This document shows, one piece after another, positions 1 to 64,000 of a stretch of 64,000 nucleotides of DNA; position 1 is the first letter of the stretch; every line of letters starts with the position of its first letter. Both the position numbers and the translations under genes were made by a program. This stretch comes from Naegleria gruberi. Taxonomy: Eukaryota. The stretch lies in the NCBI GenBank assembly GCA_000004985.1, contig GG738930.1. One strand, 5' to 3'. A model generated the notes under the pieces. That model saw only the letters and a list, made by a program, of their open reading frames with translations. It was not told where the DNA came from and ran no database searches.

Positions 1-3000
1 TTCACTTTCATCATACAGTTATGTTCTCATGTGTCTTCAATTTTTGCAACATTTAGAAATTTTACCATCCCTCCAACAAATTGCTGAAGATACATCACTT
101 GGATTAACTGACGAAGATTATTCCAAGCCACAACATGTCAATGCTTATAATACCAAGTATTTGAAGAATTTGGAAAAGCTTCCAACTATTTGGAAAGCCA
201 AGAACCCTCAAAAGGTTGCTTCCTATACACTTGGTCACTTGATCTACTTGTTCTTTGAATTCTATGCTAAGAAGTTTGACTTTGATACTAATTGTATCTC
301 AATTAGAGCTGGTAGTCCAGTTCCAAAGAAAAATGCCAAGACTATTATTTCACTTGAAGATCCATTCGAAATTCGTGATCTTGGATGTGTTGTTTCTAAT
401 GAAATGGGTCCTGTCATTGTTTCTGAATTTAGAAGATCTCATGAAATTTTGTCTGCTGGTGGTTCTATCAATGACTTGCTTGAGGAAAGAGAAGGAGTCT
501 CCTCTGTTAATATTTATCAAATGAAGAGAGAAGTAGGAAAACAAGGTTATGATGATTACTTAGCCAGTGAAGCTGTTGATGAAATGTTGGCCAAGGGCGA
601 ACTTTATCAAGGTGAATTGAGAGTCAATAAGAAGCGTTTCACAACTGAGGCCTATGTTTCAGTTGAAGGTTTTAAAAAGGATGTCTTGGTTGAAGGCCTT
701 AAGAATCGTAACAGAGCAATGCATGGTGATGTTGTTGCCATTAAGATTCAAAAGACCAAGGTTGTTGCTGGTTCTGTCATGAGCAATACTCAACAAGAAT
801 CTGCTAAGAGTCCAGAAGATACTGAACCTGCCACTGAAAAGATTGAAGTCGTAGCAACTGATTCTAATCTTGATGAGTCTGATGAAAATGTAATGATAAC
901 TGGTGTTGTTGTTTCGATCTTGAAGAAGAAATCACCATCTATTTTCCCATGTACTTTAATGGCTCAAGATGATATTAGAGGTTACAGATGGCTGTTACCA
1001 CTCGAAAAGACCTATCCAAAGCTCAACGTTCCTTTCGAAGAATTTGAAAAACAATTCAATGCCAAATCTATTACTTTGGAAGAAGGTATTTTCGTTGTTG
1101 AAATGAAACCTTGGAATAAGAATTCAAACTTCCCTAAGGGTGCTATTATTGGTTGCCTTGGTTTGAAGAAGGATTTGTGGAGTTTAAAGAGAGCTCTCCT
1201 CCTTCAATACTGTCCAATTATGTTTGATAATATTTTCTCTGAAAGAAAGGTTGATAGAGACACTGAAAAGGAAATTACTTCTGCAACTTCAAGTTCTGTT
1301 ATGAGTCAATCCATGGCAGGATCTACTGCAGGAAGTGTCGTGGCCAAATCTGGTCTCGAAACTCATGCAGATGATGTTAAAAGAAGAAGTGATTATGGTC
1401 AAAATCAAGTTGCAAACATTGGTGATACTATCAGTGATATCAAACTTGAATCAGTTTCTTCAGATGAAATTATTCAAATTCAAGACTGGAGAGAATCGAG
1501 AAGAATTTTCACTATCGATCCTACTGAATCCAGAGATCTTGACGATGCTATCGCCATTGAACCAATTCTTGAGAATGGCCAACAACTTAACAATGATGCC
1601 TACCGTAAACCATATGCTGGTGTTCGTAAATTCTTAGTCACTGTTGCCATTGCTGATGTTTCTCAATTTGTTCCTGAAGGTTCACCAATTGATAAGGAAG
1701 CCAGAAAGAGAGGTACCAGTGTTTACATGGTCAATAGTGTTGAACATATGCTTGATCCTTCATTGTCTCAAAATCTTTGCAGTTTGCACGGAGGTGTCAA
1801 TCGTTTTGGTGTTGCTGTTGAATTTGTAATTGATAGAGAAACTGCTACCATTGAAAAGAGTAGTATCAAGTTTAATAGATGCATGATGAGATCCGCATGT
1901 CGTTTGGACTACAACAGAGCCCAAAAGATGATTGTTCACTACAAGAATAAGTTCTTTAATGGTCAAAATGAGACTGATCCAAAACGTAGATATGGTCTTG
2001 AACCAGAAGAAGTCCCAGCTGTCTATGGCTCTTTTACCTTGGATGAAATTTATGAAGATGTTCAAATTTTCAATGAACTTTCTCAAAAGTTGAGAAAGCA
2101 AAGAGCTGATAAGGGAAGTATTTTCTTGCAAAACGAACAACTTCGTTTCGAATGTGACATGGATGGTAAAGGTTTCCCATTGAAGGTTGCCTGTGATGAA
2201 CATAATGAATCCCACATGCTCATTGAAGAAATGATGTTGGTTGCTAACGAACTTGCTGCTACCGTTTTGAATGATCATTTTGGTGATGCAACCTTGTTGA
2301 GAGTTCACTCCTCTCCAAAGGTTGAAAAATGGGCTGTCACTGTTTCATTGCTTGCTGATAAGATTTACAAGTGGAAGCTTGACAATGTTACCAGATCAGG
2401 TATTGCAGTTGAAGCAGAAAAGGAAAAGGCTCACGTTTTAGATAAGTTGGAAAAGTGCGTTAAACATGTAACAAAGGGAGCTGAAAACAATGAGAAGCCA
2501 ATTACAATTCAAAACATTATCAATCTCCTCATTGAATCCACCAAGGATTATCCAACATTGATGCATACTATTCAACACAGTCTTTTGAGAGAAATGCAAT
2601 TGGCTCAATACGCCACTGTTGGAGATTGTAAGAAGGGAAAAGAAACTACTAAGGAAATTGTTGTTGAACCAACAGATATTGGCTCCAAGAGAATGGTTCC
2701 TAAGAAGCAATTTGAGAATACTTGGCATTTTGCTTTGTGCAAGGAATTCTACACTCACTTTACTTCTCCAATCAGAAGATATGCCGATTTGGTTGTTCAC
2801 AGATTGTTGCTTCAAATGATTCGTGAAAAGAGACTCAAGGAAATGAATCAATCAGATGAATCTATTCTCAGTAAGAGAGAAACTTCCTTGTCAGCTCAAG
2901 AAATTTCCTCCATTGCTGAACATCTTAATGATCAAGCCTATAGAGCAAGATTACTCCAAGACGAATGCGAAAAGCAATACTTGGCATATTATTTGTGGCC

Positions 3001-3829
3001 AAAACTTTCCAAGTCTGTTGAAAGAGTTGAAGCAGTTGTCTTGTCTATGGGTAAGAGAAGTTTCACCCTCTTTGTACCAAAATACGGTCTCGAACTCCAA
3101 GTTAATGCTATGAAGCACTTCTCCCCAACTCCTACCACACTCAAGATGGACGAAATTGAAATGGAAAGCCTTGTTTCAAACAGTATTTTGAAATTAGGAT
3201 CTCAAAGTGGTGAAGATGAAGATGCTCCAGTTATTGGTGGTACTATTATTGAAAAATTGACCATCACCTGGTCTGGTGCTTCACAAGCCCTTATTTCTGT
3301 GGATGATGACGAAAATTCAGCTCCTACAGACTCTGTTCCTGTTGCCTCTCAACATAACAAAACTATTGAGCTCAAACCACTTAAACAAGTTCTTGTTGAT
3401 TTGGACATTAATACCTCGTCTGTTCCTCTTGAAATTATTTGTTACAATATTTGGGAAAAGGATGAAAATTTGATCAATAATGAGTTCAGTAAGAAGATTA
3501 TTGATAAGAATACCAAGGCTGTCTGCAGTAGAAATGCACATGGTTCCAAGCAATTCTCCTCTGATAGTACTACAGCTGTCCTCAAGAGCTCATCAGAAGC
3601 TCAAGGCAAGCAAATGGAAAAGCTTATCGATAACATGCAAAAGATCAATAGAAGAAAGAAATTCTTTGAACAAGACAATAACAACAATTCATCTCCATAC
3701 ACATCAGGAGGAGGTTCTTCTTCATCAGGCCCTAACAATAATTTTGAAAGAAGAGGAAAACCATTTGCAAGAGGAGGTGGTAACGTGAATTCAAGAGGAG
3801 GTGGTTCCAGAAGACAATACAATCAATAA
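1..3829 (+). CDS. 5'-truncated gene: PAP/25A-associated (Cid1/TUTase-type) domain fused in frame to a Dis3L2-like 3'-5' exoribonuclease (cold-shock domains, RNB domain, S1 domain, C-terminal RGG-rich tail)
   Basis: The reading frame is open from nt 2 with no stop; the listed ATG at 29 is internal. Residues ~50-125 (FYAKKFDFDTNCISIRAG ... ISLEDPFEIRDLGCVVS) match the PAP-associated domain of Cid1/TUT4-type nucleotidyltransferases. GELRVNKKRF...NRNRAMHGDVVAIKI matches the Dis3L2 CSD. RNB hallmarks are ESRDLDDAIAIEP and HFTSPIRRYADLVVHRLL. The tail carries RGG/RG repeats. Stop TAA at 3827-3829. Confidence 0.8.
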   Translation, partial: SLSSYSYVLMCLQFLQHLEILPSLQQIAEDTSLGLTDEDYSKPQHVNAYNTKYLKNLEKLPTIWKAKNPQKVASYTLGHLIYLFFEFYAKKFDFDTNCISIRAGSPVPKKNAKTIISLEDPFEIRDLGCVVSNEMGPVIVSEFRRSHEILSAGGSINDLLEEREGVSSVNIYQMKREVGKQGYDDYLASEAVDEMLAKGELYQGELRVNKKRFTTEAYVSVEGFKKDVLVEGLKNRNRAMHGDVVAIKIQKTKVVAGSVMSNTQQESAKSPEDTEPATEKIEVVATDSNLDESDENVMITGVVVSILKKKSPSIFPCTLMAQDDIRGYRWLLPLEKTYPKLNVPFEEFEKQFNAKSITLEEGIFVVEMKPWNKNSNFPKGAIIGCLGLKKDLWSLKRALLLQYCPIMFDNIFSERKVDRDTEKEITSATSSSVMSQSMAGSTAGSVVAKSGLETHADDVKRRSDYGQNQVANIGDTISDIKLESVSSDEIIQIQDWRESRRIFTIDPTESRDLDDAIAIEPILENGQQLNNDAYRKPYAGVRKFLVTVAIADVSQFVPEGSPIDKEARKRGTSVYMVNSVEHMLDPSLSQNLCSLHGGVNRFGVAVEFVIDRETATIEKSSIKFNRCMMRSACRLDYNRAQKMIVHYKNKFFNGQNETDPKRRYGLEPEEVPAVYGSFTLDEIYEDVQIFNELSQKLRKQRADKGSIFLQNEQLRFECDMDGKGFPLKVACDEHNESHMLIEEMMLVANELAATVLNDHFGDATLLRVHSSPKVEKWAVTVSLLADKIYKWKLDNVTRSGIAVEAEKEKAHVLDKLEKCVKHVTKGAENNEKPITIQNIINLLIESTKDYPTLMHTIQHSLLREMQLAQYATVGDCKKGKETTKEIVVEPTDIGSKRMVPKKQFENTWHFALCKEFYTHFTSPIRRYADLVVHRLLLQMIREKRLKEMNQSDESILSKRETSLSAQEISSIAEHLNDQAYRARLLQDECEKQYLAYYLWPKLSKSVERVEAVVLSMGKRSFTLFVPKYGLELQVNAMKHFSPTPTTLKMDEIEMESLVSNSILKLGSQSGEDEDAPVIGGTIIEKLTITWSGASQALISVDDDENSAPTDSVPVASQHNKTIELKPLKQVLVDLDINTSSVPLEIICYNIWEKDENLINNEFSKKIIDKNTKAVCSRNAHGSKQFSSDSTTAVLKSSSEAQGKQMEKLIDNMQKINRRKKFFEQDNNNNSSPYTSGGGSSSSGPNNNFERRGKPFARGGGNVNSRGGGSRRQYNQ

Positions 3830-3868
3830 TTCTCTTCACGAATAAATTTCTTTAAATTCAAATCCACC

Positions 3869-3918
3869 NNNNNNNNNNNNNNNNNNNNNNNNNNNNNNNN
3901 NNNNNNNNNNNNNNNNNN
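3869..3918. other. assembly gap (50 N)
   Basis: Run of N in intergenic space downstream of the RNB gene. Confidence 0.95.
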
Positions 3919-4049
3919 CAACACACCAATCCTATTAAGTTGTTCGTTCATCAAAAAACTCAACACTTATTATTATTTTGATTGTATTGATTAATCCTCT
4001 ATTTTGTTAATAGATCCTTCTTCTCATCATTGTTATTGAGAAAACAAGA

Positions 4050-5531
4050 ATGGATCCTAATAATAATAATTTACCATCTTCAACAATAGATTCCTCCCCT
4101 TCATCATCATCAAACAAAAAGACTAAGAAGAAACTTACCTTCTCTTCCTCTACTGATAATACCCAACAAAAACAACAGAATGTCCCATCACCAACAGGAG
4201 GGAAGAAGAACGTTTCCTTCCGAGGATCTTCATCCAATGAGGCAATTTCATCCTCTGCTGCTTCCTCTTCAAAAAAGAGTACTAGTATTAGTATTAAACC
4301 TTCTAGTAACAGTAGCTTTATTCCAGAAACTCCACCAGATCATGTGATGGCCTCCAATTCATTGAGAATGAGATATCTATCGGATGATATGATTGAGGGA
4401 GATTCGTCCGATGATGATAATAGTAAATCAGATTCATCTGCGAATGGAGATGATAATAGAGCTGCTTCTGTGATTAGTACGAGAACTAATTCACAGGGAT
4501 TAATGGATTTGGAAGATCAAGATGTGATTGAGGAAACACCAAAAAGGCCATCCATTAGAAAATCAGCAAAATCTGTAGCTTATACAATGGAACATTTGGG
4601 AAATAGATCTTCTTTCTATGATTTTGAAACTATTGGAATGCATCGATCAGCTACGAGATCAAATTTCACAGGAAGAACTATGGATCGTTCCATGTCTTTT
4701 TATCCAGGTTCTGCTGTGAGTCCTAGTTCTAAGCTCACTCAACAAGAATTCAAACGTAGAAATTCAATTAGAAGAATGAAATCAGTATTTGACTTTTCGA
4801 GAGATGAAAATATGCTCCACGATGGACGTGCCTTATTTTTTGATCCTGAAAGAGGAGCTTTTATTGGAGGATCAGAGGATGATTTAATGTATTCAGGTGG
4901 AATGAGTCAAGATGAAGATGAAATGAGTGAATCAGCAAAGAAAAAGTTTTCGTACAGAGCCAAGAAGTGGATGAAGGAAAAGTATGCTGCCTTTGTGGAA
5001 AAGTTAAAGATTGTAATGAGATTTATCTATACTATCACTTTTGGAGTTTTATTGTTTTTGATATTTAATTTATTCTCTGGATTGAGTTTCATTACAGTCT
5101 TTGGGGCTGATTATGGCAAAACCTTATTTAAATTATCCTTCTTTATGCTTAATCCGTTTAACAAGAGAGTTTTCTTTGGATATTTGATAGAGCAGACAAC
5201 CAGTGGTGCAGGAGAAAGAACTGGGTTGTTATCTTCTTCAAACACCTCATCAGAAAAGCAAAAGAAAAAGTATCCAATCTCAAGGTTAGTGAAACACTTG
5301 TTTTGGGTGTTACTTATTGGACTGCCAATGACTTTTGTACAATCATTTATTGTCATTATGTGTTGGTTCCCAATTATACCAATTCCAATTTCAAAACTCA
5401 TTTTCAGTATTAACAAGAACATGTTCTTGCCAAGTTTTATTGATTTGACCATTACAAGGAGAGTGGAAACATCAAATTCCAATTCAATTAATAACGAAGA
5501 TAATGATGAAGAGAAGAAGGAAGAAACCTAA
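4050..5531 (+). CDS. hypothetical Ser-rich protein with C-terminal transmembrane segments
   Basis: 493-aa ORF starting at an ATG. The N-terminal half is Ser/Asn-rich low complexity. The C-terminal ~170 aa contain 3-4 hydrophobic helices. It lies in the same frame as the downstream CAX gene, 15 nt away. Confidence 0.4.
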   Translation: MDPNNNNLPSSTIDSSPSSSSNKKTKKKLTFSSSTDNTQQKQQNVPSPTGGKKNVSFRGSSSNEAISSSAASSSKKSTSISIKPSSNSSFIPETPPDHVMASNSLRMRYLSDDMIEGDSSDDDNSKSDSSANGDDNRAASVISTRTNSQGLMDLEDQDVIEETPKRPSIRKSAKSVAYTMEHLGNRSSFYDFETIGMHRSATRSNFTGRTMDRSMSFYPGSAVSPSSKLTQQEFKRRNSIRRMKSVFDFSRDENMLHDGRALFFDPERGAFIGGSEDDLMYSGGMSQDEDEMSESAKKKFSYRAKKWMKEKYAAFVEKLKIVMRFIYTITFGVLLFLIFNLFSGLSFITVFGADYGKTLFKLSFFMLNPFNKRVFFGYLIEQTTSGAGERTGLLSSSNTSSEKQKKKYPISRLVKHLFWVLLIGLPMTFVQSFIVIMCWFPIIPIPISKLIFSINKNMFLPSFIDLTITRRVETSNSNSINNEDNDEEKKEET

Positions 5532-5546
5532 GATAAATCCATTCAC

Positions 5547-7450
5547 ATGGTTGATCCTTTCACTTTCAAAGCATTCAAGATGAAATTATTCTCTATTAGA
5601 GTTCCACTCATCAACTTGCTTCCTCTCGTTGCCTTAACTATTGGACTTCATTATGGTATGGAAGATGACTTTACAACCAAATATAGTATGGTCATCTTTG
5701 CCTTGTCAATTGTTGCTGCCATGCCTCTTGCTTTCATTATTGGCCATTGTGTTGAATCTATTGTTGCTCAAACTTCATTTGTTTTTGGAGCATTGTTGAA
5801 TGCCACATTTGGTAGTATAATTGAACTGATATTATACTTCTTAGCTCTGTACAAGGGGTTGCAGGGTGTGGTTGTGAACTCTGTAAGTGGTGCAATCTTA
5901 GGTGCTGTCTTACTTACTCCAGGGCTTGCCATGGGCTGTGGAGGTCTTAGATACAGGGAACAATACTTTAATAGATATGCTGCAGGTGTTTCCAGCATCT
6001 TGTTATTCATTGCAGTTGTTGGTGCCTTCTTGCCATGTTTGTACTACTTGTCATTTGGTGTTCAGCAATTGAAATGTGGCCAATGTTTGAATGGTTTGCC
6101 ATACAATAGAACGAAGGAAGAGCCAGATATTTATTCGAAAGGACTATTATCAACTAGTACAGCACCTTATTCATCATTTTCATCCAATATTGAAGGAGTC
6201 AACAATCCTCCTGAAGCTGATTCCTCTTGGTTTGATACTGCTAAACGTAGCTTTAAGAGTTTGTATGGTAGAAAGTACAAGAGGCCCAACAAATCAGTTC
6301 ATGGAGCGAACCTTAAAGAAATTACCAAAAAGACAACAATTGGAACAATTTATGGGGCTCCTGTCGAAATTGCTCCTCGCTCCTTCTCACCAATGGATGA
6401 AATTCAAAATTATCACACCTTATTGGACTTAAAATCTGCAGATTTATTATTGACCAGTAATTATACTCCAGTGAGTAATTTCACCAACAACAGTACCTTT
6501 AGTATTCGGTGTGTTGGTTGTGATATTTCATTGGAAGACTTTGTCCATGATCCTCTCTATGAAAACAAGGTGAGACCACTTGCATTCACAGCAGCAATTA
6601 TCTTACCATTTGCCTACTTTTTCGGATTATTCTACAGTTTGAGAACCCACAGATTCTTAATGCAAAAACCACCAAAGAAGGGATTCTCTGGAGAAGGAGA
6701 ACACCAAGAAAAAGAGCCAGAAGATGACCAAGAACAAGAGGAAACAAACTCAACAAAAGGAGATCAATTAGATGATAATAAGAGTGCTAGTAAGGCGTCA
6801 ATGGAAAATCTGAAAGATTCTGACAGCGAAGGACATGACCAATCTCTAATTAAATCAGAAAAAGACGAGTCGAACAAAACAGAAGAAGAGGAGGAGGAAA
6901 GTATTTGGCCTATCTGGTTGGCTATTTTAGTTCTCATTTTGTGTACTGCAGCATATTCGTTCGTTGCAGTTATGACTTCAGCACTTGGTAAGTTTGTTTT
7001 TTACTATATTTCTCAAATATTTAAATGAAATTGTTAACTCGTTCATCAACAAATTCAGAACCTGCCTTTGAAAGTATTGGAGTTAGTGCAGAATTTGCTG
7101 GATTAACCTTCATTGCAACTGTGCCAAGTATGGGCGAATTCCTCAATGCAATTCAATTTGCCTGGATGGACAATGTTACACTTGCTTTGGAAATTGGTAA
7201 CGTTGCTGCTATTCAAATTTCTCTCCTTCAAATTCCAGCTCTTGTCTTGGGATCCTTCCTCATCTTTGAAGGAAATGAAAATATGATTTTTTCCCTTACT
7301 TTCCCTCAATTCAATTTGATGGCCATCTTCTTCTCAGTTCTCATGTTGAATTACATTAGTAGAGATGGACGTAGTAATTACTTCCACGGACTGGCTCTGG
7401 TGTTTGTCTATATTTTCATTGTGGTTGGATTTTTCTTCATTTATCTGTAA
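5547..7450 (+). CDS. cation/proton exchanger of the CaCA superfamily (CAX-like Ca2+/H+ antiporter); join(5547..6987,7059..7450), ~610 aa
   Basis: Eleven predicted TM helices with a central acidic loop (EEEEEES). Alpha-repeat-like motifs GALLNATFGSIIELI and GNVAAIQISLLQIPALVLGS are present. One 71-nt intron (GTAAGT...TTCAG) joins the two track ORFs in phase; the junction reads ...TSAL-G-E-PAFESIGVSAEFAGLT. Confidence 0.75.
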
Positions 7451-7751
7451 TTTGTCAAGTTGGATTCAAAAATGGAAAAATTCCATAAACTAGTTTTGGT
7501 ATCGATTTAAATTCAAAGAAATAAATAATTCAATTCTTTCGATTCAAAGAAGAAATAAATACTAATTTACACCAAATGCAAGAGTCAAGCGATATTCCTT
7601 TGAATCCAATTTTTATCTATCATTCTTTCGAATAGAATTGTTTTCTTCTCTGATCTAGAGGAACTAAGAAAATAGTTTTGCAAGTCTGAAAGCTGTCAAA
7701 CTCCGTTTGACTCCTGAAAAATCCCTTAACAATCTCAAAAAAAAAACAAGC

Positions 7752-9294
7752 ATGACCCAACAACTGCACTCTTTCTCCGGAGCTCATCTCCTCCTCATAT
7801 TATTGTTAATAAATAACAGTATTATTGGCCTCGTGACTTCACTCTATGTTCCAGTTTATATCATGATGCCACTCAATACAGTGAATTCAGACGGATCGTT
7901 GAATAATCCAGAGAAAATTTACGATTACTTGCAACGAGTAAAACAAGTAGGAACAGACGGGTAAGTTTGATGATTGTGTTGAATATTTCAATTAATTTCA
8001 ATGTCATCAACTAGAATAATGATTGACGTTTGGTGGGGAATTATTGAACCATCTCCCCAACAATACAATTTCAATGCCTACATGCAACTGTTTACCATGT
8101 GTCGACAGGTGGGTTTAAAGGTGGAGCCAGTTCTTTCCTTTCATCAATGTGGAACCAATGTAGGTGATGCATGCTACATTCCATTGCCATTGTGGATTCA
8201 TCAAGTGGTGGGTGATAAAAATCCAGAGATTTTCTACACTGACCAGAATGGACACAGAGACAGGGAGTATCTTTCGCTAGGAGTTGATTCGGAAGCACTA
8301 TTTCCAAGCAATGATTCGAGAAGAAATAGAACTCCTCTCGAAATGTACGAACAAGTTATGATTCAATTCAATGCTACATTTTCTTCGTTTATTAAGGGTG
8401 GAGTAATTGATACGATTGAGATTGGTCTAGGACCTGCTGGAGAAATGAGATATCCCTCCTATCAGTTGCAAGATAATATGTGGAGTTTTCCTGGAATTGG
8501 CGCATTTCAATGGTGAGTTTTTGTTTTCAATGTTTCTGTTCAATAACACAAGAAAAATTTATGAATTATTTTCGAATACTTTCTGGATTAGTTATGATCG
8601 ATATATGCTGCAAGATTTGGCCAAGGCAGCGAGAGAAGTAGGTCATCCAGAATGGGGAAAGACAGGTCCGGCCAATGCTGGCAATTACAACTCTCGGCCA
8701 TTCGAAACTGGTTTCTTCTCTGAGAATACTTTTGATAATTATGATTCCAGTTATGGTAAATTCTTTATTGGATGGTATACAGCCAAACTTATTCAACATG
8801 GTGATGCCATTTTGGGAAGAGCTAGATCAGTATTTGGTCAATCAAGCAAATTGGCAACCAAAATAGCAGGCATTCATTGGTGGTATTATACATGGAGTCA
8901 CGCAGCTGAACTCACGGCCGGTTACTACAACACGATCCATTACAATGGTTATATTGACATTGCCAAAATGTTCAAAAAACACAATGTAGAATTCCAATTT
9001 ACATGTTTGGAAATGAAAGATCGAGAACAACCCTCCGATTGTGCATGTGGTCCAGAAGAGTTGGTTGCCCTCACACGAGAATCAGCTTTCAATTTGGGAT
9101 TGAAATATGGAGGTGAGAATGCTTTGGAAATTTTGGGAAATTACGCAGCAAATCAACAAATTGCAAAACAGTCGATTAGTGACGGCAAGTCAATTTCTAG
9201 TTTTACATTTTTGAGAATGTCAGATGAGTTGATGGCTAGTTCTCAGTATATGGGAAGTTATGCTAATCTTGTTTACGTGATGCATAATTTGTAA
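7752..9294 (+). CDS. beta-amylase (glycoside hydrolase family 14) with N-terminal signal peptide; join(7752..7960,8015..8512,8592..9294), ~469 aa
   Basis: ATG at 7752. Signal-like LLLILLLINNSIIGL. Family-14 motifs: VPVYIMMPL, GTDG-IMIDVWWGIIE across intron 1, and GIGAFQ-C-YDRYMLQDLAKAA across intron 2 (the plant motif is PGIGEFQCYDKY). Introns of 54 nt (GTAAGT..CTAG) and 79 nt (GTGAGT..TTAG) keep phase. Confidence 0.85.
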
Positions 9295-9930
9295 TTGGAT
9301 TCGAATAAAATTTGGTGGAATACGAAAGGTATAGTTTGTGAGTTGTCGATGATCAAGTGATTGTATAAAATGAATTTTGTTAGCAGAGAAATGGTTTCTT
9401 TTGTTTTGGACTTTGAATTATGAGCTAGGGAGGTCAATGTTCTATAAATGAATCTAACGTGCATTTTGTACGATTGACTAAACTCCTTATCCGAAACTTG
9501 TCTGTTAAGTATCGCGCGAGCATCAATAATAATGGTAGATATGCAGTTGACTAGTGCACTCTATGCATTTTTATATTCTAAACATTGCATACCATTAGAA
9601 CAATCAAAAGAACATTCGAATAATTTATACTAATTGACAAGATCTCTTTTCCAAAAAATACAGATCTGGTATTCAGAGATAACCATCATTGTTATTTTCA
9701 TGCAGCGATAACTCAATTGATAGATACCAAGTAGTTGCTTTCTTATTCGAAAGTAGTCGATTCTATCAATGTAATTACCAGTTATTGTCGAAACCGGGTC
9801 TATATTTGGTATGTAGCACTTATCCTGCACAAAATAAGAAACTCAAAGCCAATTTTTGGTAGATAAAAGTTTAGACAACTTTCGCTCTCTTTCGTCCAAA
9901 TTAAAAAAATTGTCAACACACAACAATAGC

Positions 9931-11532
9931 ATGCCAACCTCCACCTCAACAGCTGCTGCAGCCACATCAAGGAAACAACGTGATGGGTATGAATTATTAG
10001 TCATTCCACTTGAAGCAGTCATTGGCTATACGAATCTCTTGTCGAAAGAAAACCGAAACTCATTATCAAGCTTTAGAAGTCATGATTCGGCAAATTCATC
10101 AAAAAGTAAAACCACCAACACCACAACCAACCTTTCGTCCAATTTACCAATTGACATTGCTCCACTCGATGAATTACGTTGTAAATTTGAAAATCACATT
10201 TCGAGTGGTGAGTTGAAAAATTGTGCCACATTGAATTTGCAAAAATTGCAATTTCTTGACAGATTTTACGATTCCAAGAGGAAGAAACCTATCAAGTTTG
10301 AGAGAAAGATATTTTATTCGAAATTGAATAGTTTTATATTCGAGTTGATACAAGATTCGAATTGTCAAGGATTGATTATTCAGAATACAGCAGTTGAGAA
10401 TGGTTTCTTATTGCAATTTGATATGATTCAATCAGAAAATGAAGGAATGATTCCACTTTTCTCTGAACATGCATATATTCGAAACTGGTTTTCGAAACAA
10501 CAAGCTAATTACAAATTATTTATGGAAGGAAAAGACATAGCACAAGAGATTGACATTGATAATGGTCAATTGGGTTTAATAGTTAACATGTTCTATTCAG
10601 ATTTGAAAGAATTTTTCTTTTACTTTCAAAAACACGAAACTAAATATTGTAAAAACTGGATTGAAGATAATATTCTAACACTTCCTAAATTCCTCCTCGT
10701 TGACTTGAAAGCCAAACAAGATAAGATTGCTAAATATAGAGATTTATTGGTTTACAAAGAAGAGGATATGAACAATAGGATTGTTCTAGATTCGGATTTT
10801 GAATTTATTTATCATTTGGCTGAGCATACGAGTGATTGGAAACTTTCTAAACATTCGAAACTTGGTTCCTGTCATGTCTATTCATCCAAGGAGAATTACA
10901 CAACTGTTACAGGAACGAAAATCCAGAAATATGTCCACACTGTAAATATGAGTATTGAAAAGTGTACGAAAGCTTTCTTTTCATACGATGCAAAGGATTT
11001 AATGATAATCTTTGGTGATTATAGAGATTACAAGGAATTGGATAACAGCAATTCATTGAAAAAGTATAGTAGTGTGGTGAGAAGTTGTACAGTGGATTTT
11101 GGAAGATTCTTCTCGAAACGTTACTTGGAAACTGTCTTTGCCACAAAGGGAAAATTTGTGGGTTCTGAATTGGTTGAGGCTGTCTATCTATTCAAGACTT
11201 GTGACATTGCAAATAATCAAAAGGAACAGAAAAACAGATGCATGACTATTGGAGGAGCCATTCTCCAAAAATGTGGAGCTAATTCCACACGTTTCACAGA
11301 CATCAAAATGTTCAATGTTGGTGGAATCTTACAAAAGGATTTCATAATCAATAATATTGGAATTAAGTTGTACATGAAGCAGATTCCTTCCTACATGGAT
11401 GGCATGACTAAATCATTGGAAAAGATGGGCGGAAAGGTTGATGAGAATGAGAAACCAATTTGGAGAACTTTCTGTGATTATGCCAGAGCCAACTATAAAA
11501 TTGATCCAAATGAATTACCAGTGTTGGATTAA
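9931..11532 (+). CDS. hypothetical protein (no recognisable domain)
   Basis: Long ORF; the track start at 9856 is TTG and the first in-frame ATG is at 9931. Ser/Thr-rich N-terminus. Stop at 11530-11532. Confidence 0.4.
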   Translation: MPTSTSTAAAATSRKQRDGYELLVIPLEAVIGYTNLLSKENRNSLSSFRSHDSANSSKSKTTNTTTNLSSNLPIDIAPLDELRCKFENHISSGELKNCATLNLQKLQFLDRFYDSKRKKPIKFERKIFYSKLNSFIFELIQDSNCQGLIIQNTAVENGFLLQFDMIQSENEGMIPLFSEHAYIRNWFSKQQANYKLFMEGKDIAQEIDIDNGQLGLIVNMFYSDLKEFFFYFQKHETKYCKNWIEDNILTLPKFLLVDLKAKQDKIAKYRDLLVYKEEDMNNRIVLDSDFEFIYHLAEHTSDWKLSKHSKLGSCHVYSSKENYTTVTGTKIQKYVHTVNMSIEKCTKAFFSYDAKDLMIIFGDYRDYKELDNSNSLKKYSSVVRSCTVDFGRFFSKRYLETVFATKGKFVGSELVEAVYLFKTCDIANNQKEQKNRCMTIGGAILQKCGANSTRFTDIKMFNVGGILQKDFIINNIGIKLYMKQIPSYMDGMTKSLEKMGGKVDENEKPIWRTFCDYARANYKIDPNELPVLD

Positions 11533-11548
11533 TAAATGTATTATTTGT

Positions 11549-12475
11549 TCAATATTCTTCACAAATTATTACCAAATCGGTCAATCTATTGCGTTGATTT
11601 TTCAATTTTTCCATTAATGAGTTCTTCCTCAAATTATTACATTTACCATTGAACTCTTCAATGATATTTCCCTGCTCATCTTGATATTCATTAACAAAAT
11701 TGTCTAAAGCTTGAATTACTTCCGGTATGATTTGATTTTCACTTTTTACATATTCTACAGAAAAGAAATCCAGGTAGGCTTCAATACTCTTTTCCCTGTC
11801 AACAACTTCCATACAATTATATTCAAATCCATCCATTAATTCGTACCAATTAATCTCAAACAATTCATGATATCCTCCACCACACAATTCTTTCGCAACA
11901 TTCAAAAATTCATTTCTGAAAGCAATAGAAATAGGTTTTTCGTGATAGTATCTCAACTTGGAGAAGTGATTCACATCCGCTCCATACTTCAACAATACTC
12001 TAACTTTATCCAAACTTCCACTTTTTGCACAAACATAGAGAATGTGATAAGCTTCCCAAGAGTCCCTTGTATATATTTCATTTGCATTTGCTTTATAATT
12101 CTTCAATAGCCATTCTCCCATCTTGGCCAAATCCGAATCCTTTCTTTCTCTTTCTTCATCTCTAATCACTCGCTCATTGTTATAGTCAACTTTCTCATTC
12201 ATACATAAAACTTTCCAGAGCCAACTTTGTGGAAAACCCTCATTAGAACAAAACTCACATGATCCATATTCTTCAACAAGCCTTTCCAGCTGCCCAATAA
12301 TCCATTCGGAATCAACAAGAACACTCTCGGAATGATTGAAATCATCATCATCACAAATTTTCGAATTTTTAAATAATTTAAATAAATTAATTAGTAAAGG
12401 ATCGTTTTTCTGCAGTCTTTCCAAGTGATGATCGATATAGAGTGAGAGTAAATGCTGAACATCTCGTTGCGACAT
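11549..12475 (-). CDS. hypothetical protein with ankyrin-repeat-like segment
   Basis: 308-aa ORF with ATG at 12475. The segment AYHILYVCAKSGSLDKVRVLLKYGADVNH resembles an ankyrin repeat. It is convergent with the upstream gene. Confidence 0.45.
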   Translation of the reverse strand: MSQRDVQHLLSLYIDHHLERLQKNDPLLINLFKLFKNSKICDDDDFNHSESVLVDSEWIIGQLERLVEEYGSCEFCSNEGFPQSWLWKVLCMNEKVDYNNERVIRDEERERKDSDLAKMGEWLLKNYKANANEIYTRDSWEAYHILYVCAKSGSLDKVRVLLKYGADVNHFSKLRYYHEKPISIAFRNEFLNVAKELCGGGYHELFEINWYELMDGFEYNCMEVVDREKSIEAYLDFFSVEYVKSENQIIPEVIQALDNFVNEYQDEQGNIIEEFNGKCNNLRKNSLMEKLKNQRNRLTDLVIICEEY

Positions 12476-13160
12476 TTTTTTTGAATGAATTTTTCAAGTT
12501 TACAATGAAAATTTGTTTGTTTTTCCTTGTGTGTAAAATATTAAGGTTATCCAGTAATTGACACAGCACGTTTTCCACGAGATTACTGTAAATAACTCAT
12601 CAACACATTACAAATGTCAGTAATCAAAAGATATCAACTGAACTTACCGGTTAATTACAAAACCACAGGATTCTTTACTGAAAATCATGATAATGGTTTC
12701 CATTCCAGACTTACATGTGTATTCATACCACAACTAACAAATATCAACAAAGAATCTTCATCTCACTTTACAATTCGGCTTATAAATTATTTCCCGCCAA
12801 TTATCCAAAATCTACAACAAAACAAAATAGAAAAAAATGCACCAACTTGAAGCCTTGATGTCGCTTTAGATTACCTTAGAGACGGCCAAATACCAAAGAA
12901 AATGATTATTATATGGAAGAGTCCAAAACGCTTCTTTTTAATGATTCCAAACATGTCAAGTACCTTCTCAAGAAGAAATTTGCACTTCATGTTTTTTTGA
13001 CTTTCTCACTAATTATGAGAGTAACCCGTAAAATTTGGGTATGGACTGTGAAAGGAGCTTTGCTAAAATATTTTGTTACTTTCATCCTTTGTGTGTTGTT
13101 CAATAATCAAACAGATGTTGTTGTTTGGCAGAGAAGCAAAATATTAAAAAAACATTTTAG

Positions 13161-14882
13161 ATGACATCGAATAACTCTTCATCCTCGAATGGTGGGGATA
13201 GCACTTCTACTACTTCAGAAACCACAACGACAGAGAGAATGAATTCTCCACAACAAATGTCATTAACTGTCAACAATAATCAGCCGCAAGCCAGTGTTTC
13301 AACACAGTGTGAAATCGAATTGGCAGATATAAAGGATAACCAGATTTCTCCTAACTCTGCTGAAGAACATATTAAATCCTCTGAAACTAGAACACCAAGT
13401 GATTGTGATGACGTCTTATCCACTACTGCTGAAGTTAACTTTGATTGTCAGTCACCAATGAAAAAGCCAACATCAAAGTGTGATTTTGAAATTCCAACTT
13501 CACCACAATCGTTGAATCCAGCTGGATCCAGCACCACTAACCTAATTTCTGATGATAAGCTTGTGAAAAAGTTACCAAACAATAGCAAGTCAGTCACAAT
13601 GATAACACAAGAAGAACAAGCATTCGATACCAAAACTGTAAATAGTTACCAAAGCAAAGCAACCTCTAAGACATCAAAGACATCAGGCGGGTTTTCAGTT
13701 GCCACTTGTTGTGGTACTGTGGAGCTAAACTGTATTCGTGTCTTGTCAATTCTAGGTATGATGATCAACATTATTGCCTTTGTTGCCATGGCAGTTGTGA
13801 TTTCAGTTGCCTTCTCCGTCTCCACTACTAACGAAACTGAATTGTTGATACTCAGAGCTGATGCTAACTTGATGAGTGAAGTAGCTGCTTCTTCACTAAA
13901 GATTGCCGTGTATTCTAATCAAACCGAACCCTATATTTCCAGATGGAAAACAACTAAAGATAAGGCCGTTGCAGCTATTGCTTCGATCGTTGATGCCCTC
14001 CCACCCGATGTTTTCCTCAGACTTCTCAATGGTTCTACATACTTCAACTCTAGCGCAATTCCAGTCAATCCCTATGAACAACAAGTGGTAAACCTGTTAA
14101 AATCAGGCAAGCAGAAGGAAGCCATCACTCTCATTGAAAGTAAGAATTATACTTCCTACTCTCTTGGATGGAAGAATGTGGTTTCTAACTTGTTGACCTA
14201 TGCAAAGGAATTGGCAAGAAACAAGAATGATTACTTGTTGACCTCTTCAAGTGTCAACATGGGTCTCATTGGTTTTTCAATTCTGCTGGTTGTTCCAATT
14301 GTGTTGGCCATCTTTATTATGGCCATCAATAGAGAAGGTGTTTCTCAAAAACGTCTCAAAAAGGCAAATGCTGTCATGTTACTCGACACACTGCAGGATC
14401 ATGCACTCAAAGCACTCTTTAGAAAGCATTGTGAAACTGAAAGATGTTTGGAATCATTTGAATTTTTGGAAAAGATTCATTACTATAAGGAATTCTGTAA
14501 TGACTCATTCGATATTCAAGTCAAACTTTATGACAGTAGTCACCCAACACAAACAGAAAAGAAGTCCCTCGAATCCGATCTCAAGGAAGTTGAACAAAAG
14601 AAGTATGAGGTTGCCTTTGAAATTTTCACAGAATTTATTGATGAACATGGAGAAAAGGCACTTGTTGTCACAAGCCATTTGTGTGAAGATGTCAAGATGA
14701 AATTGGATCATTTCAATACAGGACAATCAGACCATTTGAGTGACGAACTATTCGACAAACTTCAAACTGAAGTTGCCATCCACTTGTTGGATTGCCATGC
14801 CAGATTCAAGCAAAGTATTGCATTCCAAAAGAAGATGAAAATTCAAGATATTCGTTCCAAAACCAAGATTACAGGTAAATGA
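13161..14882 (+). CDS. two-TM membrane protein with C-terminal RGS (regulator of G-protein signalling) domain
   Basis: ATG at 13161. Ser/Thr-rich N-terminus. TM1 is LSILGMMINIIAFVAMAVVISVAFSV, followed by a ~150-aa loop with N-glycosylation sequons, then TM2 GLIGFSILLVVPIVLAIFIMAI. RGS signature: ALFRKHCETERCLESFEFLEKIHYYKE ... EIFTEFIDEHGEKALV ... LFDKLQTEVAIHLLDCHARFKQS. Confidence 0.65.
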   Translation: MTSNNSSSSNGGDSTSTTSETTTTERMNSPQQMSLTVNNNQPQASVSTQCEIELADIKDNQISPNSAEEHIKSSETRTPSDCDDVLSTTAEVNFDCQSPMKKPTSKCDFEIPTSPQSLNPAGSSTTNLISDDKLVKKLPNNSKSVTMITQEEQAFDTKTVNSYQSKATSKTSKTSGGFSVATCCGTVELNCIRVLSILGMMINIIAFVAMAVVISVAFSVSTTNETELLILRADANLMSEVAASSLKIAVYSNQTEPYISRWKTTKDKAVAAIASIVDALPPDVFLRLLNGSTYFNSSAIPVNPYEQQVVNLLKSGKQKEAITLIESKNYTSYSLGWKNVVSNLLTYAKELARNKNDYLLTSSSVNMGLIGFSILLVVPIVLAIFIMAINREGVSQKRLKKANAVMLLDTLQDHALKALFRKHCETERCLESFEFLEKIHYYKEFCNDSFDIQVKLYDSSHPTQTEKKSLESDLKEVEQKKYEVAFEIFTEFIDEHGEKALVVTSHLCEDVKMKLDHFNTGQSDHLSDELFDKLQTEVAIHLLDCHARFKQSIAFQKKMKIQDIRSKTKITGK

Positions 14883-15213
14883 ATAAGTTGATTTTTATCA
14901 AAACCTTCCTTGGTATTGTATCATGAATAAACCAAATTACCGAAATTACTTTTTGGTTTTATTCTTGGCGAGTGGTATTCGATTATTTCGAATCGTCGGC
15001 ACTCTTGTCAATTATTTGCAGTACTGTCATTTGTAAATGTTTCTGCACATTATTGATCATCCATTGTCAGGTGTTTCAAGTGAAAAGTCAAATGAATGAA
15101 ATGTTATCTAGATCACTAACCAAACCTTGCAACAGAATCTGGTACCAACAAGATCACCAGGGATTCCAATAACTCTTGACAAGCGAAGTTTTTTTCATCA
15201 TTTTTCATTCATT

Positions 15214-18200
15214 TCAATTATATATACTTTGAGTAATCCAAGTATCCAATGGAATATTGATAGGACTTGAATATTTATCCAATGCAATCTCTTCTCCTTT
15301 CATTAGATTTTCAGAAAAGAGAGATTTTGATTTTTCACTTCTCAGTTCCTTGTAAGTTGAGTTTGAGATGTGAACTTGATTGACCTTTCCTGTTGCTTCC
15401 ATCATTTGAGCAATTTCAACTGCAGGTCCAAATAAATCATATGTTCGTTTCACTTTTCCAACAACTGCTGCGATCACATCATTTCCAGTGTGAATTCCCA
15501 ATCGAACTGATAATAAATGATCAGTATTTGTGTAGGTAGTATATTGTTTCATGTTTCGAATCATTGCAAGACCTCCCTTTACAATGTTATCTGCATGATT
15601 GGTCTCACTCTTCGAAAGACCTGAAGCAACAAAGTAACAATCACCAATGGTCTTGATTTTCTCCAAATTCAGTTCAGTACAAACATTGTCAAAGAGTGTG
15701 AAAATGTCATGTAAGATTTTGACAACATCTTTTGGTGATTTTCTTGAAGAGAAATCAGTGAAACCAACCATATCACAATATAACATGGAGCAGGAATCGA
15801 TTGTGTCAATGACAGTCTGGCCCATGCTCAATCTTTCTGCAATACTTTTTGGGAAAATCTTTTCTGCAATTCTTGTCATGTGTTCTTCTGGTGTTGACAA
15901 TGATTTGTAATCTCTGAGATAGGCCACATAGGATGGTTTTCCATCAGTGACAATTTGTGAAATTTTAATTTCCAAAGAAATGATCTTTCCAGATTTGGTT
16001 TCTCCCTTCACTTTCCGTGTTACATCCACAACGCCATTTTCTCTACTTCGACATCTATCCAAATAACTGTCATGTTTCAACCTATCTCTACTGTTGCAAA
16101 TAATCTTGACATTTCTTCCAACAATTTCCTTTGGTTCATATCCAAATGTAGATGAAGCTGCCTTGTTAAAAACTTGAATAATTCCCTTGTCATTAATTGT
16201 AATGACTGGAATGATACTTAGATCAGTAATAGCATGTTTGAAAGAGTTTGTAACAGCTGCCTGATGTTCATTATCAATTTCCTTGAAGAATTTCAAATAG
16301 ACACAAAAGTGAATTTCTTGAAGTTTCTTAATTGGAATAATTCTTGCAGTTACAATGAAGAATTGTTTAAGCATGGTAGCTTTGGCTCTGAGATATCGTT
16401 CCTCTGAGAGTGATTTCCTTCTTGTTGCTTTTTCTTCCTCACTCAATTGACTATATGGCTTAATATCATCGAGATAGTTCTGATCAGATCCAATTTTATC
16501 TGCCTTCAGAGTGCTATTCTCTGTTGGACCCAAGAATTCATACATGGCTTGATGAAGTTCAACGGAGGCATCATCCAAGAATAATTCACTAACATGTTCT
16601 CCCATTGCACTGAATGAATAAACTCCAAATAAATCCTCTGCTTCCTTATTAAGAAACTCAATGGATCCAAGTTTGTCAAAAACAAGAACTGGAAATCCAC
16701 AATGAACAAATTGATGAACTAAATAATTCAATTGAGAGAATTCTACCTGATGTGTAAATCCAACTTCATCACAAATTTCTCTCTGACTCAATACAGTAGT
16801 ATCTGTTGTTGACCTGATTGAAATTTCACTTGTTGTATCAGAAAAGTTTCCATCAGATTCTTCCAATCGTTGCTTCAATTTTGAAAGGAATCTTTGATTA
16901 ATTGACTGTTTGTATCCTTGATCATTTCTTGACATTCCTCTATCCACAGGAGGTGGTCGTTCCTGAGTGGTGTTTGTTGTTGGTGTTGGTCTTTGTTTTG
17001 GTACAGAACTAGCTTCTCTCATATAGACACTACTCTCTCTTTGAAGTGCCCCTCTTGGAAGCTCAGAAGATCTCGTCACTACACTATTTTCTCTTTGAAG
17101 TTGACCACGAGGTCTTTCAGAAGATGACGACTGATTCCTGACAGAGTTTTCTCTCTGTAAAAATCCTCGAGGTGCTCCACTTGTCATGATGCTGTTCTCT
17201 CTCTGGAGAGTTCCTCTTGGATTTTGAGAGGCAATCATCAGACTATTCTCTCTTTGTAAAACAGAGGTTGCTCTCCTATTAGAGGAAGTCATTTCAGTAA
17301 TTGGTGTCTTTTCTGTTGTTGAGGTAAAAACTGAATTTTCTCTCTGGAGAGTTCCTCTCTTAATCATTTGTGAATTTGATGAAACCAGAGGAGGAGGAGG
17401 AGCCTGTTGTTGAAGAATATCCTTTGTAACAAGTAAGGAAGATCCCTCTCTGATGAGTATTCCTTTTGGTTTTGATGACTCGCCTGCTATTGAATTATCT
17501 CTAATCAATCGAAAACTTGGCTTTAAATCCACACCCTCCAGAATATTCCGAGAACTTGATGTATTGATTGATGAGGAATCGAGTGGAGCTGATGATACAG
17601 AGCTTGTTGGTTGCTGTTGATTTTGCTTCTTTGCCAAGAATTCTGCAAAAGCTAGTTGATGTTCATCGAGTAATTGTTGAGTGGAGGAGCTTATCTCAAC
17701 ACTGCCTCCACTACCAGAATTCATGTTATTCTTTGGAGTTGGTTTGAAATTCACACCAGAGAGAATATTCCTCGAACTCTGACTATTCAATGTGCTTTTT
17801 GGTGATGAAGAATTTTGAAGAGAAATTGCTGATGGTGAGGAAACTTCAGGTTGAGCTTCTTGTATGGTTATCTTTTTAATCATGGTACCTCCAGAGCCAG
17901 CCAGTATATTCCTCGAGCTCTGGCTATTCAATGCGCCACCTGTTGTTGCTATCTGTTCCTTCTTTTGTGCAATGTATTCCCTTAATTCCCGATCATCATC
18001 ATCATTGCTTAATTGAATTTTTCTGGATGATGAAGAGAAGCCATTGGCATTCAGTGGAATCTTTCCATTGTTTGCCATCATGATGGAAGAATTGGCAAAT
18101 ATATTTCTCGAACTCTGATGATTGAATTGTGCTGATGATTGTTGAGCTGTTGTTGGAGTTGTTTTCATCTTTTGAGCCAAAAACTCCTGTAAGGCCTTCT

Positions 18201-18231
18201 CATCTTCATTGTATCCATACAAATCGTCCAT
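15214..18231 (-). CDS. PAS-domain adenylyl/guanylyl cyclase (class III), paralogue 1
   Basis: Catalytic motifs MLYCDMVGFTDFSS, KIKTIGDCYFVASGL, GIHTGNDVIAAVVG and FGPAVEIAQMMEATG. PAS/PAC region upstream. The track start at 18369 is TTG; the ATG at 18231 (MDDLYGYNEDEKALQEFLAQK) aligns with the paralogue start MTNYDDDDDDKALQEFLAKK. Confidence 0.85.
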   Translation of the reverse strand: MDDLYGYNEDEKALQEFLAQKMKTTPTTAQQSSAQFNHQSSRNIFANSSIMMANNGKIPLNANGFSSSSRKIQLSNDDDDRELREYIAQKKEQIATTGGALNSQSSRNILAGSGGTMIKKITIQEAQPEVSSPSAISLQNSSSPKSTLNSQSSRNILSGVNFKPTPKNNMNSGSGGSVEISSSTQQLLDEHQLAFAEFLAKKQNQQQPTSSVSSAPLDSSSINTSSSRNILEGVDLKPSFRLIRDNSIAGESSKPKGILIREGSSLLVTKDILQQQAPPPPLVSSNSQMIKRGTLQRENSVFTSTTEKTPITEMTSSNRRATSVLQRENSLMIASQNPRGTLQRENSIMTSGAPRGFLQRENSVRNQSSSSERPRGQLQRENSVVTRSSELPRGALQRESSVYMREASSVPKQRPTPTTNTTQERPPPVDRGMSRNDQGYKQSINQRFLSKLKQRLEESDGNFSDTTSEISIRSTTDTTVLSQREICDEVGFTHQVEFSQLNYLVHQFVHCGFPVLVFDKLGSIEFLNKEAEDLFGVYSFSAMGEHVSELFLDDASVELHQAMYEFLGPTENSTLKADKIGSDQNYLDDIKPYSQLSEEEKATRRKSLSEERYLRAKATMLKQFFIVTARIIPIKKLQEIHFCVYLKFFKEIDNEHQAAVTNSFKHAITDLSIIPVITINDKGIIQVFNKAASSTFGYEPKEIVGRNVKIICNSRDRLKHDSYLDRCRSRENGVVDVTRKVKGETKSGKIISLEIKISQIVTDGKPSYVAYLRDYKSLSTPEEHMTRIAEKIFPKSIAERLSMGQTVIDTIDSCSMLYCDMVGFTDFSSRKSPKDVVKILHDIFTLFDNVCTELNLEKIKTIGDCYFVASGLSKSETNHADNIVKGGLAMIRNMKQYTTYTNTDHLLSVRLGIHTGNDVIAAVVGKVKRTYDLFGPAVEIAQMMEATGKVNQVHISNSTYKELRSEKSKSLFSENLMKGEEIALDKYSSPINIPLDTWITQSIYN

Positions 18232-18733
18232 CTTTTCTTTGTCAATAAATGTACAAGGTAAATTATCTTCCGTCTTATTAAGGCACTTAATATTCTTCTT
18301 CTTCTGCTTCCAATTATTGAATTGATAATACAAAAAACAAACTCTAGCAGCAGTAGCAGAACAATACAAGTTGGGTTGATCTTTTTCTTTTACGTTAACT
18401 GTTTTGAATATTATTGTGTTTGCTAGTTTGCAAGTTTCCTTGCTTGTGTGAAGAGTTTTTTCTAAACCTCAAATCAGAAGTTCATGATGCCTTATTCTTA
18501 AAGTGCGGATGAGGGCACTTTATGACCAGTTATGGAAGAGAGCTGTTGTGTGAGATTCTAAGGGCCTTGTTGAGGGAACAATTTCACAATTACATTCATC
18601 AAGCATTGAAATCATGAAAAGTCTTGATATTTAATATATATATAAATAAATGGTCGAAAATTGATAAAGAAAATTTGAATATTTAATTTCTTGTGAATTT
18701 GTAATGAAATAATTATTAAAATTGAGTATTTAA

Positions 18734-19354
18734 TTATTCAATTTTATCCTTTTCCAATACTTTTGAATGATCCAATTGTTTTGGTATTTCCAATGAATTT
18801 GAATGTTTGGAAGAAACACAACAAAATGCCCAAATTATTAATCCAAACAAGAAAATCAGCAAAATTCCAACAATTACCATCAAGAATGCAATCACTACAA
18901 ATGCAATTCCATATCCAACAAGTAAATTAAACAAAAATTCCAAATCTTCTTCTTTCCATCCCCATTCCTTTCTGAGATAAATTCCTATTCGAAAGAATTG
19001 ATCATAAATTTGTTTACGTGTTGGATCGGAGAGTGTTTCATAGGCTTTAGTCATTTGGGAATATTGTTCTGTGAGGAGGGAAAAGTCACTCCGATTAAAT
19101 CCGAATTGTGTTAGAGTTTCGTCTGATTGTGGAGATTCGTCTTGAACCAAGGATTGAATTTGTTCATATCTTTCCTTGACGGTTTTAAATTTCTCGTTAA
19201 TTTCTTCGATAGTTGCTGAACGTGTTAAATCCAACACTGAATAAAAATCGGAAGTTTCTTCTTCATCTTGTTGGAAACTAGAAGAAACTAGAACCACAAG
19301 AATTGACATGAAAATTAAAAGGATAATACCTCTCCCAACCATCATTGATGCCAT
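18734..19354 (-). CDS. hypothetical membrane protein (signal peptide or N-terminal TM plus C-terminal TM)
   Basis: 206-aa ORF. Hydrophobic N-terminus IILLIFMSILVVLVSS and C-terminal helix VIAFLMVIVGILLIFLFGLIIWAF. No catalytic motif recognised. Confidence 0.4.
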   Translation of the reverse strand: MASMMVGRGIILLIFMSILVVLVSSSFQQDEEETSDFYSVLDLTRSATIEEINEKFKTVKERYEQIQSLVQDESPQSDETLTQFGFNRSDFSLLTEQYSQMTKAYETLSDPTRKQIYDQFFRIGIYLRKEWGWKEEDLEFLFNLLVGYGIAFVVIAFLMVIVGILLIFLFGLIIWAFCCVSSKHSNSLEIPKQLDHSKVLEKDKIE

Positions 19355-19421
19355 TTTTTATTTTAATATTAAATTAAATAATCAAATAATTAGCTCCTTC
19401 TATTTCTAGAAACAAAGTTTC

Positions 19422-20303
19422 CTAATTTGTAATCAAATCGTACAAAATGAAACCTCCAGAAATTGCCAAAGAGGTAGCAATACTAATCTTCCATCCTCTG
19501 AAAAATCCAGAAATTCCTTCTTCCTTATAAGTTTTTTGGAAACAATCCAAAGTTCCAGAAAAAGTTTTTTCCTTCTTGTCAGCTTGAACTTGAAGTTTTC
19601 TTTCGACAGTTTCCAATGGATAGCAGATGAGAAAGTTGGAAAATGAAATGAGTTGGGCGATTAGGAATTTGGCCCTGATGTCGTTTGGATATGGATTGAC
19701 ACTTGTCAAAATGTCATACATGACAAAATAGGAAAATCTGTATACGATTAATTTGATTAAGGAAGCGTCAAGACCAACAAATAGAGCAGAATAACCATTG
19801 GTTTCAATAGTCTTCTTTAAAACATCGATTGGACCTGAATATTGTCTCTTGCCAATTGTGTCAAATGCCAATTTAAATCTGACATAGGCTAATGGTCTTG
19901 TAAGAGCTTCCATGGCAGTTCCTATCAAAGCTCCACCAACTACATTTCTCAAATAGTACTTTCCCAAGTCAGTGCTTGGATCAAATTTTGGGATTATATT
20001 GAAAATCTTCATTAACATTGGAGAAAACATGCCAGTCAAGATATTTTTCAATAATTCAACAGGAAATCCTCTGAACCAACTGGAAATTCCTTGATCTTGT
20101 TTAATTTGTTGCAGGATTGTAATGGTATTCAACTGTTTATCACCAATTTGCTTGGCCAATTGATGATCGGCTTGGTGAGATTGAAGAATGCATGCGGCTG
20201 TGAAAAGAGGACAAATTGGCAATTTAACAAGTAGACTGGACGAAACCTTTGCTACAATACCGACGGTCACCTGTACGAGTGGGCTGTTGTTGCTTGTTTG
20301 CAT
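19422..20303 (-). CDS. mitochondrial carrier family protein (ADP/ATP-carrier-like)
   Basis: 293 aa with ATG at 20303. Threefold ~100-aa repeat structure with six hydrophobic helices. The C-terminal motif FSGTLDCFQKTYKEEGISGFFRGW resembles the AAC signature. Confidence 0.7.
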   Translation of the reverse strand: MQTSNNSPLVQVTVGIVAKVSSSLLVKLPICPLFTAACILQSHQADHQLAKQIGDKQLNTITILQQIKQDQGISSWFRGFPVELLKNILTGMFSPMLMKIFNIIPKFDPSTDLGKYYLRNVVGGALIGTAMEALTRPLAYVRFKLAFDTIGKRQYSGPIDVLKKTIETNGYSALFVGLDASLIKLIVYRFSYFVMYDILTSVNPYPNDIRAKFLIAQLISFSNFLICYPLETVERKLQVQADKKEKTFSGTLDCFQKTYKEEGISGFFRGWKISIATSLAISGGFILYDLITN

Positions 20304-20322
20304 TTTTTTGTTTTGACCGACG

Positions 20323-21733
20323 ATGAAAAAAATACCTCAACAAGACCATCCTCCGGATACGGAAGGGAGTAATTTGCTTGCTGACAGGATTTTTGTGTTA
20401 GAGAGAGCAATTAAAACCTACCAAAAGGAAAACAATAATCTCCGTGACTATCTTCAACAACTTGTAAATATATGTAATGGTCACCCGTTATTGAATAATA
20501 ATAATAATAATCCCATCAAACCTGTAAATAATAATCTGATCAATACCCAACCATCAGAAAATGAAAATCTATTTATTACTAGAAATCCAGTAAATGTTAG
20601 AAATCTACCAACTAGTAGAAATTTAATTAATGGTGGAAATTTCTTGACTGAGACAGTTCAAATATGCGATAGTAATCCTAAAAATAGAACTGTCAGTTAT
20701 GCTGATATTACAAGATTAGCTCCTATTAAAGCTCAGCCATCTATTAAGAAAACAATAGCAAAACAAAAATCAACAACTAATAAGATGAAAAGAAATATGG
20801 CAACTAATACTAGACCTAACAAACGTAAATCTAATTACAATCTTAATCAAATAATTAATGTAATTTGCTACAAAGATGTTACTAACGAATTTGTTGAACA
20901 AATTACAGACCTACTCGGTGACTCTGTAATCATTAGAGTTAATCGATACTGTAATAATATTATTAATGTAATTTGCCCTGATGAAACCAGTTATAAAGAG
21001 TGTTTCAATCAATTAGTGCAAGGAAGTCATGGAGGAAAATTCATATTAGAATGCTTTCCATCTCCAGCAATCTTTAATCCTAAACCTTTAGCACTTTCAC
21101 ATACTACTTCCAGTAAAACTACTCACCTTAAAATGCTAGAAAATATTATTAGCAAATATATATTGGAAGATAATATTTCTGTTGAGGAACTCTACACTAA
21201 CTATTCTCATAACCAATTTATAATTAGAATATCATTTGAGGATCAAACTATTTGCTCTCAAATGGCACAAAATCTTGGTTTAAATCAATATAAAACTATT
21301 GAACAGATTAGAAATGAAACCAAGGAGACAACATCTCAATGCTCTATTCCAATTAATTATACTAATGATGAAATTAAAAAAGGAATTATCCAAGCATTTA
21401 CCAGAATTAATAAGACTCTCCAAGAAAACAATCTTACCATTACTGATACAACTAACCGCTCTGGAACAACTAAATACAAATTAATTAAAATTGTACACAA
21501 TGATATGGATGAAATGAATGAATTTTGCAAGAAATCTATCTCCCTAAAGGATAAACAAAGAAATCATAGTGGAAATGGATTTAAATTTAAGCCATCTATT
21601 CAAATATTGGATTCTAAAATCCAAAGGAAAAGTAAATTACACCCATATCTTCCTCAATTAGAGTTATCACCTATTGATAAACTCGTATTTATTGATGAAC
21701 CAATTAGACAACTACCAACTACTACTATTGTTA

Positions 21734-21738
<5 letters not shown>
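20323..21738 (+). CDS. LINE ORF1 protein (coiled-coil nucleic-acid chaperone-like)
   Basis: 471-aa ORF beginning 20 nt inside the element. The N-terminal heptad region is LLADRIFVLERAIKTYQKENNNLRDYLQQLV. Confidence 0.6.
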
Positions 21739-21770
<32 letters not shown>

Positions 21771-21772
21771 TC
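21736..21772. repeat. (AAT)n microsatellite, ~12 units
   Basis: Directly visible trinucleotide run at the ORF1/ORF2 junction of the LINE; it encodes a poly-Asn tract. Confidence 0.9.
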
Positions 21773-22020
21773 ACAAATGCAAATAATAGAATTGATAAAA
21801 TTGAAAAAAGTATTATAGATTTAACTCAACAGCTCATGCTCACTAATAACAATATTAATAATATAGTTGAAATACTTAAACAAGCAAATATTATTAGACC
21901 TAATAATGATAACAAAATGTTAAATAATCCTAATAATAAGATGTTAGAGGATTCTAATAATAGTAATAATAATATGTTAGATGATGAATTAAGTTCATCA
22001 TCTAATCCATCTACTCTACC

Positions 22021-25000
22021 TTGAGTAGAACCACAACAAGTTTAAGGCTAGCGTGCTATAACGTAAATGGTTTATATAAGCACGCAAGCCATAAATCAGT
22101 TACTCCTGAATTGAAATCCATGTGTTTAACACATGGAATTCACTTTATGAGTTTAACTGAAACTCACTTAAATACCCCAGAACTAGAAATAGAAGTCAAA
22201 AACTCTGGATCAGGGTACCTATTATTTAACTCATTAATGAATACAAGAAAAGGTTGCAAAGGTACTGCAGCTATGCACTTTCTAAATAATTATAGAAAGC
22301 GCAATATTACAAATAATAATCTCGTACCTGGAACATTACAATGGACACGATTCGAAAGTCGTGGAATTCCAATTAACATCTTCACAATTTATCTTAGTGG
22401 AAGATAATGATTATGACAATGAGGAAGAAGCTCTTAATAGCTTTATTAATGCTGCCCTCACAATTAAAGATGAACATATTATTTTAAGTGGTGATATTAA
22501 TATTGATACAAGAAATCCCACTAGTAAAAGAGAAAAAGACTGGCTATGGATACTTAATCTACTCAGACTAACCGAATTACAAACATCCAATAATACTTGG
22601 ATAAGAAGAGTTCAATCTAATATTTTTGAATCGAAACCTGATCATGTCTTTGTGTCAAAAGACATAAGAATAGTTAAAGAAGTGCTCATGCCTCCATTAA
22701 CCACTAATGATCACATTCCTTTCTATATAGATCTCGAATTTAAATCTAACTTAACCTGGAGACCTTACTTTAGTAAGAGTAAGAGAAAGAAAATATATGA
22801 AGAAATTAATAAGTCTCCTATAGATAATTTCAAAGAGTTAAATCAAGCTATCTTGACTCAAATTAACAAATATGGCTCCAAAACTGATAGATTAGGTGTT
22901 GGTCGAATCTCAACAGCCTATAAAGAAGAAATTCAAGATTTGGAAGAAGAAATTCTTCACAAATTAAATAATGAAACTATTTCTCAATCAGAAATATCTG
23001 AATTACAAACATTACTGAAAGAAACTCATATTAAAAATGGAAAACATATTAAGGAAAAATTGATAGAAGAATTCAATGATAGAACTTCATCTAAAATGTA
23101 TCAATTTGATAGAATGGTTCATTCCAAAGAAATTAAATGGAAAGATATTAATTTCGAAGAAGAGGAAATTTTAGAATACTTTACAAATAAGTTTACCTCG
23201 ACTAATCAACTTCCAACATTCATTCCAAGTAGATCAACTATTAAAGAAGGACCAAATTGGACCAACTCGATCCATATAGAAGAATTGGAAAAAGCTTTAA
23301 AACGTATGAAATCAAATACCCCTGGTCCTGATCTAATTTCTCTGGATATTATTAAGCATCTCACAGAAAAAAATCAGAAAATTTTATTGAACGAATTTAA
23401 TAATTGCCTAAGAATAGGTGATATCTCTGAAGATTGGAAGCAAGGATGGGTGAAACTCATTCCTAAAAGAGATATCACTTCTCTCAGTGACATTCGTCCA
23501 ATCACTATTTTACCTACATTTTATAGAATTTTATTTAATATTATAGCCTTTCGACTTAGATCTTGGGCATCATCTCATATAAATATGAGACAACAAGCAT
23601 TTATTACAGACAGAAACACTTTAAATCATGGTGTCCTTCTATCATCATTAGCTATGAAAACTAAGAAAAGAACCTTCATTCTTGTTAACCTAGATATTGA
23701 AGGAGCTTATGATGCTGTAGAATTGTCAGTGATTAAAATGGCACTAGACCATTGTAAATTTCCTAACGAACTCACTCAATTTATTATTAATGCCTATAGC
23801 AACCATGAATTGAGCCTAGAAATTGATAATCATCTATCCACAAAATTTACAAAAACTCGAGGAATCCCACAAGGATGCCCATTGGCTCCTCTTATATACG
23901 ATTGTATCACACAATTAATTATTGATAAAGCAATAGATAAATGGAAAATACCAATCAAACCAAACAAACTATGTGCTAATGATATTGCACTCTGTTGCTT
24001 TGCAGATGATATGAATGTTGTCTGTGACAGATATGCCAAATACAATGACAGGCTAGATAACATACATGACTGGCTAGGTCAACTACTTTTTAAACTAAAT
24101 GCAAAGAAATCAGTTGCAACTCTACTACCTAAAACAAGCAAAGTATCTCCCAAAATTAAGGGTACACCTATTCCTAAACAAAAAAACCTTAGGATACTTG
24201 GACATTATCCATGGGATGATATTCTGGTTCGACAAGATATCCAAAACAAAATTGAAAAATTTACCAAATCTTTGAAATTTCTCCCATTATTCAAAATTGA
24301 ACCAGATAACCTTAAACAAATTATTCACGCTAAAGCTATTAGCTTATTTACACACCTTTCTAAAATTAACTTAATTCCTCTGAAAAAGGCACAACAAATT
24401 GATATAGCCATTAGAGGAGCAATTAGAAGAAAACTATATATGGACAGGAAAACACCAACCAGCTTATTCCACTTACCATTAGAAAAAGGTGGATTAGGAC
24501 TACCATCTATTGTAGAATTTTCTGAAAGAATGAACCTAAGAACCATGACCTTAATTGCTAACAGTAACAATTTACTCGTCAAGAAAGCTTTCAAACATGG
24601 TATCAAGCACTGTGAGGAAACGAAAGACAATATTTATTCGAAATGGCTACTAGTACTAAAAGAATACAACCTCACACTTAAGAAAAATGAAATGAAATTC
24701 AAGTTGAAAAAAATCAAAACAGGAAATAATTTTGATATTCACACTGACGGATCAAGACTCGAATCAAAGACTGGAATGGGGATTAATATCTATGATTGCT
24801 CCAATATGAACACTCCAGTTAGATCTTTATCCCTCCATATTAATGATCAATATTCAAATAATGTAGCTGAAATATGCTCTATTATTACAGCAGCTAAAGT
24901 TATCCCAAGAGACTCCAAGATTAAAATCCATACTGATAGTAATGTGGCAATTGAAGTTCTCAAAGAACGATATAAGGGAAACTTTCTACCACTAAAAAAA

Positions 25001-25705
25001 GCCTTCTTTAAAACCATTAAGGATAGAAAACTTGAATATGAATTCAAGAAAGTTGAAGCTCATAAGGATAAGGAAAATATCAAAGTTGATTTATTGGCAA
25101 AGAATGCAACTCTGAAACCTAAAATCTTTGATATCCGTAAACTACTCTTTAATCAATATATCCTCACAAAGAACGATATTATAATCTTTGACTATAAGAG
25201 GTTAACTACCTCACAACATTTAAGGCTAATGCTTGACAAGATAGAGAGTCACCCCAATCACATACCTAACCTAGATTGGAACTCTATCAACGTCAGCTAC
25301 CTTAAATCCCATTTGTCTCCTAAATCTAAATATTATATTTGGAGAAACTCTTCAAATGCCCACATCAATTTTGGTGAGGGTAAAAGTTTCTGTCATGATT
25401 GTAACACAGAATCTGACCTTAATCACTATATTCATGAATGCCCTGCTCTGGATAGTGCCAGATACTTTTGCTTGTCAAAAATATCTGATATTCTTGATCA
25501 GAGAGAGTGTAAACTCACTCATATTCAATTCAGACCAGAAAAGCATCACCATGTACTCTTCTTCCACCATTCTGGAACCACATTCTTCGAAGATGGATAC
25601 GTACAACAATACCCAGACATTGCAGAGAAATGGCCTGAGATCCAGGGAGCCATTTCTAACTTTGTCGGCCGCTCCTATAGATATTATTATATTGACTCAA
25701 TGTAA
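22021..25705 (+). CDS. LINE ORF2 polyprotein (APE endonuclease-RT-RNaseH), interrupted by a +1 frame change near 22361-22407
   Basis: The APE domain begins in frame 1 (22021-22407) and continues in frame 2 (22361 onward, SGDINIDTRNP). The frame-1 ORF begins at TTG, not ATG. An (AAT)n-rich frame-2 ORF at 21674-22024 overlaps the ORF1/ORF2 junction. Confidence 0.65.
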
Positions 25706-25756
25706 ATTTACAAATTCAAAGAGAATCTGAATAGATTCGTTATTATTGCAATAAAA

Positions 25757-26456
25757 GATTTTTTTGTTTTGATCGTCCCTCAAAAAAATACCTCAACGTC
25801 TAGTACGTTTGTGCGGTTTTCTAGATTGACCAAGATGCAAGTAGCACAGCGCTAAACTATCGCCGTAACTTTCGGCATCGAGGTTTAGATGGATTCAAAC
25901 TATGTATTGTTTATTCTTGTCTGTAGAATAACATATAGCTATCTTCTGTCAAAGATTTAAAGCAGGTTTCTTTAGTTTAGCACGGGCAAAACAATGTAAA
26001 GATACCGAGGCGTGGAGAGTAATGATTTAATTATGAACAGAAAGGAAATTTTATAAGAATATAATCAAAGAGAATAGATATTGTAGAACGTTACGTAAGA
26101 ATTTTATTGCAGCGTAAGAGATGGTATTGGATCACCTTCTCGATATCCTTGACAGATATTTCAGATGCTTCCCCATTTAATTTTCTATTATTTCGCGATG
26201 TTTACTTTCCCTATGGTTTCCATTAGTCACGGTCTAACTCTTGATTAGTTTCCAACTATGCAACTTAAAGGCTAGGCGATAACTCCACTCCTAAAAGTCC
26301 CCGTCCAATGACGAAGCTGTGAATGAACTTTGTTCCTACGATACACACTCCAAAAGTACACCATCACAAGAGTGTTTGGTCGAGAATCTGAATAGATTCG
26401 AAAAATTGTAGTGTATAATAATCGGTATTATAAATTTTTTTGTTTTGATTGGTTTT
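25757..26456 (+). mobile_element. ~0.7-kb derivative of the same LINE: shared 5' head and 3' tail flanking an unrelated, GC-richer non-coding interior (non-autonomous or internally replaced copy)
   Basis: 5' ATTTTTTTGTTTTGATCG...AAAAAAATACCTCAAC matches 20304-20340. 3' GAGAATCTGAATAGATTCG ... ATTTTTTTGTTTTGA at 26380-26456 matches 25718-25773. The interior 25800-26378 has no long ORF. Confidence 0.55.
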
Positions 26457-26457
26457 T

Positions 26458-26567
26458 ACAAACAGCCCATGCATTAAATTTGTGATATTGTGAAATGATT
26501 TTGATTGAGTGGTTTCGATGAACTTTTTGCTTCTTCCAAATGAGGGTTGTTTAATGCATGGCTGTTT
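26458..26567. repeat. ~20-bp inverted repeat (ACAAACAGCCCATGCATTAAA / TTTAATGCATGGCTGTTTGT) with ~65-nt spacer
   Basis: Seen directly; only a one-base difference between the arms. It sits immediately 3' of the LINE-derived tail and ~160 nt upstream of tRNA-Leu. Confidence 0.6.
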
Positions 26568-26726
26568 GTAAGCAAATAAAACGATGCAACAAAGTTTCCA
26601 ATTTAGCATTTGACCTCTAGAAAATATTTAGAATTCTAGTAGTAAAAATTAATGCATAAAATAATTGATGACATAGGTATCTGCCTACTTCGTTAATGTT
26701 TTACATTTTTTTTCCAATATCGTGAA

Positions 26727-26807
26727 GCAGGGGTTCCCGAGTGGTCAAAGGGGGTAGACTCAAGTTCTACTGCGCAAGCTTCGTGGGTTCAAATCCCACC
26801 TTCTGCA
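26727..26807 (+). tRNA. tRNA-Leu (anticodon CAA)
   Basis: Cloverleaf read by hand. Acceptor stem GCAGGGG/CTTCTGC with two G-U pairs. Anticodon stem GTAGA/TCTAC with loop CTCAAGT. Long variable arm typical of Leu. T arm GTGGG-TTCAAAT-CCCAC. Confidence 0.8.
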
Positions 26808-26999
26808 AATTTTGTTTTATTTTTCTTCATCTTCGAGATTGGAGCTTTTCTTTACCAATGAATATGTTCCAGTAATTCCTTGTATCTATGGTTGAAAGAT
26901 GATATTTTACAAATAAGAGATTATTTAGAAAATCAACAAAGATTACAAGCACCTCAAATTTTCTTGCTAAAAATGCTATTAATTTTGTTAGCTCAATAT

Positions 27000-28279
27000 T
27001 TACTTTTTCTTTCCGCCACTCGACACATTGAATTTAAAGTGCAAAATATCACCATCCTCTACCTCGTAGGTCTTTCCCTTCTCCTTGAGCTTTCCATTAT
27101 TTTTACATTCCGATTCACTACCATATTGCTTGTAATCTTCAAAACTCATAACTTCAACACAAATAAATCCCTTTTCAAAATCACTGTGAATTTGACCAGC
27201 AGCAGCTGGGGCCTTCATTCCTCTCTTGATGGTCCATGTACGCACATGTTGACCACATGTGAAATAATTGATGAGATTAAGCATGGCATATCCAATCTTG
27301 ATAATATCTGCCATCTTGGAGTTGATTCCCTTCTTGATTAATTCTTGTCTCTTTTCTTCATCAGTCTCTTGCCATTTCTTTTCAAAGGCAGCACTGTATG
27401 GAATGACAGGTTCAGCAATTGCACTCTTAGAAGTGACATATTCTCTAATCTTAATGACATGCTCATTCTTTTCTGGATCCACAACATCTTTTGGTGTCAT
27501 ATTCACAAGATAAATCATTGGTTTAGAGGTCAACAATTGGTGAGGATTGAGTAATTCAATATCCTTACTAGCCCAATCACCAAATCTCACTTCCTTTCCT
27601 TCCTTCAACATTTCCAATGCCTTTTCGACAGCAACGAGTTCAGAAGCCTTCTCCTTCTTTTGCTTTCCCATCTTTTCGAGTGGTCCCTTAACATTTTCCA
27701 AATAGGAAATATCCTTCTTGATCAATTCCTGTTCAATGGTTTTAATATCTCTCACTGGATCAATACTACCCTCAACGTGAGTAATATTCTTCGATTCGAA
27801 TGTTCTTACCATATGGAAAATGGCATCAACAGCTCTAATATGAGAAAGGAATGCATTTCCCAATCCTTCACCTAATAATTATTTCCAATCCAATTCATGA
27901 ATTATTTGAATTTAAAAATCCACATTTTCACACACACAAAATATTCACAAAAACACTTCTCACACTCCTAAAACAAACCTTCTGAAGCATTCTTGACCAA
28001 TCCAGCAATATCAGTCACATTCAAAATAGCTGGGGCATTATCTGTTGCTCCCAAATGTTTCACCAACCAATCATATCTCTCATCTGGCACTGCAACATGA
28101 CTCGTGCTCGGATCAATGGTACAGAATGGAAAATTCTCAGCTGGCACTGAAGAATTGGTGAGAATGTTAAAGAAGGTTGATTTACCAACGTTTGGCAAAC
28201 CAACGATGCCAATATTCAAGTTGGTTCCCACTCTGCCAAAGGCAATATTCTTATTTTCTGTTGTTGTTGAAGAAGACAT
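27000..28279 (-). CDS. OLA1: Obg-like ATPase 1 (OLA1/YchF family GTP-binding protein); join(27000..27872,27979..28279)
   Basis: N-terminal exon has the P-loop [13 protein letters not shown] 106-nt intron (GTTTGT...ATTATTAG on the minus strand) joins the exons in phase to give [34 protein letters not shown], matching the OLA1 consensus [17 protein letters not shown]-terminal TGS domain. Confidence 0.85.
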
Positions 28280-28480
28280 TTTTTTTGAGCTGATTGGAGA
28301 GTTATCATGATTCTTGTTGAAGTTGTGGCGTTGGCGAAAATATTACCAAATGGAGAAAGGAGTCGTTCAGTGCACTGATTTATTTGGCACGATTATTATA
28401 ACTATCAGTTCTCTAAAAAAATTAAGAGTTTTGTAATAAATCTTTAAATTACTTTGGAAAATAAAAAGAAAACAAAAAGA

Positions 28481-28554
28481 TGCCTCCCTTGGGAATCGAA
28501 CCCAAGACCTCTGTCTTACTAGGACAGCGCTACTGCCAACTGAGCTAGGAAGGC
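28481..28554 (-). tRNA. tRNA-Thr (anticodon AGT)
   Basis: Reverse complement gives acceptor GCCTTCC/GGGAGGC, D arm GCTC..., anticodon stem CTGTC/GACAG with loop CTAGTAA (anticodon AGT), and T arm TTGGG-TTCGATT-CCCAA. Confidence 0.8.
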
Positions 28555-28613
28555 GCACATTTCATTAAAATCCTTAATAAAATTGTTTTTCATATATGCA
28601 GCTTTCTTTTTTA

Positions 28614-29933
28614 TTACACAATAATCAAAATGAGTAGTAAAGCAAGAATGATCCAATTTCCAATTAGCTTCTCTGCTGATGAAACCTTTGTGCTATTTGC
28701 TGGTTGAATAATTGGTTGACTTACGGTTGGTGTTACCATTGGCGTCACAAAAGTTACATAGACCAATCCTTCAGTTTCCTTCACTGTGAATGTATTATCT
28801 TTTGAAACAGTTACATTTCTTCCAAAAATATCTACTACTGAACTGGCACTATTTGCCTTAATATTAACTGAAGCTCCAGTTTCAGTTGGCAACAGGACAA
28901 TAACTGAATCATTTGAACTCTTAAATCTCATAGCAGTTACAGAAGGGTGTTCAATTTGAATATATCCATCAAATAATCTATTTCTTACGATTGAACTCAA
29001 TTGCTTGACGGCTTTCATGGCTGGCTTGTCAGTATAATTATTGAAAAGCAAACCGAAATTGTGTTCTCTATTTGTTGGGTCAACTCCATCATTTCTCAAA
29101 TCGTAATAAATGTAAATTGGGAAACCAACTGCGCATGAGGAGAGTAATCTTCCTACTACATTATTAGCATGAAGTCTCAATGCTGCTTCGTCCAATCCAT
29201 TCGAGTTTGAGTCGAAATCAGTTGCTGTGAGACCCCATTCAGTATCCCAAACAGGTGGCACCGTAGAAATCAAAGATTTTTGAGCACTTGTCAATGTAGA
29301 TGCCTTTCCTTGAAGAGTGGCATTGATGTTATCATTAATAATTGATCTGAACTTTCTAGTCAAATCTGGGAATCTTCCGAATGGTGATTTAGGACTACCA
29401 ACTCCATAAGGATGCAATCCTATTCCAGAAAACAATTGAGAACCATTCTTTGAGGCAGCACCACCTTCAGATGTGAAACCTCTCACAAAAGTATACGAAA
29501 AACCAGCGACACCAGTTGTAGAAACTTGAGCATTTGGGTTTCCCTCTCGAATGGCAGCAACTGCAGCTTTTGATAATGCAGCATAAGTAACTGGAGTGAA
29601 TCCCTGAAGATCTGCCTCATTATAAACCTCGAAAATAACATTCTCATTAGCGTAATGCTTAGCAGCTGCTCTACTATAATTAGCAAAAGCTTCGATGGCG
29701 ATATCGGTAGTTGGTGGAGTAGAGGCACTTCCAGTGTAGAGAGTATTGGAATAGGTTAGAATGAACAATGCTTTCAATCCTCTCAATTTCAATGCAGTCA
29801 ACAATGTGTCATAAGAAGCAAAGTTGTAAACTTGTTTGGTTGTTTCAACTGATGACCAGAACAAATCCATTCTAATCCATGAGAAACCACCTGCTTGACA
29901 GCATCTAATCCCTTATCATCACTCGAAAGAATA
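28614..29933 (-). CDS. putative glycoside hydrolase (TIM-barrel, GH5/GH39-like) with C-terminal hydrophobic anchor; N-terminus lost in an assembly gap
   Basis: The 418-aa ORF plus the upstream frame run into the N run at 29934. The C-terminus LIGNWIILALLLILIIV is a TM or GPI-anchor signal. The family assignment is weak and based on motif similarity only. Confidence 0.4.
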
Positions 29934-29983
29934 NNNNNNNNNNNNNNNNNNNNNNNNNNNNNNNNNNNNNNNNNNNNNNNNNN
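29934..29983. other. assembly gap (50 N placeholder)
   Basis: It separates the truncated hydrolase gene from the truncated cyclase paralogue; both are incomplete at this junction. Confidence 0.95.
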
Positions 29984-31976
29984 CTTCTGGTGTTGACAAT
30001 GATTTGTAATCTCTAATATAAGCAATGTATGAAGATTTACCATCTTTTAGAATGTGGGATACTCTGATTTCTACCGAGATGATCTTGCCTGACTTGGTTT
30101 CTCCCTTCACTTTCTTTACCATATTGAGAGTATTCTTATCTTTGGTTTTACATTTTTCCAAATAGCTGTCATGTTTGAGTCTATCCTTCTTATTACAAAT
30201 AATTTTGACATTTCTTCCAACAACTTCTTTAGCTTCGAAACCAAAAGTGGATGAGGCAGCCTTGTTAAAAACTTGAATAATTCCCTTGTCATTGATTGTA
30301 ATAACTGGAATAGTAATCATTTCTGTTACTGCTTGATTCAGTGAGTTGGTCATTTGTGAATATTTGCCATTTTCTGCTTGTTGAGCAAACCTCATGTATA
30401 TACAAAAGTGAGTTTCTTGTAATTTTGATATTGGGATAATCTTGGCGGATACTGAAAAGAATTGCTTGATTGTTGTTGCTTTGGCTCTCAAAGTTCTTAA
30501 CTGTGAAAGGGCCCTTCTTCTCTCCAGTTTTTCTTCCTCACTGATTTGATTGTAAGGTCGAATATCATCGAGATAGTTCTGGTCTGAACCAATTTTATCT
30601 GCCTTCAGAGTGCTATTCTCAGTTGGACCCAAGAATTCATAAATTGCCTGATGTAGTTCAACAGAAGCATCATCCAAAAACAATTCACTCACATGTTCCC
30701 CAAGAGCACTGAATGAAAAGACTCCAAATAAATCCTCGGCTTCCTTATTCAAATATTCTATTGAGCCAAGTTTGTCAAAAACAAGAACTGGAAATCCACA
30801 AGTCATGAATTGAGACACCAAATGATTCAACTGTACAAATTCTACCTGATGTGTAAATCCAACTTCTTCATTAATTTCTCTATCACTCAGTAGGGCAGTT
30901 TCTGTCGACCTCACAGACATAACAGAAACTTCGCTCACTGTATCAGGAAAATCATCAAATCCTTCATTCTTCGTTTTCATTTTGGAAAGGAATCTCTGAT
31001 TAATTGACTGTTTGTAGCCTTGATCGTTTCTTGACATTCCTCTTTCGAGTGGAGGTCTTGCTCTGGGCACAGATTGTGATCCCTCCCTCATCATTAAACT
31101 GTTTTCTCTCTGTAGTGGCCCTCTCTTTGTTGGAACATCAGACAAGGGTTTATCAGATAGCTCATATTCATTATTCTTCCTAGTAATAAAACTACTATTC
31201 TCTCTTTGTAACATTCCTCTCCTAGGAGCAGATGGTGCTGTTGTCATTGTAGAATTACCTCTCAATAGAGGAGGTGGTCTCGATAGTGTGCCATCGTTAT
31301 TCGTCAGCAGAGAAGAACCTTCCCTCCTTAACATTCCTCTTGGTTTTTGGGAGATAGTAGAATTTTCTCTTGTCAGTTTTGGAGCTACTCTCAACGATGA
31401 AGAAACTCCAACTTTAAGCATTGCAGAGGTATCCAAACCTTCAAATATGTTCCTAGAACTTGCTGTATTTTTCGACGATACCTCATACATGGATTGTTTT
31501 TTAGACATGAACTCATTAAGTGCTTTTTGATCTTCGTCTTCCTTCTCCTTTCTAGCAGAGGCAGGTGTTTCTGTTATTGTAAATGGAGCAAGAAAGTCTG
31601 AACCACCTACTCCATCATTATTTGGAATCCGTGTTGGTACTTTAGGTTTTACTGGACTAAACCCTACCAATACATTTCTCGAACTTTGAGTATTGAAAGC
31701 TCCAGGAGACGGTTTTGACTTTTTTGCTTGGAGAAACTCTTGGAGAGCCTTCTCATCCTCATCTTCATCATCCTTATTGTTTTGTTTTGTTGGGGAGGTT
31801 AGAGGTTTTTTAGGAGAAGTACTTTTAGAAAGAGCAGAAGCATCAAACGAAGCAAATATATTCCTCGAACTCTGATGATTAAAATTGGAAGAGGGTGAAT
31901 GAAGGTTTGCTGTCTTCTTCTTGGCTAGAAATTCCTGTAGAGCCTTATCGTCATCATCGTCATCATAATTTGTCAT
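29984..31976 (-). CDS. PAS-domain cyclase paralogue 2 (N-terminal regulatory region and PAS domains only; catalytic domain missing in the gap)
   Basis: ATG at 31976 (MTNYDDDDDDKALQEF...). It is collinear with paralogue 1 through ...YIRDYKSLSTPE, where the N run begins. The nucleotide sequence at 29984-30060 matches 15889-15965. Confidence 0.8.
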
Positions 31977-32434
31977 GTTGTTGTTATTATGAATAATTGA
32001 AACTCTATTCTTTGATTATACAATTAATAGTAATTAAATTATAACAGCTGTTATCCTCCTAGTAGAACAAATTAATGTCTTTTTTACGTTTCATAATCAC
32101 TATAGTACAGATGATATATGATGATGAGTGAGAGTTGTAAATTATAATGTACAACTGAGAGAAAGAAGACAACAATTTGATGAGCGATGATGTTGTGTGT
32201 TCATCTCTGCTTTAAAGAGGAAGGTACCGAAAGAAGTTTGTTGGAGGTAACCTCTCAAATGCAATCACATGTGATGGTATATCTCAAGGAATAGCTTGGT
32301 ATTTTGTTGTTGCTTTTTTTCATTGTTACCGTTACGAATTAATTTAATTCTTTATTTTTTTAAATTGTTGAAATAAAATGGCGCTATTTGCTTCTTTGTA
32401 TTATTCTGATGATTTTGCTGAGCAGCAACAAAGA

Positions 32435-32821
32435 TTATTGTTGGCCACCTTCTTCGTCTAATGATTGTTTTGCTTCGTGTTCCTCTTCTTCTGCTTGTAG
32501 TCTTGATGGTTCCTCCAAACCCATCGAACAAACCGTTGTTACTATTAACGAAAGATCTTGTCCACTTTTTTCGTATTCATCAAGAGTATTGATAAACTCA
32601 GCCAGCACTCGAGCATTCTTGATTTGAAAACCAATTTCCTCCCCGAGATCATTCAATACGGTGAGAGAGCCATCATTCCTATCCAAATTTACAAACACAT
32701 AATTCTTCTCTGTAATAACTGGAACATCCACATCGCTTGCTGTTGCTACTACAATATGATGCTTTTCTCCAGTGTAAATATCGTGAGCAACGATGAATGT
32801 TTTGGTTTTACTCTTTGACAT
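32435..32821 (-). CDS. hypothetical small acidic protein (128 aa)
   Basis: ORF with ATG at 32821. Non-repetitive composition and an acidic C-terminal tail. No domain recognised. Confidence 0.35.
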   Translation of the reverse strand: MSKSKTKTFIVAHDIYTGEKHHIVVATASDVDVPVITEKNYVFVNLDRNDGSLTVLNDLGEEIGFQIKNARVLAEFINTLDEYEKSGQDLSLIVTTVCSMGLEEPSRLQAEEEEHEAKQSLDEEGGQQ

Positions 32822-32975
32822 GATGATTGATAATGACGATTTTGTGATTGTTTTTTACTGTGGATCGAAACAGTTGATATTAATAGAAAAGCAATGTTCA
32901 TTTCGAATTATTCCATACCTAGAAAGCAGGTTTACAAAATTAGAATTGGTTTTGATTCAAAATTTTCACATGATT

Positions 32976-35280
32976 TTACTGTTTCATCAACTTGGATTGA
33001 ATAATTTTGGTGAGGTGTAAAATCTTATTGTTATCCTCTTTGTTTTCTTTCGTCAATTCGGACAAGTAAGACAATAAATAAAAGGCTCTATTATACAGGG
33101 CAGTCCACTTGGGATAACCAATCATTTCCCAACAACAAGCTTCTTTGGTCAACTCGATAGCCGACAAATACATTACATTGGTAATGTCTTTGCATTTTGA
33201 TGGCTCTAATAATTTGGTTTTGGAGTGTAGTTTTTCTGTCCTCTTGAAAACATCATTTAATAAATGATTCATGAATGACATGAGAGCTGTTTTGCGATCA
33301 GATGGTGGAATTCGAGAAAGAAAAGGGGTGCAGTTCTGTAAAAGTTGAGTTGATCTCAAGTAGAGAGCAAAAGATTCAGTTATTTTCGAGGTTCTTTCAA
33401 AATTGAGAGCCATCTCTGCAAGAACCCAACTGATTTGAAGATTTCGTTCTACATTATCCAAAGTTGGCTTGTCCTCTGGGGATGATGCTAGCTCTGAAAA
33501 ATCAAATATTACAATTGGATATTTTTCCAATGAGGATTCTATGGTATAAGTTTTAGAAATGTACAAATCTGGATTAGGTTCAAATTTTTCATCAAAGAGA
33601 ATAATTAAATTCTTCTTTTCTGTTGAATCAGTGAGGGATGGTGGTTGTTGAGTAGATGTTGATGATGATGAAGCAACAATTGGGGAAGGGGTAGGAGTTG
33701 AGTTTGTTGAGATATCAGTTGTTGAAATAATGATATCATCTGGAGTTGATGGTATTCCTTGAATTTCCAAAGGATCTATAATGTCATACTCTTCTTCCAA
33801 GCTCGAAAGTTGAATGACATTTGGTTCACTGCTCTTTCGTTGCTCGTTTCTAATATTTACAATGTAAGGATGATTGTAAAATTGATCGAAATCAAATCTT
33901 GAATTAGGATCAAATGTCAATAATCCTTTCAATAAATCAATCAATTCAGGCGAAGTGTCTCTAGTTGGAAAGGATGTTCCACTCATCACTCTCCTATATT
34001 GTTGAGCCATATCGTTTGCTATGAAAGGTAAATTACCATAGCATAATAAATAAATAATTACACCAATTGACCATAAATCAGCCTTAATATCATAGGTAAC
34101 TTGTTTTCCAGCCAAGTAATGCATAATTTCAGGTCTTTGCTCCAATGAATAAAATAGAAATTACAAAAACTTACGCCATAAACATTGGAGTTCCACAAAC
34201 TGTCTGAGCTAATTTGTTTGTATCCAATTCCTTTGCAAGTCCCAAATCTGCAATCTTTAACGTTCCAAAATCAATATCATAATCATCATCTCCATTATCT
34301 ATTATTTCCATTGGTTTGGAAAAGAGTAAATTTGCTGGTTTTAAATCTCTAAACAACAAATTAGTTCAAAATGCAAGCAATATAACCTACCTATGCATAA
34401 TCTGTTTTCTATTCAAATATTCAACTCCTTCAGATAATTGGTAAATCAACTTTTTCAAAAATCTCTCTTTCATTCTTCCATTATTATTGAACACGAGTGG
34501 TGATCTCTTCTTAATCAAATCATTCAAATCACCTCCTCCACAAAATTCCAACACAACATAACAATTGTGATGCGTCTCTAAAAATTCAACCATTCTAATG
34601 CAATAATCCGAATCCAAATCTCTCATAATCTTAATTTCACTCGAAAAGTATTTGAGATTGGAAGAATTCAAAATTTTCTTATCAATCACCTTGATGGCAA
34701 CTTGTTGCTTTGTTATTGAATGCATTCCTTCATAAACACTTGCATAACTTCCTGATCCCAACTTGCTATCAATAAATATCAAAAAGTCACCAACTTTCTT
34801 TGCCTTTTCCTTCTTGTCTGATTGATAAACAAGACCTCCACTTGATTGTACACGATGAGTGGTTGCCACTCTCTTCTTCTTTTGTTCTGGTGTTACAACT
34901 ACAGTTGTTCCTGATGATGCAGGTGATGATTTACTATTTACATTTCTTGGTGATGATGATGGAGATGCTGATGAAGGCACTTTGAATTCGGAAAGGTTGA
35001 TATCAGATGATGATCGAATAGAATCTTCCTCTCCCACCTTGACAAGTCTTGATGACTTGTTCGTTTCATCCAATTTACGTGTTATTGTTGTTGATACTCC
35101 AATAGTTTCAATTGTTGTTGTTGTTGTTGCTGTTGCTGTTGTGGCAGCAGAATCAAATGAATTATTGCCATCACTACTACCCGATGATCCATTATTATTG
35201 TCATCATCCACCACTACTGAATCATCATTATTGTTTTCTTCAACGATGAAAATTCCTTCACGAATTCGTTTTGTTGACAT
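32976..35280 (-). CDS. serine/threonine protein kinase with long C-terminal non-catalytic region; join(32976..34134,34175..34348,34391..35280), ~740 aa
   Basis: Subdomains LGSGSYASVYEG, AIKVI, HRDLKPANLL, DLGLA and GTPMFMAPEI are reconstituted across two short introns (42 nt GTAGGT..TTTAG and 40 nt GTAAGT..CAAAG), both in phase. ATG at 35280. Confidence 0.8.
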
Positions 35281-35497
35281 TTTTTAGTAGGTTACCAAAT
35301 TTTCAAAAGTGGAAACGTGATGAAAACTCTTGTTGTCATTCTCGAGAGAAGCATGTTTAACGTGATTGAGTTTACTGTTTGAGAAAACAACTGTTTTCAA
35401 TAACATTGTAAACTGGGTTGATAATAAATTGCAATTTATTAGATATTAGTAAATAATTGAGTTTTAAATCGACAGTCGAGAGAATTATCAAGATTTC

Positions 35498-35935
35498 TTA
35501 AGCAATGATGCATGATTTTCCAGGCAAGCTTGAACTGTCCCAATTGGATTCAAAATGAGTTTGAATATTGTTGGCAAAATTACCAAACATTGACATGTCC
35601 AAACAATTCTCTGCAGATGCTTCTCCTTGTCCAACAATGTACCCATACAATGCACTAGTATCAGAAGAAGGTCCATATCGATGACAATAATGAGCAACAG
35701 CTTGTTCTTCACCTTGATTATTGCCCAAAAGGAAAACACTTGCCGATTCTCTCAGATAATATCCCATCGATGCATAGGATGCTGACAATGATTCGGAAGA
35801 AATTGAACTCACATCCATTCGAAAATTAAAAGTATGACCACTTTTACTAATGGAAAATGAGTGACTCGATTTCTCACAGAGAGGATAAGGTGCTGAAAGA
35901 TTGGCAGTGTAGGATGGAATAGTTGAGGAGGACAT
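35498..35935 (-). CDS. small protein of unknown family, tandem paralogue A (145 aa)
   Basis: Shares clear collinear similarity with the ORF at 36211-36609 (YPL.E.S...F..S.....TFNFR.D..SISS.SL..S.A..G..LRESA..FLL.NN......VA.YCH.YGP.S..S..YGYIVGQ......N.....MF.NF...IQ.HFE.NW). Confidence 0.55.
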   Translation of the reverse strand: MSSSTIPSYTANLSAPYPLCEKSSHSFSISKSGHTFNFRMDVSSISSESLSASYASMGYYLRESASVFLLGNNQGEEQAVAHYCHRYGPSSDTSALYGYIVGQGEASAENCLDMSMFGNFANNIQTHFESNWDSSSLPGKSCIIA

Positions 35936-36210
35936 TTTTTTACTGTTATTGTTTGGGATATTTCTTCACATTGCACAATTATTCATTTGATTTTGGAGGG
36001 TTACACATTCCAGCATGTACAAACTGGAAGGAGAATCGCTTACTACTATGGTATTATATTTGGTGTTGTTGTGTGAACTTTGGAAAGGTTTACAATAATG
36101 TCATCATCACACTAGTAGTCGTTAGTAGAGAGATAGAGGTATTAGAATGCACAGTTGGGGATGTAACACGATCAGATATGATTTTACAGTAAAATAAACA
36201 AATGGAAAGT

Positions 36211-36609
36211 TTAGTTTTGTTTCCAATTCAATTCAAAGTGTTTTTGAATTGCTTTTGTAAAATTAGCAAACATGTCATGTTCAAAACTATTATCATCTTG
36301 TTCTCCTCCTGATTGTCCAACAATATATCCATAGAATGAGCTCATATTTGAACAAGGTCCATAGCCATGACAATATTGAGCAACCATTCTTTGCTCATCA
36401 TTATTTTCTAATAGGAAGATTGTTGCCGATTCTCTTAGAAAAACTCCCTTGGTTGCAAAGGATCTTGTTAGAGATTGGGAAGAAATTGAATAAATATCAA
36501 TTCGAAAATTGAAAGTTTGATTATTTCTTGTGAGTGAAAATAATTGATTGCTGACTTCGGAGAGAGGATAAGGTGATGGAAGTTTGGCAGTGTATTTGAT
36601 TATTGACAT
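36211..36609 (-). CDS. small protein of unknown family, tandem paralogue B (132 aa)
   Basis: See paralogue A; same strand, ~280 nt apart. Confidence 0.55.
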   Translation of the reverse strand: MSIIKYTAKLPSPYPLSEVSNQLFSLTRNNQTFNFRIDIYSISSQSLTRSFATKGVFLRESATIFLLENNDEQRMVAQYCHGYGPCSNMSSFYGYIVGQSGGEQDDNSFEHDMFANFTKAIQKHFELNWKQN

Positions 36610-37260
36610 TTTTTTTTGATCTTTTGTTAGAAATTAACAGGTTAGGGAATGTTCAAAACACTTCAATTTACTGGTAAATTGTTTATTTCTTGAAACAGTG
36701 CCACTGGGGCATGCCTTGAATGAAAATCAGGTGAGAGTGGATAAATTTTAGATGAAAGATTGTTAAATTCAGAATATTATTCCAAGAGAAATGGAATATC
36801 TTCTATTAATTCATTAAGTAAACCTGTTTTGAGATTATAAAAAAAGTTAAGATTGGAAGCCAACTCCCTCTCTAATATGTTGCTATGATTCTATGCATGT
36901 ATTGTATGAAGGAATATTGCAGGATATGATGGCCATGATTCCAGTTTCTTATTGGGAGAAATTCGATCTCCTCTTCCTTAAACAAAAATATCCTTCATTT
37001 CTTCACAAACATCCTAGAAAAACAACTAATGGACAAACAATGAATAGTTTGAAAGCCATTGAAGTATATATGATAACTCATTATTATTTGGAATTATTTA
37101 CTTGTATAGAAAATTATCAAGCAATTGAAAGAGAAGTTAATCTTATTCGCAGATTTGTTAATATCATAGATTCATTGACAGATTCATTCATTTCTTCTGA
37201 ATTGGAGCAAAAGCATTTCCTCAACCATTAATCTTAAAGGTTTATAAAGTAGACAAAAGC

Positions 37261-37333
37261 TGGGGACTGTGAGGATCGAACTCACGACCTTAGGATTATG
37301 AGACCTACGCGCTACCGACTGCGCCAAGTCCCC
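37261..37333 (-). tRNA. tRNA-Met (anticodon CAT; elongator-like)
   Basis: Reverse complement gives acceptor GGGGACT/AGTCCCC, D stem GCGC/GCGC, anticodon loop CTCATAA, and T arm GTGAG-TTCGATC-CTCAC. Confidence 0.8.
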
Positions 37334-37599
37334 TTACATGTATGTCCTTAATAATTAATTTTTCACCAATGAAATAACACATACTCTAAAAATGAGCACC
37401 AATTTTTTCCCTTATTTACTCAGATGTATCTTATCCTTATTGGTACTCAGGATCCTTCCAAATCTTTGCGAACAAGGCAACCAGTTCAAAACGTTATGGC
37501 CACATCTTCACAACTTCACTACGCATCAAACAAAACCGCCTCTTCACTTGCCCTCAAATTCAACCCACAACTTTCTATCAACACTATATTGAAAAAAAC

Positions 37600-40539
37600 A
37601 TGCCCACCAATACAATAGCCACTTCTGCTACTCCCTCAACAAACAACTCGACTGCTGCATACTCAGCAACAACAACAAATTCCAACTCCAATTTTTTACT
37701 TCGACCCTCTTCGAGAGAACCACGAGTTATACGAAAAGCTCCAACTCCTCAGCCTTATCAATCGAAAAAGTCTGCTATCGGTCCAACTAGTGNNNNNNNN
37801 NNNNNNNNNNNNNNNNNNNNNNNNNNNNNNNNNNNNNNNNNNNNNNNNNNNNNNNNNNNNNNNNNNNNNNNNNNNNNNNNNNNNNNNNNNNNNNNNNNNN
37901 NNNNNNNNNNNNNNNNNNNNNNNNNNNNNNNNNNNNNNNNNNNNNNNNNNNNNNNNNNNNNNNNNNNNNNNNNNNNNNNNNNNNNNNNNNNNNNNNNNNN
38001 NNNNNNNNNNNNNNNNNNNNNNNNNNNNNNNNNNNNNNNNNNNNAACGAGAAGCAAAACCTCCTGGAAATTCTGAGGTTCCTCCTCTCAAGAAGAAATCT
38101 TCATCAATAACAACCACTCTAACTTCATCACCTAAGGCTGCCTCTGGAGGAGAGAAAAAAAAGGCTTCTAATCTATCTCCCTCGCCAGTAAGAAAGAGAG
38201 GTTACGAATTGGCCACCAAGTCAAGCTCGAGTTCTTCCCTATTGAAGAATGAAGAAGGAAGTGCTGCCAAGCCATCTCAATTGAGAAAATCAGGATCGTT
38301 TACAGGGCAGAATGTCATTTCTAATAATACAAAGAAGGAAGCAAATAATGGAAAAAAGTTGGCAAGACCAAAGGGATCTGCTTTTCAAAAGAAGCGTCCT
38401 CTTGATGATAAATCTGTTTCATACAAGCTGTTGGAAGAAATTGTCAATTCAACCATTACTCAGTTTATTAAGCAAGATGGAATTTTAAGTCATAGAGACT
38501 TACGCTTAATTATTAATAAGAAGATTGCCCTCGTCAAGTCAATCCATGACAATATTATTGGATCTGAAGCTGTATTTAGAACACCATTTGGGTCGAAAAA
38601 GTATTTACCAATCACGTATTGTGATTACATTGCAACGGGGAAACCATTGAAAATGATTGAGGATTACATTTTGGAACAAGTTTTACCAACCTATGCCAAC
38701 ACTCATAATACAACATCTTTCACAGGTTATCAAACAACACACTTGATAGAAGATGCAAGACAAATAATTGCTCAATGTGTGAATGCCAATTTGAAAAAAC
38801 CAGAAGTTGCAAGTTCAACCTGTACAGTGAGTGGGGAGTGTGCTTCACAGGAATCCAACAACACTCAGAAGGAAGACGATGAAGATGTTATTATCTTTGC
38901 TGGAAGTGGTAGTGCAGCATGTATCAATACACTCATTCACTACATTGGAATCAGACAGAAAGTGAGAGAGGCACCAAGTGAAAAGGAGCTCCCTGTTGTC
39001 ATTATCTCAACACTGGAACACCACAGTAATATTCTTGCTTGGAGAGAAACTGGAGCTTGTGTGATTCAAATTATGGAAGATAAGTACGGTAATGTCGACC
39101 TGGATGAACTACTAATTCACCTCAAACAATTCAAAGACAGTGGAAGAATGCTAATTGTCTCAATGACTGCAGCTTCAAATGTAACTGGTGTTGTGACTGA
39201 TACTGAAGCTATTGCCAAGTTGGCTCACGAAAATAATGCTTGGTGCTTTTTTGACTATGCTGGAGGTGCTCCATATTTGGATATTAATGTCAATCCAAAG
39301 AATGATCCTCTTCTTGCTAAGGATGCAGTCTTTATATCCCCACACAAATTTATTGGTGGTCCAAGCACTCCTGGTGTTTTGATTGCCAAGAAGAAACTCT
39401 TTTCAAATACAGTGCCAAGTCAACCTGGTGGTGGTACAGTGACCTACAATCACAGTTATACTCCAGTTGTTGAAGAAAAGGAGGAAGGAGGCACATCAAA
39501 TATTATTGGAAGCATTCGGTGTGCTCTGGTATTCAAGTTGAAGGATGAAGTTGGACCAAAATTGATTCAGAGAATTGAGGAAAAGTATAGAGATAGAGCT
39601 TTAAAGACGTGGTCAACAAATCCCAATCTTGTAATGGTTGGTCCTGGATTGGACTGTATTGGGGAGGGAAAGGTTGAAAAACTTGCCTTCTTCTCCTTTT
39701 TGGTCAAACATGAAGACTACTTTTTGCATCCATCCTATGTGAGTTTGTTGTTGAATGATCTGTTTGGACTGCAGAGCCGTCCCGGATGTTCTTGTGCTGG
39801 TCCTTACGGGGCTGAAATATTGGGCATTCAAATGACCAAGTTAAATCTTATTGAAGCTGCCATTGTTGAATCTATCAAGTCGTCCAATAGCTTGACTTGT
39901 TTGAAGCCAGGTTGGAGTAGACTCAATTTGAACTACTTTTTCGATGATAATACTGTTCAATTTGTTTTACAGGCTGTGGACTTTGTTGCAACTCATGGCT
40001 GGAAATTATTGCCTTACTATGTTTTTGATTCAAAAACCAATGAATGGAGTCATAGAAGATTTGGAAATAATTCACCTATGCGTTTGTCAGGATATTTTGA
40101 TAACTTTACCAAATACACAGAGGAAAATAGAAAGAAACTGACAGAGGTTTCATTTTCAAATGGCTTCTTGGAGTTTGTAGATAAGAATGGAGAACTTCAC
40201 AACACCGAGCCAACCACACCATTATCATACAGTAATATTTTGAAAGAAGCAGAGTCTGTATTGAGAGAATCAACAAATAACTTTAATGCACTCTACATTA
40301 ACATTGAATCTGAACTTAATAATATTTTTGGTGATGAGGAGCTCGGATTAAGACATAGATATGGTAATTTGCGATGGTTCATGCTTCCTTCTGAAGCTTT
40401 AATGGACATGAAAGGTATTGAACGTGAGAAACATACAGATCCTGTGATTGTTCCAAAAGTTTACCCATCCTCAGATAGTTATATCAAGCAAAAAAAGATT
40501 GAATCAAGAACATTCCTCAAATCAAGGTTAAATAAATAA
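37600..40539 (+). CDS. class-V aminotransferase-fold PLP-dependent enzyme (cysteine desulfurase/selenocysteine-lyase-like) with Ser/Thr-rich N-terminal extension; spans a 252-N gap
   Basis: ATG at 37600. Motifs VIIFAGSGSAACI, VVIISTLEHHSNILAW and ISPHKFIGGPSTPGVL (PLP-lysine context). The gap 37793-38044 lies inside the low-complexity N-terminal part. Confidence 0.65.
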   Translation: MPTNTIATSATPSTNNSTAAYSATTTNSNSNFLLRPSSREPRVIRKAPTPQPYQSKKSAIGPTSXXXXXXXXXXXXXXXXXXXXXXXXXXXXXXXXXXXXXXXXXXXXXXXXXXXXXXXXXXXXXXXXXXXXXXXXXXXXXXXXXXXXXREAKPPGNSEVPPLKKKSSSITTTLTSSPKAASGGEKKKASNLSPSPVRKRGYELATKSSSSSSLLKNEEGSAAKPSQLRKSGSFTGQNVISNNTKKEANNGKKLARPKGSAFQKKRPLDDKSVSYKLLEEIVNSTITQFIKQDGILSHRDLRLIINKKIALVKSIHDNIIGSEAVFRTPFGSKKYLPITYCDYIATGKPLKMIEDYILEQVLPTYANTHNTTSFTGYQTTHLIEDARQIIAQCVNANLKKPEVASSTCTVSGECASQESNNTQKEDDEDVIIFAGSGSAACINTLIHYIGIRQKVREAPSEKELPVVIISTLEHHSNILAWRETGACVIQIMEDKYGNVDLDELLIHLKQFKDSGRMLIVSMTAASNVTGVVTDTEAIAKLAHENNAWCFFDYAGGAPYLDINVNPKNDPLLAKDAVFISPHKFIGGPSTPGVLIAKKKLFSNTVPSQPGGGTVTYNHSYTPVVEEKEEGGTSNIIGSIRCALVFKLKDEVGPKLIQRIEEKYRDRALKTWSTNPNLVMVGPGLDCIGEGKVEKLAFFSFLVKHEDYFLHPSYVSLLLNDLFGLQSRPGCSCAGPYGAEILGIQMTKLNLIEAAIVESIKSSNSLTCLKPGWSRLNLNYFFDDNTVQFVLQAVDFVATHGWKLLPYYVFDSKTNEWSHRRFGNNSPMRLSGYFDNFTKYTEENRKKLTEVSFSNGFLEFVDKNGELHNTEPTTPLSYSNILKEAESVLRESTNNFNALYINIESELNNIFGDEELGLRHRYGNLRWFMLPSEALMDMKGIEREKHTDPVIVPKVYPSSDSYIKQKKIESRTFLKSRLNK

Positions 40540-41394
40540 TCTATCCCTAGGTAAAATAATTCGGTTCTGTTCAATCTTGACATCTTTTACTTCGAAGAGA
40601 GTTGACAACCTATTCAACCGTATGAGGTTTCCAGAAGAAAAAATTGCCATAATATTCCATTCTTCATTGCCAGTTTCAATGATTCGTTTCATGTCCAATC
40701 CTGTTAGATTTGTTTCATGAGAATTTGAAGAATCTCTTCTTGCAAATTGAAATATCTTTTCCGAGTCTATTAGATGGGAAATAGTGGAAATACTGACCAT
40801 ACTTTTTAATGCAGTAAAGCTTGGGTCAAACAATATGGACAATAAAAAAGTTAAAAGTGGTAGACAAGTTGGAGCAAGATCATATTTCCTGAATGTAAAG
40901 CATGGTTTCAATTTGACTTGATTATTGTGTAGAGTTGATATTTTCGAGAGGGATATTATCTTGCAGAGTGAAACAAGAGTCGATAATTCATTTTGAATTT
41001 CATCTTGATTGTTACCATATTTATATTCTAAAAATGTCATAATATCAAAATTAAATATAAATTCCAACGAGTTTTCGCCTCTCCTTGGTAGTAGAGAGAA
41101 AAGATATTGAAACACTCTCACATAATCAATACAATCATTATCCAAAAATTCATATTCACTTCCACCAATAAAATTCCTAATTAAATTAAAATTAGAAATG
41201 GCCTTCTCCAATCCAATCAACACATCTTCCAAGTAGTATTTCTTTACAAATATATATTTGTAAATATATGAACTTGTATGAATAGCAATGTACCATGTTC
41301 TACTGACAAGGCTACATTTAATTTGATCCGATAGGTCCAAATATTCCGTGATGACTGATACGAGGTCTTGATGAAGAACGTCTTGTTGATTCAT
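40528..41394 (-). CDS. F-box domain protein
   Basis: N-terminal [25 protein letters not shown] is a typical F-box. ATG at 41394 overlaps the stop of the upstream chromodomain gene (ATGA). Confidence 0.6.
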
Positions 41395-42284
41395 TTTTTC
41401 TTACGATTTTCCTGTTCAAAATTGTGGATCAAATCTTCTGAAATGTTCTCAAGTGGTTCCCAAGTATTATCAGAGTCAGGATAACCAGCCCACTTAACAA
41501 GGTATTCAACCTTTTTCCTTCTTGTTCTCTTACCCACTAATTTTTCTACTCTGTATTGTCCATCGTCCAGCTCGTCATCACTTTCTAAAGTTGGTGGTTC
41601 AATAACTTGTGCTGTTTTTGGTTTTCTGATTGGTGTTCTCTTTGGTGTTTCTGTTTTGGCCTTTTTGGAAGAAGAAGCTCCACCTCTCTTGATGGATTTA
41701 CGTTTCTTTGGAACTTCTTCCTCTGATATTGGAGTTGTTACTTCTGTTTCGAGTCGTTTCTTACTAGGGGTTGAAGGAGGAGGTAAAATTGAAGTTGATG
41801 GTCCTGGTTGTTCACCCAGAACTTCCTTGATAAGTGAAGACTGTGCTTCGTGAACACCTGTCACTTCTGAAAAGTAATTGAATATATTTGCTAATCCAAT
41901 TGGCAGATCAACACCTCTATCATCCTGATTTAAATAATCCAAAATCAACAATTGATTATAATATTGAAAATGTTGGTCTCTGGTAAAACTGGAACCAATT
42001 TTTCTCTTTTCGATATCTAAATAATATTTAGCACAAGTTAATAGTTTTGTCTGACTATTAATCAAAGCTCCCAACATTGGAGTATCCGATCCACTTGTTG
42101 TTGTTGTTCCATTACTACTTGAAGTTCCAGCTTTTCTTCTACTAGTTGCAGTTACTGTTGTTGTTGTTGAAGATTTTGATGAAGAAGATTTACTAGCAGG
42201 AAGCTTAACTTCAGGTTCCTCGTCTTCACTACTACTACTGAGTGTGTAAGTTGCCGAAGCTTCTTTCGATCGTTTTGTAGCCAT
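41391..42284 (-). CDS. chromodomain protein (HP1-like chromo domain at C-terminus)
   Basis: C-terminal [38 protein letters not shown] matches the chromo-domain consensus. Ser/Thr/Lys-rich N-terminus. Confidence 0.7.
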
Positions 42285-42389
42285 TTTTTATTGTTAATAA
42301 TTTAAAAAACGATTTTTGTTTTGGCGCCAAAACATAAAATAATATTTAATATTATATTGAAATGAATTAAAGAAATGTTATGAAAATTG

Positions 42390-44872
42390 TTATTCCAAAA
42401 TGTTGAGAGTTGGTGTTTGAGCTTGTTGTTCACATAATCGAAGTAAATGTTGGGTTGGAAGGTCATTTGGGTTGACTTGTTGATATTCTCGAAATAGAGG
42501 AATGGCTTCTTCAAATTTACCTTCAAACAGAAGAGAGCAACCTTGGTTGTAAACTCCCCATTTTAAATATCTTTCCTTCTTATTGAAATGTGAATGTAAA
42601 TCTTTGGTCGAGTTAAGTAAATGAGTAGAGATTGGAAACTTACCATCATCAGTTTCTTGTTTCATTTCAATTGAATCTCCCAATTCATATAATAAACAAT
42701 CTTTTGTCAATGAATTTGACATAGAAACACTTCCAATTTCCCAATTTTCTTGGTTGAAATCATCTAGAGAGGAAAAGAAATAATCCTCCCTTAATTCTCT
42801 TCTATCCAGGAATCTAGTCTCACACCTAGTGTGGCAATATTGCTTGATGTGCTGTGTGATAATGATTGGAACTTTGAGTTTCTTGCCAAATCTTATTATT
42901 TGATCCAAATTATGTCTCGTGCTTGAAAAAATTGTAAAGTGCTTAATGTCTTTAGTTCCAATATTTCCACAAAATGTTTTTTGAGCACAAATAGCAAATC
43001 TGAAATTAATCAATTCACAAATTTCCTCCCTCAATAGTCCACTTTCTCTCCACTTGTTTTCTTTCACGTTGGTTAACTTTTCTTGTAAAAGTTGAGCGCT
43101 GGCAACTGCTTTTTCTTCGTGATTGTTCTGGTTAATAGTAGTATTATAAGCAATAGTTAAAATATCATTCTCAAAGTTGACCAAATGGCCAGATGTAGTC
43201 CTAATCACTGTGTCCACTTGGCTAAATAAATCTCCCAACAATGAAACTAGATGAGTTGGGTTTCCTTCTAAGGATAACAACCATTCATTCAATCCTTCAA
43301 TGTACATTTGATTGATACTAATCTTTCTTGGTTCCAAATAGAGAGAAAATTTGCATTTCAATTTAGATGATTTTTTCTTACTGTCCAAAATATTAGATAA
43401 TTTTGAAGCTTTCCCTCCTTCAAGTGAATTATCTTCAATGCTTGAAAATGGTTGACTTTTTTCCAATTCAACAGAATCTGAAGTCATTGTTCTAGGTGAA
43501 AAGGAATCCAACGAAAGTCTAGTTGCAGTTTCTTGTTCTCCATTTNNNNNNNNNNNNNNNNNNNNNNNNNNNNNNNNNNNNNNNNNNNNNNNNNNNNNNN
43601 NNNNNNNNNNNNNNNNNNNNNNNNNNNNNNNNNNNNNNNNNNNNNNNNNNNNNNNNNNNNNNNNNNNNNNNNNNNNNNNNNNNNNNNNNNNNNNNNNNNN
43701 NNNNNNNNNNNNNNNNNNNNNNNNNNNNNNNNNNNNNNNNNNNNNNNNNNNNNNNNNNNNNNNNNNNNNNNNNNNNNNNNNNNNNNNNNNNNNNNNNNNN
43801 NNNNNNNNNNNNNNNNNNNNNNNNNNNNNNNNNNNNNNNNNNNNNNNNNNNNNNNNNNNNNNNNNNNNNNNNNNNNNNNNNNNNNNNNNNNNNNNNNNNN
43901 NNNNNNNNNNNNNNNNNNNNNNNNNNNNNNNNNNNNNNNNNNNNNNNNNNNNNNNNNNNNNNNNNNNNNNNNNNNNNNNNNNNNNNNNNNNNNNNNNNNN
44001 NNNNNNNNNNNNNNNNNNNNNNNNNNNNNNNNNNNNNNNNNNNNNNNNNNNNNNNNNNNNNNNNNNNNNNNNNNNNNNNNNNNNNNNNNNNNNNNNNNNN
44101 NNNNNNNNNNNNNNNNNNNNNNNNNNNNNNNNNNNNNNNNNNNNNNNNNNNNNNNNNNNNNNNNNNNNNNNNNNNNNNNNNNNNNNNNNNNNNNNNNNNN
44201 NNNNNNNNNNNNNNNNNNNNNNNNNNNNNNNNNNNNNNNNNNNNNNNNNNNNNNNNNNNNNNNNNNNNNNNNNNNNNNNNNNNNNNNNNNNNNNNNNNNN
44301 NNNNNNNNNNNNNNNNNNNNNNNNNNNNNNNNNNNNNNNNNNNNNNNNNNNNNNNNNNNNNNNNNNNNNNNNNNNNNNNNNNNNNNNNNNNNNNNNNNNN
44401 NNNNNNNNNNNNNNNNNNNNNNNNNNNNNNNNNNNNNNNNNNNNNNNNNNNNNNNNNNNNNNNNNNNNNNNNNNNNNNNNNNNNNNNNNNNNNNNNNNNN
44501 NNNNNNNNNNNNNNNNNNNNNNNNNNNNNNNNNNNNNNNNNNNNNNNNNNNNNNNNNNNNNNNNNNNNNNNNNNNNNNNNNNNNNNNNNNNNNNNNNNNN
44601 NNNNNNNNNNNNNNNNNNNNNNNNATAACAAACACACTCATTAATGTCAAACTCGAAATTACTATAAGCATACAATTTCTTATAGAAATTTGGCAATTGC
44701 TCGCCGATAAGAAGAAGACGGAAGAGTTTGTATCCGAATTATTGTATTTTCTATTCCAATCATTGTCTTCATAACTAAATCTCCCATTAGAATAAATATC
44801 ATGTTGAGGTAAATCAAAGGCAAGAGGTAAAACCTTACGAGAGGACGTTGATGATCGCCTTGTGAGTGGCAT
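42390..44872 (-). CDS. cyclase-homology-domain protein with degenerate catalytic residues plus C-terminal TPR-like region; interrupted by a 1079-N gap
   Basis: The C-terminal part (42390-43545) aligns to a class III cyclase domain (HLVSLLGDLFSQVDTVIRTTSGHLVNFENDILTIAY; FRFAICAQKTFCGNIG; FTIFSSTRHNLDQI) but lacks the first metal-binding Asp and the N/R transition-state residues. A TPR-like helix pair follows. The N-terminal fragment is at 44625-44872. Confidence 0.5.
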
Positions 44873-45116
44873 ATTATTACTAAATTAAATTTCCCTTACT
44901 TTTACCTCTTCTACCAGTAGTCCGAGATTAATTTCCTTTGATGACCAAGAGAAAAAATATTGCTAAATTTCAAAGCAGAAAAGCGCGAGGTTGTGTTGCA
45001 CCTTTTTTTTTGAGGTTGTTTTAGGTGCATATCTCGCCTTAATAAGGAAGAGCGAGAGGAACAAGAGTATGAGGAGATTTTAGAAATGACATTTAGATAT
45101 AGATTGTTTATGTAAA

Positions 45117-48100
45117 TTAAGCTTCTGTTTTTGAGGGAGAGATTGTTGGTGAAGGGTTGAGATTGTTGGTTGTTTCTGGTAAATTTTGTTGGGTGTTGGA
45201 TGTTTGATTGAGTTTGAGAACAGTCAATTCGTCAACTGAACTTGATTCTAATAGATTTGTTGGAGATTGGGAGTCTATCTTGAGTTCTTGAATTTCTTGA
45301 ACTGTTGGCAATGGGTTTGCATGATGTTTGTCCTTTAACAGGTATGTTTTCATTTCACCCTTTCCTTTGACATAGATTGATTCTCTTTCTTCAAATTCAT
45401 ATCCCAAATCGAATACTCTTTCATAGGTTGCTCTTGAAATTTGAATTCTTCCTGGAACACCTGTTGATTCCATTCGAGAGGCTGTGTTGATTGTATCACC
45501 CCACAAATCGTAAGCAAACTTTTTAGTTCCAATAACACCTCCAACACATGGTCCTGTGTGCATTCCAATTCTCAAATTCACTTCCTTTCCAAATTTAATA
45601 TTGAAATCTCTCAAGAATGAATAAACTGAGATTGCAAACTTTAACATTCTCTCAGGGTGGTCAGATGATTTTGAAGAGTGAGTTCCTGAAACTGCAAAGT
45701 AAGCATCTCCAATAGTTTTGATCTTGTCAATCAAATATTTCTCAGTCAACTTGTCAAATTCATTCACAATTGTGTTCAACATCATCACCAATTGATCTGC
45801 TTCCATTCCTGAAGACATTTTGGTGAAACCAACCATATCAGAAAAGAAAATCGTAACATCTGGGAACTTTTCTGCGATATAGGTTTCTCCTTGTTTCAAT
45901 CTATTAGCAACTGGCAATGGCAAAATATTCAACAATAACTCTTCACTTTTCTTCTTTTCCTCACCTAGCAACAATGAATGTTTCTTCAATTGAGTAACAT
46001 CCTTCACAAAACAGGACAAGATTGGTTTACCAAGGTACTGACTGATAGAAATCGACACAAATGCAGGGAAAGTGGTCTTGTTCTTTCTCAATCCTGTCAC
46101 TTCGAATGAATCTGCTGAAACACCTGTTTCCTCATTGCAAACTTTCATGGAATCAATAAGAACTGTAATCTTTTCCACATTCAATTCTGTAAATAGAGTT
46201 TCTAATCGAATTCCCAAAATCTCTTCCTTCTTATAACCAAACATATCTTCACTGGAAGGATTGAACATTACAACCTCTCCCTTTGGATTACAGATAATGC
46301 TTCCATCTACACCACTATTCAAAATTGATCTTGTCATGTCCATATTTTCATCATCCACTTCAAGTCCAGACATGACTGCATTTCTTCTCTTTATCAATTT
46401 CTTCAATTTTTGAGCTGAGGATGGAACTCTATAGTTTAAAATATAGTCAATCATATCTGGTATCATGTCAACAACATCTTTAGGAATATAATTCAACATT
46501 ATTCTTAATGATTGAATTTCTCTAAAGAGATCCATCATCGCTAGATAGGAAAGCCAACCAAACACAAGAACTGCTAATGAGCCCAGAATGGTTGAAATGA
46601 TTGCCAAGTAATCTTCTGATTGTTTTGTATTCTGTACATATGTGCTTGTGAAATCGTAAATAAGCTGAACTGCAACCAGAGCTGGATAGTACAGATATGT
46701 AAAGTACTGATCAGTTTCGTATGATTTTGTGTAAAACCTTGCTTTTAAATCCTCATTAATCTCTGCTGCTAGATCTTGAAAAGAGTGAATCAACTTTTCT
46801 AAACCATAACATGAAACTCTTGTCTTCACCAAACTGTCTGGGAGAATATCCAAAGCCGGACCACTTGTGTAATTAACCATTGAAGTATTTGAATCACACT
46901 TATAGGCAAGTAATTTGTCAATATCAGAATATTTTCCAAAAAGAGAATTGGAATAGCCCAACTCTGGAGCTCCTCTTACAGCATAAGACCAGGACATTGT
47001 AATATTCATTAATTGCTTTTGATTCCGCAAGTGTAACTCATCGGGAGTGTAATCTGACATATTTGATGCAATAATCATCTCGGCCAACTTGAAATTCACA
47101 GAAGTTACTGAACTAAGAACGTAGTTTACAGAAGCAGCAGTTTTCATTGTAATAAACTGATTCTGTTTGTTGAGTTGGAATTCGTATATCTGAATAGGAC
47201 TCACCAATGCTACTACAAAAAATGTGATTGCAGTGTATATGATAATCTTATTCTTTGGACTTAGTACAGTTTCTCCGTAATCTCCAGTTTTAGTAGATGT
47301 CAAAGTGTGATATAGCTTACCAACCTCATCCTTTTGAATCTTTCTAAAGATATGAAAAATGACCTGTCTTATTTGAACAAAGTATTGACTCAACATGGAT
47401 ATATAGAACCCAACCAATACAAAATAGCATCCCAATAGAATTCCTGAACTCCATAAAAACACTTGTGAGAGGGTATCTGCTCTTTCCATGGAAAATGTCA
47501 AAAAGTATTGGCAAAACCCATCAAATGCATCGGTCATCGTCTCTCTATTGTACAGGAAGAACAAGACTGGGAAGTTTGTGGCAGTGTTATTCAATTGAAC
47601 AGGATAAGAAAACTGACTGATAACTGTTGGAGCTTGAGCTGCAAACATTGCAATGAAATCCAACACTGACACATTCATGGTTGTGTAAACCTGAGAGGAT
47701 TCTCCAACTACCTGCTTGTTTGGAATTTTGTAAGTCCACTTTTGAGAGATGAAGTCATCTGTAATAGATGGAAAGAATGACTCTGTGGATGCACTCATCA
47801 CATTCTTAACTAAATTTAAAACATAGTTCGCTTGCAGTGTTGCCAAATGCTGAACTGGTCCAGCAGTGGTTTCGTTCAAGTACCTGTATCTTGCTTGCAA
47901 TGTTCTAACATGATTTGCCATAATGCTTGGAGCACCAGCTATTGAGCAAATCTTTTCCTCTAGTGCTGTTCTACTCGTAAACTCTGATGAAACAATCAAA
48001 CTAAGAATCAACATGAATAGAATAATGAGAATGGAAATTACAATAAATGGAAGAAAAAGCATAAAGAATGATTTCCTGCGCTCTGGCATGTTGATAGAAT

Positions 48101-48687
48101 TTCTGTAGAATGCTTCCTCCCTCATAGTTTCTTCCATTCTTGCACTGATTGAATCCCAATTATCCACAACTTCATCGAATGAAACAGCATTCTTCATGGC
48201 AGCATTGGACTTACTGTGCTTCATTAATTGAGATGTAGAAGTAGCATAGGGAAGAACTCTATTTTCTGGTTGTTTTTTCTTAGTTGACTTTGCTTTCTCT
48301 TCCTCAATTTGGTTGGCTTCTTCATAAAGTTCTGCAGCCATTTCCAGTTCAAATTTGAAAGTTTCTAAGAAGTGAGCATATGCTCTCATTAAAGTCTTGT
48401 TATTCATATTGGAACTCATACTATTCTTGTATGCATTTTCACAATAATGTGTAAGATTGTGAGCTTGTCTGTTGATGTCCTCTAATTTTGTCTCTGAAGG
48501 ATTTTCGCTTGAAAGCTCTTTAAAGAAATCCTGATGTAGATTAATGATCTTTGCTTGTCTCTTCTCAAGTTTTTCCAATATTTTTTGAAGTTCAAAACTC
48601 AAGGCATCACCATCTTGTGATTGCACTTCAATTTCCTTACTTCTCAAATAGAAATGGAATAGTTGGACGAAACTTGGACTATGTCTC
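45117..48687 (-). CDS. receptor-type adenylyl/guanylyl cyclase: TM1, ~430-aa extracellular region, TM2, PAS, class III cyclase domain (first codons lie in the gap)
   Basis: Catalytic motifs VTIFFSDMVGFTKMSS, KIKTIGDAYFAVSG, GMHTGPCVGGVIG and YDLWGDTINTASRMEST. TM helices FLPFIVISILIILFMLILSLIV and LAIISTILGSLAVLVFGWLSYL. The ORF continues open (…RHSPSFVQLFHFYLRSKEIE) into the N run at 48688. Confidence 0.85.
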
Positions 48688-49877
48688 NNNNNNNNNNNNN
48701 NNNNNNNNNNNNNNNNNNNNNNNNNNNNNNNNNNNNNNNNNNNNNNNNNNNNNNNNNNNNNNNNNNNNNNNNNNNNNNNNNNNNNNNNNNNNNNNNNNNN
48801 NNNNNNNNNNNNNNNNNNNNNNNNNNNNNNNNNNNNNNNNNNNNNNNNNNNNNNNNNNNNNNNNNNNNNNNNNNNNNNNNNNNNNNNNNNNNNNNNNNNN
48901 NNNNNNNNNNNNNNNNNNNNNNNNNNNNNNNNNNNNNNNNNNNNNNNNNNNNNNNNNNNNNNNNNNNNNNNNNNNNNNNNNNNNNNNNNNNNNNNNNNNN
49001 NNNNNNNNNNNNNNNNNNNNNNNNNNNNNNNNNNNNNNNNNNNNNNNNNNNNNNNNNNNNNNNNNNNNNNNNNNNNNNNNNNNNNNNNNNNNNNNNNNNN
49101 NNNNNNNNNNNNNNNNNNNNNNNNNNNNNNNNNNNNNNNNNNNNNNNNNNNNNNNNNNNNNNNNNNNNNNNNNNNNNNNNNNNNNNNNNNNNNNNNNNNN
49201 NNNNNNNNNNNNNNNNNNNNNNNNNNNNNNNNNNNNNNNNNNNNNNNNNNNNNNNNNNNNNNNNNNNNNNNNNNNNNNNNNNNNNNNNNNNNNNNNNNNN
49301 NNNNNNNNNNNNNNNNNNNNNNNNNNNNNNNNNNNNNNNNNNNNNNNNNNNNNNNNNNNNNNNNNNNNNNNNNNNNNNNNNNNNNNNNNNNNNNNNNNNN
49401 NNNNNNNNNNNNNNNNNNNNNNNNNNNNNNNNNNNNNNNNNNNNNNNNNNNNNNNNNNNNNNNNNNNNNNNNNNNNNNNNNNNNNNNNNNNNNNNNNNNN
49501 NNNNNNNNNNNNNNNNNNNNNNNNNNNNNNNNNNNNNNNNNNNNNNNNNNNNNNNNNNNNNNNNNNNNNNNNNNNNNNNNNNNNNNNNNNNNNNNNNNNN
49601 NNNNNNNNNNNNNNNNNNNNNNNNNNNNNNNNNNNNNNNNNNNNNNNNNNNNNNNNNNNNNNNNNNNNNNNNNNNNNNNNNNNNNNNNNNNNNNNNNNNN
49701 NNNNNNNNNNNNNNNNNNNNNNNNNNNNNNNNNNNNNNNNNNNNNNNNNNNNNNNNNNNNNNNNNNNNNNNNNNNNNNNNNNNNNNNNNNNNNNNNNNNN
49801 NNNNNNNNNNNNNNNNNNNNNNNNNNNNNNNNNNNNNNNNNNNNNNNNNNNNNNNNNNNNNNNNNNNNNNNNNNNNN
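48688..49877. other. assembly gap (1190 N)
   Basis: It hides the 5' end of the cyclase gene at 45117-48687 and the 3' two-thirds of its upstream paralogue. Confidence 0.95.
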
Positions 49878-51100
49878 CAGTCAGCTCTCTCCATAGAAGT
49901 ATCCAAAAATGATCTACAAAACCAATCAAAAGCCTCAGACATTGTCTCTCTATTGTAGAGGAAGAAAAGAACTGGAAAATTTGTTGAAGTGTCGTTCAGT
50001 TGGGCAGGAGAGCTCAATTGAGAAATTGCTCTACCAGCATGATTTTCAAACATGTTTAAAAATTCCAAAACAGATACATTCATGGTAGAATAGAGTTGTG
50101 TAGATTCTCCTACAACTTGTTTGTTTGGAACCTTGTACAAAAACTTTTGGGCAATAAAATCTTCAGTAACAGCTGGGAAGAATGATGAGGAAGATGCACT
50201 CAATACATTATTAATCAATGTTGTAACATAGCTGGTCTGAACAGTAGCTAAGGCATGAGCGGTACTTGCTGAAGATTCATTCAAATATCTATACCTAGCT
50301 TGAATAGAACGAATGTGATTGGCCATAATGCTTGGAGCACCAGCTATTGAGCAAATCTTTTCTTCTAACACTGTTCTACTGGTAAATTCTGACGAAAAGA
50401 CCAGAGACATTGTTAATAAAATTAATAAAACAAGGAATGAAACAATCACAAACGGTAAAAATGTGAAATAATAGGATTTTCTGTGTTCTGGAGTGTTGAT
50501 TGAATTTCTATAGAAGGCTTCTTGTTTCATTGATTCTTCCATTCTTGCACTGATCGAATCCCAGTTATCTACAACTTCATCGAATGATACTCCATGTTTC
50601 AGAGTGTCTGATTTCCTTCTTTTCATAAGTGATGACTCTTCTGAGGCACTGGTATAAGGAACTACTCTATTACTTTTTGAATGAGACTGCTTGTTGGTTT
50701 TGGATTTCTCTTCCTCAATTTGATTAGCCTCCTCATATAATTCATTGGCCACTTCAATCTCAAATCTAAATATCTCCAAAAAGTATGCGTAAGCTCTCAA
50801 CAGGGTCTTGTTGTTCATATTGGTATACATGCAATTCTTGTATGCATTTTCACAAAATATTATCAAATTATTGGATTTTCTGTTAATCTTTTCAAGTTTG
50901 TCCTCAGAAGGATTTTCACTGGAAAGCTCTTTGAAAAATTCCTGGTGCAATGCCAGTATCTGAGATTGTTTCTTATCGAGTCTCTCTAATAATTTTTTAA
51001 CTTCATAACTAACATTAGCATAATTCTCAGAGTTGGCTTCAATCTCTTTGCATCTCAAAAAGTAATGGAAAACTTGAACGAAATTTGGGTTTTGTTTCAA
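49878..51100 (-). CDS. receptor-type cyclase paralogue (N-terminal ~400 aa only; remainder in the gap)
   Basis: Collinear with the N-terminus of the 45117-48687 gene (KEIEANSE.../KEIEVQSQ..., LHQEFFKELSSENPSE, TM helix, SRTVLEEKICSIAGAPSIMANH). The track start at 51100 is TTG. Confidence 0.75.
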
Positions 51101-52782
51101 ACTCTTCTCATTATTTCAACTGCAAGGGCTGTGTTTCCACTTTCTGTGGTGCTAGCTGGGGCATTATTACCAACAAAGCTTGCTGCCATGATTAACAAGT
51201 TGACATCTGTAACACTACGTAAGTTTGCTGATTTGATGAATTTTCTTGCCAACTCCAAATCTGAACCTTCTCCACCCTTTGTTTTCAATGTGTTAAATTT
51301 AATGAACATGATAATACTCTTGTTCATCTTTTTTGTTGTCAATTCAGAGACAATATTGGATACGGAATGGCTGTCTGAAAAGTATTCGTTCAATACTGTT
51401 CTTATCGATCTCATCTTTAGTCTTGTATAAATTTCCATAATCACATATCCAAGTATGAAACCAACAATCATCAGAGCCAATGTTATTCCTGTTAAGATTC
51501 CTCCAATTAATTCCTTGTCAATGGTTGAATCTCTTGTGACAAGCAAACAAACAAGAGGTCCTAAACTTCCCAAAGCCCTTGAAACTCCAACTCCACAATA
51601 AACACAATTCTCCCACCTTCTGTAGAAGGGTATTGCCACAAATAGTGAAACAATAAAGAGAATGCTCAACAAGAATTTGATACCAGCGGAAATAACACAC
51701 AACTCATAAGTTAAAACTACTGTCAGTATGATACCAACTTGGTTATTGAGTAACAAGAGACATAGTGGATAAATTCTATCTAGTACGAATACTGTCCTGG
51801 TTCCTCTTGTTGGAATAGTTTCATATACAAGATAAAAACCTAATACAGAAATACCTAGTGTCAAAATTGCCCCTATACATCCAATAACAATGAGACCAAT
51901 GTTAACAGAGGCTGTAAATAATGGTGTTGTGAAATGTTTCATATAAATTTCGGTTGATGATGATGTGGAGAAGATATTCATGTTAACAGCTAGAGGGTAT
52001 GTATGTACAAAAAGCATGAATGGTGAAAGTATAATTACAATTATTATGAATAGTCTGGATACCATTTTGATTTTGTCATTGTATCTGCTTCCATTCTTGA
52101 TTCCTACTCTGTATGCATAAAAGCAAATCAAACATAGAATTTCAACGAATAGCCATATTGCAGAAAATGTATAAACTAGCTCATAAGGATAATATTGTAT
52201 TCCAAAATCAAGAGGAAAATGCAAAACTCTCCAAATCCAACCACCAACAACACCCCACATTGCTCCACTACTCTCCTCACTCGCAGTCGTTGTTATTGAA
52301 CAGGTTATCAAAGAATAGTATATCATGTAAATATGTAACATAATCCATGCGACTGCTTGGTATTTGCTCTTGATGAAAGATTCATTCCTCTTGAAAGAAA
52401 CAATAAATTCAAATATGGAATTACGAAATGCTAGTAATGGTGATTGAGGATTTGTAAAGGCTGATGATGAATAACTGGTATTACTTCCCACATAGGAAGC
52501 TTCACCCTTATTCATTGGTTGATTTGCAACTTCTTCATCTTGCGAGTTTTTGATGGGTTTTCCCCAATATTGGTCATCATCTTCATCTTCCATCAAATTC
52601 TTTGTGCTTCCATGTGAGGATGGTGTTGGAATAGGTGAGGAATGATGTTGTTGATGTTGAGAATGATGTGGATCTAAATGATGCACAGATGTATTGCTCT
52701 TGTCTCGCCTTATCGAGATGGGCTGAGGATCATCACCATTGCCCAATGTTGTTGTTGTTGTATTGATGTGAGGGTGAGACAT
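51097..52782 (-). CDS. hypothetical polytopic membrane protein (~10 TM helices)
   Basis: 561-aa ORF with ATG at 52782. His/Gln-rich N-terminus followed by many hydrophobic helices. Its stop overlaps the TTG start of the next ORF. Confidence 0.5.
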   Translation of the reverse strand: MSHPHINTTTTTLGNGDDPQPISIRRDKSNTSVHHLDPHHSQHQQHHSSPIPTPSSHGSTKNLMEDEDDDQYWGKPIKNSQDEEVANQPMNKGEASYVGSNTSYSSSAFTNPQSPLLAFRNSIFEFIVSFKRNESFIKSKYQAVAWIMLHIYMIYYSLITCSITTTASEESSGAMWGVVGGWIWRVLHFPLDFGIQYYPYELVYTFSAIWLFVEILCLICFYAYRVGIKNGSRYNDKIKMVSRLFIIIVIILSPFMLFVHTYPLAVNMNIFSTSSSTEIYMKHFTTPLFTASVNIGLIVIGCIGAILTLGISVLGFYLVYETIPTRGTRTVFVLDRIYPLCLLLLNNQVGIILTVVLTYELCVISAGIKFLLSILFIVSLFVAIPFYRRWENCVYCGVGVSRALGSLGPLVCLLVTRDSTIDKELIGGILTGITLALMIVGFILGYVIMEIYTRLKMRSIRTVLNEYFSDSHSVSNIVSELTTKKMNKSIIMFIKFNTLKTKGGEGSDLELARKFIKSANLRSVTDVNLLIMAASFVGNNAPASTTESGNTALAVEIMRRV

Positions 52783-54024
52783 CGAGGGGTTTTTTTCTTA
52801 GCTTTTTTCAACTACAAGTATCTTATATTTTGGCGGGAGTATAATGTCGCTTTTAGAGACGGCATCGCACATTTGAGACCTTAATCAATGAATTGTGCTC
52901 TCCAATTTAAAAATTTCCCTTTGCATCTTAATAAGCTGAGAATGATCGGTTTTGTCCTTCTGCCGAGATTCTAAACCCGCTTATGTTCAGATTTCAATTG
53001 AAGGGAGAAGATATGATATTCCAATGGTAATGTGGGCGTATTATTGTGTGTTCATTATTCATTGTATTTTACAATTATTACTGCTCTAAAGAGAGAGATT
53101 ATCATTCCGTAACAATTGTTTTGTGCTTGCGAGATCGTATTAAATATTAATTATTTTTGTTACTGTAATTTATACGTCTTGTTTTGGATTAATCTCTACA
53201 GGTTCTTTGCTGAGAACATTTGTGTTGTTCTTTTAATTATTATTATTAATATATTTCCTAATCGTCTGATGAAGAAGAATACATGTTGTTGTTTTTGTTT
53301 TGAATANNNNNNNNNNNNNNNNNNNNNNNNNNNNNNNNNNNNNNNNNNNNNNNNNNNNNNNNNNNNNNNNNNNNNNNNNNNNNNNNNNNNNNNNNNNNNN
53401 NNNNNNNNNNNNNNNNNNNNNNNNNNNNNNNNNNNNNNNNNNNNNNNNNNNNNNNNNNNNNNNNNNNNNNNNNNNNNNNNNNNNNNNNNNNNNNNNNNNN
53501 NNNNNNNNNNNNNNNNNNNNNNNNNNNNNNNNNNNNNNNNNNNNNNNNNNNNNNNNNNNNNNNNNNNNNNNNNNNNNNNNNNNNNNNNNNNNNNNNNNNN
53601 NNNNNNNNNNNNNNNNNNNNNNNNNNNNNNNNNNNNNNNNNNNNNNNNNNNNNNNNNNNNNNNNNNNNNNNNNNNNNNNNNNNNNNNNNNNNNNNNNNNN
53701 NNNNNNNNNNNNNNNNNNNNNNNNNNNNNNNNNNNNNNNNNNNNNNNNNNNNNNNNNNNNNNNNNNNNNNNNNNNNNNNNNNNNNNNNNNNNNNNNNNNN
53801 NNNNNNNNNNNNNNNNNNNNNNNNNNNNNNNNNNNNNNNNNNNNNNNNNNNNNNNNNNNNNNNNNNNNNNNNNNNNNNNNNNNNNNNNNNNNNNNNNNNN
53901 NNNNNNNNNNNNNNNNNNNNATAGATGCGAAGGATTGTTTGGATTCTCCAAATTGATGAAAATGTTTTGGAATTTTTCATAACTTAGTGCAAGGAATTGT
54001 TTCAATTACATAGACAAAAAAAAG

Positions 54025-55617
54025 ATGAATCCATTTCTTAACCTTGATTCTCTGATATTGAATTTGACTGATAATGATAATAATTTATTGGAAGACTTTC
54101 CAACAATTGGCAGTGTTACCAACACTGAAGAAAGTAATAGTTCAAGTCCACTAACAGAAGAATTATCTGAAACCAATAGTGACAATCAAACATCTAATGA
54201 AGTTGACTTTCATCCCATCTCTTGTATTCGTTGTAGGCGTATGCACAAATATTGTTGTAAGTATTCCACATAATATGTCAGAATTATGAGAATGTAACAA
54301 AACATGCAAATAGCCAAGAACAAACCTGCATGTGAAAGATGTACCTCGAGAGGTGTTGAATGCATCTATAGAGAACCTAAGAAAATCTTGAAAAGTAAGG
54401 AACATTCACCAACATCAACAAGCAAGAGAAAGAGGGATGCATCATCTGACCATCAAGTGGATGATAATCATCCCTCACCCAAGCATGTGGTGGTCAATTT
54501 GGAAGAAGCACATGTCAATACAACAACCATTGAACATTATGCACCATGGTACTTTTCCATGCCTCTTCCTCTCAACTTTTTTGTTACGAGTGTGACTAGG
54601 AGGGAAAACATGCATTTAAATAGAGATTTATTTGAACAGTACTTTGGAAAATATCAAGCATGCGAATCACCAGAAAGTTACATGCTGGAAAGGAATGCCT
54701 TTTATTGGAGTGTGCAAGCTCTGTTATATCAATCATGTGGAAAGTTGAATTTGGCTGAGGAATGTGGTATGAAATCGAGAAATTTAATTTCAAAAAGTTT
54801 CAATCCAAGTTGTATTATAGTTTCGTATACATATCTAAATTTAGGACTCTTCGAAACGGGAAGAGGAAATGTAGAAATTTCAAATTTTGATTTGCACTGT
54901 TGCAAATTTGGAATGCAAGCCAACATTTCAAATGGAGAGTTGAAGAATGAGAATTTGGCAAGGACTGTTTCATTTGTTGAGCAATTTTCTTTGGGTGAGA
55001 TGGATGTGTTGCGCCTTGCAAGTCGACTACCTTTCATCTTTGAGTTTATTTGTGGAAATGCATTAGCATCTCAATTGGTGAATTTATTGCAACAAAATAT
55101 TACAAAAGAAAATTGTCATGATATTGTCAGTACAGGATCAGACATTGTAAAATTGTGTATTTCTAACATTCGAGCCAGAATAACCAAAGATTCCAACAAT
55201 GATGAAAACTCTTCACAAAATGGATTTGAATTCACTCAAACATTATTAATTGAAGGATTGAAAATGGGAGTTTTTATTTCTTCCCTTAGTAGAACTGACC
55301 TCATAGAAGAATGTAGCTTGAAAATAACCTATCTGTGTGAAAGTGATGCTTTCAATCATTGTAGCTTGTTCATGATTCCATTCATTGTAATGGCCACACG
55401 TGTTAACTTGCAAGTGGTGAAATCCATCTCCAATGGTTCAAGAATTAATGCTCCCATAGGAGTGGGCGAGCTTGGAAATCTGCAACCAATAGATTATTAT
55501 GGAATTCTGCGAAGAAATCAAAGAGCTCTCCACTCTTTAAACTCTCGATTTTCAATCGTTTCGATTGTTCATGGAAAATTGATGGCATCAATAGGTGAAA
55601 TACTTGCAAACAAATAA
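54025..55617 (+). CDS. Zn(II)2Cys6 (GAL4-type) binuclear-cluster transcription-factor-like protein; join(54025..54256,54314..55617), ~511 aa
   Basis: A 57-nt intron (GTAAGT...AAATAG) joins the exons to give CIRCRRMHKYC-S-KNKPACERCTSRGVEC, i.e. Cys-X2-Cys-X6-Cys-X6-Cys-X2-Cys-X6-Cys. The exon lengths sum to a multiple of 3. Confidence 0.7.
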
Positions 55618-55840
55618 AGTATCCAAAATGTGCCTCATTGAAAATCACGAATTATATTCCACTTGTATATCTCCGTCAAGTTCAAATCAAAGTTTCCCAC
55701 TTCTCCAAAAATTGCCATTACACTAGTTTTCACTTCACCAACATATAAAAATCAATAAAACATTTCAACAGAAGTTGGTATCATTTATTAATGACAGTTT
55801 CTTGTGAAAGGAGTTTCTTCCACACGTGTTTTAATAAATC

Positions 55841-56083
55841 TTAAGCATTGTTGCATTGTTCGACCATGCCTGGAATTAAACAAGCATCAATTAACCAACC
55901 AATACCACACAAAGCACCAGTGAGGAGGTAAACAATACCCATAATTGGTGAATTCAAGTAGAATCTAATCATGAAACTAAACTAAACCATGCACACAACA
56001 ATCGAAACTTACCTATGGATACCAAGGAATCCAAACAAGAACCACAAAATGTAAGCAATAGCAATATCCTTTTGTTCAGCCAT
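55841..56083 (-). CDS. TM2-domain small membrane protein (64 aa); join(55841..55964,56013..56083)
   Basis: Absent from the ORF track because each exon is under 60 aa. MAEQKDIAIAYILWFLFGFLGIHR + FYLNSPIMGIVYLLTGALCGIGWLIDACLIPGMVEQCNNA. A 48-nt intron (GTAAGT...GATTAG) interrupts the HR|FY motif. Confidence 0.65.
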
Positions 56084-56560
56084 TTTTTTCAAGTGTTAAA
56101 TCTTTAGTTTGGTTTCGTTATTATAACTGTCATGGAATTTATACCTTGTTACACGCACTGAGGGTAAATGTTAAAAGAGCGTTAATCATCACACCCTAAA
56201 AGGAGTGTTTTAATGGCAATGAAGAAACTAAACTAAACCAAGATAATTGACATAACTCTGTAATATGGTGGCCATGGTTTTCTGAAAAGTTGCGATGATG
56301 GCTATTCTGTAAATACTCCAATGTCACTTTCCTTTTGACTGAGGTTTGTTGACTTTTGACTTGTATGAAATGTCACTTTCTTTCTAAGGGTTGTTTGTTG
56401 TTACAAACCAAAGTGCATCAATAGTTTACAATTGTTGTTTCTGTAGTGCGTTGTCGGTAAAGCGAGTCCGATTTTGAATGGCTTCCTTAACGAAAATCAA
56501 TAAAATATACTATTCAAAACAGAAGAACAAAGTTAAAGATAAAAAAATTAATCATTATCA

Positions 56561-57094
56561 ATGGCCACATCAGAGAAGAGTTTAATCCTAGCCTATCTGC
56601 TTTGGTTTCTATTCGGATTTTTTGGCTTTCATAGGTAAGTCCTTATTATCGACCTTTCTTCCACTTTCCTCCAGATTCTACTTGGATTCTCCAATCATGG
56701 GAATACTCTTCTTCTTCACAGGCGCTTTCTGTGGCGTAAGTACCTTCCAACCAACCCATAAATCCTCTAACTCTCCTATCAGTTTGGTTGGCTAATTGAC
56801 TTTTGTCTCATTCCTCATCTCATCCACCAATCCAATTCGAAACACACAATTTCCACAACAACAACAATTTTAAATTCAAATCCAACAAATTTTAATAATC
56901 AAAATCCAAATGTTGTAAATAATCAAATTGACAACAGCAATCAAAATAATTTTGTTCAACCACCTTCGTTTAATATAAAGGCAGTTCAGCCAATGATGAT
57001 GTCGATGGAACAGCAACCTGCGTATGTGCAGGCAGGTGTTGTGGGGTATGATTTACAGCAACTACCACCTCCTGCTTATTCATTTCAACAATAA
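56561..57094 (+). CDS. TM2-domain protein paralogue with Q/N/P-rich C-terminal tail; join(56561..56634,56675..56735,56783..57094), ~148 aa
   Basis: MATSEKSLILAYLLWFLFGFFGFHR + FYLDSPIMGILFFFTGAFCG + FGWLIDFCLIP... The first intron is at the identical position as in the minus-strand paralogue. Introns of 40 and 47 nt. Confidence 0.6.
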
Positions 57095-57255
57095 GTTTAA
57101 TAAAAATCTATTCGAAAAAAGTTTAGTTTCGAATTGGATTCTTTTCCTTTTTACTAAATTTGATTCAAACATACCAATTTTGGAGTCGTACTGGAACCTG
57201 TAATTAGATGTTGTGATAATTGGAAAGTTTTGAAATTGCGTTTCCAATAAAAAAA

Positions 57256-59766
57256 ATGCAACCTAGACTATTCTTCATCTTTGTTTGTCTCATTCTCATT
57301 TTCGAATATTCAACTTGCAATGATATTAGAATCATCAAACCAATCAATCTTCAAAGTCAACTACAAGATATCTCTGAACCATTCTCCATCATTTCTATTC
57401 GAAAGTATTACAGTTTAATCATTAATAATATAGCTCCAATCATGGGCAAAAGTGCAGAATTTCTTGACGATTCAACAACTCTTGCTTCATTCTCCAACCT
57501 TTCCTGCGTTTTAAATATTCCATCCAATGGTGAATTAGCTCCATATGACAAGTCAATTGTCAACTCGATAGAAACGACAAGCTCTGTATGTTCATCTTTC
57601 ATTTTGGTTGAAAGAGGAAACATGCAAATCGATGCAGCACATCATGCCTACCTAGTTTTGGGCGAAGAACCAACTTTAATGATTTCTCCGAATGATTTAA
57701 TTCCACTTTGGTCAATTGTGTTGAAAAATGCAATGTTTTATGAGAATACTCGATTTGGAATTTGGAATAGGACAATTGACCAGGTGTTTACATTATCACC
57801 GATATATTTTACACCTTATTCTGTTGAATATGTATTGGATAATCAATTAGAAAGTGAAAGAAATGAAATTGTGAAAGAATTGGAAGAGGAAATTTTGGTT
57901 GACTTGGAACTTTTTGAAATAGTTCATCGAATTCAATTAGCGGAAGGGAGAGTAATGGGATTTAGTTCGATTAGAGTGGACGAAACATTTTTTTGTAATT
58001 CAACATTACATAATTCAACTTTTGTGGAAGAATATCACAATGCCTTATATAGAATTGATTTCTATTTATATATAATACTTAATCTAGGTTTAGTCAATTC
58101 AAGTGGTACAATTTCTGGTATTCAGGATATTGATTTGGTATTTAGTGATGGGAAATTTCGTAAATTTAATCCAAATTTCATATTAGAATCTATTCGAAAC
58201 GTATTACAACGAGGAGGTTTCAACAATTATCTATCCTATTCTCATCCTAACTCTTCTTTCGACATGCACTACTTTTCAAACTTACAAAAATCAAATATAC
58301 GATCAGTTTCTGAACTCATGATTCATTCCTACTGTTTCAGTTATTACAATCACTATGCCTCTCAATACTATTTCAGAGATAGCTCTCTATTTTACCTAAT
58401 CTTCAATGATGTGATTTACTTTCTACTAGCATTCACTGGAATTGCCCTCCTCCTTCTCAACATCACAAGTTATTCATTGGATTTCAATCTTTTCCTAAAG
58501 AAGAGAATTTTACTTCCCCTCATGGGACCTCCTACCTTAATATTGATAAGTTTGTGTTATACAGTTGCGATCAGATCAAAGTTATCGGTTGCAACTTATT
58601 GGATTCTCATGATTATTATTGTGTTTCCAGTTCCAGTTTTGATAGGTTCATATATGGTAACACTTTTTAGGTTTTCCTATTTAAAGAATATGGATTTGTG
58701 GCAGAAAGTTGTTTTCAAACATCCCAAAATTCAAAGACATTTGGCATCTGTCAAATCCTCAGTGGTTATTTCATTAATTTTGACATTGGCAGGTTTCGTC
58801 ATTTGTGCAGCTCCTGTCATTGGTGCTTCTCTCGCTGTTTTATATAGCAGTTTGAGTGTTCCACAGGAGATGTTCATTATCATGTTTGCTGCTGAGATTT
58901 TGTACATGTTAATTCTTGCAGTAATTTTCTTTACTGTTGATTTGAAGAATAATGGCGCCAAAATTATTAGACGAAAGGGAATAGGATACTTTTTCTTCTT
59001 TGATGATCCGTTTTATTATAGAATTGACTTGTTAATTATGATGGTTATGATGTTGTTGATTATTCCAATAATTGTTGGTTCTTTGAATGATACACTTTCG
59101 TATTTTATTGTTCGAAAGGTATTCTCATTGATTTTCTTCATGATGTTTTATTCGATAATTGGTGGAACTGTTACAATATTTTATTGGATTGGCAAAGTGA
59201 AACGATTATTATTTAGGAATAAGGAAGAAGAACCATTAGTTACACAATTAGAAAGTTTGTTGGAAGACGAAACTTTCAGAGAAATATTCAAATCTTATTC
59301 AAAGAATGAATTTTCAATGGAGAATATTCTTCTATATGAGGAATTGGAAAGATTGAGAAAACAAAGGAAATGTACACTGCAAGATTTGAAAAATTTATTC
59401 GAAACCTTTCTTTCAGCAACAGCAGTTCACGAAGTCAATTTTCCATCAGGAATTAAAAAGAGTTATCAAGAAATTATGGACTCTTACAAGGACGACATTT
59501 CAGATAATAGTGAAGGCAGTAATCTTTCAAAATTTGTTTCGAATTTAGCAAACCTAAACCTTCAGGATCAATTAAAACACCAAACCAAAAAGGAAAATTC
59601 AAGAATTGAGCAAGTTTTCGAACTACTTAGACCTGATCTACTGAAAAACATGTTAGACACCTTTTCTCGATTAGAAACCACTCCAGAATTTATCAATTGG
59701 AAGAAAATGAAAGAAATTCAAGTTTGTGAACTTGGAGAAGAAAAATCAAAGGAAGAAAATGTTTAA
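57256..59766 (+). CDS. 7TM-RGS protein: signal peptide, ~380-aa extracellular domain, seven TM helices, C-terminal RGS domain
   Basis: The track start at 57220 is TTG; the ATG at 57256 begins the signal peptide MQPRLFFIFVCLILIF. Seven hydrophobic helices lie between residues ~395 and 660. RGS signature: FREIFKSYSKNEFSMENILLYEELERL ... FETFLSATAVHEVNFPSGIKKSYQEIM ... LLRPDLLKNMLDTFSRL. Confidence 0.7.
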   Translation: MQPRLFFIFVCLILIFEYSTCNDIRIIKPINLQSQLQDISEPFSIISIRKYYSLIINNIAPIMGKSAEFLDDSTTLASFSNLSCVLNIPSNGELAPYDKSIVNSIETTSSVCSSFILVERGNMQIDAAHHAYLVLGEEPTLMISPNDLIPLWSIVLKNAMFYENTRFGIWNRTIDQVFTLSPIYFTPYSVEYVLDNQLESERNEIVKELEEEILVDLELFEIVHRIQLAEGRVMGFSSIRVDETFFCNSTLHNSTFVEEYHNALYRIDFYLYIILNLGLVNSSGTISGIQDIDLVFSDGKFRKFNPNFILESIRNVLQRGGFNNYLSYSHPNSSFDMHYFSNLQKSNIRSVSELMIHSYCFSYYNHYASQYYFRDSSLFYLIFNDVIYFLLAFTGIALLLLNITSYSLDFNLFLKKRILLPLMGPPTLILISLCYTVAIRSKLSVATYWILMIIIVFPVPVLIGSYMVTLFRFSYLKNMDLWQKVVFKHPKIQRHLASVKSSVVISLILTLAGFVICAAPVIGASLAVLYSSLSVPQEMFIIMFAAEILYMLILAVIFFTVDLKNNGAKIIRRKGIGYFFFFDDPFYYRIDLLIMMVMMLLIIPIIVGSLNDTLSYFIVRKVFSLIFFMMFYSIIGGTVTIFYWIGKVKRLLFRNKEEEPLVTQLESLLEDETFREIFKSYSKNEFSMENILLYEELERLRKQRKCTLQDLKNLFETFLSATAVHEVNFPSGIKKSYQEIMDSYKDDISDNSEGSNLSKFVSNLANLNLQDQLKHQTKKENSRIEQVFELLRPDLLKNMLDTFSRLETTPEFINWKKMKEIQVCELGEEKSKEENV

Positions 59767-60390
59767 ATTTTAAATAAATAGAAAAGATGAATAGTTGTCA
59801 AGTTAAATAATGAAAGAATGGAATGTTTATTAAAAGAATTTTGATTTACTTCCTTCTATCCATTTATGTATTTGTTGTGGTTGACCGACATTTGGAAGAT
59901 CCTCCAATTCCTTCGCATTCTTATTTGAAAACGGACACAAGTCTTTTGGTGTTGTGTTAGATAGACATTTCGTATGATGTTTTAATTCCTTCTTTAGATT
60001 CGGAAGGAAATGAGTAAAATTCGGGCAACGGTTGATTAGTTTAAAAGAAGGACGAATGTGGACGAAATTAAGATAACAAACATTAAAAAAATAGCACAAG
60101 AGATATCAAACAGAATGAATAACAATAATAATAACAACAATAACGAACAAATGAGCAATGAAGAGATAATTGCTCACGTGTGGAGATTTTATGCAGAATT
60201 TCTCAGTGAAGACAGGTAAGTTGTTGGTTGACCATTTCTTCTAATATTATTGACAGTAAATCGAAAGATAGAAGGTTTATTTTGAGTTGGTTTGCAAATT
60301 GACATGTTTCCATGAGCAATATTTGCAGAAATAGGTCTTATTCGAAACTAAATTTTATTCGAAATATTGAAAATATATCAGAAAGTCAAT

Positions 60391-60921
60391 CTATCCATTT
60401 GGAACATAACAAACAGAATATCCAATCTTATTCCACTTTCCATCCACACTCCAATTACAATTAGAATATTCACAACTGAAAATATCACCTCTCAATGAAA
60501 CTCTAATTTTTTCTGAACCAGATCCAATTTTTCCATCATTGGATTGACCTGAACTTCCACACACAATCAAACCATCTCCAATAAATGCATTTCCATTCAT
60601 TGTAAAAGTTACAGCCAAATTGGTAAATGTGTACAAATATGGTTCTGCAAAATTTGTGGCGCCAATTATAATTCCTTTTGTGGATTTGAAAGAATTTGGT
60701 TGGATAAACATGGACAGGGCTGATTCTTTGAGAGGGAAAGTACGGAGGCCAATGGATTGGAATGATTGGTCATTGTTGGACGAATATCCAGTGTAAAACA
60801 TTGGATGGTCAACCGTGGTGTTGACTTGCAAGACGAAACGTTGTGCTGTTGTGAATGAGACGAAACTGCACAAGAAAATCAAGATTGAAAGTGAGAGGAT
60901 ACTTTTGTGTTGTTGTTGCAT
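60391..60921 (-). CDS. hypothetical secreted protein (signal peptide, Cys-containing, Gly/Ser-rich)
   Basis: 176-aa ORF with ATG at 60921. N-terminal signal ILSLSILIFLCSFVSFTTA. No domain recognised. Confidence 0.45.
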   Translation of the reverse strand: MQQQHKSILSLSILIFLCSFVSFTTAQRFVLQVNTTVDHPMFYTGYSSNNDQSFQSIGLRTFPLKESALSMFIQPNSFKSTKGIIIGATNFAEPYLYTFTNLAVTFTMNGNAFIGDGLIVCGSSGQSNDGKIGSGSEKIRVSLRGDIFSCEYSNCNWSVDGKWNKIGYSVCYVPNG

Positions 60922-61085
60922 TTTTTTTTTGCAAGACGAAAGGTGTGAGGCAAACTGTCCAAATAAATCCTATTCGAAAATATCCGAAACACCTTGAATC
61001 ATTGGCGAGTTTAGAATTATTGTAAATTGTTATTTGTTTATTATAATACATTAAATCATGGCTACTGCAAAATATTTCCAGTTTC

Positions 61086-62393
61086 TTAAGCCATTTGACT
61101 TGTTTCTTGACTTTCTTCTGATTGACTAACTTCACTTGGTGAGGTCACTACGATATTAGAACCAGATTGATGAAGTATGGAAGGTTCCTTTCCAACTTGT
61201 GATTTTCTACGTCCAAGAAGTGGAGATGGTGAAGAAGGATCTCCTTTCAATTCAAGATTTTGAGGAGTGGCAACTGACATGTTACTGGAAGAGGCATTCT
61301 TACCCTCTTGAGTCCAGTATGGAGCATAGCAAAACAAGACAAAGGAAGAGAATAAGGTTACTCCCAAACCATGTAAAAAGTAGTCAATAATATGCAAGTC
61401 ATCATTCAAAAGTGATGTGAAAACTGAAACAATAATTGACAGGATGGCACAAAGTTGGAAAATTAAAATACCAATAATGAGACCAACTATCTTGGTATAT
61501 GGACGGTTCATGAAGGATCTGAGAGTGTTGGTATGTTGAACTTGAGAAGCACCAAGAGAATTCTTTCTAACAACGTAAATTAAACGAATGCCACTTGCCA
61601 AAAAGATAATAATTTCAGTAATGTTGATGGCAATGTAAACAATGAAGAGTGAAATGTAGATTGGAGTGACATCAAACTTGATTTCTTGAATTTTGATTAA
61701 TAAATTGATCAAACCATTGAGAATAGCCAAAATGATTTGAACAGTGACAGCAATAACTGTCACTACCATGACAAACCAAAAGATAATAGTGTAAGCTTTC
61801 TTACTCATAGCACCTGCTCTCTCTACAGTTCTCAAACTATATTTCATCTATCAATATCACTCACAAAATATATTCGAAACTTACAAAATAATTTGAATAA
61901 ATGACATGATAGCAATAGAAAATGGAATCATCTGCAAGAATGAAATCACATTCTCCATAAACGAAGTAGCCCACATCAACTTTAAATCCTCAATCACAGT
62001 GTCCTTTTCAATATTTGGAGTTACCAAATTAATATGTAGCCCAGTACAATTATAAATTAATCTCAAAACTAAAGCAACTAATTGAGTGAAAACAAAGGAG
62101 AAGAGCAAAACAAAGAGGATTTTCTGGTTTCTCATGATGGTATCCTTCGATTTTAAATAGTACATGACTACGGTTGAGCAAATGATAATGTAAATTGGGA
62201 TGAAAAAGCAAGTGTTGGCAATTGATGTGGCGTTTTGAATATATTGTGGAAATTTGGATCCTGATGTGATGGAACTGACTGTCATGTTAGTGAAATCAAT
62301 TGCTCTTGGCTGGTAAGCCAAGTATTCACTCAACAATTGGTTTCCACCACTTTCTAATAATTTCGTCAAAGTATAGTCTATCAGTGAATTCAT
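61086..62393 (-). CDS. seven-transmembrane receptor-like protein; two exons joined by a ~54-nt intron (approximately join(61086..61830,61885..62393))
   Basis: The two track ORFs are linked by GTAAGTTTCG...GTTTGAG, giving ...IMSFIQII-L-TVERAGAMSKKAYTIIFWFVM. There are seven hydrophobic helices in total and a Ser-rich C-terminal tail. Intron coordinates are within ±1 nt because my hand count and the track disagree by one base in this stretch. Confidence 0.55.
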
Positions 62394-64000
62394 TTCTAAT
62401 AGTTGACCACAACTAGTTGTCTGTTTGTTTTTTTCAATTATGATCCAAGTCTAATTAGCGAATATCAAACTAATTGTGACTCTTTCCTTCCTTATAAGTA
62501 CAGTTGACTCTTTCCAATTTGAAATTAAACAAGTTTGGCTGTAAAGGATATTGCGATTCGATATTATGTGAGTATTTAAAACGGCGTCAAGCTTCTTCTG
62601 GGTGTAATCATTGGTTGACTTCATACTCAATAGTTTAAGCTTTCTTGATTGGAAAATTAAATTATTTTGAGTGCTGACACTTCGGCACTTCATCGATAAT
62701 AATGGATAGTATGTGCAGTTCAATCTTCATGGTTGAGGTGCACATTTTGAAGAGTTTCATGGTTGGTTTCTACTAATTGATTCAATAGTTTCTTATTTTG
62801 TAAAGTATTATAATTATTGTAAAAATGTTAAATGGATTATTGCACAACAGGTTCAGCCTGTTTTACATTAGATAGGGAATGGAAACTTGGTTATTCTTTG
62901 TAAAACTATGAAATTTTCAAAAAGTATTGAGTTTCGAATAGAGTTAAATATTGTTTCCACACAACTTTACAATCATTTATCCTCTACAAATATCTTCAAG
63001 GTGCAAAATTTTCATAACCAAAGCCCCTTCACCTCGTCGTTCCAGTGAACGAAAAATTTCTGTATGCGAAACTGTGTAAATTTCTTCTCACGACGGATTA
63101 GGATAATTAACATTGTCGATGGTAACACCATCACACAACTGGAATCACTTTTTAAAGAATTTGCTAATAAATTGATTCACTGTTTCGCATCAGGTTATTC
63201 CCACTTCAATAATGTTTTTTTATGCGATATGTACTGTTGTATTTACAGTTTCGAATAGTTTGTGAGGTCAATGAATAGTATTACAGACTTTAAATTTGAC
63301 GCTTTGCGGAAAAACCATTCGAAACTTGTGAAAAGAAAAGGTTACATTTGGCCATGGTGATGAGTTGAATTTTTTTTCTTGTTGGTAATCAAGTTTTTTG
63401 TGAGGAGACAAACAAAAAATCAATTTGGCCTTTAGGCTTATTTATTCGATTTTTTTAGACGAAACTGCCATTTATAAATCAATGAGATGAATTTCACACT
63501 TCCAATTTACTGAATTTTTGCTTTTAACAAGGTCAGTCTTTACAATTATATTAACTATTTACATTCCAATACATTATCCTATAATACAAAGAGTATTTAA
63601 TATTAAATATATTCAATACAATATTTAATTTTATATTTTTCAAAGATTTTATGTGAATTTAATTTTAAAAAAAAATCTCAAAATGGTTTCCGTAAAAGTC
63701 ATCATGCAAAACATTAGCCAAGCAAGCATTTTGGTCGTAAGTTTTTCACGTTTCAGTTTTCGGAATTTTTGATGCATTTTCGGAATTGAAGAATAATGTT
63801 GATGAATGGAAAACAACAACCAATGGAAGAGGTAAGTTGGAATTAATGATGATGAAAATTAATTATTGATGATGATGATTATTTTGTTGTTGTTCATTGT
63901 TTGATGTATATACGGAATTAATTGAATATTTAAATATTTTAAATATTTAATTGTTTAATTGATGTAATAATTATTAATTTAACTATTTGATGATGATGAC

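What the first reader, a model, noticed from the sequence alone, without database searches (positions are those of the whole stretch)
25757..26807. Internally replaced LINE derivative abutting the full-length copy, with a shared 14-nt junction motif, ~270 bp upstream of tRNA-Leu
The sequence from 25757 repeats the 5' head of the LINE (ATTTTTTTGTTTTGAyCG...AAAAAAATACCTCAAC) and ends with the same 3' tail (GAGAATCTGAATAGATTCG, N20-38, ATTTTTTTGTTTTGA), but the 580-nt interior is unrelated and non-coding. This is what a non-autonomous element mobilised in trans by the LINE machinery would look like, or a template-switch product. TTTTTTTGTTTTGA occurs at 20304, 25760 and 26443, at every element boundary. 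It is either a sequence-specific target and target-site duplication or part of the termini. The pair sits just upstream of a tRNA gene, reminiscent of tRNA-targeted retroelements (established for Dictyostelium TRE elements and yeast Ty3, and only an analogy here).
Basis: partly seen in the sequence, partly recalled or inferred. Interest (0 to 1): 0.55.

Follow-up and report, generated by a model that had tools for sequence, protein, structure and literature searches.

The report
LINE plus short partner retroposon, Naegleria
In the amoeba Naegleria gruberi, a 5.4-kb LINE retrotransposon and a 661-bp non-coding element that keeps only the LINE's first 25 bases and a 19-base 3' hairpin sit head-to-tail in one insertion site; this is the known look of an autonomous/non-autonomous retroposon pair, and the nearby tRNA gene looks incidental.

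Summary
ATTTTTTTGTTTTGA occurs exactly three times, at 20302, 25758 and 26434. It brackets a 5,441-bp LINE and a 661-bp non-coding element. The two share only a 25-nt 5' head (16 nt exact) and a 19-nt 3' hairpin. The window is Naegleria gruberi NEG-M.

The 15-mer is a target-site duplication, not an element terminus. Related LINE copies in N. fowleri and N. lovaniensis carry different 12-17-nt duplications, and all begin with a T-run. The target here is the A-tract leader directly in front of the start codon of a divergent mitochondrial-carrier gene. Two N. fowleri copies have the same geometry.

The hairpin lies in the longest exact match (22 nt) between this LINE and a LINE only 51% identical in ORF2 protein. 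It is therefore probably the reverse transcriptase's recognition signal, and its retention in the short element argues for trans-mobilisation.

Tandem autonomous/non-autonomous elements separated only by a duplication are a published hallmark of ingi/RIME and L1Tc/NARTc pairs in trypanosomes.

tRNA targeting is not supported: none of four relatives with 10-kb flanks has a tRNA gene nearby.

The copy number of the short element could not be tested, so mobility is inferred. Verdict: a new member of a known kind, of moderate interest.

The parts
19422..20303 (-). Host gene for a mitochondrial ADP/ATP-carrier-like protein, 293 aa. Its start codon (CAT at 20301-20303 on the + strand) overlaps the first base pair of the left duplication. 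Only 15 nt of its native leader remain next to it.
   Evidence: The ORF is listed. Pfam Mito_carr matches at E = 1.8e-34. The protein is exactly XP_002669219.1 of N. gruberi NEG-M.
20302..20316 (+). Target-site duplication, copy 1: ATTTTTTTGTTTTGA.
   Evidence: Searches show three exact copies. The bases on either side differ between the copies.
20317..25757 (+). LINE (non-LTR retrotransposon), 5,441 bp, with both termini but defective. The 5' head is 20317-20341. ORF1 is 20323-21738. ORF2 (endonuclease, reverse transcriptase, RNase H, C-terminal Cys/His motif) runs 22021-25705 with one frameshift near 22405. The 3' UTR is 25706-25757.
   Evidence: ORFs are. Pfam RVT_1 matches at 4e-28 and RNase_H at 4e-11. 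Homologues are in N. gruberi, N. fowleri and N. lovaniensis. The frameshift is located by tblastn with P0001.
25721..25739 (+). 3' hairpin of the LINE, GAGAATCTGAATAGATTCG: a 6-bp stem GAAUCU/AGAUUC with a GAAU loop.
   Evidence: The fold is. With one or two flanking bases it is the longest exact match (22 nt) between this LINE and L001, which is 51% identical in ORF2 protein.
25758..25772 (+). Target-site duplication, copy 2. It is the only sequence between the two elements.
25773..26433 (+). Short non-coding element, 661 bp. The head is 25773-25797 (TCGTCCCTCAAAAAAATACCTCAAC, with CTC where the LINE has its ORF1 ATG). The unrelated interior is 25798-26381. The hairpin is 26382-26400. The AT-rich 3' end is 26401-26433.
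   Evidence: define the parts. There is no ORF, no Rfam hit better than E = 0.27, no tRNA-like part and no Pol III A or B box.
26434..26448 (+). Target-site duplication, copy 3, followed by the original intergenic flank.
26727..26807 (+). tRNA-Leu(CAA), a neighbouring gene that is probably a bystander.
   Evidence: ARAGORN and Rfam at 48.7 bits. No tRNA gene lies near the related LINE copies.

Best explanation
Two retroposons were inserted separately by target-primed reverse transcription into one and the same target. That target is the T-tract ATTTTTTTGTTTTGA, which on the other strand is the A-rich leader immediately 5' of the ATG of a mitochondrial-carrier gene in N. gruberi.

Inferred steps: the element-encoded endonuclease nicks the bottom strand at the end of the A-run (...AAAAAAAT/G) and nicks the top strand about 15 nt away. 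Each insertion regenerates the full 15-nt target on both sides. A second insertion at the same two nicks therefore gives the order duplication, LINE, duplication, short element, duplication.

The 661-bp element is non-autonomous. It keeps only what is needed in cis. One part is the LINE's 5'-terminal ~25 nt, an A-tract leader that resembles host-gene start contexts and may carry the start-site or 5'-end signal. The other is the 19-nt 3' hairpin, which the LINE reverse transcriptase probably recognises to begin cDNA synthesis. This is the 'stringent' type of LINE, whose reverse transcriptase recognises a specific 3' sequence of its own RNA; there is no poly(A) tail and no complementarity between the primer and the RNA 3' end.

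Shown: the anatomy, the duplications, the conservation of the hairpin, and the T-tract targets in relatives. Inferred: the nick positions, the role of the hairpin, trans-mobilisation, and the existence of a family of such short elements.
For: (1) There are three exact 15-nt repeats with different neighbouring bases.

(2) Related LINE copies have different flanking duplications that all begin with a T-run:
- 17 nt, ATTTTTTTTTGATATTA, in N. fowleri L002.
- 13 nt, ATTTTTTTCATGC, in L003.
- 15 nt, TTTTTTTGTTCTATT, around a 5'-truncated copy in N. lovaniensis L004.
- 12 nt with one mismatch in L014.
- T-runs at the 3' junctions of L011 and L001.
The repeat therefore comes from the target, and the stagger is fairly constant.

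(3) The left duplication overlaps an annotated start codon in the window, in L002 and in L003.

(4) The 22-nt stretch containing the hairpin is the longest exact match between the window LINE and L001. It is longer than the matches at the reverse-transcriptase catalytic motifs, although the aligned ORF2 DNA is about 66% identical and the protein 51%.

(5) In the short element only the 19-nt hairpin is shared. The sequence on both sides of it differs from the LINE. This fits selection on the hairpin better than recent DNA-level descent from the neighbouring copy.

(6) The full-length relatives share a very short 5' leader ending in an A-run.

(7) There is published precedent. [quoted passage not shown] R2 SIDEs (short internally deleted elements) keep only 5' and 3' cis elements (PMC3414825).
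Against: No second copy of the short element was seen. None occurs in the 64-kb window or in about 125 kb of related loci. The N. gruberi genome is not in any DNA-searchable collection offered.

A six-frame protein query found nothing. This is weak negative evidence, because the element is non-coding.

N. gruberi is poor in transposons: repeats are 5.1% of the genome in PMC6125883 and transposable elements 0.28% in the bioRxiv survey. Any family must be small.

The hairpin is thermodynamically unremarkable (-5 kcal/mol, z = -0.5) and is absent from the N. fowleri and N. lovaniensis subfamilies.

The adjacent LINE copy is itself defective, so it cannot be the current source of protein.
Confidence: 0.6

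Rival explanations
1. A one-off chimera rather than a member of a mobile family. In one version, the reverse transcriptase switched templates during a single insertion, from LINE 3' sequence to an unrelated cellular RNA and then to a LINE 5' end. In the other, a tandemly duplicated LINE suffered a DNA-level deletion with capture of about 580 bp of filler DNA.
For: The interior matches nothing else available, so a unique origin cannot be excluded. Template jumps by LINE reverse transcriptases onto other RNAs are documented for R2 (PMC3414825 abstract). TE content in N. gruberi is low.
Against: A template switch within one event would not put a complete copy of the local 15-nt duplication between the two elements.

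A DNA-level replacement should have left LINE sequence on at least one side of the hairpin. In fact only the 19 nt are shared; the 18-nt and 33-nt 3' ends differ, and so does the sequence upstream.

The first 9 nt of the two heads also differ, at 5 of 9 positions, while the next 16 are identical.
Confidence: 0.25
2. The short element is an internal-deletion derivative, of the RIME or SIDE type, of a different N. gruberi LINE family. On this view the interior is that family's fused 5' and 3' UTRs, and its partner is not the neighbouring LINE. This overlaps with the best explanation on mechanism and differs only on origin and partner.
For: N. gruberi encodes at least two other diverged LINE proteins (P0002 at 75% and P0004 at 55% identity to this ORF2). 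The same hairpin is used by a LINE only 51% identical (L001), so several families could share it. The short element's tail after the hairpin resembles the L001 tail by eye about as much as it resembles the neighbour's; the aligner did not pair the two.
Against: The 16-nt exact stretch of the head, ending TACCTCAAC, is specific to the neighbouring LINE and is not found in L001, L002 or L014. No UTR sequences of the other N. gruberi families could be fetched.
Confidence: 0.2
3. The pair was placed there by tRNA-gene-directed integration, as with Dictyostelium TRE elements or yeast Ty3.
For: The pair lies 278 nt upstream of tRNA-Leu(CAA), and a second tRNA gene lies 2 kb away.
Against: No tRNA gene lies within 10 kb of four related insertions (L002, L003, L004, L014) or on three further contigs.

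The insertion point is defined by a T-tract and a start codon, not by distance to the tRNA. A T8 run 13 nt upstream of the tRNA (26706) was not used.

From my own knowledge, TRE5 and Ty3 integrate within about 50 bp and about 20 bp of tRNA genes, much closer than 278 nt.
Confidence: 0.03
4. The 15-nt motif is part of the element, a terminal direct repeat, rather than duplicated target.
For: The motif is identical at all three boundaries, and a T-run follows the 3' end of every relative examined.
Against: The flanking repeats differ in sequence and length between copies. A 5'-truncated copy (L004) still has the whole repeat on its 5' side. The left copy also serves as the leader and start codon of an annotated host gene.
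Confidence: 0.02

Closest known systems
Trypanosomatid autonomous/non-autonomous retroposon pairs: ingi/RIME (T. brucei), L1Tc/NARTc (T. cruzi), Tvingi/TvSIDER1 (T. vivax)
   Same: A short non-coding element shares the 5' terminus of an endonuclease/RT/RNase H LINE. The duplication has a fixed length and insertion is relatively site-specific. The two elements sit in tandem, separated only by a duplication (PMC3820030; PMC1874656 abstract). The host belongs to the same eukaryotic supergroup, Discoba (my own knowledge).
   Different: The shared 5' part is 25 nt, not the 77-79-nt Pr77/HDV-like-ribozyme hallmark, and Rfam finds no ribozyme. The duplication is 15 nt (12-17 in relatives), not 12. 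There is no poly(A) tail. A shared 3' hairpin is present. Membership of the ingi clade was not tested by phylogeny.
Stringent-type LINE/SINE partnerships through a shared 3' stem-loop (eel UnaL2/UnaSINE1; R1/R2 SIDEs in Drosophila)
   Same: The only 3' sequence shared by the LINE and the short element is a small conserved stem-loop near the 3' end. There is no dependence on poly(A). R2 SIDEs likewise keep only the 5' and 3' cis elements (PMC3414825). The UnaL2 case is from my own knowledge.
   Different: No tRNA-derived Pol III head is present. The interior is neither a deletion remnant of the partner nor recognisable as any known RNA. Binding of the reverse transcriptase to the hairpin is untested.
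tRNA-targeted retroelements (Dictyostelium TRE5/TRE3, yeast Ty3)
   Same: Only the proximity of this one locus to a tRNA gene.
   Different: No consistent association with tRNA genes was seen in relatives. The distance of 278 nt does not fit. The target is a T-tract.

Membership tests
Non-LTR retrotransposon (LINE) with AP-type endonuclease | A reverse transcriptase domain of the non-LTR type | tested here: met
   Pfam RVT_1 matches at E = 4.1e-28. The nearest solved structures are R2 and L1 ORF2p.
Non-LTR retrotransposon (LINE) with AP-type endonuclease | An N-terminal AP-like endonuclease | tested here: met
   Window 22048-22404 aligns at 63% identity to residues 1-118 of P0001. P0001 and P0003 carry PF14529/PF03372. 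The window's own fragment scored no Pfam hit.
Non-LTR retrotransposon (LINE) with AP-type endonuclease | Flanking target-site duplications, no terminal repeats, and 5'-truncated copies | tested here: met
   Duplications are seen. 5'-truncated copies are L003 and L004.
Autonomous/non-autonomous retroposon pair (ingi/RIME and L1Tc/NARTc type) | A short element without coding capacity that shares terminal sequence with the autonomous element | tested here: met
   The 25-nt head (16 exact) and the 19-nt hairpin are shared. All six reading frames are closed.
Autonomous/non-autonomous retroposon pair (ingi/RIME and L1Tc/NARTc type) | The same duplication length and target as the autonomous partner, and a tandem arrangement separated only by a duplication | tested here: met
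   Three identical 15-nt repeats. The criterion is taken from PMC3820030.
Autonomous/non-autonomous retroposon pair (ingi/RIME and L1Tc/NARTc type) | Several dispersed copies of the short element, each with its own duplication | not testable with these tools
Exact look-ups failed. Scans of metagenome and viral collections gave only chance hits or none.
ingi/L1Tc clade specifically | The 77-79-nt 5' hallmark (Pr77 promoter and HDV-like ribozyme) and a 12-bp duplication | tested here: not met
   Rfam finds no ribozyme at the 5' end. Only 25 nt are shared. The duplication is 15 nt. No RT phylogeny was done.
Classical SINE | A head derived from tRNA, 7SL or 5S RNA with internal Pol III A and B boxes | tested here: not met
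   ARAGORN and Rfam find nothing in 25773-26433. No A or B box matches within one mismatch, and four T4 runs lie inside the element.
tRNA-gene-targeted retroelement (TRE, Ty3) | Copies lie at a fixed short distance from tRNA genes | tested here: not met
   The distance here is 278 nt. None of the four related insertions with 10-kb flanks has a tRNA gene. Copies of the same family in N. gruberi itself could not be examined.
Stringent-type LINE (3'-end recognition) | A conserved 3' UTR structure needed for reverse transcription, and no poly(A) tail | tested here: inconclusive
   The hairpin is the most conserved stretch between the two LINE families and there is no poly(A) tail. Whether it is required is untested. 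The N. fowleri and N. lovaniensis subfamilies lack this hairpin, although L002 has other 3' hairpins.

The most novel reading that the evidence does not exclude
This Naegleria LINE clade may be a start-codon-proximal integrator. Its endonuclease would nick at the end of the A-tract that forms the leader of many Naegleria genes. Insertions would then land, in divergent orientation, exactly at the ATG while the duplication preserves the leader. The whole cis requirement for mobilising any RNA would be about 25 nt at the 5' end plus a 19-nt hairpin. If true, this would be a new target niche for a LINE and a very small, portable mobilisation signal.
Probability: 0.25. Interest if true: 0.55.

Novelty: new member of a known kind. 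Interest (0 to 1): 0.36.

Why it matters
Transposons of Naegleria and other Heterolobosea are barely described. My literature searches found genome-level percentages only, and no LINE or SINE family description.

This locus gives a worked example with exact ends, target and duplication of a Naegleria LINE. It provides a candidate minimal 3' recognition hairpin that is conserved across families. It also provides a candidate non-autonomous partner, in the same tandem, duplication-separated architecture known from trypanosomatid retroposons.

In practice it warns annotators about three host genes: the mitochondrial-carrier gene here, and the TELO2 gene and a gene for a 1,923-aa protein in N. fowleri. 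Each has a LINE immediately upstream of its ATG. That raises a testable question about how small Naegleria promoters are.

Tried and rejected
- Exact-protein look-ups to reach N. gruberi contigs failed. These used a window gene and the two N. gruberi LINE proteins P0002 and P0004.
- A scan of the metagenome collection for the 19-nt hairpin returned six unrelated chance matches, L005-L010, with GC of 38-57% and no LINE context. The viral collection gave none.
- A concatenated six-frame translation of the short element, searched against 5.8 billion proteins, gave no hit.
- Rfam found only tRNAs. It was run at gathering threshold on the window and at E <= 10 on the short element and on the LINE 5' end.
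- blastn of the short element against the window and all loci found only the head and hairpin.
- tblastn of all LINE proteins against the short element gave nothing below E = 0.2.
- No other LINE fragments occur in the window.
- Whole-element RNA folding is not unusual, z = +0.98.
- A host-gene leader at 60921-60940 (TTCGTCTTGC-A10-TG) resembles the L001 5' end. I dismissed this as chance: the gene encodes an ordinary signal-peptide protein, and the same 13-mer recurs inside its coding region.
- I ran no further search on an orthologous 'empty site'. The host protein's 90% cluster has a single member, so no close strain is available.

Full report
**Source and observation**

The window is from Naegleria gruberi NEG-M. 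The 293-aa ORF at 19422-20303 (minus strand) is exactly XP_002669219.1. The best hits to the LINE ORF2 are Naegleria proteins.

ATTTTTTTGTTTTGA is exact at 20302-20316, 25758-25772 and 26434-26448. With one mismatch allowed the 14-mer has four hits in the window, and 0 of 100 shuffles reach four. The 5' heads match over 25 nt inside the elements, and the last 16 nt are exact. GAGAATCTGAATAGATTCG is exact at 25721 and 26382 and occurs nowhere else in the window, even at three mismatches. The third motif is at 26435, not 26443. The interior is 584 nt. The tRNA starts 278 nt after the third repeat.

**The LINE**

The element at 20317-25757 carries ORF1 (20323-21738) and an ORF2 with reverse transcriptase and RNase H (Pfam). 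An AP-type endonuclease is inferred from alignment to P0001 and from that protein's Pfam hits. By eye there is also a C-terminal Cys/His motif.

The copy has both ends but is not intact:
- tblastn with P0001 switches frame at about 22405.
- ORF2 has no ATG where L001 has one.
- By eye, ORF1 seems to lose its frame in an (AAT)n run at 21736. This point is tentative.

**What the 15-mer is**

I fetched related LINE insertions through their proteins.
- N. fowleri L002 is a full-length copy flanked by the 17-nt repeat ATTTTTTTTTGATATTA.
- N. fowleri L003 is 5'-truncated and flanked by ATTTTTTTCATGC.
- N. lovaniensis L004 is 5'-truncated and flanked by TTTTTTTGTTCTATT.
- N. fowleri L014 is full-length and flanked by TTTTT[C/A]GTGAAC.
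- A metagenome copy, L011, and a Logan contig, L001, also end directly in front of a T-run.

The flanking repeats therefore differ from copy to copy. They are 12-17 nt long, always begin with a T-run, and are present even around 5'-truncated copies. They are target-site duplications of a T-tract target, not element termini.

The window's 15-mer is the same thing. It is present three times because two elements occupy one target.

**Where the target lies**

In the window the left duplication overlaps the AT of the annotated ATG of the divergent carrier gene. The same holds for the annotated start codons of the TELO2-like gene in L002 and of a gene for a 1,923-aa protein in L003. L004 and L014 are intergenic.

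Within the window, 11 of 41 A>=7 runs are followed by TG, and 7 of those 11 open long ORFs. A-tracts are thus a common start-codon leader in this genome. A T-tract/A-tract preference alone explains much of the association with start codons. Three of five is a small sample: a rough binomial calculation of my own against 18% gives p about 0.04.

No tRNA gene lies in the 10-kb flanks of L002, L003, L004 or L014, or on L011-L013. The tRNA-Leu here is best read as a bystander.

**The short element**

The element at 25773-26433 has these properties:
- It is closed in all six reading frames.
- It has no Rfam match better than E = 0.27 and no tRNA-like part.
- It has no Pol III boxes and contains four internal T4 runs.
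- Its predicted fold is unremarkable.
- It shows no DNA or protein-level similarity to any LINE in hand, apart from the head and hairpin.
- Its head has CTC where the LINE has its ORF1 ATG.

**The hairpin**

The 19-mer folds into a 6-bp stem with a GAAU loop. L001 is a complete LINE from an unidentified organism, only 51% identical in ORF2 protein and about 66% in aligned ORF2 DNA. It carries the same sequence directly after its stop codon.

The 22-nt stretch AAGAGAATCTGAATAGATTCGT is the longest exact match between the two LINEs. It is longer than the matches at the reverse-transcriptase catalytic motifs. That is strong evidence for a cis function.

In the short element only the 19 nt are kept, and the sequences on both sides differ from the LINE. 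This is what selection for mobilisation would give. It is not what a recent DNA-level deletion or replacement of the adjacent copy would give.

None of these elements ends in poly(A). The bottom-strand primer (...AAAAAAAT-3') is not complementary to the RNA 3' ends. By analogy with stringent-type LINEs, this suggests structure-based recognition of the 3' end. That step is inferred.

**Mechanism proposed**

There were two independent target-primed insertions at the same pair of nicks. Each insertion regenerates the complete target on both sides, so the site stays a target.

This is the published explanation for the tandem autonomous/non-autonomous pairs 'only separated by a TSD' in trypanosomes (PMC3820030). 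R2 SIDEs show that a 5' element plus a 3' element can suffice for a non-autonomous LINE derivative (PMC3414825).

A template switch within one event cannot place a full local duplication between the elements.

**Limits**

The key test is whether the 661-bp unit is repeated elsewhere with its own duplications. It could not be run, because the N. gruberi assembly is not in any DNA-searchable collection. Indirect routes gave nothing.

TE content in Naegleria is low, so any family is small. The unit could also be a derivative of another N. gruberi LINE family (P0002 or P0004). It could be a one-off chimera.

**Comparison and verdict**

The pair works like ingi/RIME or L1Tc/NARTc, and like stringent LINE/SINE partners. 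It is not a member of the ingi hallmark group: no 77-nt Pr77/ribozyme was found and the duplication is 15 nt rather than 12. It is not a classical Pol III SINE, and it is not tRNA-targeted.

It is a new member of a known kind, in a lineage where such elements have not been described in the literature I could search. Interest is moderate.

Noticed in passing
L002:7371-7387 and 12980-12996; L003:9549-9561 and 13341-13353: Two N. fowleri LINE insertions sit exactly at the annotated start codons of divergent host genes: a TELO2-like gene and a gene for a 1,923-aa protein. Only 12-17 nt of the native leader are retained, and one of the two LINEs is 5'-truncated. How these genes are still transcribed is unexplained. 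Naegleria core promoters may be tiny, or the gene models or the genes themselves may be defective.
   Followed up: partly
window 26455-26575: A near-perfect inverted repeat of about 24 bp (uuuacaaacagcccaugcauuaaa / uuuaaugcauggcuguuuguaag) lies with arms about 75 nt apart in the flank between the third duplication and tRNA-Leu. It folds at -38.7 kcal/mol with z = -3.9, and 0 of 200 shuffles fold as well. Its nature is unknown; it could be a MITE-like remnant or a regulatory palindrome.
   Followed up: partly
window 3869-3918, 29934-29983, 37793-38044, 43546-44624, 48688-49877, 53307-53920: These are assembly gaps (runs of N). They explain the apparent very low-GC bins and the ORFs open in all frames at 43-54 kb.
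   Followed up: yes
window 20323-21738 (LINE ORF1), residues 255-336: ORF1 scores above the Pfam gathering threshold for UPF0223, a family of uncharacterised proteins (E = 4.7e-7, 30.5 bits). This may be a chance or compositional match. It was not examined further.
   Followed up: no
window 21736-22024 and about 22405: The LINE copy is defective. ORF2 has a frameshift near 22405 and no ATG. By eye, an extra A in GTTAAATAATAAT puts the C-terminal part of ORF1 in another frame.
   Followed up: partly
window-wide, e.g. 12475, 28279, 36609, 60921 (minus-strand genes): Long A-runs (A7-A10) directly abutting ATG are a frequent start-codon context in this N. gruberi window. Seven of the 11 A>=7 runs followed by TG open ORFs of at least 100 codons, whereas 17% of all ATGs open 60 or more codons.
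   Followed up: partly
L001 (Logan SRR26782605 contig, 5,279 nt): This is a complete and apparently intact LINE (ORF1 523 aa, ORF2 1,213 aa). The contig begins and ends at what appear to be the element's boundaries, as expected for a multi-copy repeat collapsed by the assembler. The source organism was not identified.
   Followed up: no

What the first reader, a model, noticed from the sequence alone, without database searches (positions are those of the whole stretch)
42390..44872. Catalytically degenerate cyclase-homology domain fused to TPR-like repeats
The C-terminal ORF aligns with the class III cyclase core, but the first metal-binding Asp (FSDxVGFT), the transition-state Asn and the Arg of the FGDTVNTASR motif are all substituted (FSSTRHNLDQ). 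TPR-like helices follow. Such pseudo-cyclases usually act as regulatory dimer partners or scaffolds. This one sits 0.4 kb from the receptor-cyclase tandem.
Basis: partly seen in the sequence, partly recalled or inferred. Interest (0 to 1): 0.5.

Follow-up and report, generated by a model that had tools for sequence, protein, structure and literature searches.

The report
Dead cyclase domain in Naegleria receptor
This gap-broken Naegleria gruberi gene belongs to a previously undescribed amoeba family of bacterial-style membrane receptors whose cyclase domain has lost key catalytic residues, so it probably signals without making cAMP or cGMP.

Summary

Metal Asp1 is Tyr81, the substrate Lys is Asn123, and the transition-state Arg is Gln215 or Ile216. 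Asp2 (Asp127) and Thr204 are kept. The Asn call depends on a one-residue register: His211, or the family-conserved Asn212. All 29 aligned paralogs lack Asp1, Lys and, in the CyaB register used for that count, Arg.

Neither catalytic half-site is intact, so it cannot complement a partner cyclase. The neighbouring cyclase is an unrelated class IIIa enzyme, and the adjacency is probably chance.

Verdict: a divergent member of an undescribed receptor pseudo-cyclase family derived from bacterial-type class IIIb cyclases. Moderate interest.

The parts
44626..44872 (-). Putative first coding segment: ATG plus 82 codons open into the gap. The hydrophobic stretch at aa ~60-82 (CMLIVISSLTLMSVFV...) is probably the start of TM1.
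   Evidence: ORF; hydropathy; paralogs have TM1 at aa ~50-110. There is no sequence homology to paralog N-termini, so assigning it to this gene is an inference from strand, open frame and topology.
43546..44624 (.). Assembly gap (1079 N, about 360 codons). It is inferred to hide the rest of TM1, the extracellular sensor domain, TM2 and the HAMP domain.
   Evidence: gap; in full-length paralogs the distance from TM1 to the FIPxHLL motif is about 374 aa, which predicts about 341 hidden residues here. Searches (HAMP; dCache; NIT) describe the paralogs.
43461..43505 (-). Degenerate copy of the family's post-HAMP signalling-helix motif: 'SFSPRTMTSDSVELE' against the family's 'xFIPxHLLxQLE'. The invariant Phe and Pro are kept.
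43353..43460 (-). Ser/Lys-rich low-complexity linker (aa 29-64).
   Evidence: variable in all paralogs. In one search only the last ten linker residues (aa 55-64) were modelled, and they have low pLDDT.
42675..43352 (-). Class III (IIIb-derived) cyclase-homology domain, aa 65-290, catalytically degenerate.
43302..43304 (-). Tyr81 at the position of the first metal-binding Asp.
   Evidence: alignment; this column is never Asp in 29 paralogs.
43164..43178 (-). beta2-beta3 hairpin 'NFEND'. Asn123 replaces the substrate Lys. Asp127 is the retained second metal Asp. Glu125 and Asn126 are family-conserved.
42897..42938 (-). beta5/alpha4 segment 'FTIFSSTRHNLDQI'. Thr204 is the class IIIb purine-contact Thr. 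His211 or Asn212 sits at the transition-state Asn. Gln215 or Ile216 sits at the transition-state Arg.
   Evidence: gapped register; gapless register; family Asn in 26 of 29; the N+4 column is always Leu, Met, Ile or Val.
42585..42656 (-). A 17-aa insertion specific to this gene (ETDDGKFPISTHLLNST), followed by 'KDLHSHF' where the family has the near-invariant 'DEWMYEL' helix.
   Evidence: alignment; all 6 of the query's deviations from 35 conserved family columns lie in the tail. Five are in the 'EWMYEL' motif, and the sixth is Ala-to-Gly at aa 335 in TPR helix A, outside these coordinates; pLDDT is 42-51 here.
42423..42569 (-). One TPR-like helix-turn-helix (aa 326-361, YLKWGVYNQGCSLLFEGKFEEAIPLFREYQQVNPND) plus a capping helix (aa 362-374).
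   Evidence: TPR_1 E=0.0025; PP5 TPR E=0.013; tail profile against TPR and solenoid structures; helices with pLDDT 96-98. Trp, Ala and Asp are invariant in the family.
42521..42643 (-). The 'intron' of the public gene model (P0001): 123 nt, GTAAGT..AG, in frame and free of stops. It is probably not an intron.
   Evidence: It would delete the invariant Trp and TPR helix A, which are conserved in 24 paralogs. The chance of 41 stop-free codons is 0.034.
42390..42392 (-). Stop codon (TAA).

Best explanation
The locus encodes a divergent member of a multigene family found in Naegleria and Willaertia (Heterolobosea). The family consists of bacterial-type transmembrane receptors.

Architecture. It is seen in the paralogs and is only partly visible here because of the gap:
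- a short cytoplasmic N-terminus and TM1
- an extracellular sensor (dCache in the main subgroup, NIT in another)
- TM2, a HAMP domain, a signalling helix and a Ser/Lys-rich linker
- a cyclase-homology domain derived from class IIIb cyclases
- a C-terminal single TPR-like unit

Shown: the CHD fold is intact, but the first metal Asp, the substrate Lys and the transition-state Arg are replaced. Asp1 and Lys are absent from every aligned paralog. Arg is absent from all of them in the CyaB register, and present in a few in the gapless register. Canonical two-metal cyclisation is therefore not possible. Both halves of the composite active site are damaged, so heterodimerisation cannot rescue it.

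Inferred: the protein works as a ligand-regulated, non-catalytic dimeric output module. Ligand binding outside would be passed through TM2 and HAMP to the pseudo-CHD dimer. The resulting change in conformation, or in occupancy of the remodelled interface pocket (conserved FEN[D], HEEKA, CGNxGT and Asn), would be read out by protein partners, plausibly through the TPR-like tail. No cyclic nucleotide would be synthesised.
For: - Organism and gene: (N. gruberi predicted protein).
- Family: (159 hits, 58 with E<1e-10). Searches place them in N. gruberi, N. fowleri, N. lovaniensis, Willaertia magna and environmental contigs.
- CHD homology and fold.
- Catalytic columns in 29 paralogs: Asp1 0/29, Lys 0/29, Arg 0/29 in the gapped register, Asp2 14/29, Thr 13/29, family Asn 26/29.
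- Descent from active enzymes: one search shows that bacterial class IIIb cyclases with an intact D-K-D-T-N-R set align to the same HMM, and several carry the same C-terminal tail. name them as dCache or CHASE2 cyclases.
- Selection: the ORF has 384 stop-free codons (chance 2e-14). The query keeps every highly conserved CHD-core column of the family.
Against: - No experimental or expression data were available.
- The ectodomain, TM2 and HAMP of this gene are unsequenced, so its receptor nature rests on paralogs, on spacing and on a truncated hydrophobic segment.
- The Asn register is unresolved.
- Acidic residues near the lost Asp1 (Glu83, Glu125) could in principle support non-canonical metal binding.
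- 6YII was deposited as a 'class III adenylyl cyclase-like ATP-binding protein' and is now cited as a PycC pyrimidine cyclase (PMC11224242). Sequence-based 'dead' calls can therefore be wrong.
- This member has lost the family's near-invariant EWMYEL tail motif and carries a 17-aa insertion, so its tail may work differently or not at all.
- Dimerisation and the partner-binding role of the TPR-like tail are pure inference.
Confidence: 0.6

Rival explanations
1. Regulatory heterodimer partner. The pseudo-CHD pairs with an active CHD, possibly from the adjacent cyclase genes, and modulates it as the degenerate subunit of a pseudo-heterodimer, like tmAC C1/C2 or sGC alpha/beta.
Against: Both half-sites are defective: Asp1 on one face, Lys and Arg on the other. 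Any heterodimer would have no complete active site, so the protein could only inhibit or sequester. The neighbour is class IIIa with about 14% identity, and the family HMM does not detect it. None of four paralog loci has a cyclase neighbour. Cyclase genes are so dense in this window that adjacency is uninformative.
Confidence: 0.15
2. Non-canonical enzyme. The remodelled pocket (Glu83, Glu125-Asn126-Asp127, His142-Glu143-Glu144, Asn212) still binds metal and nucleotide, and catalyses a different reaction or uses a different substrate.
For: The strongest family conservation sits at former active-site elements: FEN[D], HEEKA, CGNxGT and Asn212. The history of 6YII/PaPycC shows that a CHD deposited as an 'adenylyl cyclase-like ATP-binding protein' can later be counted as a cyclase for another substrate.
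Against: No carboxylate is conserved family-wide at or near the Asp1 position. That column is His, Tyr, Leu, Lys or Phe, and the +2 column is acidic in only 19 of 29. Asp2 itself is Asp in only 14 of 29. No basic residue is conserved in place of Lys or Arg.
Confidence: 0.1
3. Decaying paralog. This copy is a recently inactivated or dispensable family member with no function of its own.
For: It has lost the near-invariant EWMYEL motif, carries a 17-aa insertion, and has a degenerate FIPxHLL motif. Its best relatives are only 36-40% identical, and the best named N. lovaniensis hit is not syntenic. The word-index search found no near-identical sequence in other assemblies.
Against: An intact 384-codon ORF in AT-rich DNA has a chance probability of 2e-14. 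All highly conserved CHD-core columns and the invariant tail residues Trp, Ala and Asp are retained. Other paralogs deviate at as many or more conserved columns.
Confidence: 0.1

Closest known systems
Bacterial class IIIb sensor adenylate cyclases (CyaB of P. aeruginosa 3r5g, Cya2 2w01, CyaC 1wc1; CHASE2- or dCache-linked cyclases such as MBD3270691.1 and P0108)
   Different: Those proteins keep the full D-K-D-T-N-R catalytic set. The Naegleria family lacks Asp1 and Lys in all 29 aligned members, and lacks Arg in all of them in the CyaB register. It is eukaryotic and expanded into many paralogs.
Pseudo-heterodimeric cyclases with one degenerate site (mammalian tmAC C1/C2; soluble guanylate cyclase alpha/beta)
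   Different: In those enzymes each subunit keeps one intact half, so one composite site works. Here both halves are damaged, so no active site can form with any partner.
PaPycC / 6YII, deposited as a 'class III adenylyl cyclase-like ATP-binding protein'
   Different: It is now cited as a clade A pyrimidine cyclase of the Pycsar defence system (PMC11224242). It is bacterial, and no TM, HAMP or sensor context was seen for it here. It is a much weaker structural match than the class IIIb cyclases.
CHD proteins with TPR regions (mycobacterial Rv0386-type CHD-NB-ARC-TPR-HTH; Paramecium/Plasmodium channel-cyclases with a C-terminal TPR-like domain). Recalled from the literature, not tested here.
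   Same: A cyclase-homology domain followed by TPR-type helices.
   Different: Those are active cyclases with multi-repeat TPR regions and other partner domains. Here there is a single TPR-like hairpin on a dead CHD behind a HAMP-linked receptor.
dCache/HAMP chemoreceptors and sensor kinases (PctD 7prq, Tlp3 4wy9, NarQ 5jeq)
   Different: The output is a pseudo-cyclase rather than a kinase-control or kinase module. For this gene the region lies in the gap and is unverified.

Membership tests
Class III nucleotidyl cyclase catalytic domain (CHD, Pfam PF00211) as a fold and superfamily | Significant profile similarity to CHDs | tested here: met
   The single sequence is below the Pfam cut-off (16.7 against 21.9 bits). 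The family profile gives E=1.4e-10 to CyaB and hhalign probability 99.7%, E=6e-27, to 53 true CHDs.
Class III nucleotidyl cyclase catalytic domain (CHD, Pfam PF00211) as a fold and superfamily | CHD fold, as judged by structural superposition on solved cyclases | tested here: met
Catalytically competent class III cyclase | Two metal-binding Asp (beta1 and the beta2-beta3 hairpin) | tested here: not met
   Asp1 is Tyr81. Asp2 is retained as Asp127. Asp1 is absent in 29 of 29 paralogs.
Catalytically competent class III cyclase | Substrate-defining Lys (or Glu) plus Asp, Thr or Cys | tested here: not met
   The Lys is Asn123, and it is never Lys in 29 paralogs. Thr204 is retained, as in class IIIb.
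Catalytically competent class III cyclase | Transition-state Asn and Arg on alpha4 | tested here: not met
   The Arg is Gln215 (gapless register) or Ile216 (gapped register). The Asn is His211 or the conserved Asn212, depending on the same one-residue register. That part is inconclusive, but the pair as a whole is not intact.
Catalytically competent class III cyclase | Cyclase activity in vitro | not testable with these tools
   Needs recombinant protein and an NTP cyclisation assay.
Complementing pseudo-subunit of a heterodimeric cyclase (tmAC C1/C2 or sGC type) | One intact half-site (either both Asp, or Lys, Asp/Thr, Asn and Arg) to pair with a partner's other half | tested here: not met
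   Both halves are defective.
TPR repeat domain (Pfam TPR_1/TPR_2) | A 34-residue helix-turn-helix with the TPR consensus | tested here: inconclusive
   There is one motif at aa 326-361. TPR_1 gives E=0.0025, 18 bits, below the 27.8 cut-off. PP5 TPR gives E=0.013. The tail profile hits SRP72, CDC27 and consensus TPR at E=3e-4 to 1e-3. The modelled helical hairpin has pLDDT 96-98.
TPR repeat domain (Pfam TPR_1/TPR_2) | Tandem array of three or more repeats forming a superhelical groove | tested here: not met
   Only four helices follow the CHD: one TPR-like hairpin, one preceding helix and one capping helix.
Heterolobosean HAMP-linked receptor pseudo-cyclase family (unnamed; defined here) | CHD-core signature FSLYLE, FEN[D], FNA, HEEKA, CGNxGT, N-L | tested here: met
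   E=6e-50 to the nearest relatives. The query keeps all highly conserved core columns.
Heterolobosean HAMP-linked receptor pseudo-cyclase family (unnamed; defined here) | Tail signature YELG..DEWMYEL..KW..YN.AC...A..F....D.P...C | tested here: inconclusive
   The invariant Trp, Ala and Asp, and the near-invariant Cys, are kept. DEWMYEL is replaced by KDLHSHF after a 17-aa insertion.
Heterolobosean HAMP-linked receptor pseudo-cyclase family (unnamed; defined here) | TM1, extracellular sensor (dCache or NIT), TM2 and HAMP upstream of the CHD | not testable with these tools
   The region lies in the 1079-N gap. Two things are consistent with it: a hydrophobic segment at the gap edge, and a gap size (about 360 aa) close to the roughly 341 hidden residues expected from paralog spacing.

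The most novel reading that the evidence does not exclude
Naegleria and Willaertia have taken a bacterial-type dCache/NIT-HAMP-class IIIb cyclase receptor, abolished its catalysis, and expanded it into many paralogs per genome. These would signal independently of cyclic nucleotides, through a conserved remodelled CHD dimer pocket and a TPR-like adaptor tail. That would be a new output mode for cyclase-homology receptors in eukaryotes, and many of the more than 80 to 100 'cyclases' counted in Naegleria genomes would not be cyclases.
Probability: 0.35. Interest if true: 0.55.

Novelty: new variant of a known kind. Interest (0 to 1): 0.38.

Why it matters
Naegleria is noted for a very large cyclase repertoire. 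One pangenome paper counts at least 81 (PMC9928731). Some family members are annotated as adenylate/guanylate cyclases or as 'guanylate cyclase domain-containing' proteins.

If a whole clade of these receptor-like proteins is catalytically dead, three things follow:
- Cyclase counts and inferred cAMP-signalling capacity in these amoebae, including the pathogen N. fowleri, are overestimated.
- The clade offers a natural system for asking what a cyclase-homology dimer does when it no longer makes cyclic nucleotide.
- It documents bacterial-type dCache/NIT-HAMP sensor modules on a eukaryotic surface receptor.

For this locus, the practical outcomes are a corrected gene model (a probably false intron, and a start truncated by the gap) and a prediction of what the gap hides.

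Tried and rejected
- The word-indexed homology search found only the gene's own model. With the family profile it found only 4 proteins. The exhaustive HMMER search was needed.
- Direct BLASTP to the neighbouring cyclase gave no meaningful CHD alignment. tblastn and the family HMM found no paralog elsewhere in the window. A tandem-duplicate origin is rejected.
- The N-terminal 82 aa show no homology to paralog N-termini. Only topology supports linking them to this gene.
- The afdb50 fold library was unavailable.
- N. gruberi paralogs P0008 and P0024 are not in the contig index, so genomic context was checked in N. lovaniensis instead.
- The bacterial promoter and terminator scan is irrelevant for a eukaryote and found nothing.
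- Literature searches for Naegleria pseudo-cyclases, NIT-cyclases or a description of this family found nothing.
- I considered a shorter 42-nt intron that would remove only the 17-aa insertion. I rejected it as unsupported: it seemed implausibly short and would still leave extra residues.
- I considered using the Asn212 register to argue for partial competence. Two alignment methods disagree and no coordinates were available, so I did not.
Full report
**What is at the coordinates**

The window is Naegleria gruberi DNA. The public model for this ORF is 'predicted protein [Naegleria gruberi]' (P0001). On the minus strand an ATG at 44872 opens 82 codons that run into a 1079-N gap at 43546-44624. 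After the gap, 384 codons (43544..42393) run to a TAA at 42390-42392. The chance of 384 stop-free codons at this base composition is about 2e-14.

**Is the cyclase similarity real?**

For the single sequence it is marginal. Pfam Guanylate_cyc gives E=0.0057 and 16.7 bits, below the 21.9 cut-off. TPR_1 gives E=0.0025, also below cut-off. PDB phmmer gives only E~0.1 to CyaC. The word-indexed homology search found nothing except the gene's own model.

The exhaustive HMMER scan of 1.84 billion representatives found 159 relatives, 58 of them with E<1e-10. The named ones come from N. gruberi, N. fowleri, N. lovaniensis and Willaertia magna.

A profile of 29 members (A2) gives these results:
- It hits solved class III cyclases: CyaB 3r5g at E=1.4e-10, Cya2 2w01 at 7e-10, and CyaC 1wc1 at 1e-6.
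- hhalign against 53 bona fide cyclase domains gives probability 99.7% and E=6e-27. That set includes the neighbouring gene's domain.
- An AlphaFold2 model of aa 55-384 built on this alignment has pLDDT 82.8 and pTM 0.80.
- Foldseek matches the model to OaPAC, CyaC, Cya2 and CyaB at E~1e-11.

The cyclase-homology domain (CHD) is therefore real. It spans aa 65-290 (43352..42675).

**Catalytic residues**

Aligned to CyaB, to the canonical CHD profile, or to both, the positions read as follows:
- The first metal Asp is Tyr81.
- The substrate Lys is Asn123.
- The second metal Asp is retained as Asp127.
- The class IIIb Thr is retained as Thr204.
- The transition-state Arg is absent.

The Asn and Arg positions depend on where a one-residue indel is placed. 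hhalign and most HMMER alignments of true cyclases to the family HMM are gapless. The best HMMER hit, CyaB, places a gap before alpha4. That puts Asn212 on the Asn and Ile216 on the Arg. Asn212 is conserved in 26 of 29 paralogs. I could not resolve this without model coordinates.

Across the 29 paralogs, counted in the CyaB register:

| Position | Canonical residue present |
|---|---|
| Asp1 | 0 of 29 |
| Lys | 0 of 29 |
| Arg | 0 of 29 |
| Asp2 | 14 of 29 |

The family as a whole is degenerate, not only this gene. Conservation is nonetheless strong at former active-site elements: FEN[D], HEEKA, CGNxGT and the Asn.

**Does the gap hide the missing residues?**

No. The whole CHD lies 3' of the gap.

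In this gene, the N-terminal exon ends in a hydrophobic stretch at the gap edge. The post-gap sequence begins with a degenerate copy of the signalling-helix motif (SFSPRTM...). Paralog spacing predicts about 341 hidden residues, and the gap is estimated at about 360. The assignment of the N-terminal exon and the content of the gap are inferences. The exon has no detectable homology to paralog N-termini.

**The tail**

After 'YELG' the family has 'DEWMYEL..KEKK.KW..YN.AC..FF....Y..A..LF........D.P....I..C'. The query keeps the invariant Trp, Ala and Asp, and has a good single TPR-like motif at aa 326-361. The model places helices at aa 330-340 and 344-357 and a capping helix at 362-376, all with pLDDT 96-98. 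The tail profile hits TPR and solenoid structures at E=1e-6 to 1e-3.

This is one TPR-like unit, not a repeat array.

The query is atypical upstream of the motif. A 17-aa insertion precedes 'KDLHSHF', which replaces the near-invariant 'DEWMYEL'. All six of the query's deviations from 35 highly conserved family columns lie in the tail. Five are in the 'EWMYEL' motif and one is Ala-to-Gly at aa 335.

**Origin**

Proteins that align to the family HMM with a complete D-K-D-T-N-R set come mostly from unnamed metagenome contigs. The few that carry names are bacterial class IIIb cyclases with CHASE2 sensors, for example MBD3270691.1 from Candidatus Peregrinibacteria. One, P0108, has a Pfam dCache_1 sensor domain. 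Several also match the tail. The layout of sensor, TM segments, CHD and TPR-like tail therefore exists in active enzymes. The heterolobosean family looks like a derivative that lost catalysis.

A second degenerate group has ankyrin repeats, a CHD with K/R-S-S-T at the first four catalytic columns, and the same tail. It appears in unnamed or unclassified metagenome and assembly contigs.

**Relation to the neighbouring cyclases**

The neighbour at 45117-48647 has TPR_TmcB, PAS and Guanylate_cyc domains (E=8e-60). It carries the class IIIa catalytic set (FSDMVGFT, KTIGDAY, YDLWGDTINTASR) and is about 14% identical to the family. The family HMM does not detect it.

The window also holds PAS-cyclase genes at 15214-18369 and at 28614-31976, so a cyclase neighbour is expected by chance. 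Four paralog loci in N. lovaniensis have no gene with a cyclase Pfam hit within 8-10 kb.

There is also a mechanistic objection. A CHD dimer needs both Asp from one subunit and Lys, Thr/Asp, Asn and Arg from the other. This protein lacks components on both faces, so it cannot complete a site with any partner. At most it could sequester one.

**Most likely mechanism**

Shown: an intact CHD fold without a canonical catalytic apparatus, family-wide conservation, and a receptor architecture in the paralogs.

Inferred: this is a ligand-regulated, non-catalytic receptor. The HAMP domain would drive conformational change in a pseudo-CHD dimer, and partners would read the signal through the TPR-like tail or the remodelled interface pocket.

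Rivals:
- Inhibitory or regulatory heterodimer partner (0.15).
- Non-canonical enzyme (0.10). The 6YII case is a caution here. It was deposited as an 'AC-like ATP-binding protein' and is now cited as a pyrimidine cyclase (PMC11224242).
- Decaying paralog (0.10).

**Novelty**

Degenerate CHDs are a known concept (tmAC C1/C2, sGC). Some family members are already labelled 'guanylate cyclase domain-containing' or 'adenylate/guanylate cyclase'. I found no description of a dCache/NIT-HAMP receptor family in Naegleria whose members all have degenerate CHDs. A pangenome paper simply counts at least 81 cyclases (PMC9928731). I rate it a new variant of a known kind, of moderate interest.

**Gene-model note**

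The public model P0001 starts at Met20, just after the gap. It also splices out 42521-42643 (123 nt, in frame, no stops). That would remove the invariant Trp and TPR helix A. The intron is probably false.

Noticed in passing
window 42521-42643 (minus strand): The public gene model (P0001, 324 aa) removes a 123-nt in-frame, stop-free 'intron' (GTAAGT..AG). The removed stretch encodes the family-invariant Trp and TPR helix A, so the intron is probably false. The model also starts at the first Met after the gap.
   Followed up: yes
window 15214-18369(-), 28614-31976(-), 45117-48647(-), 48644-51100(-): The window is dense in PAS-cyclase genes. There is one PAS+Guanylate_cyc gene (E=5e-44). A second PAS ORF is split by a 50-N gap, and its cyclase part was not checked. 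A third is TPR_TmcB+PAS+cyclase. A TPR_TmcB N-terminus follows, whose remainder lies in the 1190-N gap at 48688-49877.
   Followed up: partly
window 13161-14882(+), 57220-59766(+); L001 11460-14554; L004 13047-15467: RGS-domain genes occur in this window. They also lie next to, or one gene away from, pseudo-cyclase paralogs in two of four N. lovaniensis loci. This could be coincidence, because RGS genes are numerous in Naegleria, or a weak functional association.
   Followed up: no
window 22361-25705(+): A long ORF with reverse transcriptase (RVT_1, E=4e-28) and RNase H domains. It is a retroelement.
   Followed up: no
window 40528-42284(-): A chromo-domain ORF (41391-42284, with a Ser/Thr-rich low-complexity N-terminal part) overlaps an F-box ORF (40528-41394) by 4 nt, immediately downstream of the target gene. 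They may be one gene with a frameshift or intron, or two tightly packed genes.
   Followed up: no
P0053, P0060, P0064, P0067, P0078 (unnamed or unclassified metagenome and assembly contigs; no locus fetched): A second, distinct degenerate CHD group. It has N-terminal ankyrin repeats and a CHD with K/R-S-S-T at the Asp1, Lys, Asp2 and Thr columns. The same TPR-like tail matches in at least P0064. JGI names two of them 'ankyrin repeat protein/class 3 adenylate cyclase'. Taxon unknown.
   Followed up: partly
L001 and L002 (N. lovaniensis paralog loci): Two paralogs share a break in the coding frame at the same family-HMM position (47/48). This suggests a conserved intron that the N. gruberi gene lacks, since its ORF is continuous there.
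   Followed up: no
P0008 ectodomain (N. gruberi paralog XP_002679045): Compared with the other paralogs, P0008 lacks an ectodomain segment of about 40 residues that contains two near-invariant Cys. This may be another gene-model error in the N. gruberi annotation.
   Followed up: no

What the first reader, a model, noticed from the sequence alone, without database searches (positions are those of the whole stretch)
45117..51100. Head-to-tail tandem pair of two-TM receptor-type cyclases with a large extracellular domain
Both genes are on the minus strand and share a conserved coiled N-terminus, a TM helix, a ~430-aa extracytoplasmic region of unknown fold with Cys residues and N-glycosylation sequons, a second TM helix, a PAS domain and a class III catalytic domain. 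The extracellular region is a candidate ligand-binding sensor, and its family is not evident from sequence. The 1190-N gap removes the catalytic half of the upstream copy and the first codons of the downstream copy.
Basis: partly seen in the sequence, partly recalled or inferred. Interest (0 to 1): 0.55.

Follow-up and report, generated by a model that had tools for sequence, protein, structure and literature searches.

The report
Tandem 12-TM PAS adenylyl cyclase genes
Two neighbouring, gap-broken genes belong to a Naegleria-type family of large multi-pass membrane adenylyl cyclases, not to a two-helix receptor class; the supposed single big outside domain is two helical-bundle loops, and the family is annotated but has no characterisation that I could find.

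Summary
The two minus-strand paralogues are real: 65.5% amino-acid identity over 403 aa, dN 0.23, dS saturated. The downstream copy carries a TPR_TmcB helical domain, a PAS domain and a class III cyclase domain with all canonical adenylyl-cyclase residues.

1. The "~430-aa extracellular region" contains two more conserved TM helices. The module has four TM helices and two extracytoplasmic loops of about 176 and 194 aa. Each loop is all-helical and has one conserved Cys pair.
2. The 561-aa, 8-TM ORF just upstream (51100-52782) is the N-terminus of the upstream gene. It is colinear with the N-termini of 1400-1740-aa Naegleria homologues and is cut off only by a one-base break in a T-run at 51099-51101.

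The family layout is 8 TM, TPR_TmcB, 4 TM with two loops, PAS, then cyclase. Every named homologue is from Naegleria gruberi, N. fowleri or N. lovaniensis. One is annotated "membrane bound adenylate/guanylate cyclase with PAS domain".

The loops resemble bacterial four-helix-bundle sensors only generically. They are not Cache, CHASE or PBP folds. The 8-TM domain has no structural neighbour in the PDB.

Two full-length genes would need about 4.3 kb in the gap, not 1190 bases, so what the gap holds remains open. This is an ordinary new member of a known family.

The parts
51100..52782 (-). N-terminal domain of the upstream gene. It has a disordered ~110-aa head, an 8-TM bundle (about residues 140-469, nt 51376-52365) and a cytosolic helical stretch leading into the TPR.
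   Evidence: phmmer aligns residues 81-559 colinearly with residues 40-533 of N. gruberi XP_002673480 (P0002), E 9e-75, and with more than 40 other family members. There are eight family-conserved hydropathy peaks. AF2 gives pLDDT 79.5, pTM 0.77, and mostly >90 in the TM region.
51099..51101 (-). T-run where the reading frame of the upstream gene breaks. Reading TTT as TTTT gives ...EIMRRV-LKQNPNF..., joining ORF 51100-52782 to ORF 49880-51100.
   Evidence: The sequence is. The two frames abut with no residue missing relative to homologues. The joined peptide fits the family consensus AxxLLxKAxKxxxNxxxxFxIxxRxKExE.
50699..51052 (-). TPR_TmcB helical domain of the upstream copy.
   Evidence: Pfam PF25474, E 2.7e-12, 47.1 bits against a cutoff of 27.
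49880..50452 (-). Upstream copy: TM9 (50396-50452) and most of extracytoplasmic loop 1, cut at ...SMERAD by the gap.
   Evidence: Hydropathy. Loop 1 is 70% identical to the downstream copy.
48688..49877 (.). Assembly gap of 1190 N.
   Evidence: Two full-length genes would need about 4.3 kb here: 785 codons plus stop, an intergenic spacer, and about 561 codons.
48288..48638 (-). TPR_TmcB helical domain of the downstream copy. The frame is open up to the gap at 48686.
   Evidence: Pfam PF25474, E 4.4e-14. AF2 shows five helices, H6-137.
47991..48059 (-). TM9 of the downstream copy (ORF2 numbering 210-232).
   Evidence: Family-mean hydropathy 2.54. K/R-rich sequence precedes it.
47463..47990 (-). 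Extracytoplasmic loop 1 (233-408). It is a helical bundle with a beta-hairpin, the Cys247/Cys392 pair and the N338-V-S sequon.
   Evidence: AF2. Each Cys is present in 32 of 34 members and the sequon in 31 of 34.
47190..47462 (-). TM10 (409-432), a cytosolic K/R-rich linker with the KDEVGKxYH motif (433-480), and TM11 (481-499).
   Evidence: K452 and G456 are nearly invariant.
46608..47189 (-). Extracytoplasmic loop 2 (500-693). It is a helical bundle with an insertion carrying Cys597/Cys626.
   Evidence: AF2. The Cys residues are present in 27-29 of 32 members.
46551..46607 (-). TM12 (694-712). It continues as a cytosolic helix to about residue 733.
45990..46307 (-). PAS domain.
   Evidence: PAS_9, E 8e-16. 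The closest PDB sequences are FixL heme-PAS domains, E 9e-10, but the proximal His is absent.
45333..45938 (-). Cyclase-transducer-like helix (LLLNILPLPVANRLK) and the class III catalytic domain. Key residues in ORF2 numbering: D950, D994, K990, D1060, N1067, R1071, R1039, K1109.
   Evidence: PF00211, E 8e-60. Aligned to AC9 C1 and C2.
45117..45119 (-). Stop codon of the downstream gene.

Best explanation
The locus holds two adjacent paralogues of a Naegleria-lineage family of very large multi-pass membrane adenylyl cyclases.

Family layout, shown by homology and modelling:
- a cytosolic disordered head;
- an 8-TM bundle;
- a cytosolic TPR_TmcB helical domain;
- a 4-TM module whose TM9-TM10 and TM11-TM12 pairs each carry a ~180-190-aa extracytoplasmic helical bundle, built largely from extensions of the TM helices and carrying one conserved Cys pair;
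- a cytosolic PAS domain;
- a cyclase-transducer helix;
- one class III (IIIa-like) catalytic domain.

The upstream gene is ORF 51100-52782 joined to ORF 49880-51100 across a single-base frame break. It then runs into the gap. The downstream gene emerges from the gap at its TPR domain and is complete to its stop at 45117.

Mechanism, inferred:
- One chain carries both metal Asp residues, the Lys/Asp adenine pair and the Asn/Arg transition-state pair. The enzyme should therefore act as a homodimer making cAMP at two symmetric sites.
- The membrane module or the PAS domain probably sets the activity. A conformational change would pass down TM12 and the PAS-to-catalytic-domain helix, as in other class III cyclases that have a transducer element.
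- The two outside bundles are the most likely sensing surfaces.
- The ligand is unknown.
For: - Paralogy and selection.
- Domains.
- An exhaustive phmmer search gave 85 relatives. The full-length ones are 1400-1800 aa, and the query's first 760 aa align to about positions 500-1300 of them.
- Their Pfam layout is TPR_TmcB, PAS, Guanylate_cyc, in 32, 28 and 23 of 34 members respectively.
- ORF 51100-52782 matches their N-termini colinearly, and the junction is seamless.
- Four plus eight hydropathy peaks are conserved, and charge follows the positive-inside rule.
- AF2 models: pLDDT 82.4 and pTM 0.69 for ORF2 residues 1-773; 79.5 and 0.77 for the 8-TM ORF.
- Conserved Cys pairs and a conserved sequon occur only in the two loops.
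- All catalytic residues and the LLxNILPxxVAxxLK helix are present.
- Named relatives are all Naegleria.
Against: - The frame break at 51099-51101 could be a real mutation.
- A 1190-base gap is about 3 kb too short for two full-length genes, so at least one gene may differ from the family layout, or the gap size is wrong.
- TM topology, disulfides and glycosylation are predictions.
- No model coordinates could be inspected, so the packing of the four TM helices was not seen directly.
- No ligand, localisation or activity data exist.
- The structural match of the loops to bacterial sensors is generic. Designed bundles and spectrin score equally well, and Foldseek finds nothing significant.
Confidence: 0.72

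Rival explanations
1. Each gene encodes a two-TM receptor cyclase with one ~430-aa extracellular ligand-binding domain of novel fold.
For: The first and last hydrophobic segments are the strongest on a casual read. Cys residues and sequons lie between them.
Against: - Two further hydrophobic segments score 2.0-2.6 and are conserved in position in every homologue.
- A K/R-rich conserved linker lies between those two segments.
- The conserved Cys residues and sequon avoid that linker.
- AF2 models long continuous helices through both segments.
- An 8-TM domain sits upstream in the family.
Confidence: 0.04
2. The architecture is the same, but the 12-TM TmcB-like module is not a ligand receptor. 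It could be a transporter or channel, or a targeting and scaffolding module, fused to a cyclase. Other protist cyclases are fused to channel-like or P4-ATPase-like modules (recalled from memory). The PAS domain would then be the real sensor.
For: - The 8-TM bundle is the best-modelled part, with pLDDT >90, and carries conserved polar motifs such as PFxRRxENS.
- The loops match sensors only generically.
- The TPR domain suggests protein-protein interaction.
- A Chlamydomonas 'Tiny macrocysts protein B-related' protein is listed among cilia proteins (PMC11244166).
- One N. gruberi relative is named FM179.
Against: - Both loops keep a conserved Cys pair and a helical-bundle shape, which is typical of sensor ectodomains.
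- The loops are only ~20% identical among paralogues while the TPR is 33%, as expected if specificities diversify.
Confidence: 0.25
3. The upstream copy is a recently inactivated pseudogene, because the frameshift is real, or it is only a fragment. Only the downstream gene would then be functional.
For: There is a one-base frame break in the assembly. The gap is too short for the rest of the gene.
Against: - 561 + 407 codons are otherwise free of stops.
- dN 0.23 against saturated dS indicates purifying selection over most of the time since the duplication.
- The ortholog-like fragment P0001 is 75% identical and intact through TM10.
- The break lies in a homopolymer, where an assembly error is a plausible cause.
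Confidence: 0.2
4. The gap size is about right, so the partition differs from the family norm. Either the upstream gene ends soon after TM12 without PAS and cyclase while the downstream gene starts just before its TPR without an 8-TM domain, or both are one giant ORF with a duplicated TPR-4TM module.
For: The arithmetic fits. The 308 residues up to TM12 plus a ~90-aa linker come to about 398 codons, against the 1190/3 = 397 codons the gap could hold.
Against: - No verified family member lacks the 8-TM domain. The one short model (FM179, 1179 aa) starts in the middle of the conserved pre-TPR helices, so it is probably N-terminally truncated.
- 23 of 34 members carry the cyclase, and the rest are mostly partial models.
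- Gap sizes are estimates.
Confidence: 0.15

Closest known systems
Naegleria multi-pass PAS cyclases, for example N. gruberi XP_002674931 'membrane bound adenylate/guanylate cyclase with PAS domain', XP_002673480, and N. fowleri XP_044558499
   Same: Homology is colinear over the 8-TM domain, TPR_TmcB, the 4-TM two-loop module, PAS and cyclase. The loop Cys pairs and the sequon are the same.
   Different: These proteins are only 20-32% identical to the window's genes. The window pair forms its own subgroup together with a soil fragment (75% and 61% identity). No family member has published experimental work that I could find.
Dictyostelium TmcB/TmcC (Pfam PF25474, TPR_TmcB)
   Same: The cytosolic helical domain matches the Pfam model above its threshold in both copies.
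   Different: No TmcB sequence could be retrieved here, so I could not test whether the whole 12-TM module is shared. From memory, TmcB has no PAS or cyclase output.
Bacterial four-helix-bundle sensor domains, TM-4HB-TM (Tar/Tsr, PcaY, TorS; the NIT domain of NasR)
   Different: - There is no sequence-family match.
- Designed bundles and spectrin repeats score equally well.
- There are two bundles per chain.
- The bundles have conserved Cys pairs and a conserved glycosylation sequon.
- The host is a eukaryote and the output is a cyclase.
Mammalian membrane adenylyl cyclases (AC9, AC8, AC5)
   Same: They give the best PDB sequence matches to the catalytic domain, E 2e-73. The transducer-helix motif is shared, and the TM count is also about 12.
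   Different: Mammalian enzymes have 6+6 TM helices and two different catalytic halves (C1/C2) in one chain. Here there are 8+4 TM helices of unrelated sequence and one complete catalytic domain per chain, which implies a homodimer.
Receptor-type and module-fused protist cyclases: trypanosome single-TM cyclases, Dictyostelium ACG, channel- or P4-ATPase-fused cyclases of ciliates and apicomplexans (named from memory)
   Same: A class III cyclase is coupled to a large membrane or extracellular module in a lineage with expanded cyclase numbers. Naegleria has at least 81 cyclases (PMC9928731).
   Different: The membrane module is of a different kind. No PBP-like, CHASE-like, channel or ATPase fold was detected.

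Membership tests
Class III nucleotidyl cyclase (PF00211) | Profile match above the curated threshold | tested here: met
   202 bits against a cutoff of 21.9, profile positions 3-182 of 183.
Class III nucleotidyl cyclase (PF00211) | Catalytic residues: two metal-binding Asp, a transition-state Asn and Arg, and phosphate-binding Arg and Lys | tested here: met
   D950, D994, N1067, R1071, R1039 and K1109 align to the AC9 C1/C2 residues. All lie in one chain, so a homodimer is implied.
Adenylyl (not guanylyl) cyclase specificity | A Lys/Asp substrate-defining pair instead of Glu/Cys | tested here: met
   K990 lies in KIKTIGD and D1060 in YDLWGD. Enzymatic specificity was not measured.
PAS domain | Profile match above the threshold | tested here: met
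   PAS_9, 58.6 bits against a cutoff of 27.
FixL/DosP-type heme PAS oxygen sensor | A proximal His that ligates heme (BjFixL His200) | tested here: not met
   These are the best PDB sequence hits (E 9e-10), but the His aligns to Ile and there is no His nearby.
TPR_TmcB (PF25474) | Profile match above the threshold | tested here: met
   52.9 and 47.1 bits against a cutoff of 27 in the two copies. 32 of 34 relatives match.
Naegleria 12-TM PAS cyclase family | Colinear 8-TM domain, TPR, 4-TM two-loop module, PAS and cyclase | tested here: met
   This holds for the composite of the two copies. Neither copy is visible end to end because of the gap.
Two-TM receptor-type cyclase | Exactly two TM helices flanking one ectodomain | tested here: not met
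   There are four conserved TM segments after the TPR and eight before it.
Cache / CHASE / periplasmic-binding-protein sensor domains | An alpha/beta fold, or a match to the family profile | tested here: not met
4HB_MCP / TarH / NIT / CHASE3 helical sensor families | A sequence-profile match | tested here: not met
   No hit for either loop at E<=10, and none in any of 34 relatives.
4HB_MCP / TarH / NIT / CHASE3 helical sensor families | An antiparallel four-helix bundle continuous with the flanking TM helices | tested here: inconclusive
Mammalian-type tmAC | Two catalytic domains (C1, C2), each preceded by 6 TM helices | tested here: not met
   There is a single catalytic domain, and the TM arrangement is 8+4.

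The most novel reading that the evidence does not exclude
The TmcB-like module is a genuine extracellular-signal receptor. Its two helical bundles, each with a conserved Cys pair, act like tandem chemoreceptor-type sensors and gate a homodimeric adenylyl cyclase through TM12 and the PAS domain, possibly in the flagellar membrane. That would define a eukaryotic receptor-cyclase class with bacterial-style four-helix-bundle sensing and an 8-TM domain of a fold not yet solved.
Probability: 0.2. Interest if true: 0.6.

Novelty: new member of a known kind. Interest (0 to 1): 0.3.

Why it matters
The practical value is a corrected gene model. The work gives a 12-TM architecture, a pinpointed one-base frame break, and a warning that the gap is probably under-sized.

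More broadly, the family is a large, uncharacterised branch of the Naegleria cyclase expansion. It has two structured outside loops and an 8-TM domain with no solved structural neighbour. It is therefore a reasonable target for anyone studying how amoeboflagellates sense their surroundings through cAMP. Nothing here overturns current understanding.

Tried and rejected
- **Word-indexed homologue searches.** Three searches returned almost nothing: none, one fragment, and none. Only the exhaustive search worked.
- **afdb50 fold library.** It was unavailable.
- **Metagenome scans.** Two scans for an orthologous locus that could bridge the gap found nothing.
- **Exact look-ups.** Window proteins and N. 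gruberi P0002 are not on record. An N. fowleri relative is on record, and its neighbours are unrelated genes, so it is not in tandem.
- **Internal duplication.** hhalign of TM9-loop1-TM10 against TM11-loop2-TM12 gave probability 45% and E 2e-4 over 219 columns, which is suggestive only.
- **Heme-PAS idea.** Rejected because the proximal His is missing.
- **LOV-type PAS.** Rejected on reading the sequence, which lacks the NCRFLQ motif.
- **Intron or programmed frameshift at 51100.** Judged unlikely. The ORFs overlap by 4 nt, no residues are missing, and there is no slippery heptamer.
- **FM179 as a natural short form.** The 1179-aa N. gruberi FM179 is probably not a natural form without the 8-TM domain. 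Its model starts inside the conserved pre-TPR helices, and a 51%-identical relative has the 8-TM domain.
Full report
**Numbering.** 'ORF2 numbering' counts residues of the downstream copy from the first complete codon after the gap (48686). This is ORF listing numbering +13.

**What is in the sequence**

The window is gene-dense with about 35% G+C. It has long ORFs, occasional introns and six runs of N, so it looks like a eukaryotic scaffold.

On the minus strand, an ORF runs from the gap edge at 48686 to a stop at 45117. A second ORF runs from 51100 into the gap at 49878. The N-run is exactly 1190 bases, at 48688-49877.

The two ORFs overlap over 403 residues at 65.5% identity. Nucleotide identity is 69%, dN is 0.23 and dS is saturated. 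They are therefore old paralogues kept under purifying selection, not alleles or an assembly duplication.

Pfam places TPR_TmcB at the N-terminus of both copies. It places PAS_9 and Guanylate_cyc in the downstream copy.

**Correction 1: four TM helices and two loops, not two helices and one ectodomain**

- Kyte-Doolittle scanning finds four hydrophobic segments after the TPR, at ORF2 numbering 214-232, 409-427, 481-499 and 694-712.
- The same four segments occur at equivalent positions in every full-length homologue.
- They stand out in family-averaged hydropathy with values of 2.2-2.6.
- K+R content is 15-19% before TM9, between TM10 and TM11, and after TM12. It is only 6-8% in the two long loops. 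This fits the positive-inside rule.
- The middle linker carries the nearly invariant KDxxGKxYH motif.
- Conserved Cys residues occur only in the loops. C247 and C392 are each present in 32 of 34 members. C597 and C626 are present in 27-29 of 32. The conserved sequon N338-V-S, present in 31 of 34, is also in a loop. One plausible reading is one disulfide per loop and a lumenal or extracellular location.
- An AlphaFold2 model of residues 1-773, built on 34 sequences, has pLDDT 82.4 and pTM 0.69. It is almost entirely helical. Very long helices (205-247, 372-449, 477-539, 693-733) run from the membrane segments into the loops.

**Correction 2: the upstream gene starts at 52782, not 51100**

The exhaustive search returned 85 relatives. 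In the full-length ones (1400-1800 aa), the query's first ~760 residues align to about positions 500-1300.

Their Pfam layout is uniform: TPR_TmcB at about 520-690, PAS at about 1250-1450, then the cyclase domain.

The 561-aa ORF at 51100-52782 has eight hydrophobic segments. It aligns colinearly with the N-terminal ~500 residues of more than 40 of these proteins. One example is residues 81-559 against 40-533 of N. gruberi XP_002673480, with E 9e-75.

That protein's residue 537 aligns with the first residue of the TPR-containing ORF. No residue is missing at the junction.

The two frames overlap by 4 nt at a TTT run (51099-51101). One extra T would give ...AVEIMRRV-LKQNPNF..., which fits the family consensus AxxLLxKAxKxxxN. 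I cannot tell whether this is an assembly error or a real mutation. The otherwise clean 968 codons make an error or a very recent event more likely.

**Fold searches**

- Designed helical bundles, spectrin repeats and ribosome-recycling factor are interleaved at the same scores.
- Foldseek finds nothing at E<=0.001. Tweety-homologue channels, which also build an outside bundle from TM extensions, appear only at E of about 1.
- Pfam finds no family in either loop even at E<=10, nor in any of 34 relatives.

The loops are therefore structured helical bundles that resemble four-helix-bundle sensors in shape. Membership of any such family is not shown. Cache, CHASE and PBP folds are excluded.

**Output domains**

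- The catalytic domain matches AC9, AC8 and AC5 best (E 2e-73). It carries both metal Asp residues (D950, D994), the adenine pair (K990, D1060), N1067/R1071, R1039 and K1109. It is preceded by an LLLNILPLPVANRLK transducer-type helix.
- One complete set of residues per chain implies a homodimeric adenylyl cyclase.
- The PAS domain is closest in sequence to the FixL and DosP heme PAS domains (E 9e-10). However, the heme-ligating His aligns to Ile. Its cofactor or ligand is unknown.

**Who else has it**

- Every named relative is from Naegleria gruberi, N. fowleri or N. lovaniensis. The names are 'predicted protein', 'adenylate/guanylate cyclase', 'membrane bound adenylate/guanylate cyclase with PAS domain', 'TmcB/TmcC TPR repeats domain-containing protein', and in one case 'FM179'.
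- Unnamed fragments come from environmental assemblies.
- The nearest relative, a soil-derived fragment, is 75% identical to the upstream copy and 61% to the downstream copy. It continues past the gap edge into TM10 and the cytosolic linker. The duplication therefore likely predates that species split, and the upstream lineage is a real gene.
- The window itself is probably from N. gruberi. This is an inference from the gapped scaffold style, from the paralogues being N. gruberi proteins, and from N. gruberi loci being absent from the exact look-up while N. fowleri is present.
- A published survey notes at least 81 cyclases in Naegleria (PMC9928731).

**The gap**

Relative to the downstream copy, the upstream gene lacks 785 codons. 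Relative to the upstream copy, the downstream gene lacks about 561 codons. With a spacer, two full-length genes need about 4.3 kb, not 1190 bases.

Either the gap is under-sized or the partition differs from the family norm. The only short family model, FM179, appears N-terminally truncated rather than naturally short. I therefore favour an under-sized gap, but this is not settled.

**Verdict**

This is a real tandem pair and a real membrane PAS adenylyl cyclase, but of a 12-TM, two-loop architecture that is already present and annotated in Naegleria genomes. The sensing role of the loops is plausible but unproven. It is a new member of a known kind, of modest interest.

Noticed in passing
window 15214-18369 (-): A 1051-aa ORF with two PAS regions and a class III cyclase domain (E 5e-44). 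It has no hydrophobic segment, so it is a soluble PAS cyclase. The window therefore holds several cyclase genes of different architectures.
   Followed up: partly
window 29919-31976 (-), gap 29934-29983: A 685-aa ORF with two PAS domains whose 3' end overlaps a 50-N gap (the ORF's apparent stop lies beyond it). The next ORF downstream (28614-29870) has a weak GH5 cellulase match. The PAS protein may be missing its C-terminal output domain.
   Followed up: no
window 42390-44872 (-), gap 43546-44624: This is the gene immediately downstream of the pair and is broken by a 1079-N gap. Its C-terminal part has a weak, probably degenerate cyclase-like match (E 5e-3) followed by a TPR. It may be a pseudo-cyclase.
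   Followed up: partly
window 22361-25705 (+) and 41391-42284 (-): A 1114-aa ORF carries reverse transcriptase and RNase H domains, so it is a retroelement. A separate 297-aa ORF ends in a chromodomain.
   Followed up: no
window 57220-59766 (+) and 13161-14882 (+): Two RGS-domain proteins. The first has many hydrophobic segments before the RGS domain, like the seven-transmembrane RGS proteins described for N. fowleri (PMC9283941).
   Followed up: partly
window 32976-34145 and 34387-35280 (-): A protein kinase domain is split between two ORFs about 240 nt apart, which implies an intron. Introns therefore do occur in this genome, although the cyclase ORFs have none.
   Followed up: no
P0004 (N. 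gruberi XP_002679716, 'FM179'): This family member carries the name FM179, which I take from memory to be a flagellar-motility label from the N. gruberi genome paper. A Chlamydomonas 'Tiny macrocysts protein B-related' protein is listed among cilia proteins (PMC11244166). Together these hint that TmcB-like membrane proteins may be ciliary.
   Followed up: partly
window 51376-52365 (-), 8-TM domain: The outside loops of the 8-TM domain carry strongly conserved motifs in the family, for example WGxxGxW...NYPxTF...PY. A cytosolic PFxRRxENS motif lies between TM6 and TM7. Their role is unknown.
   Followed up: no
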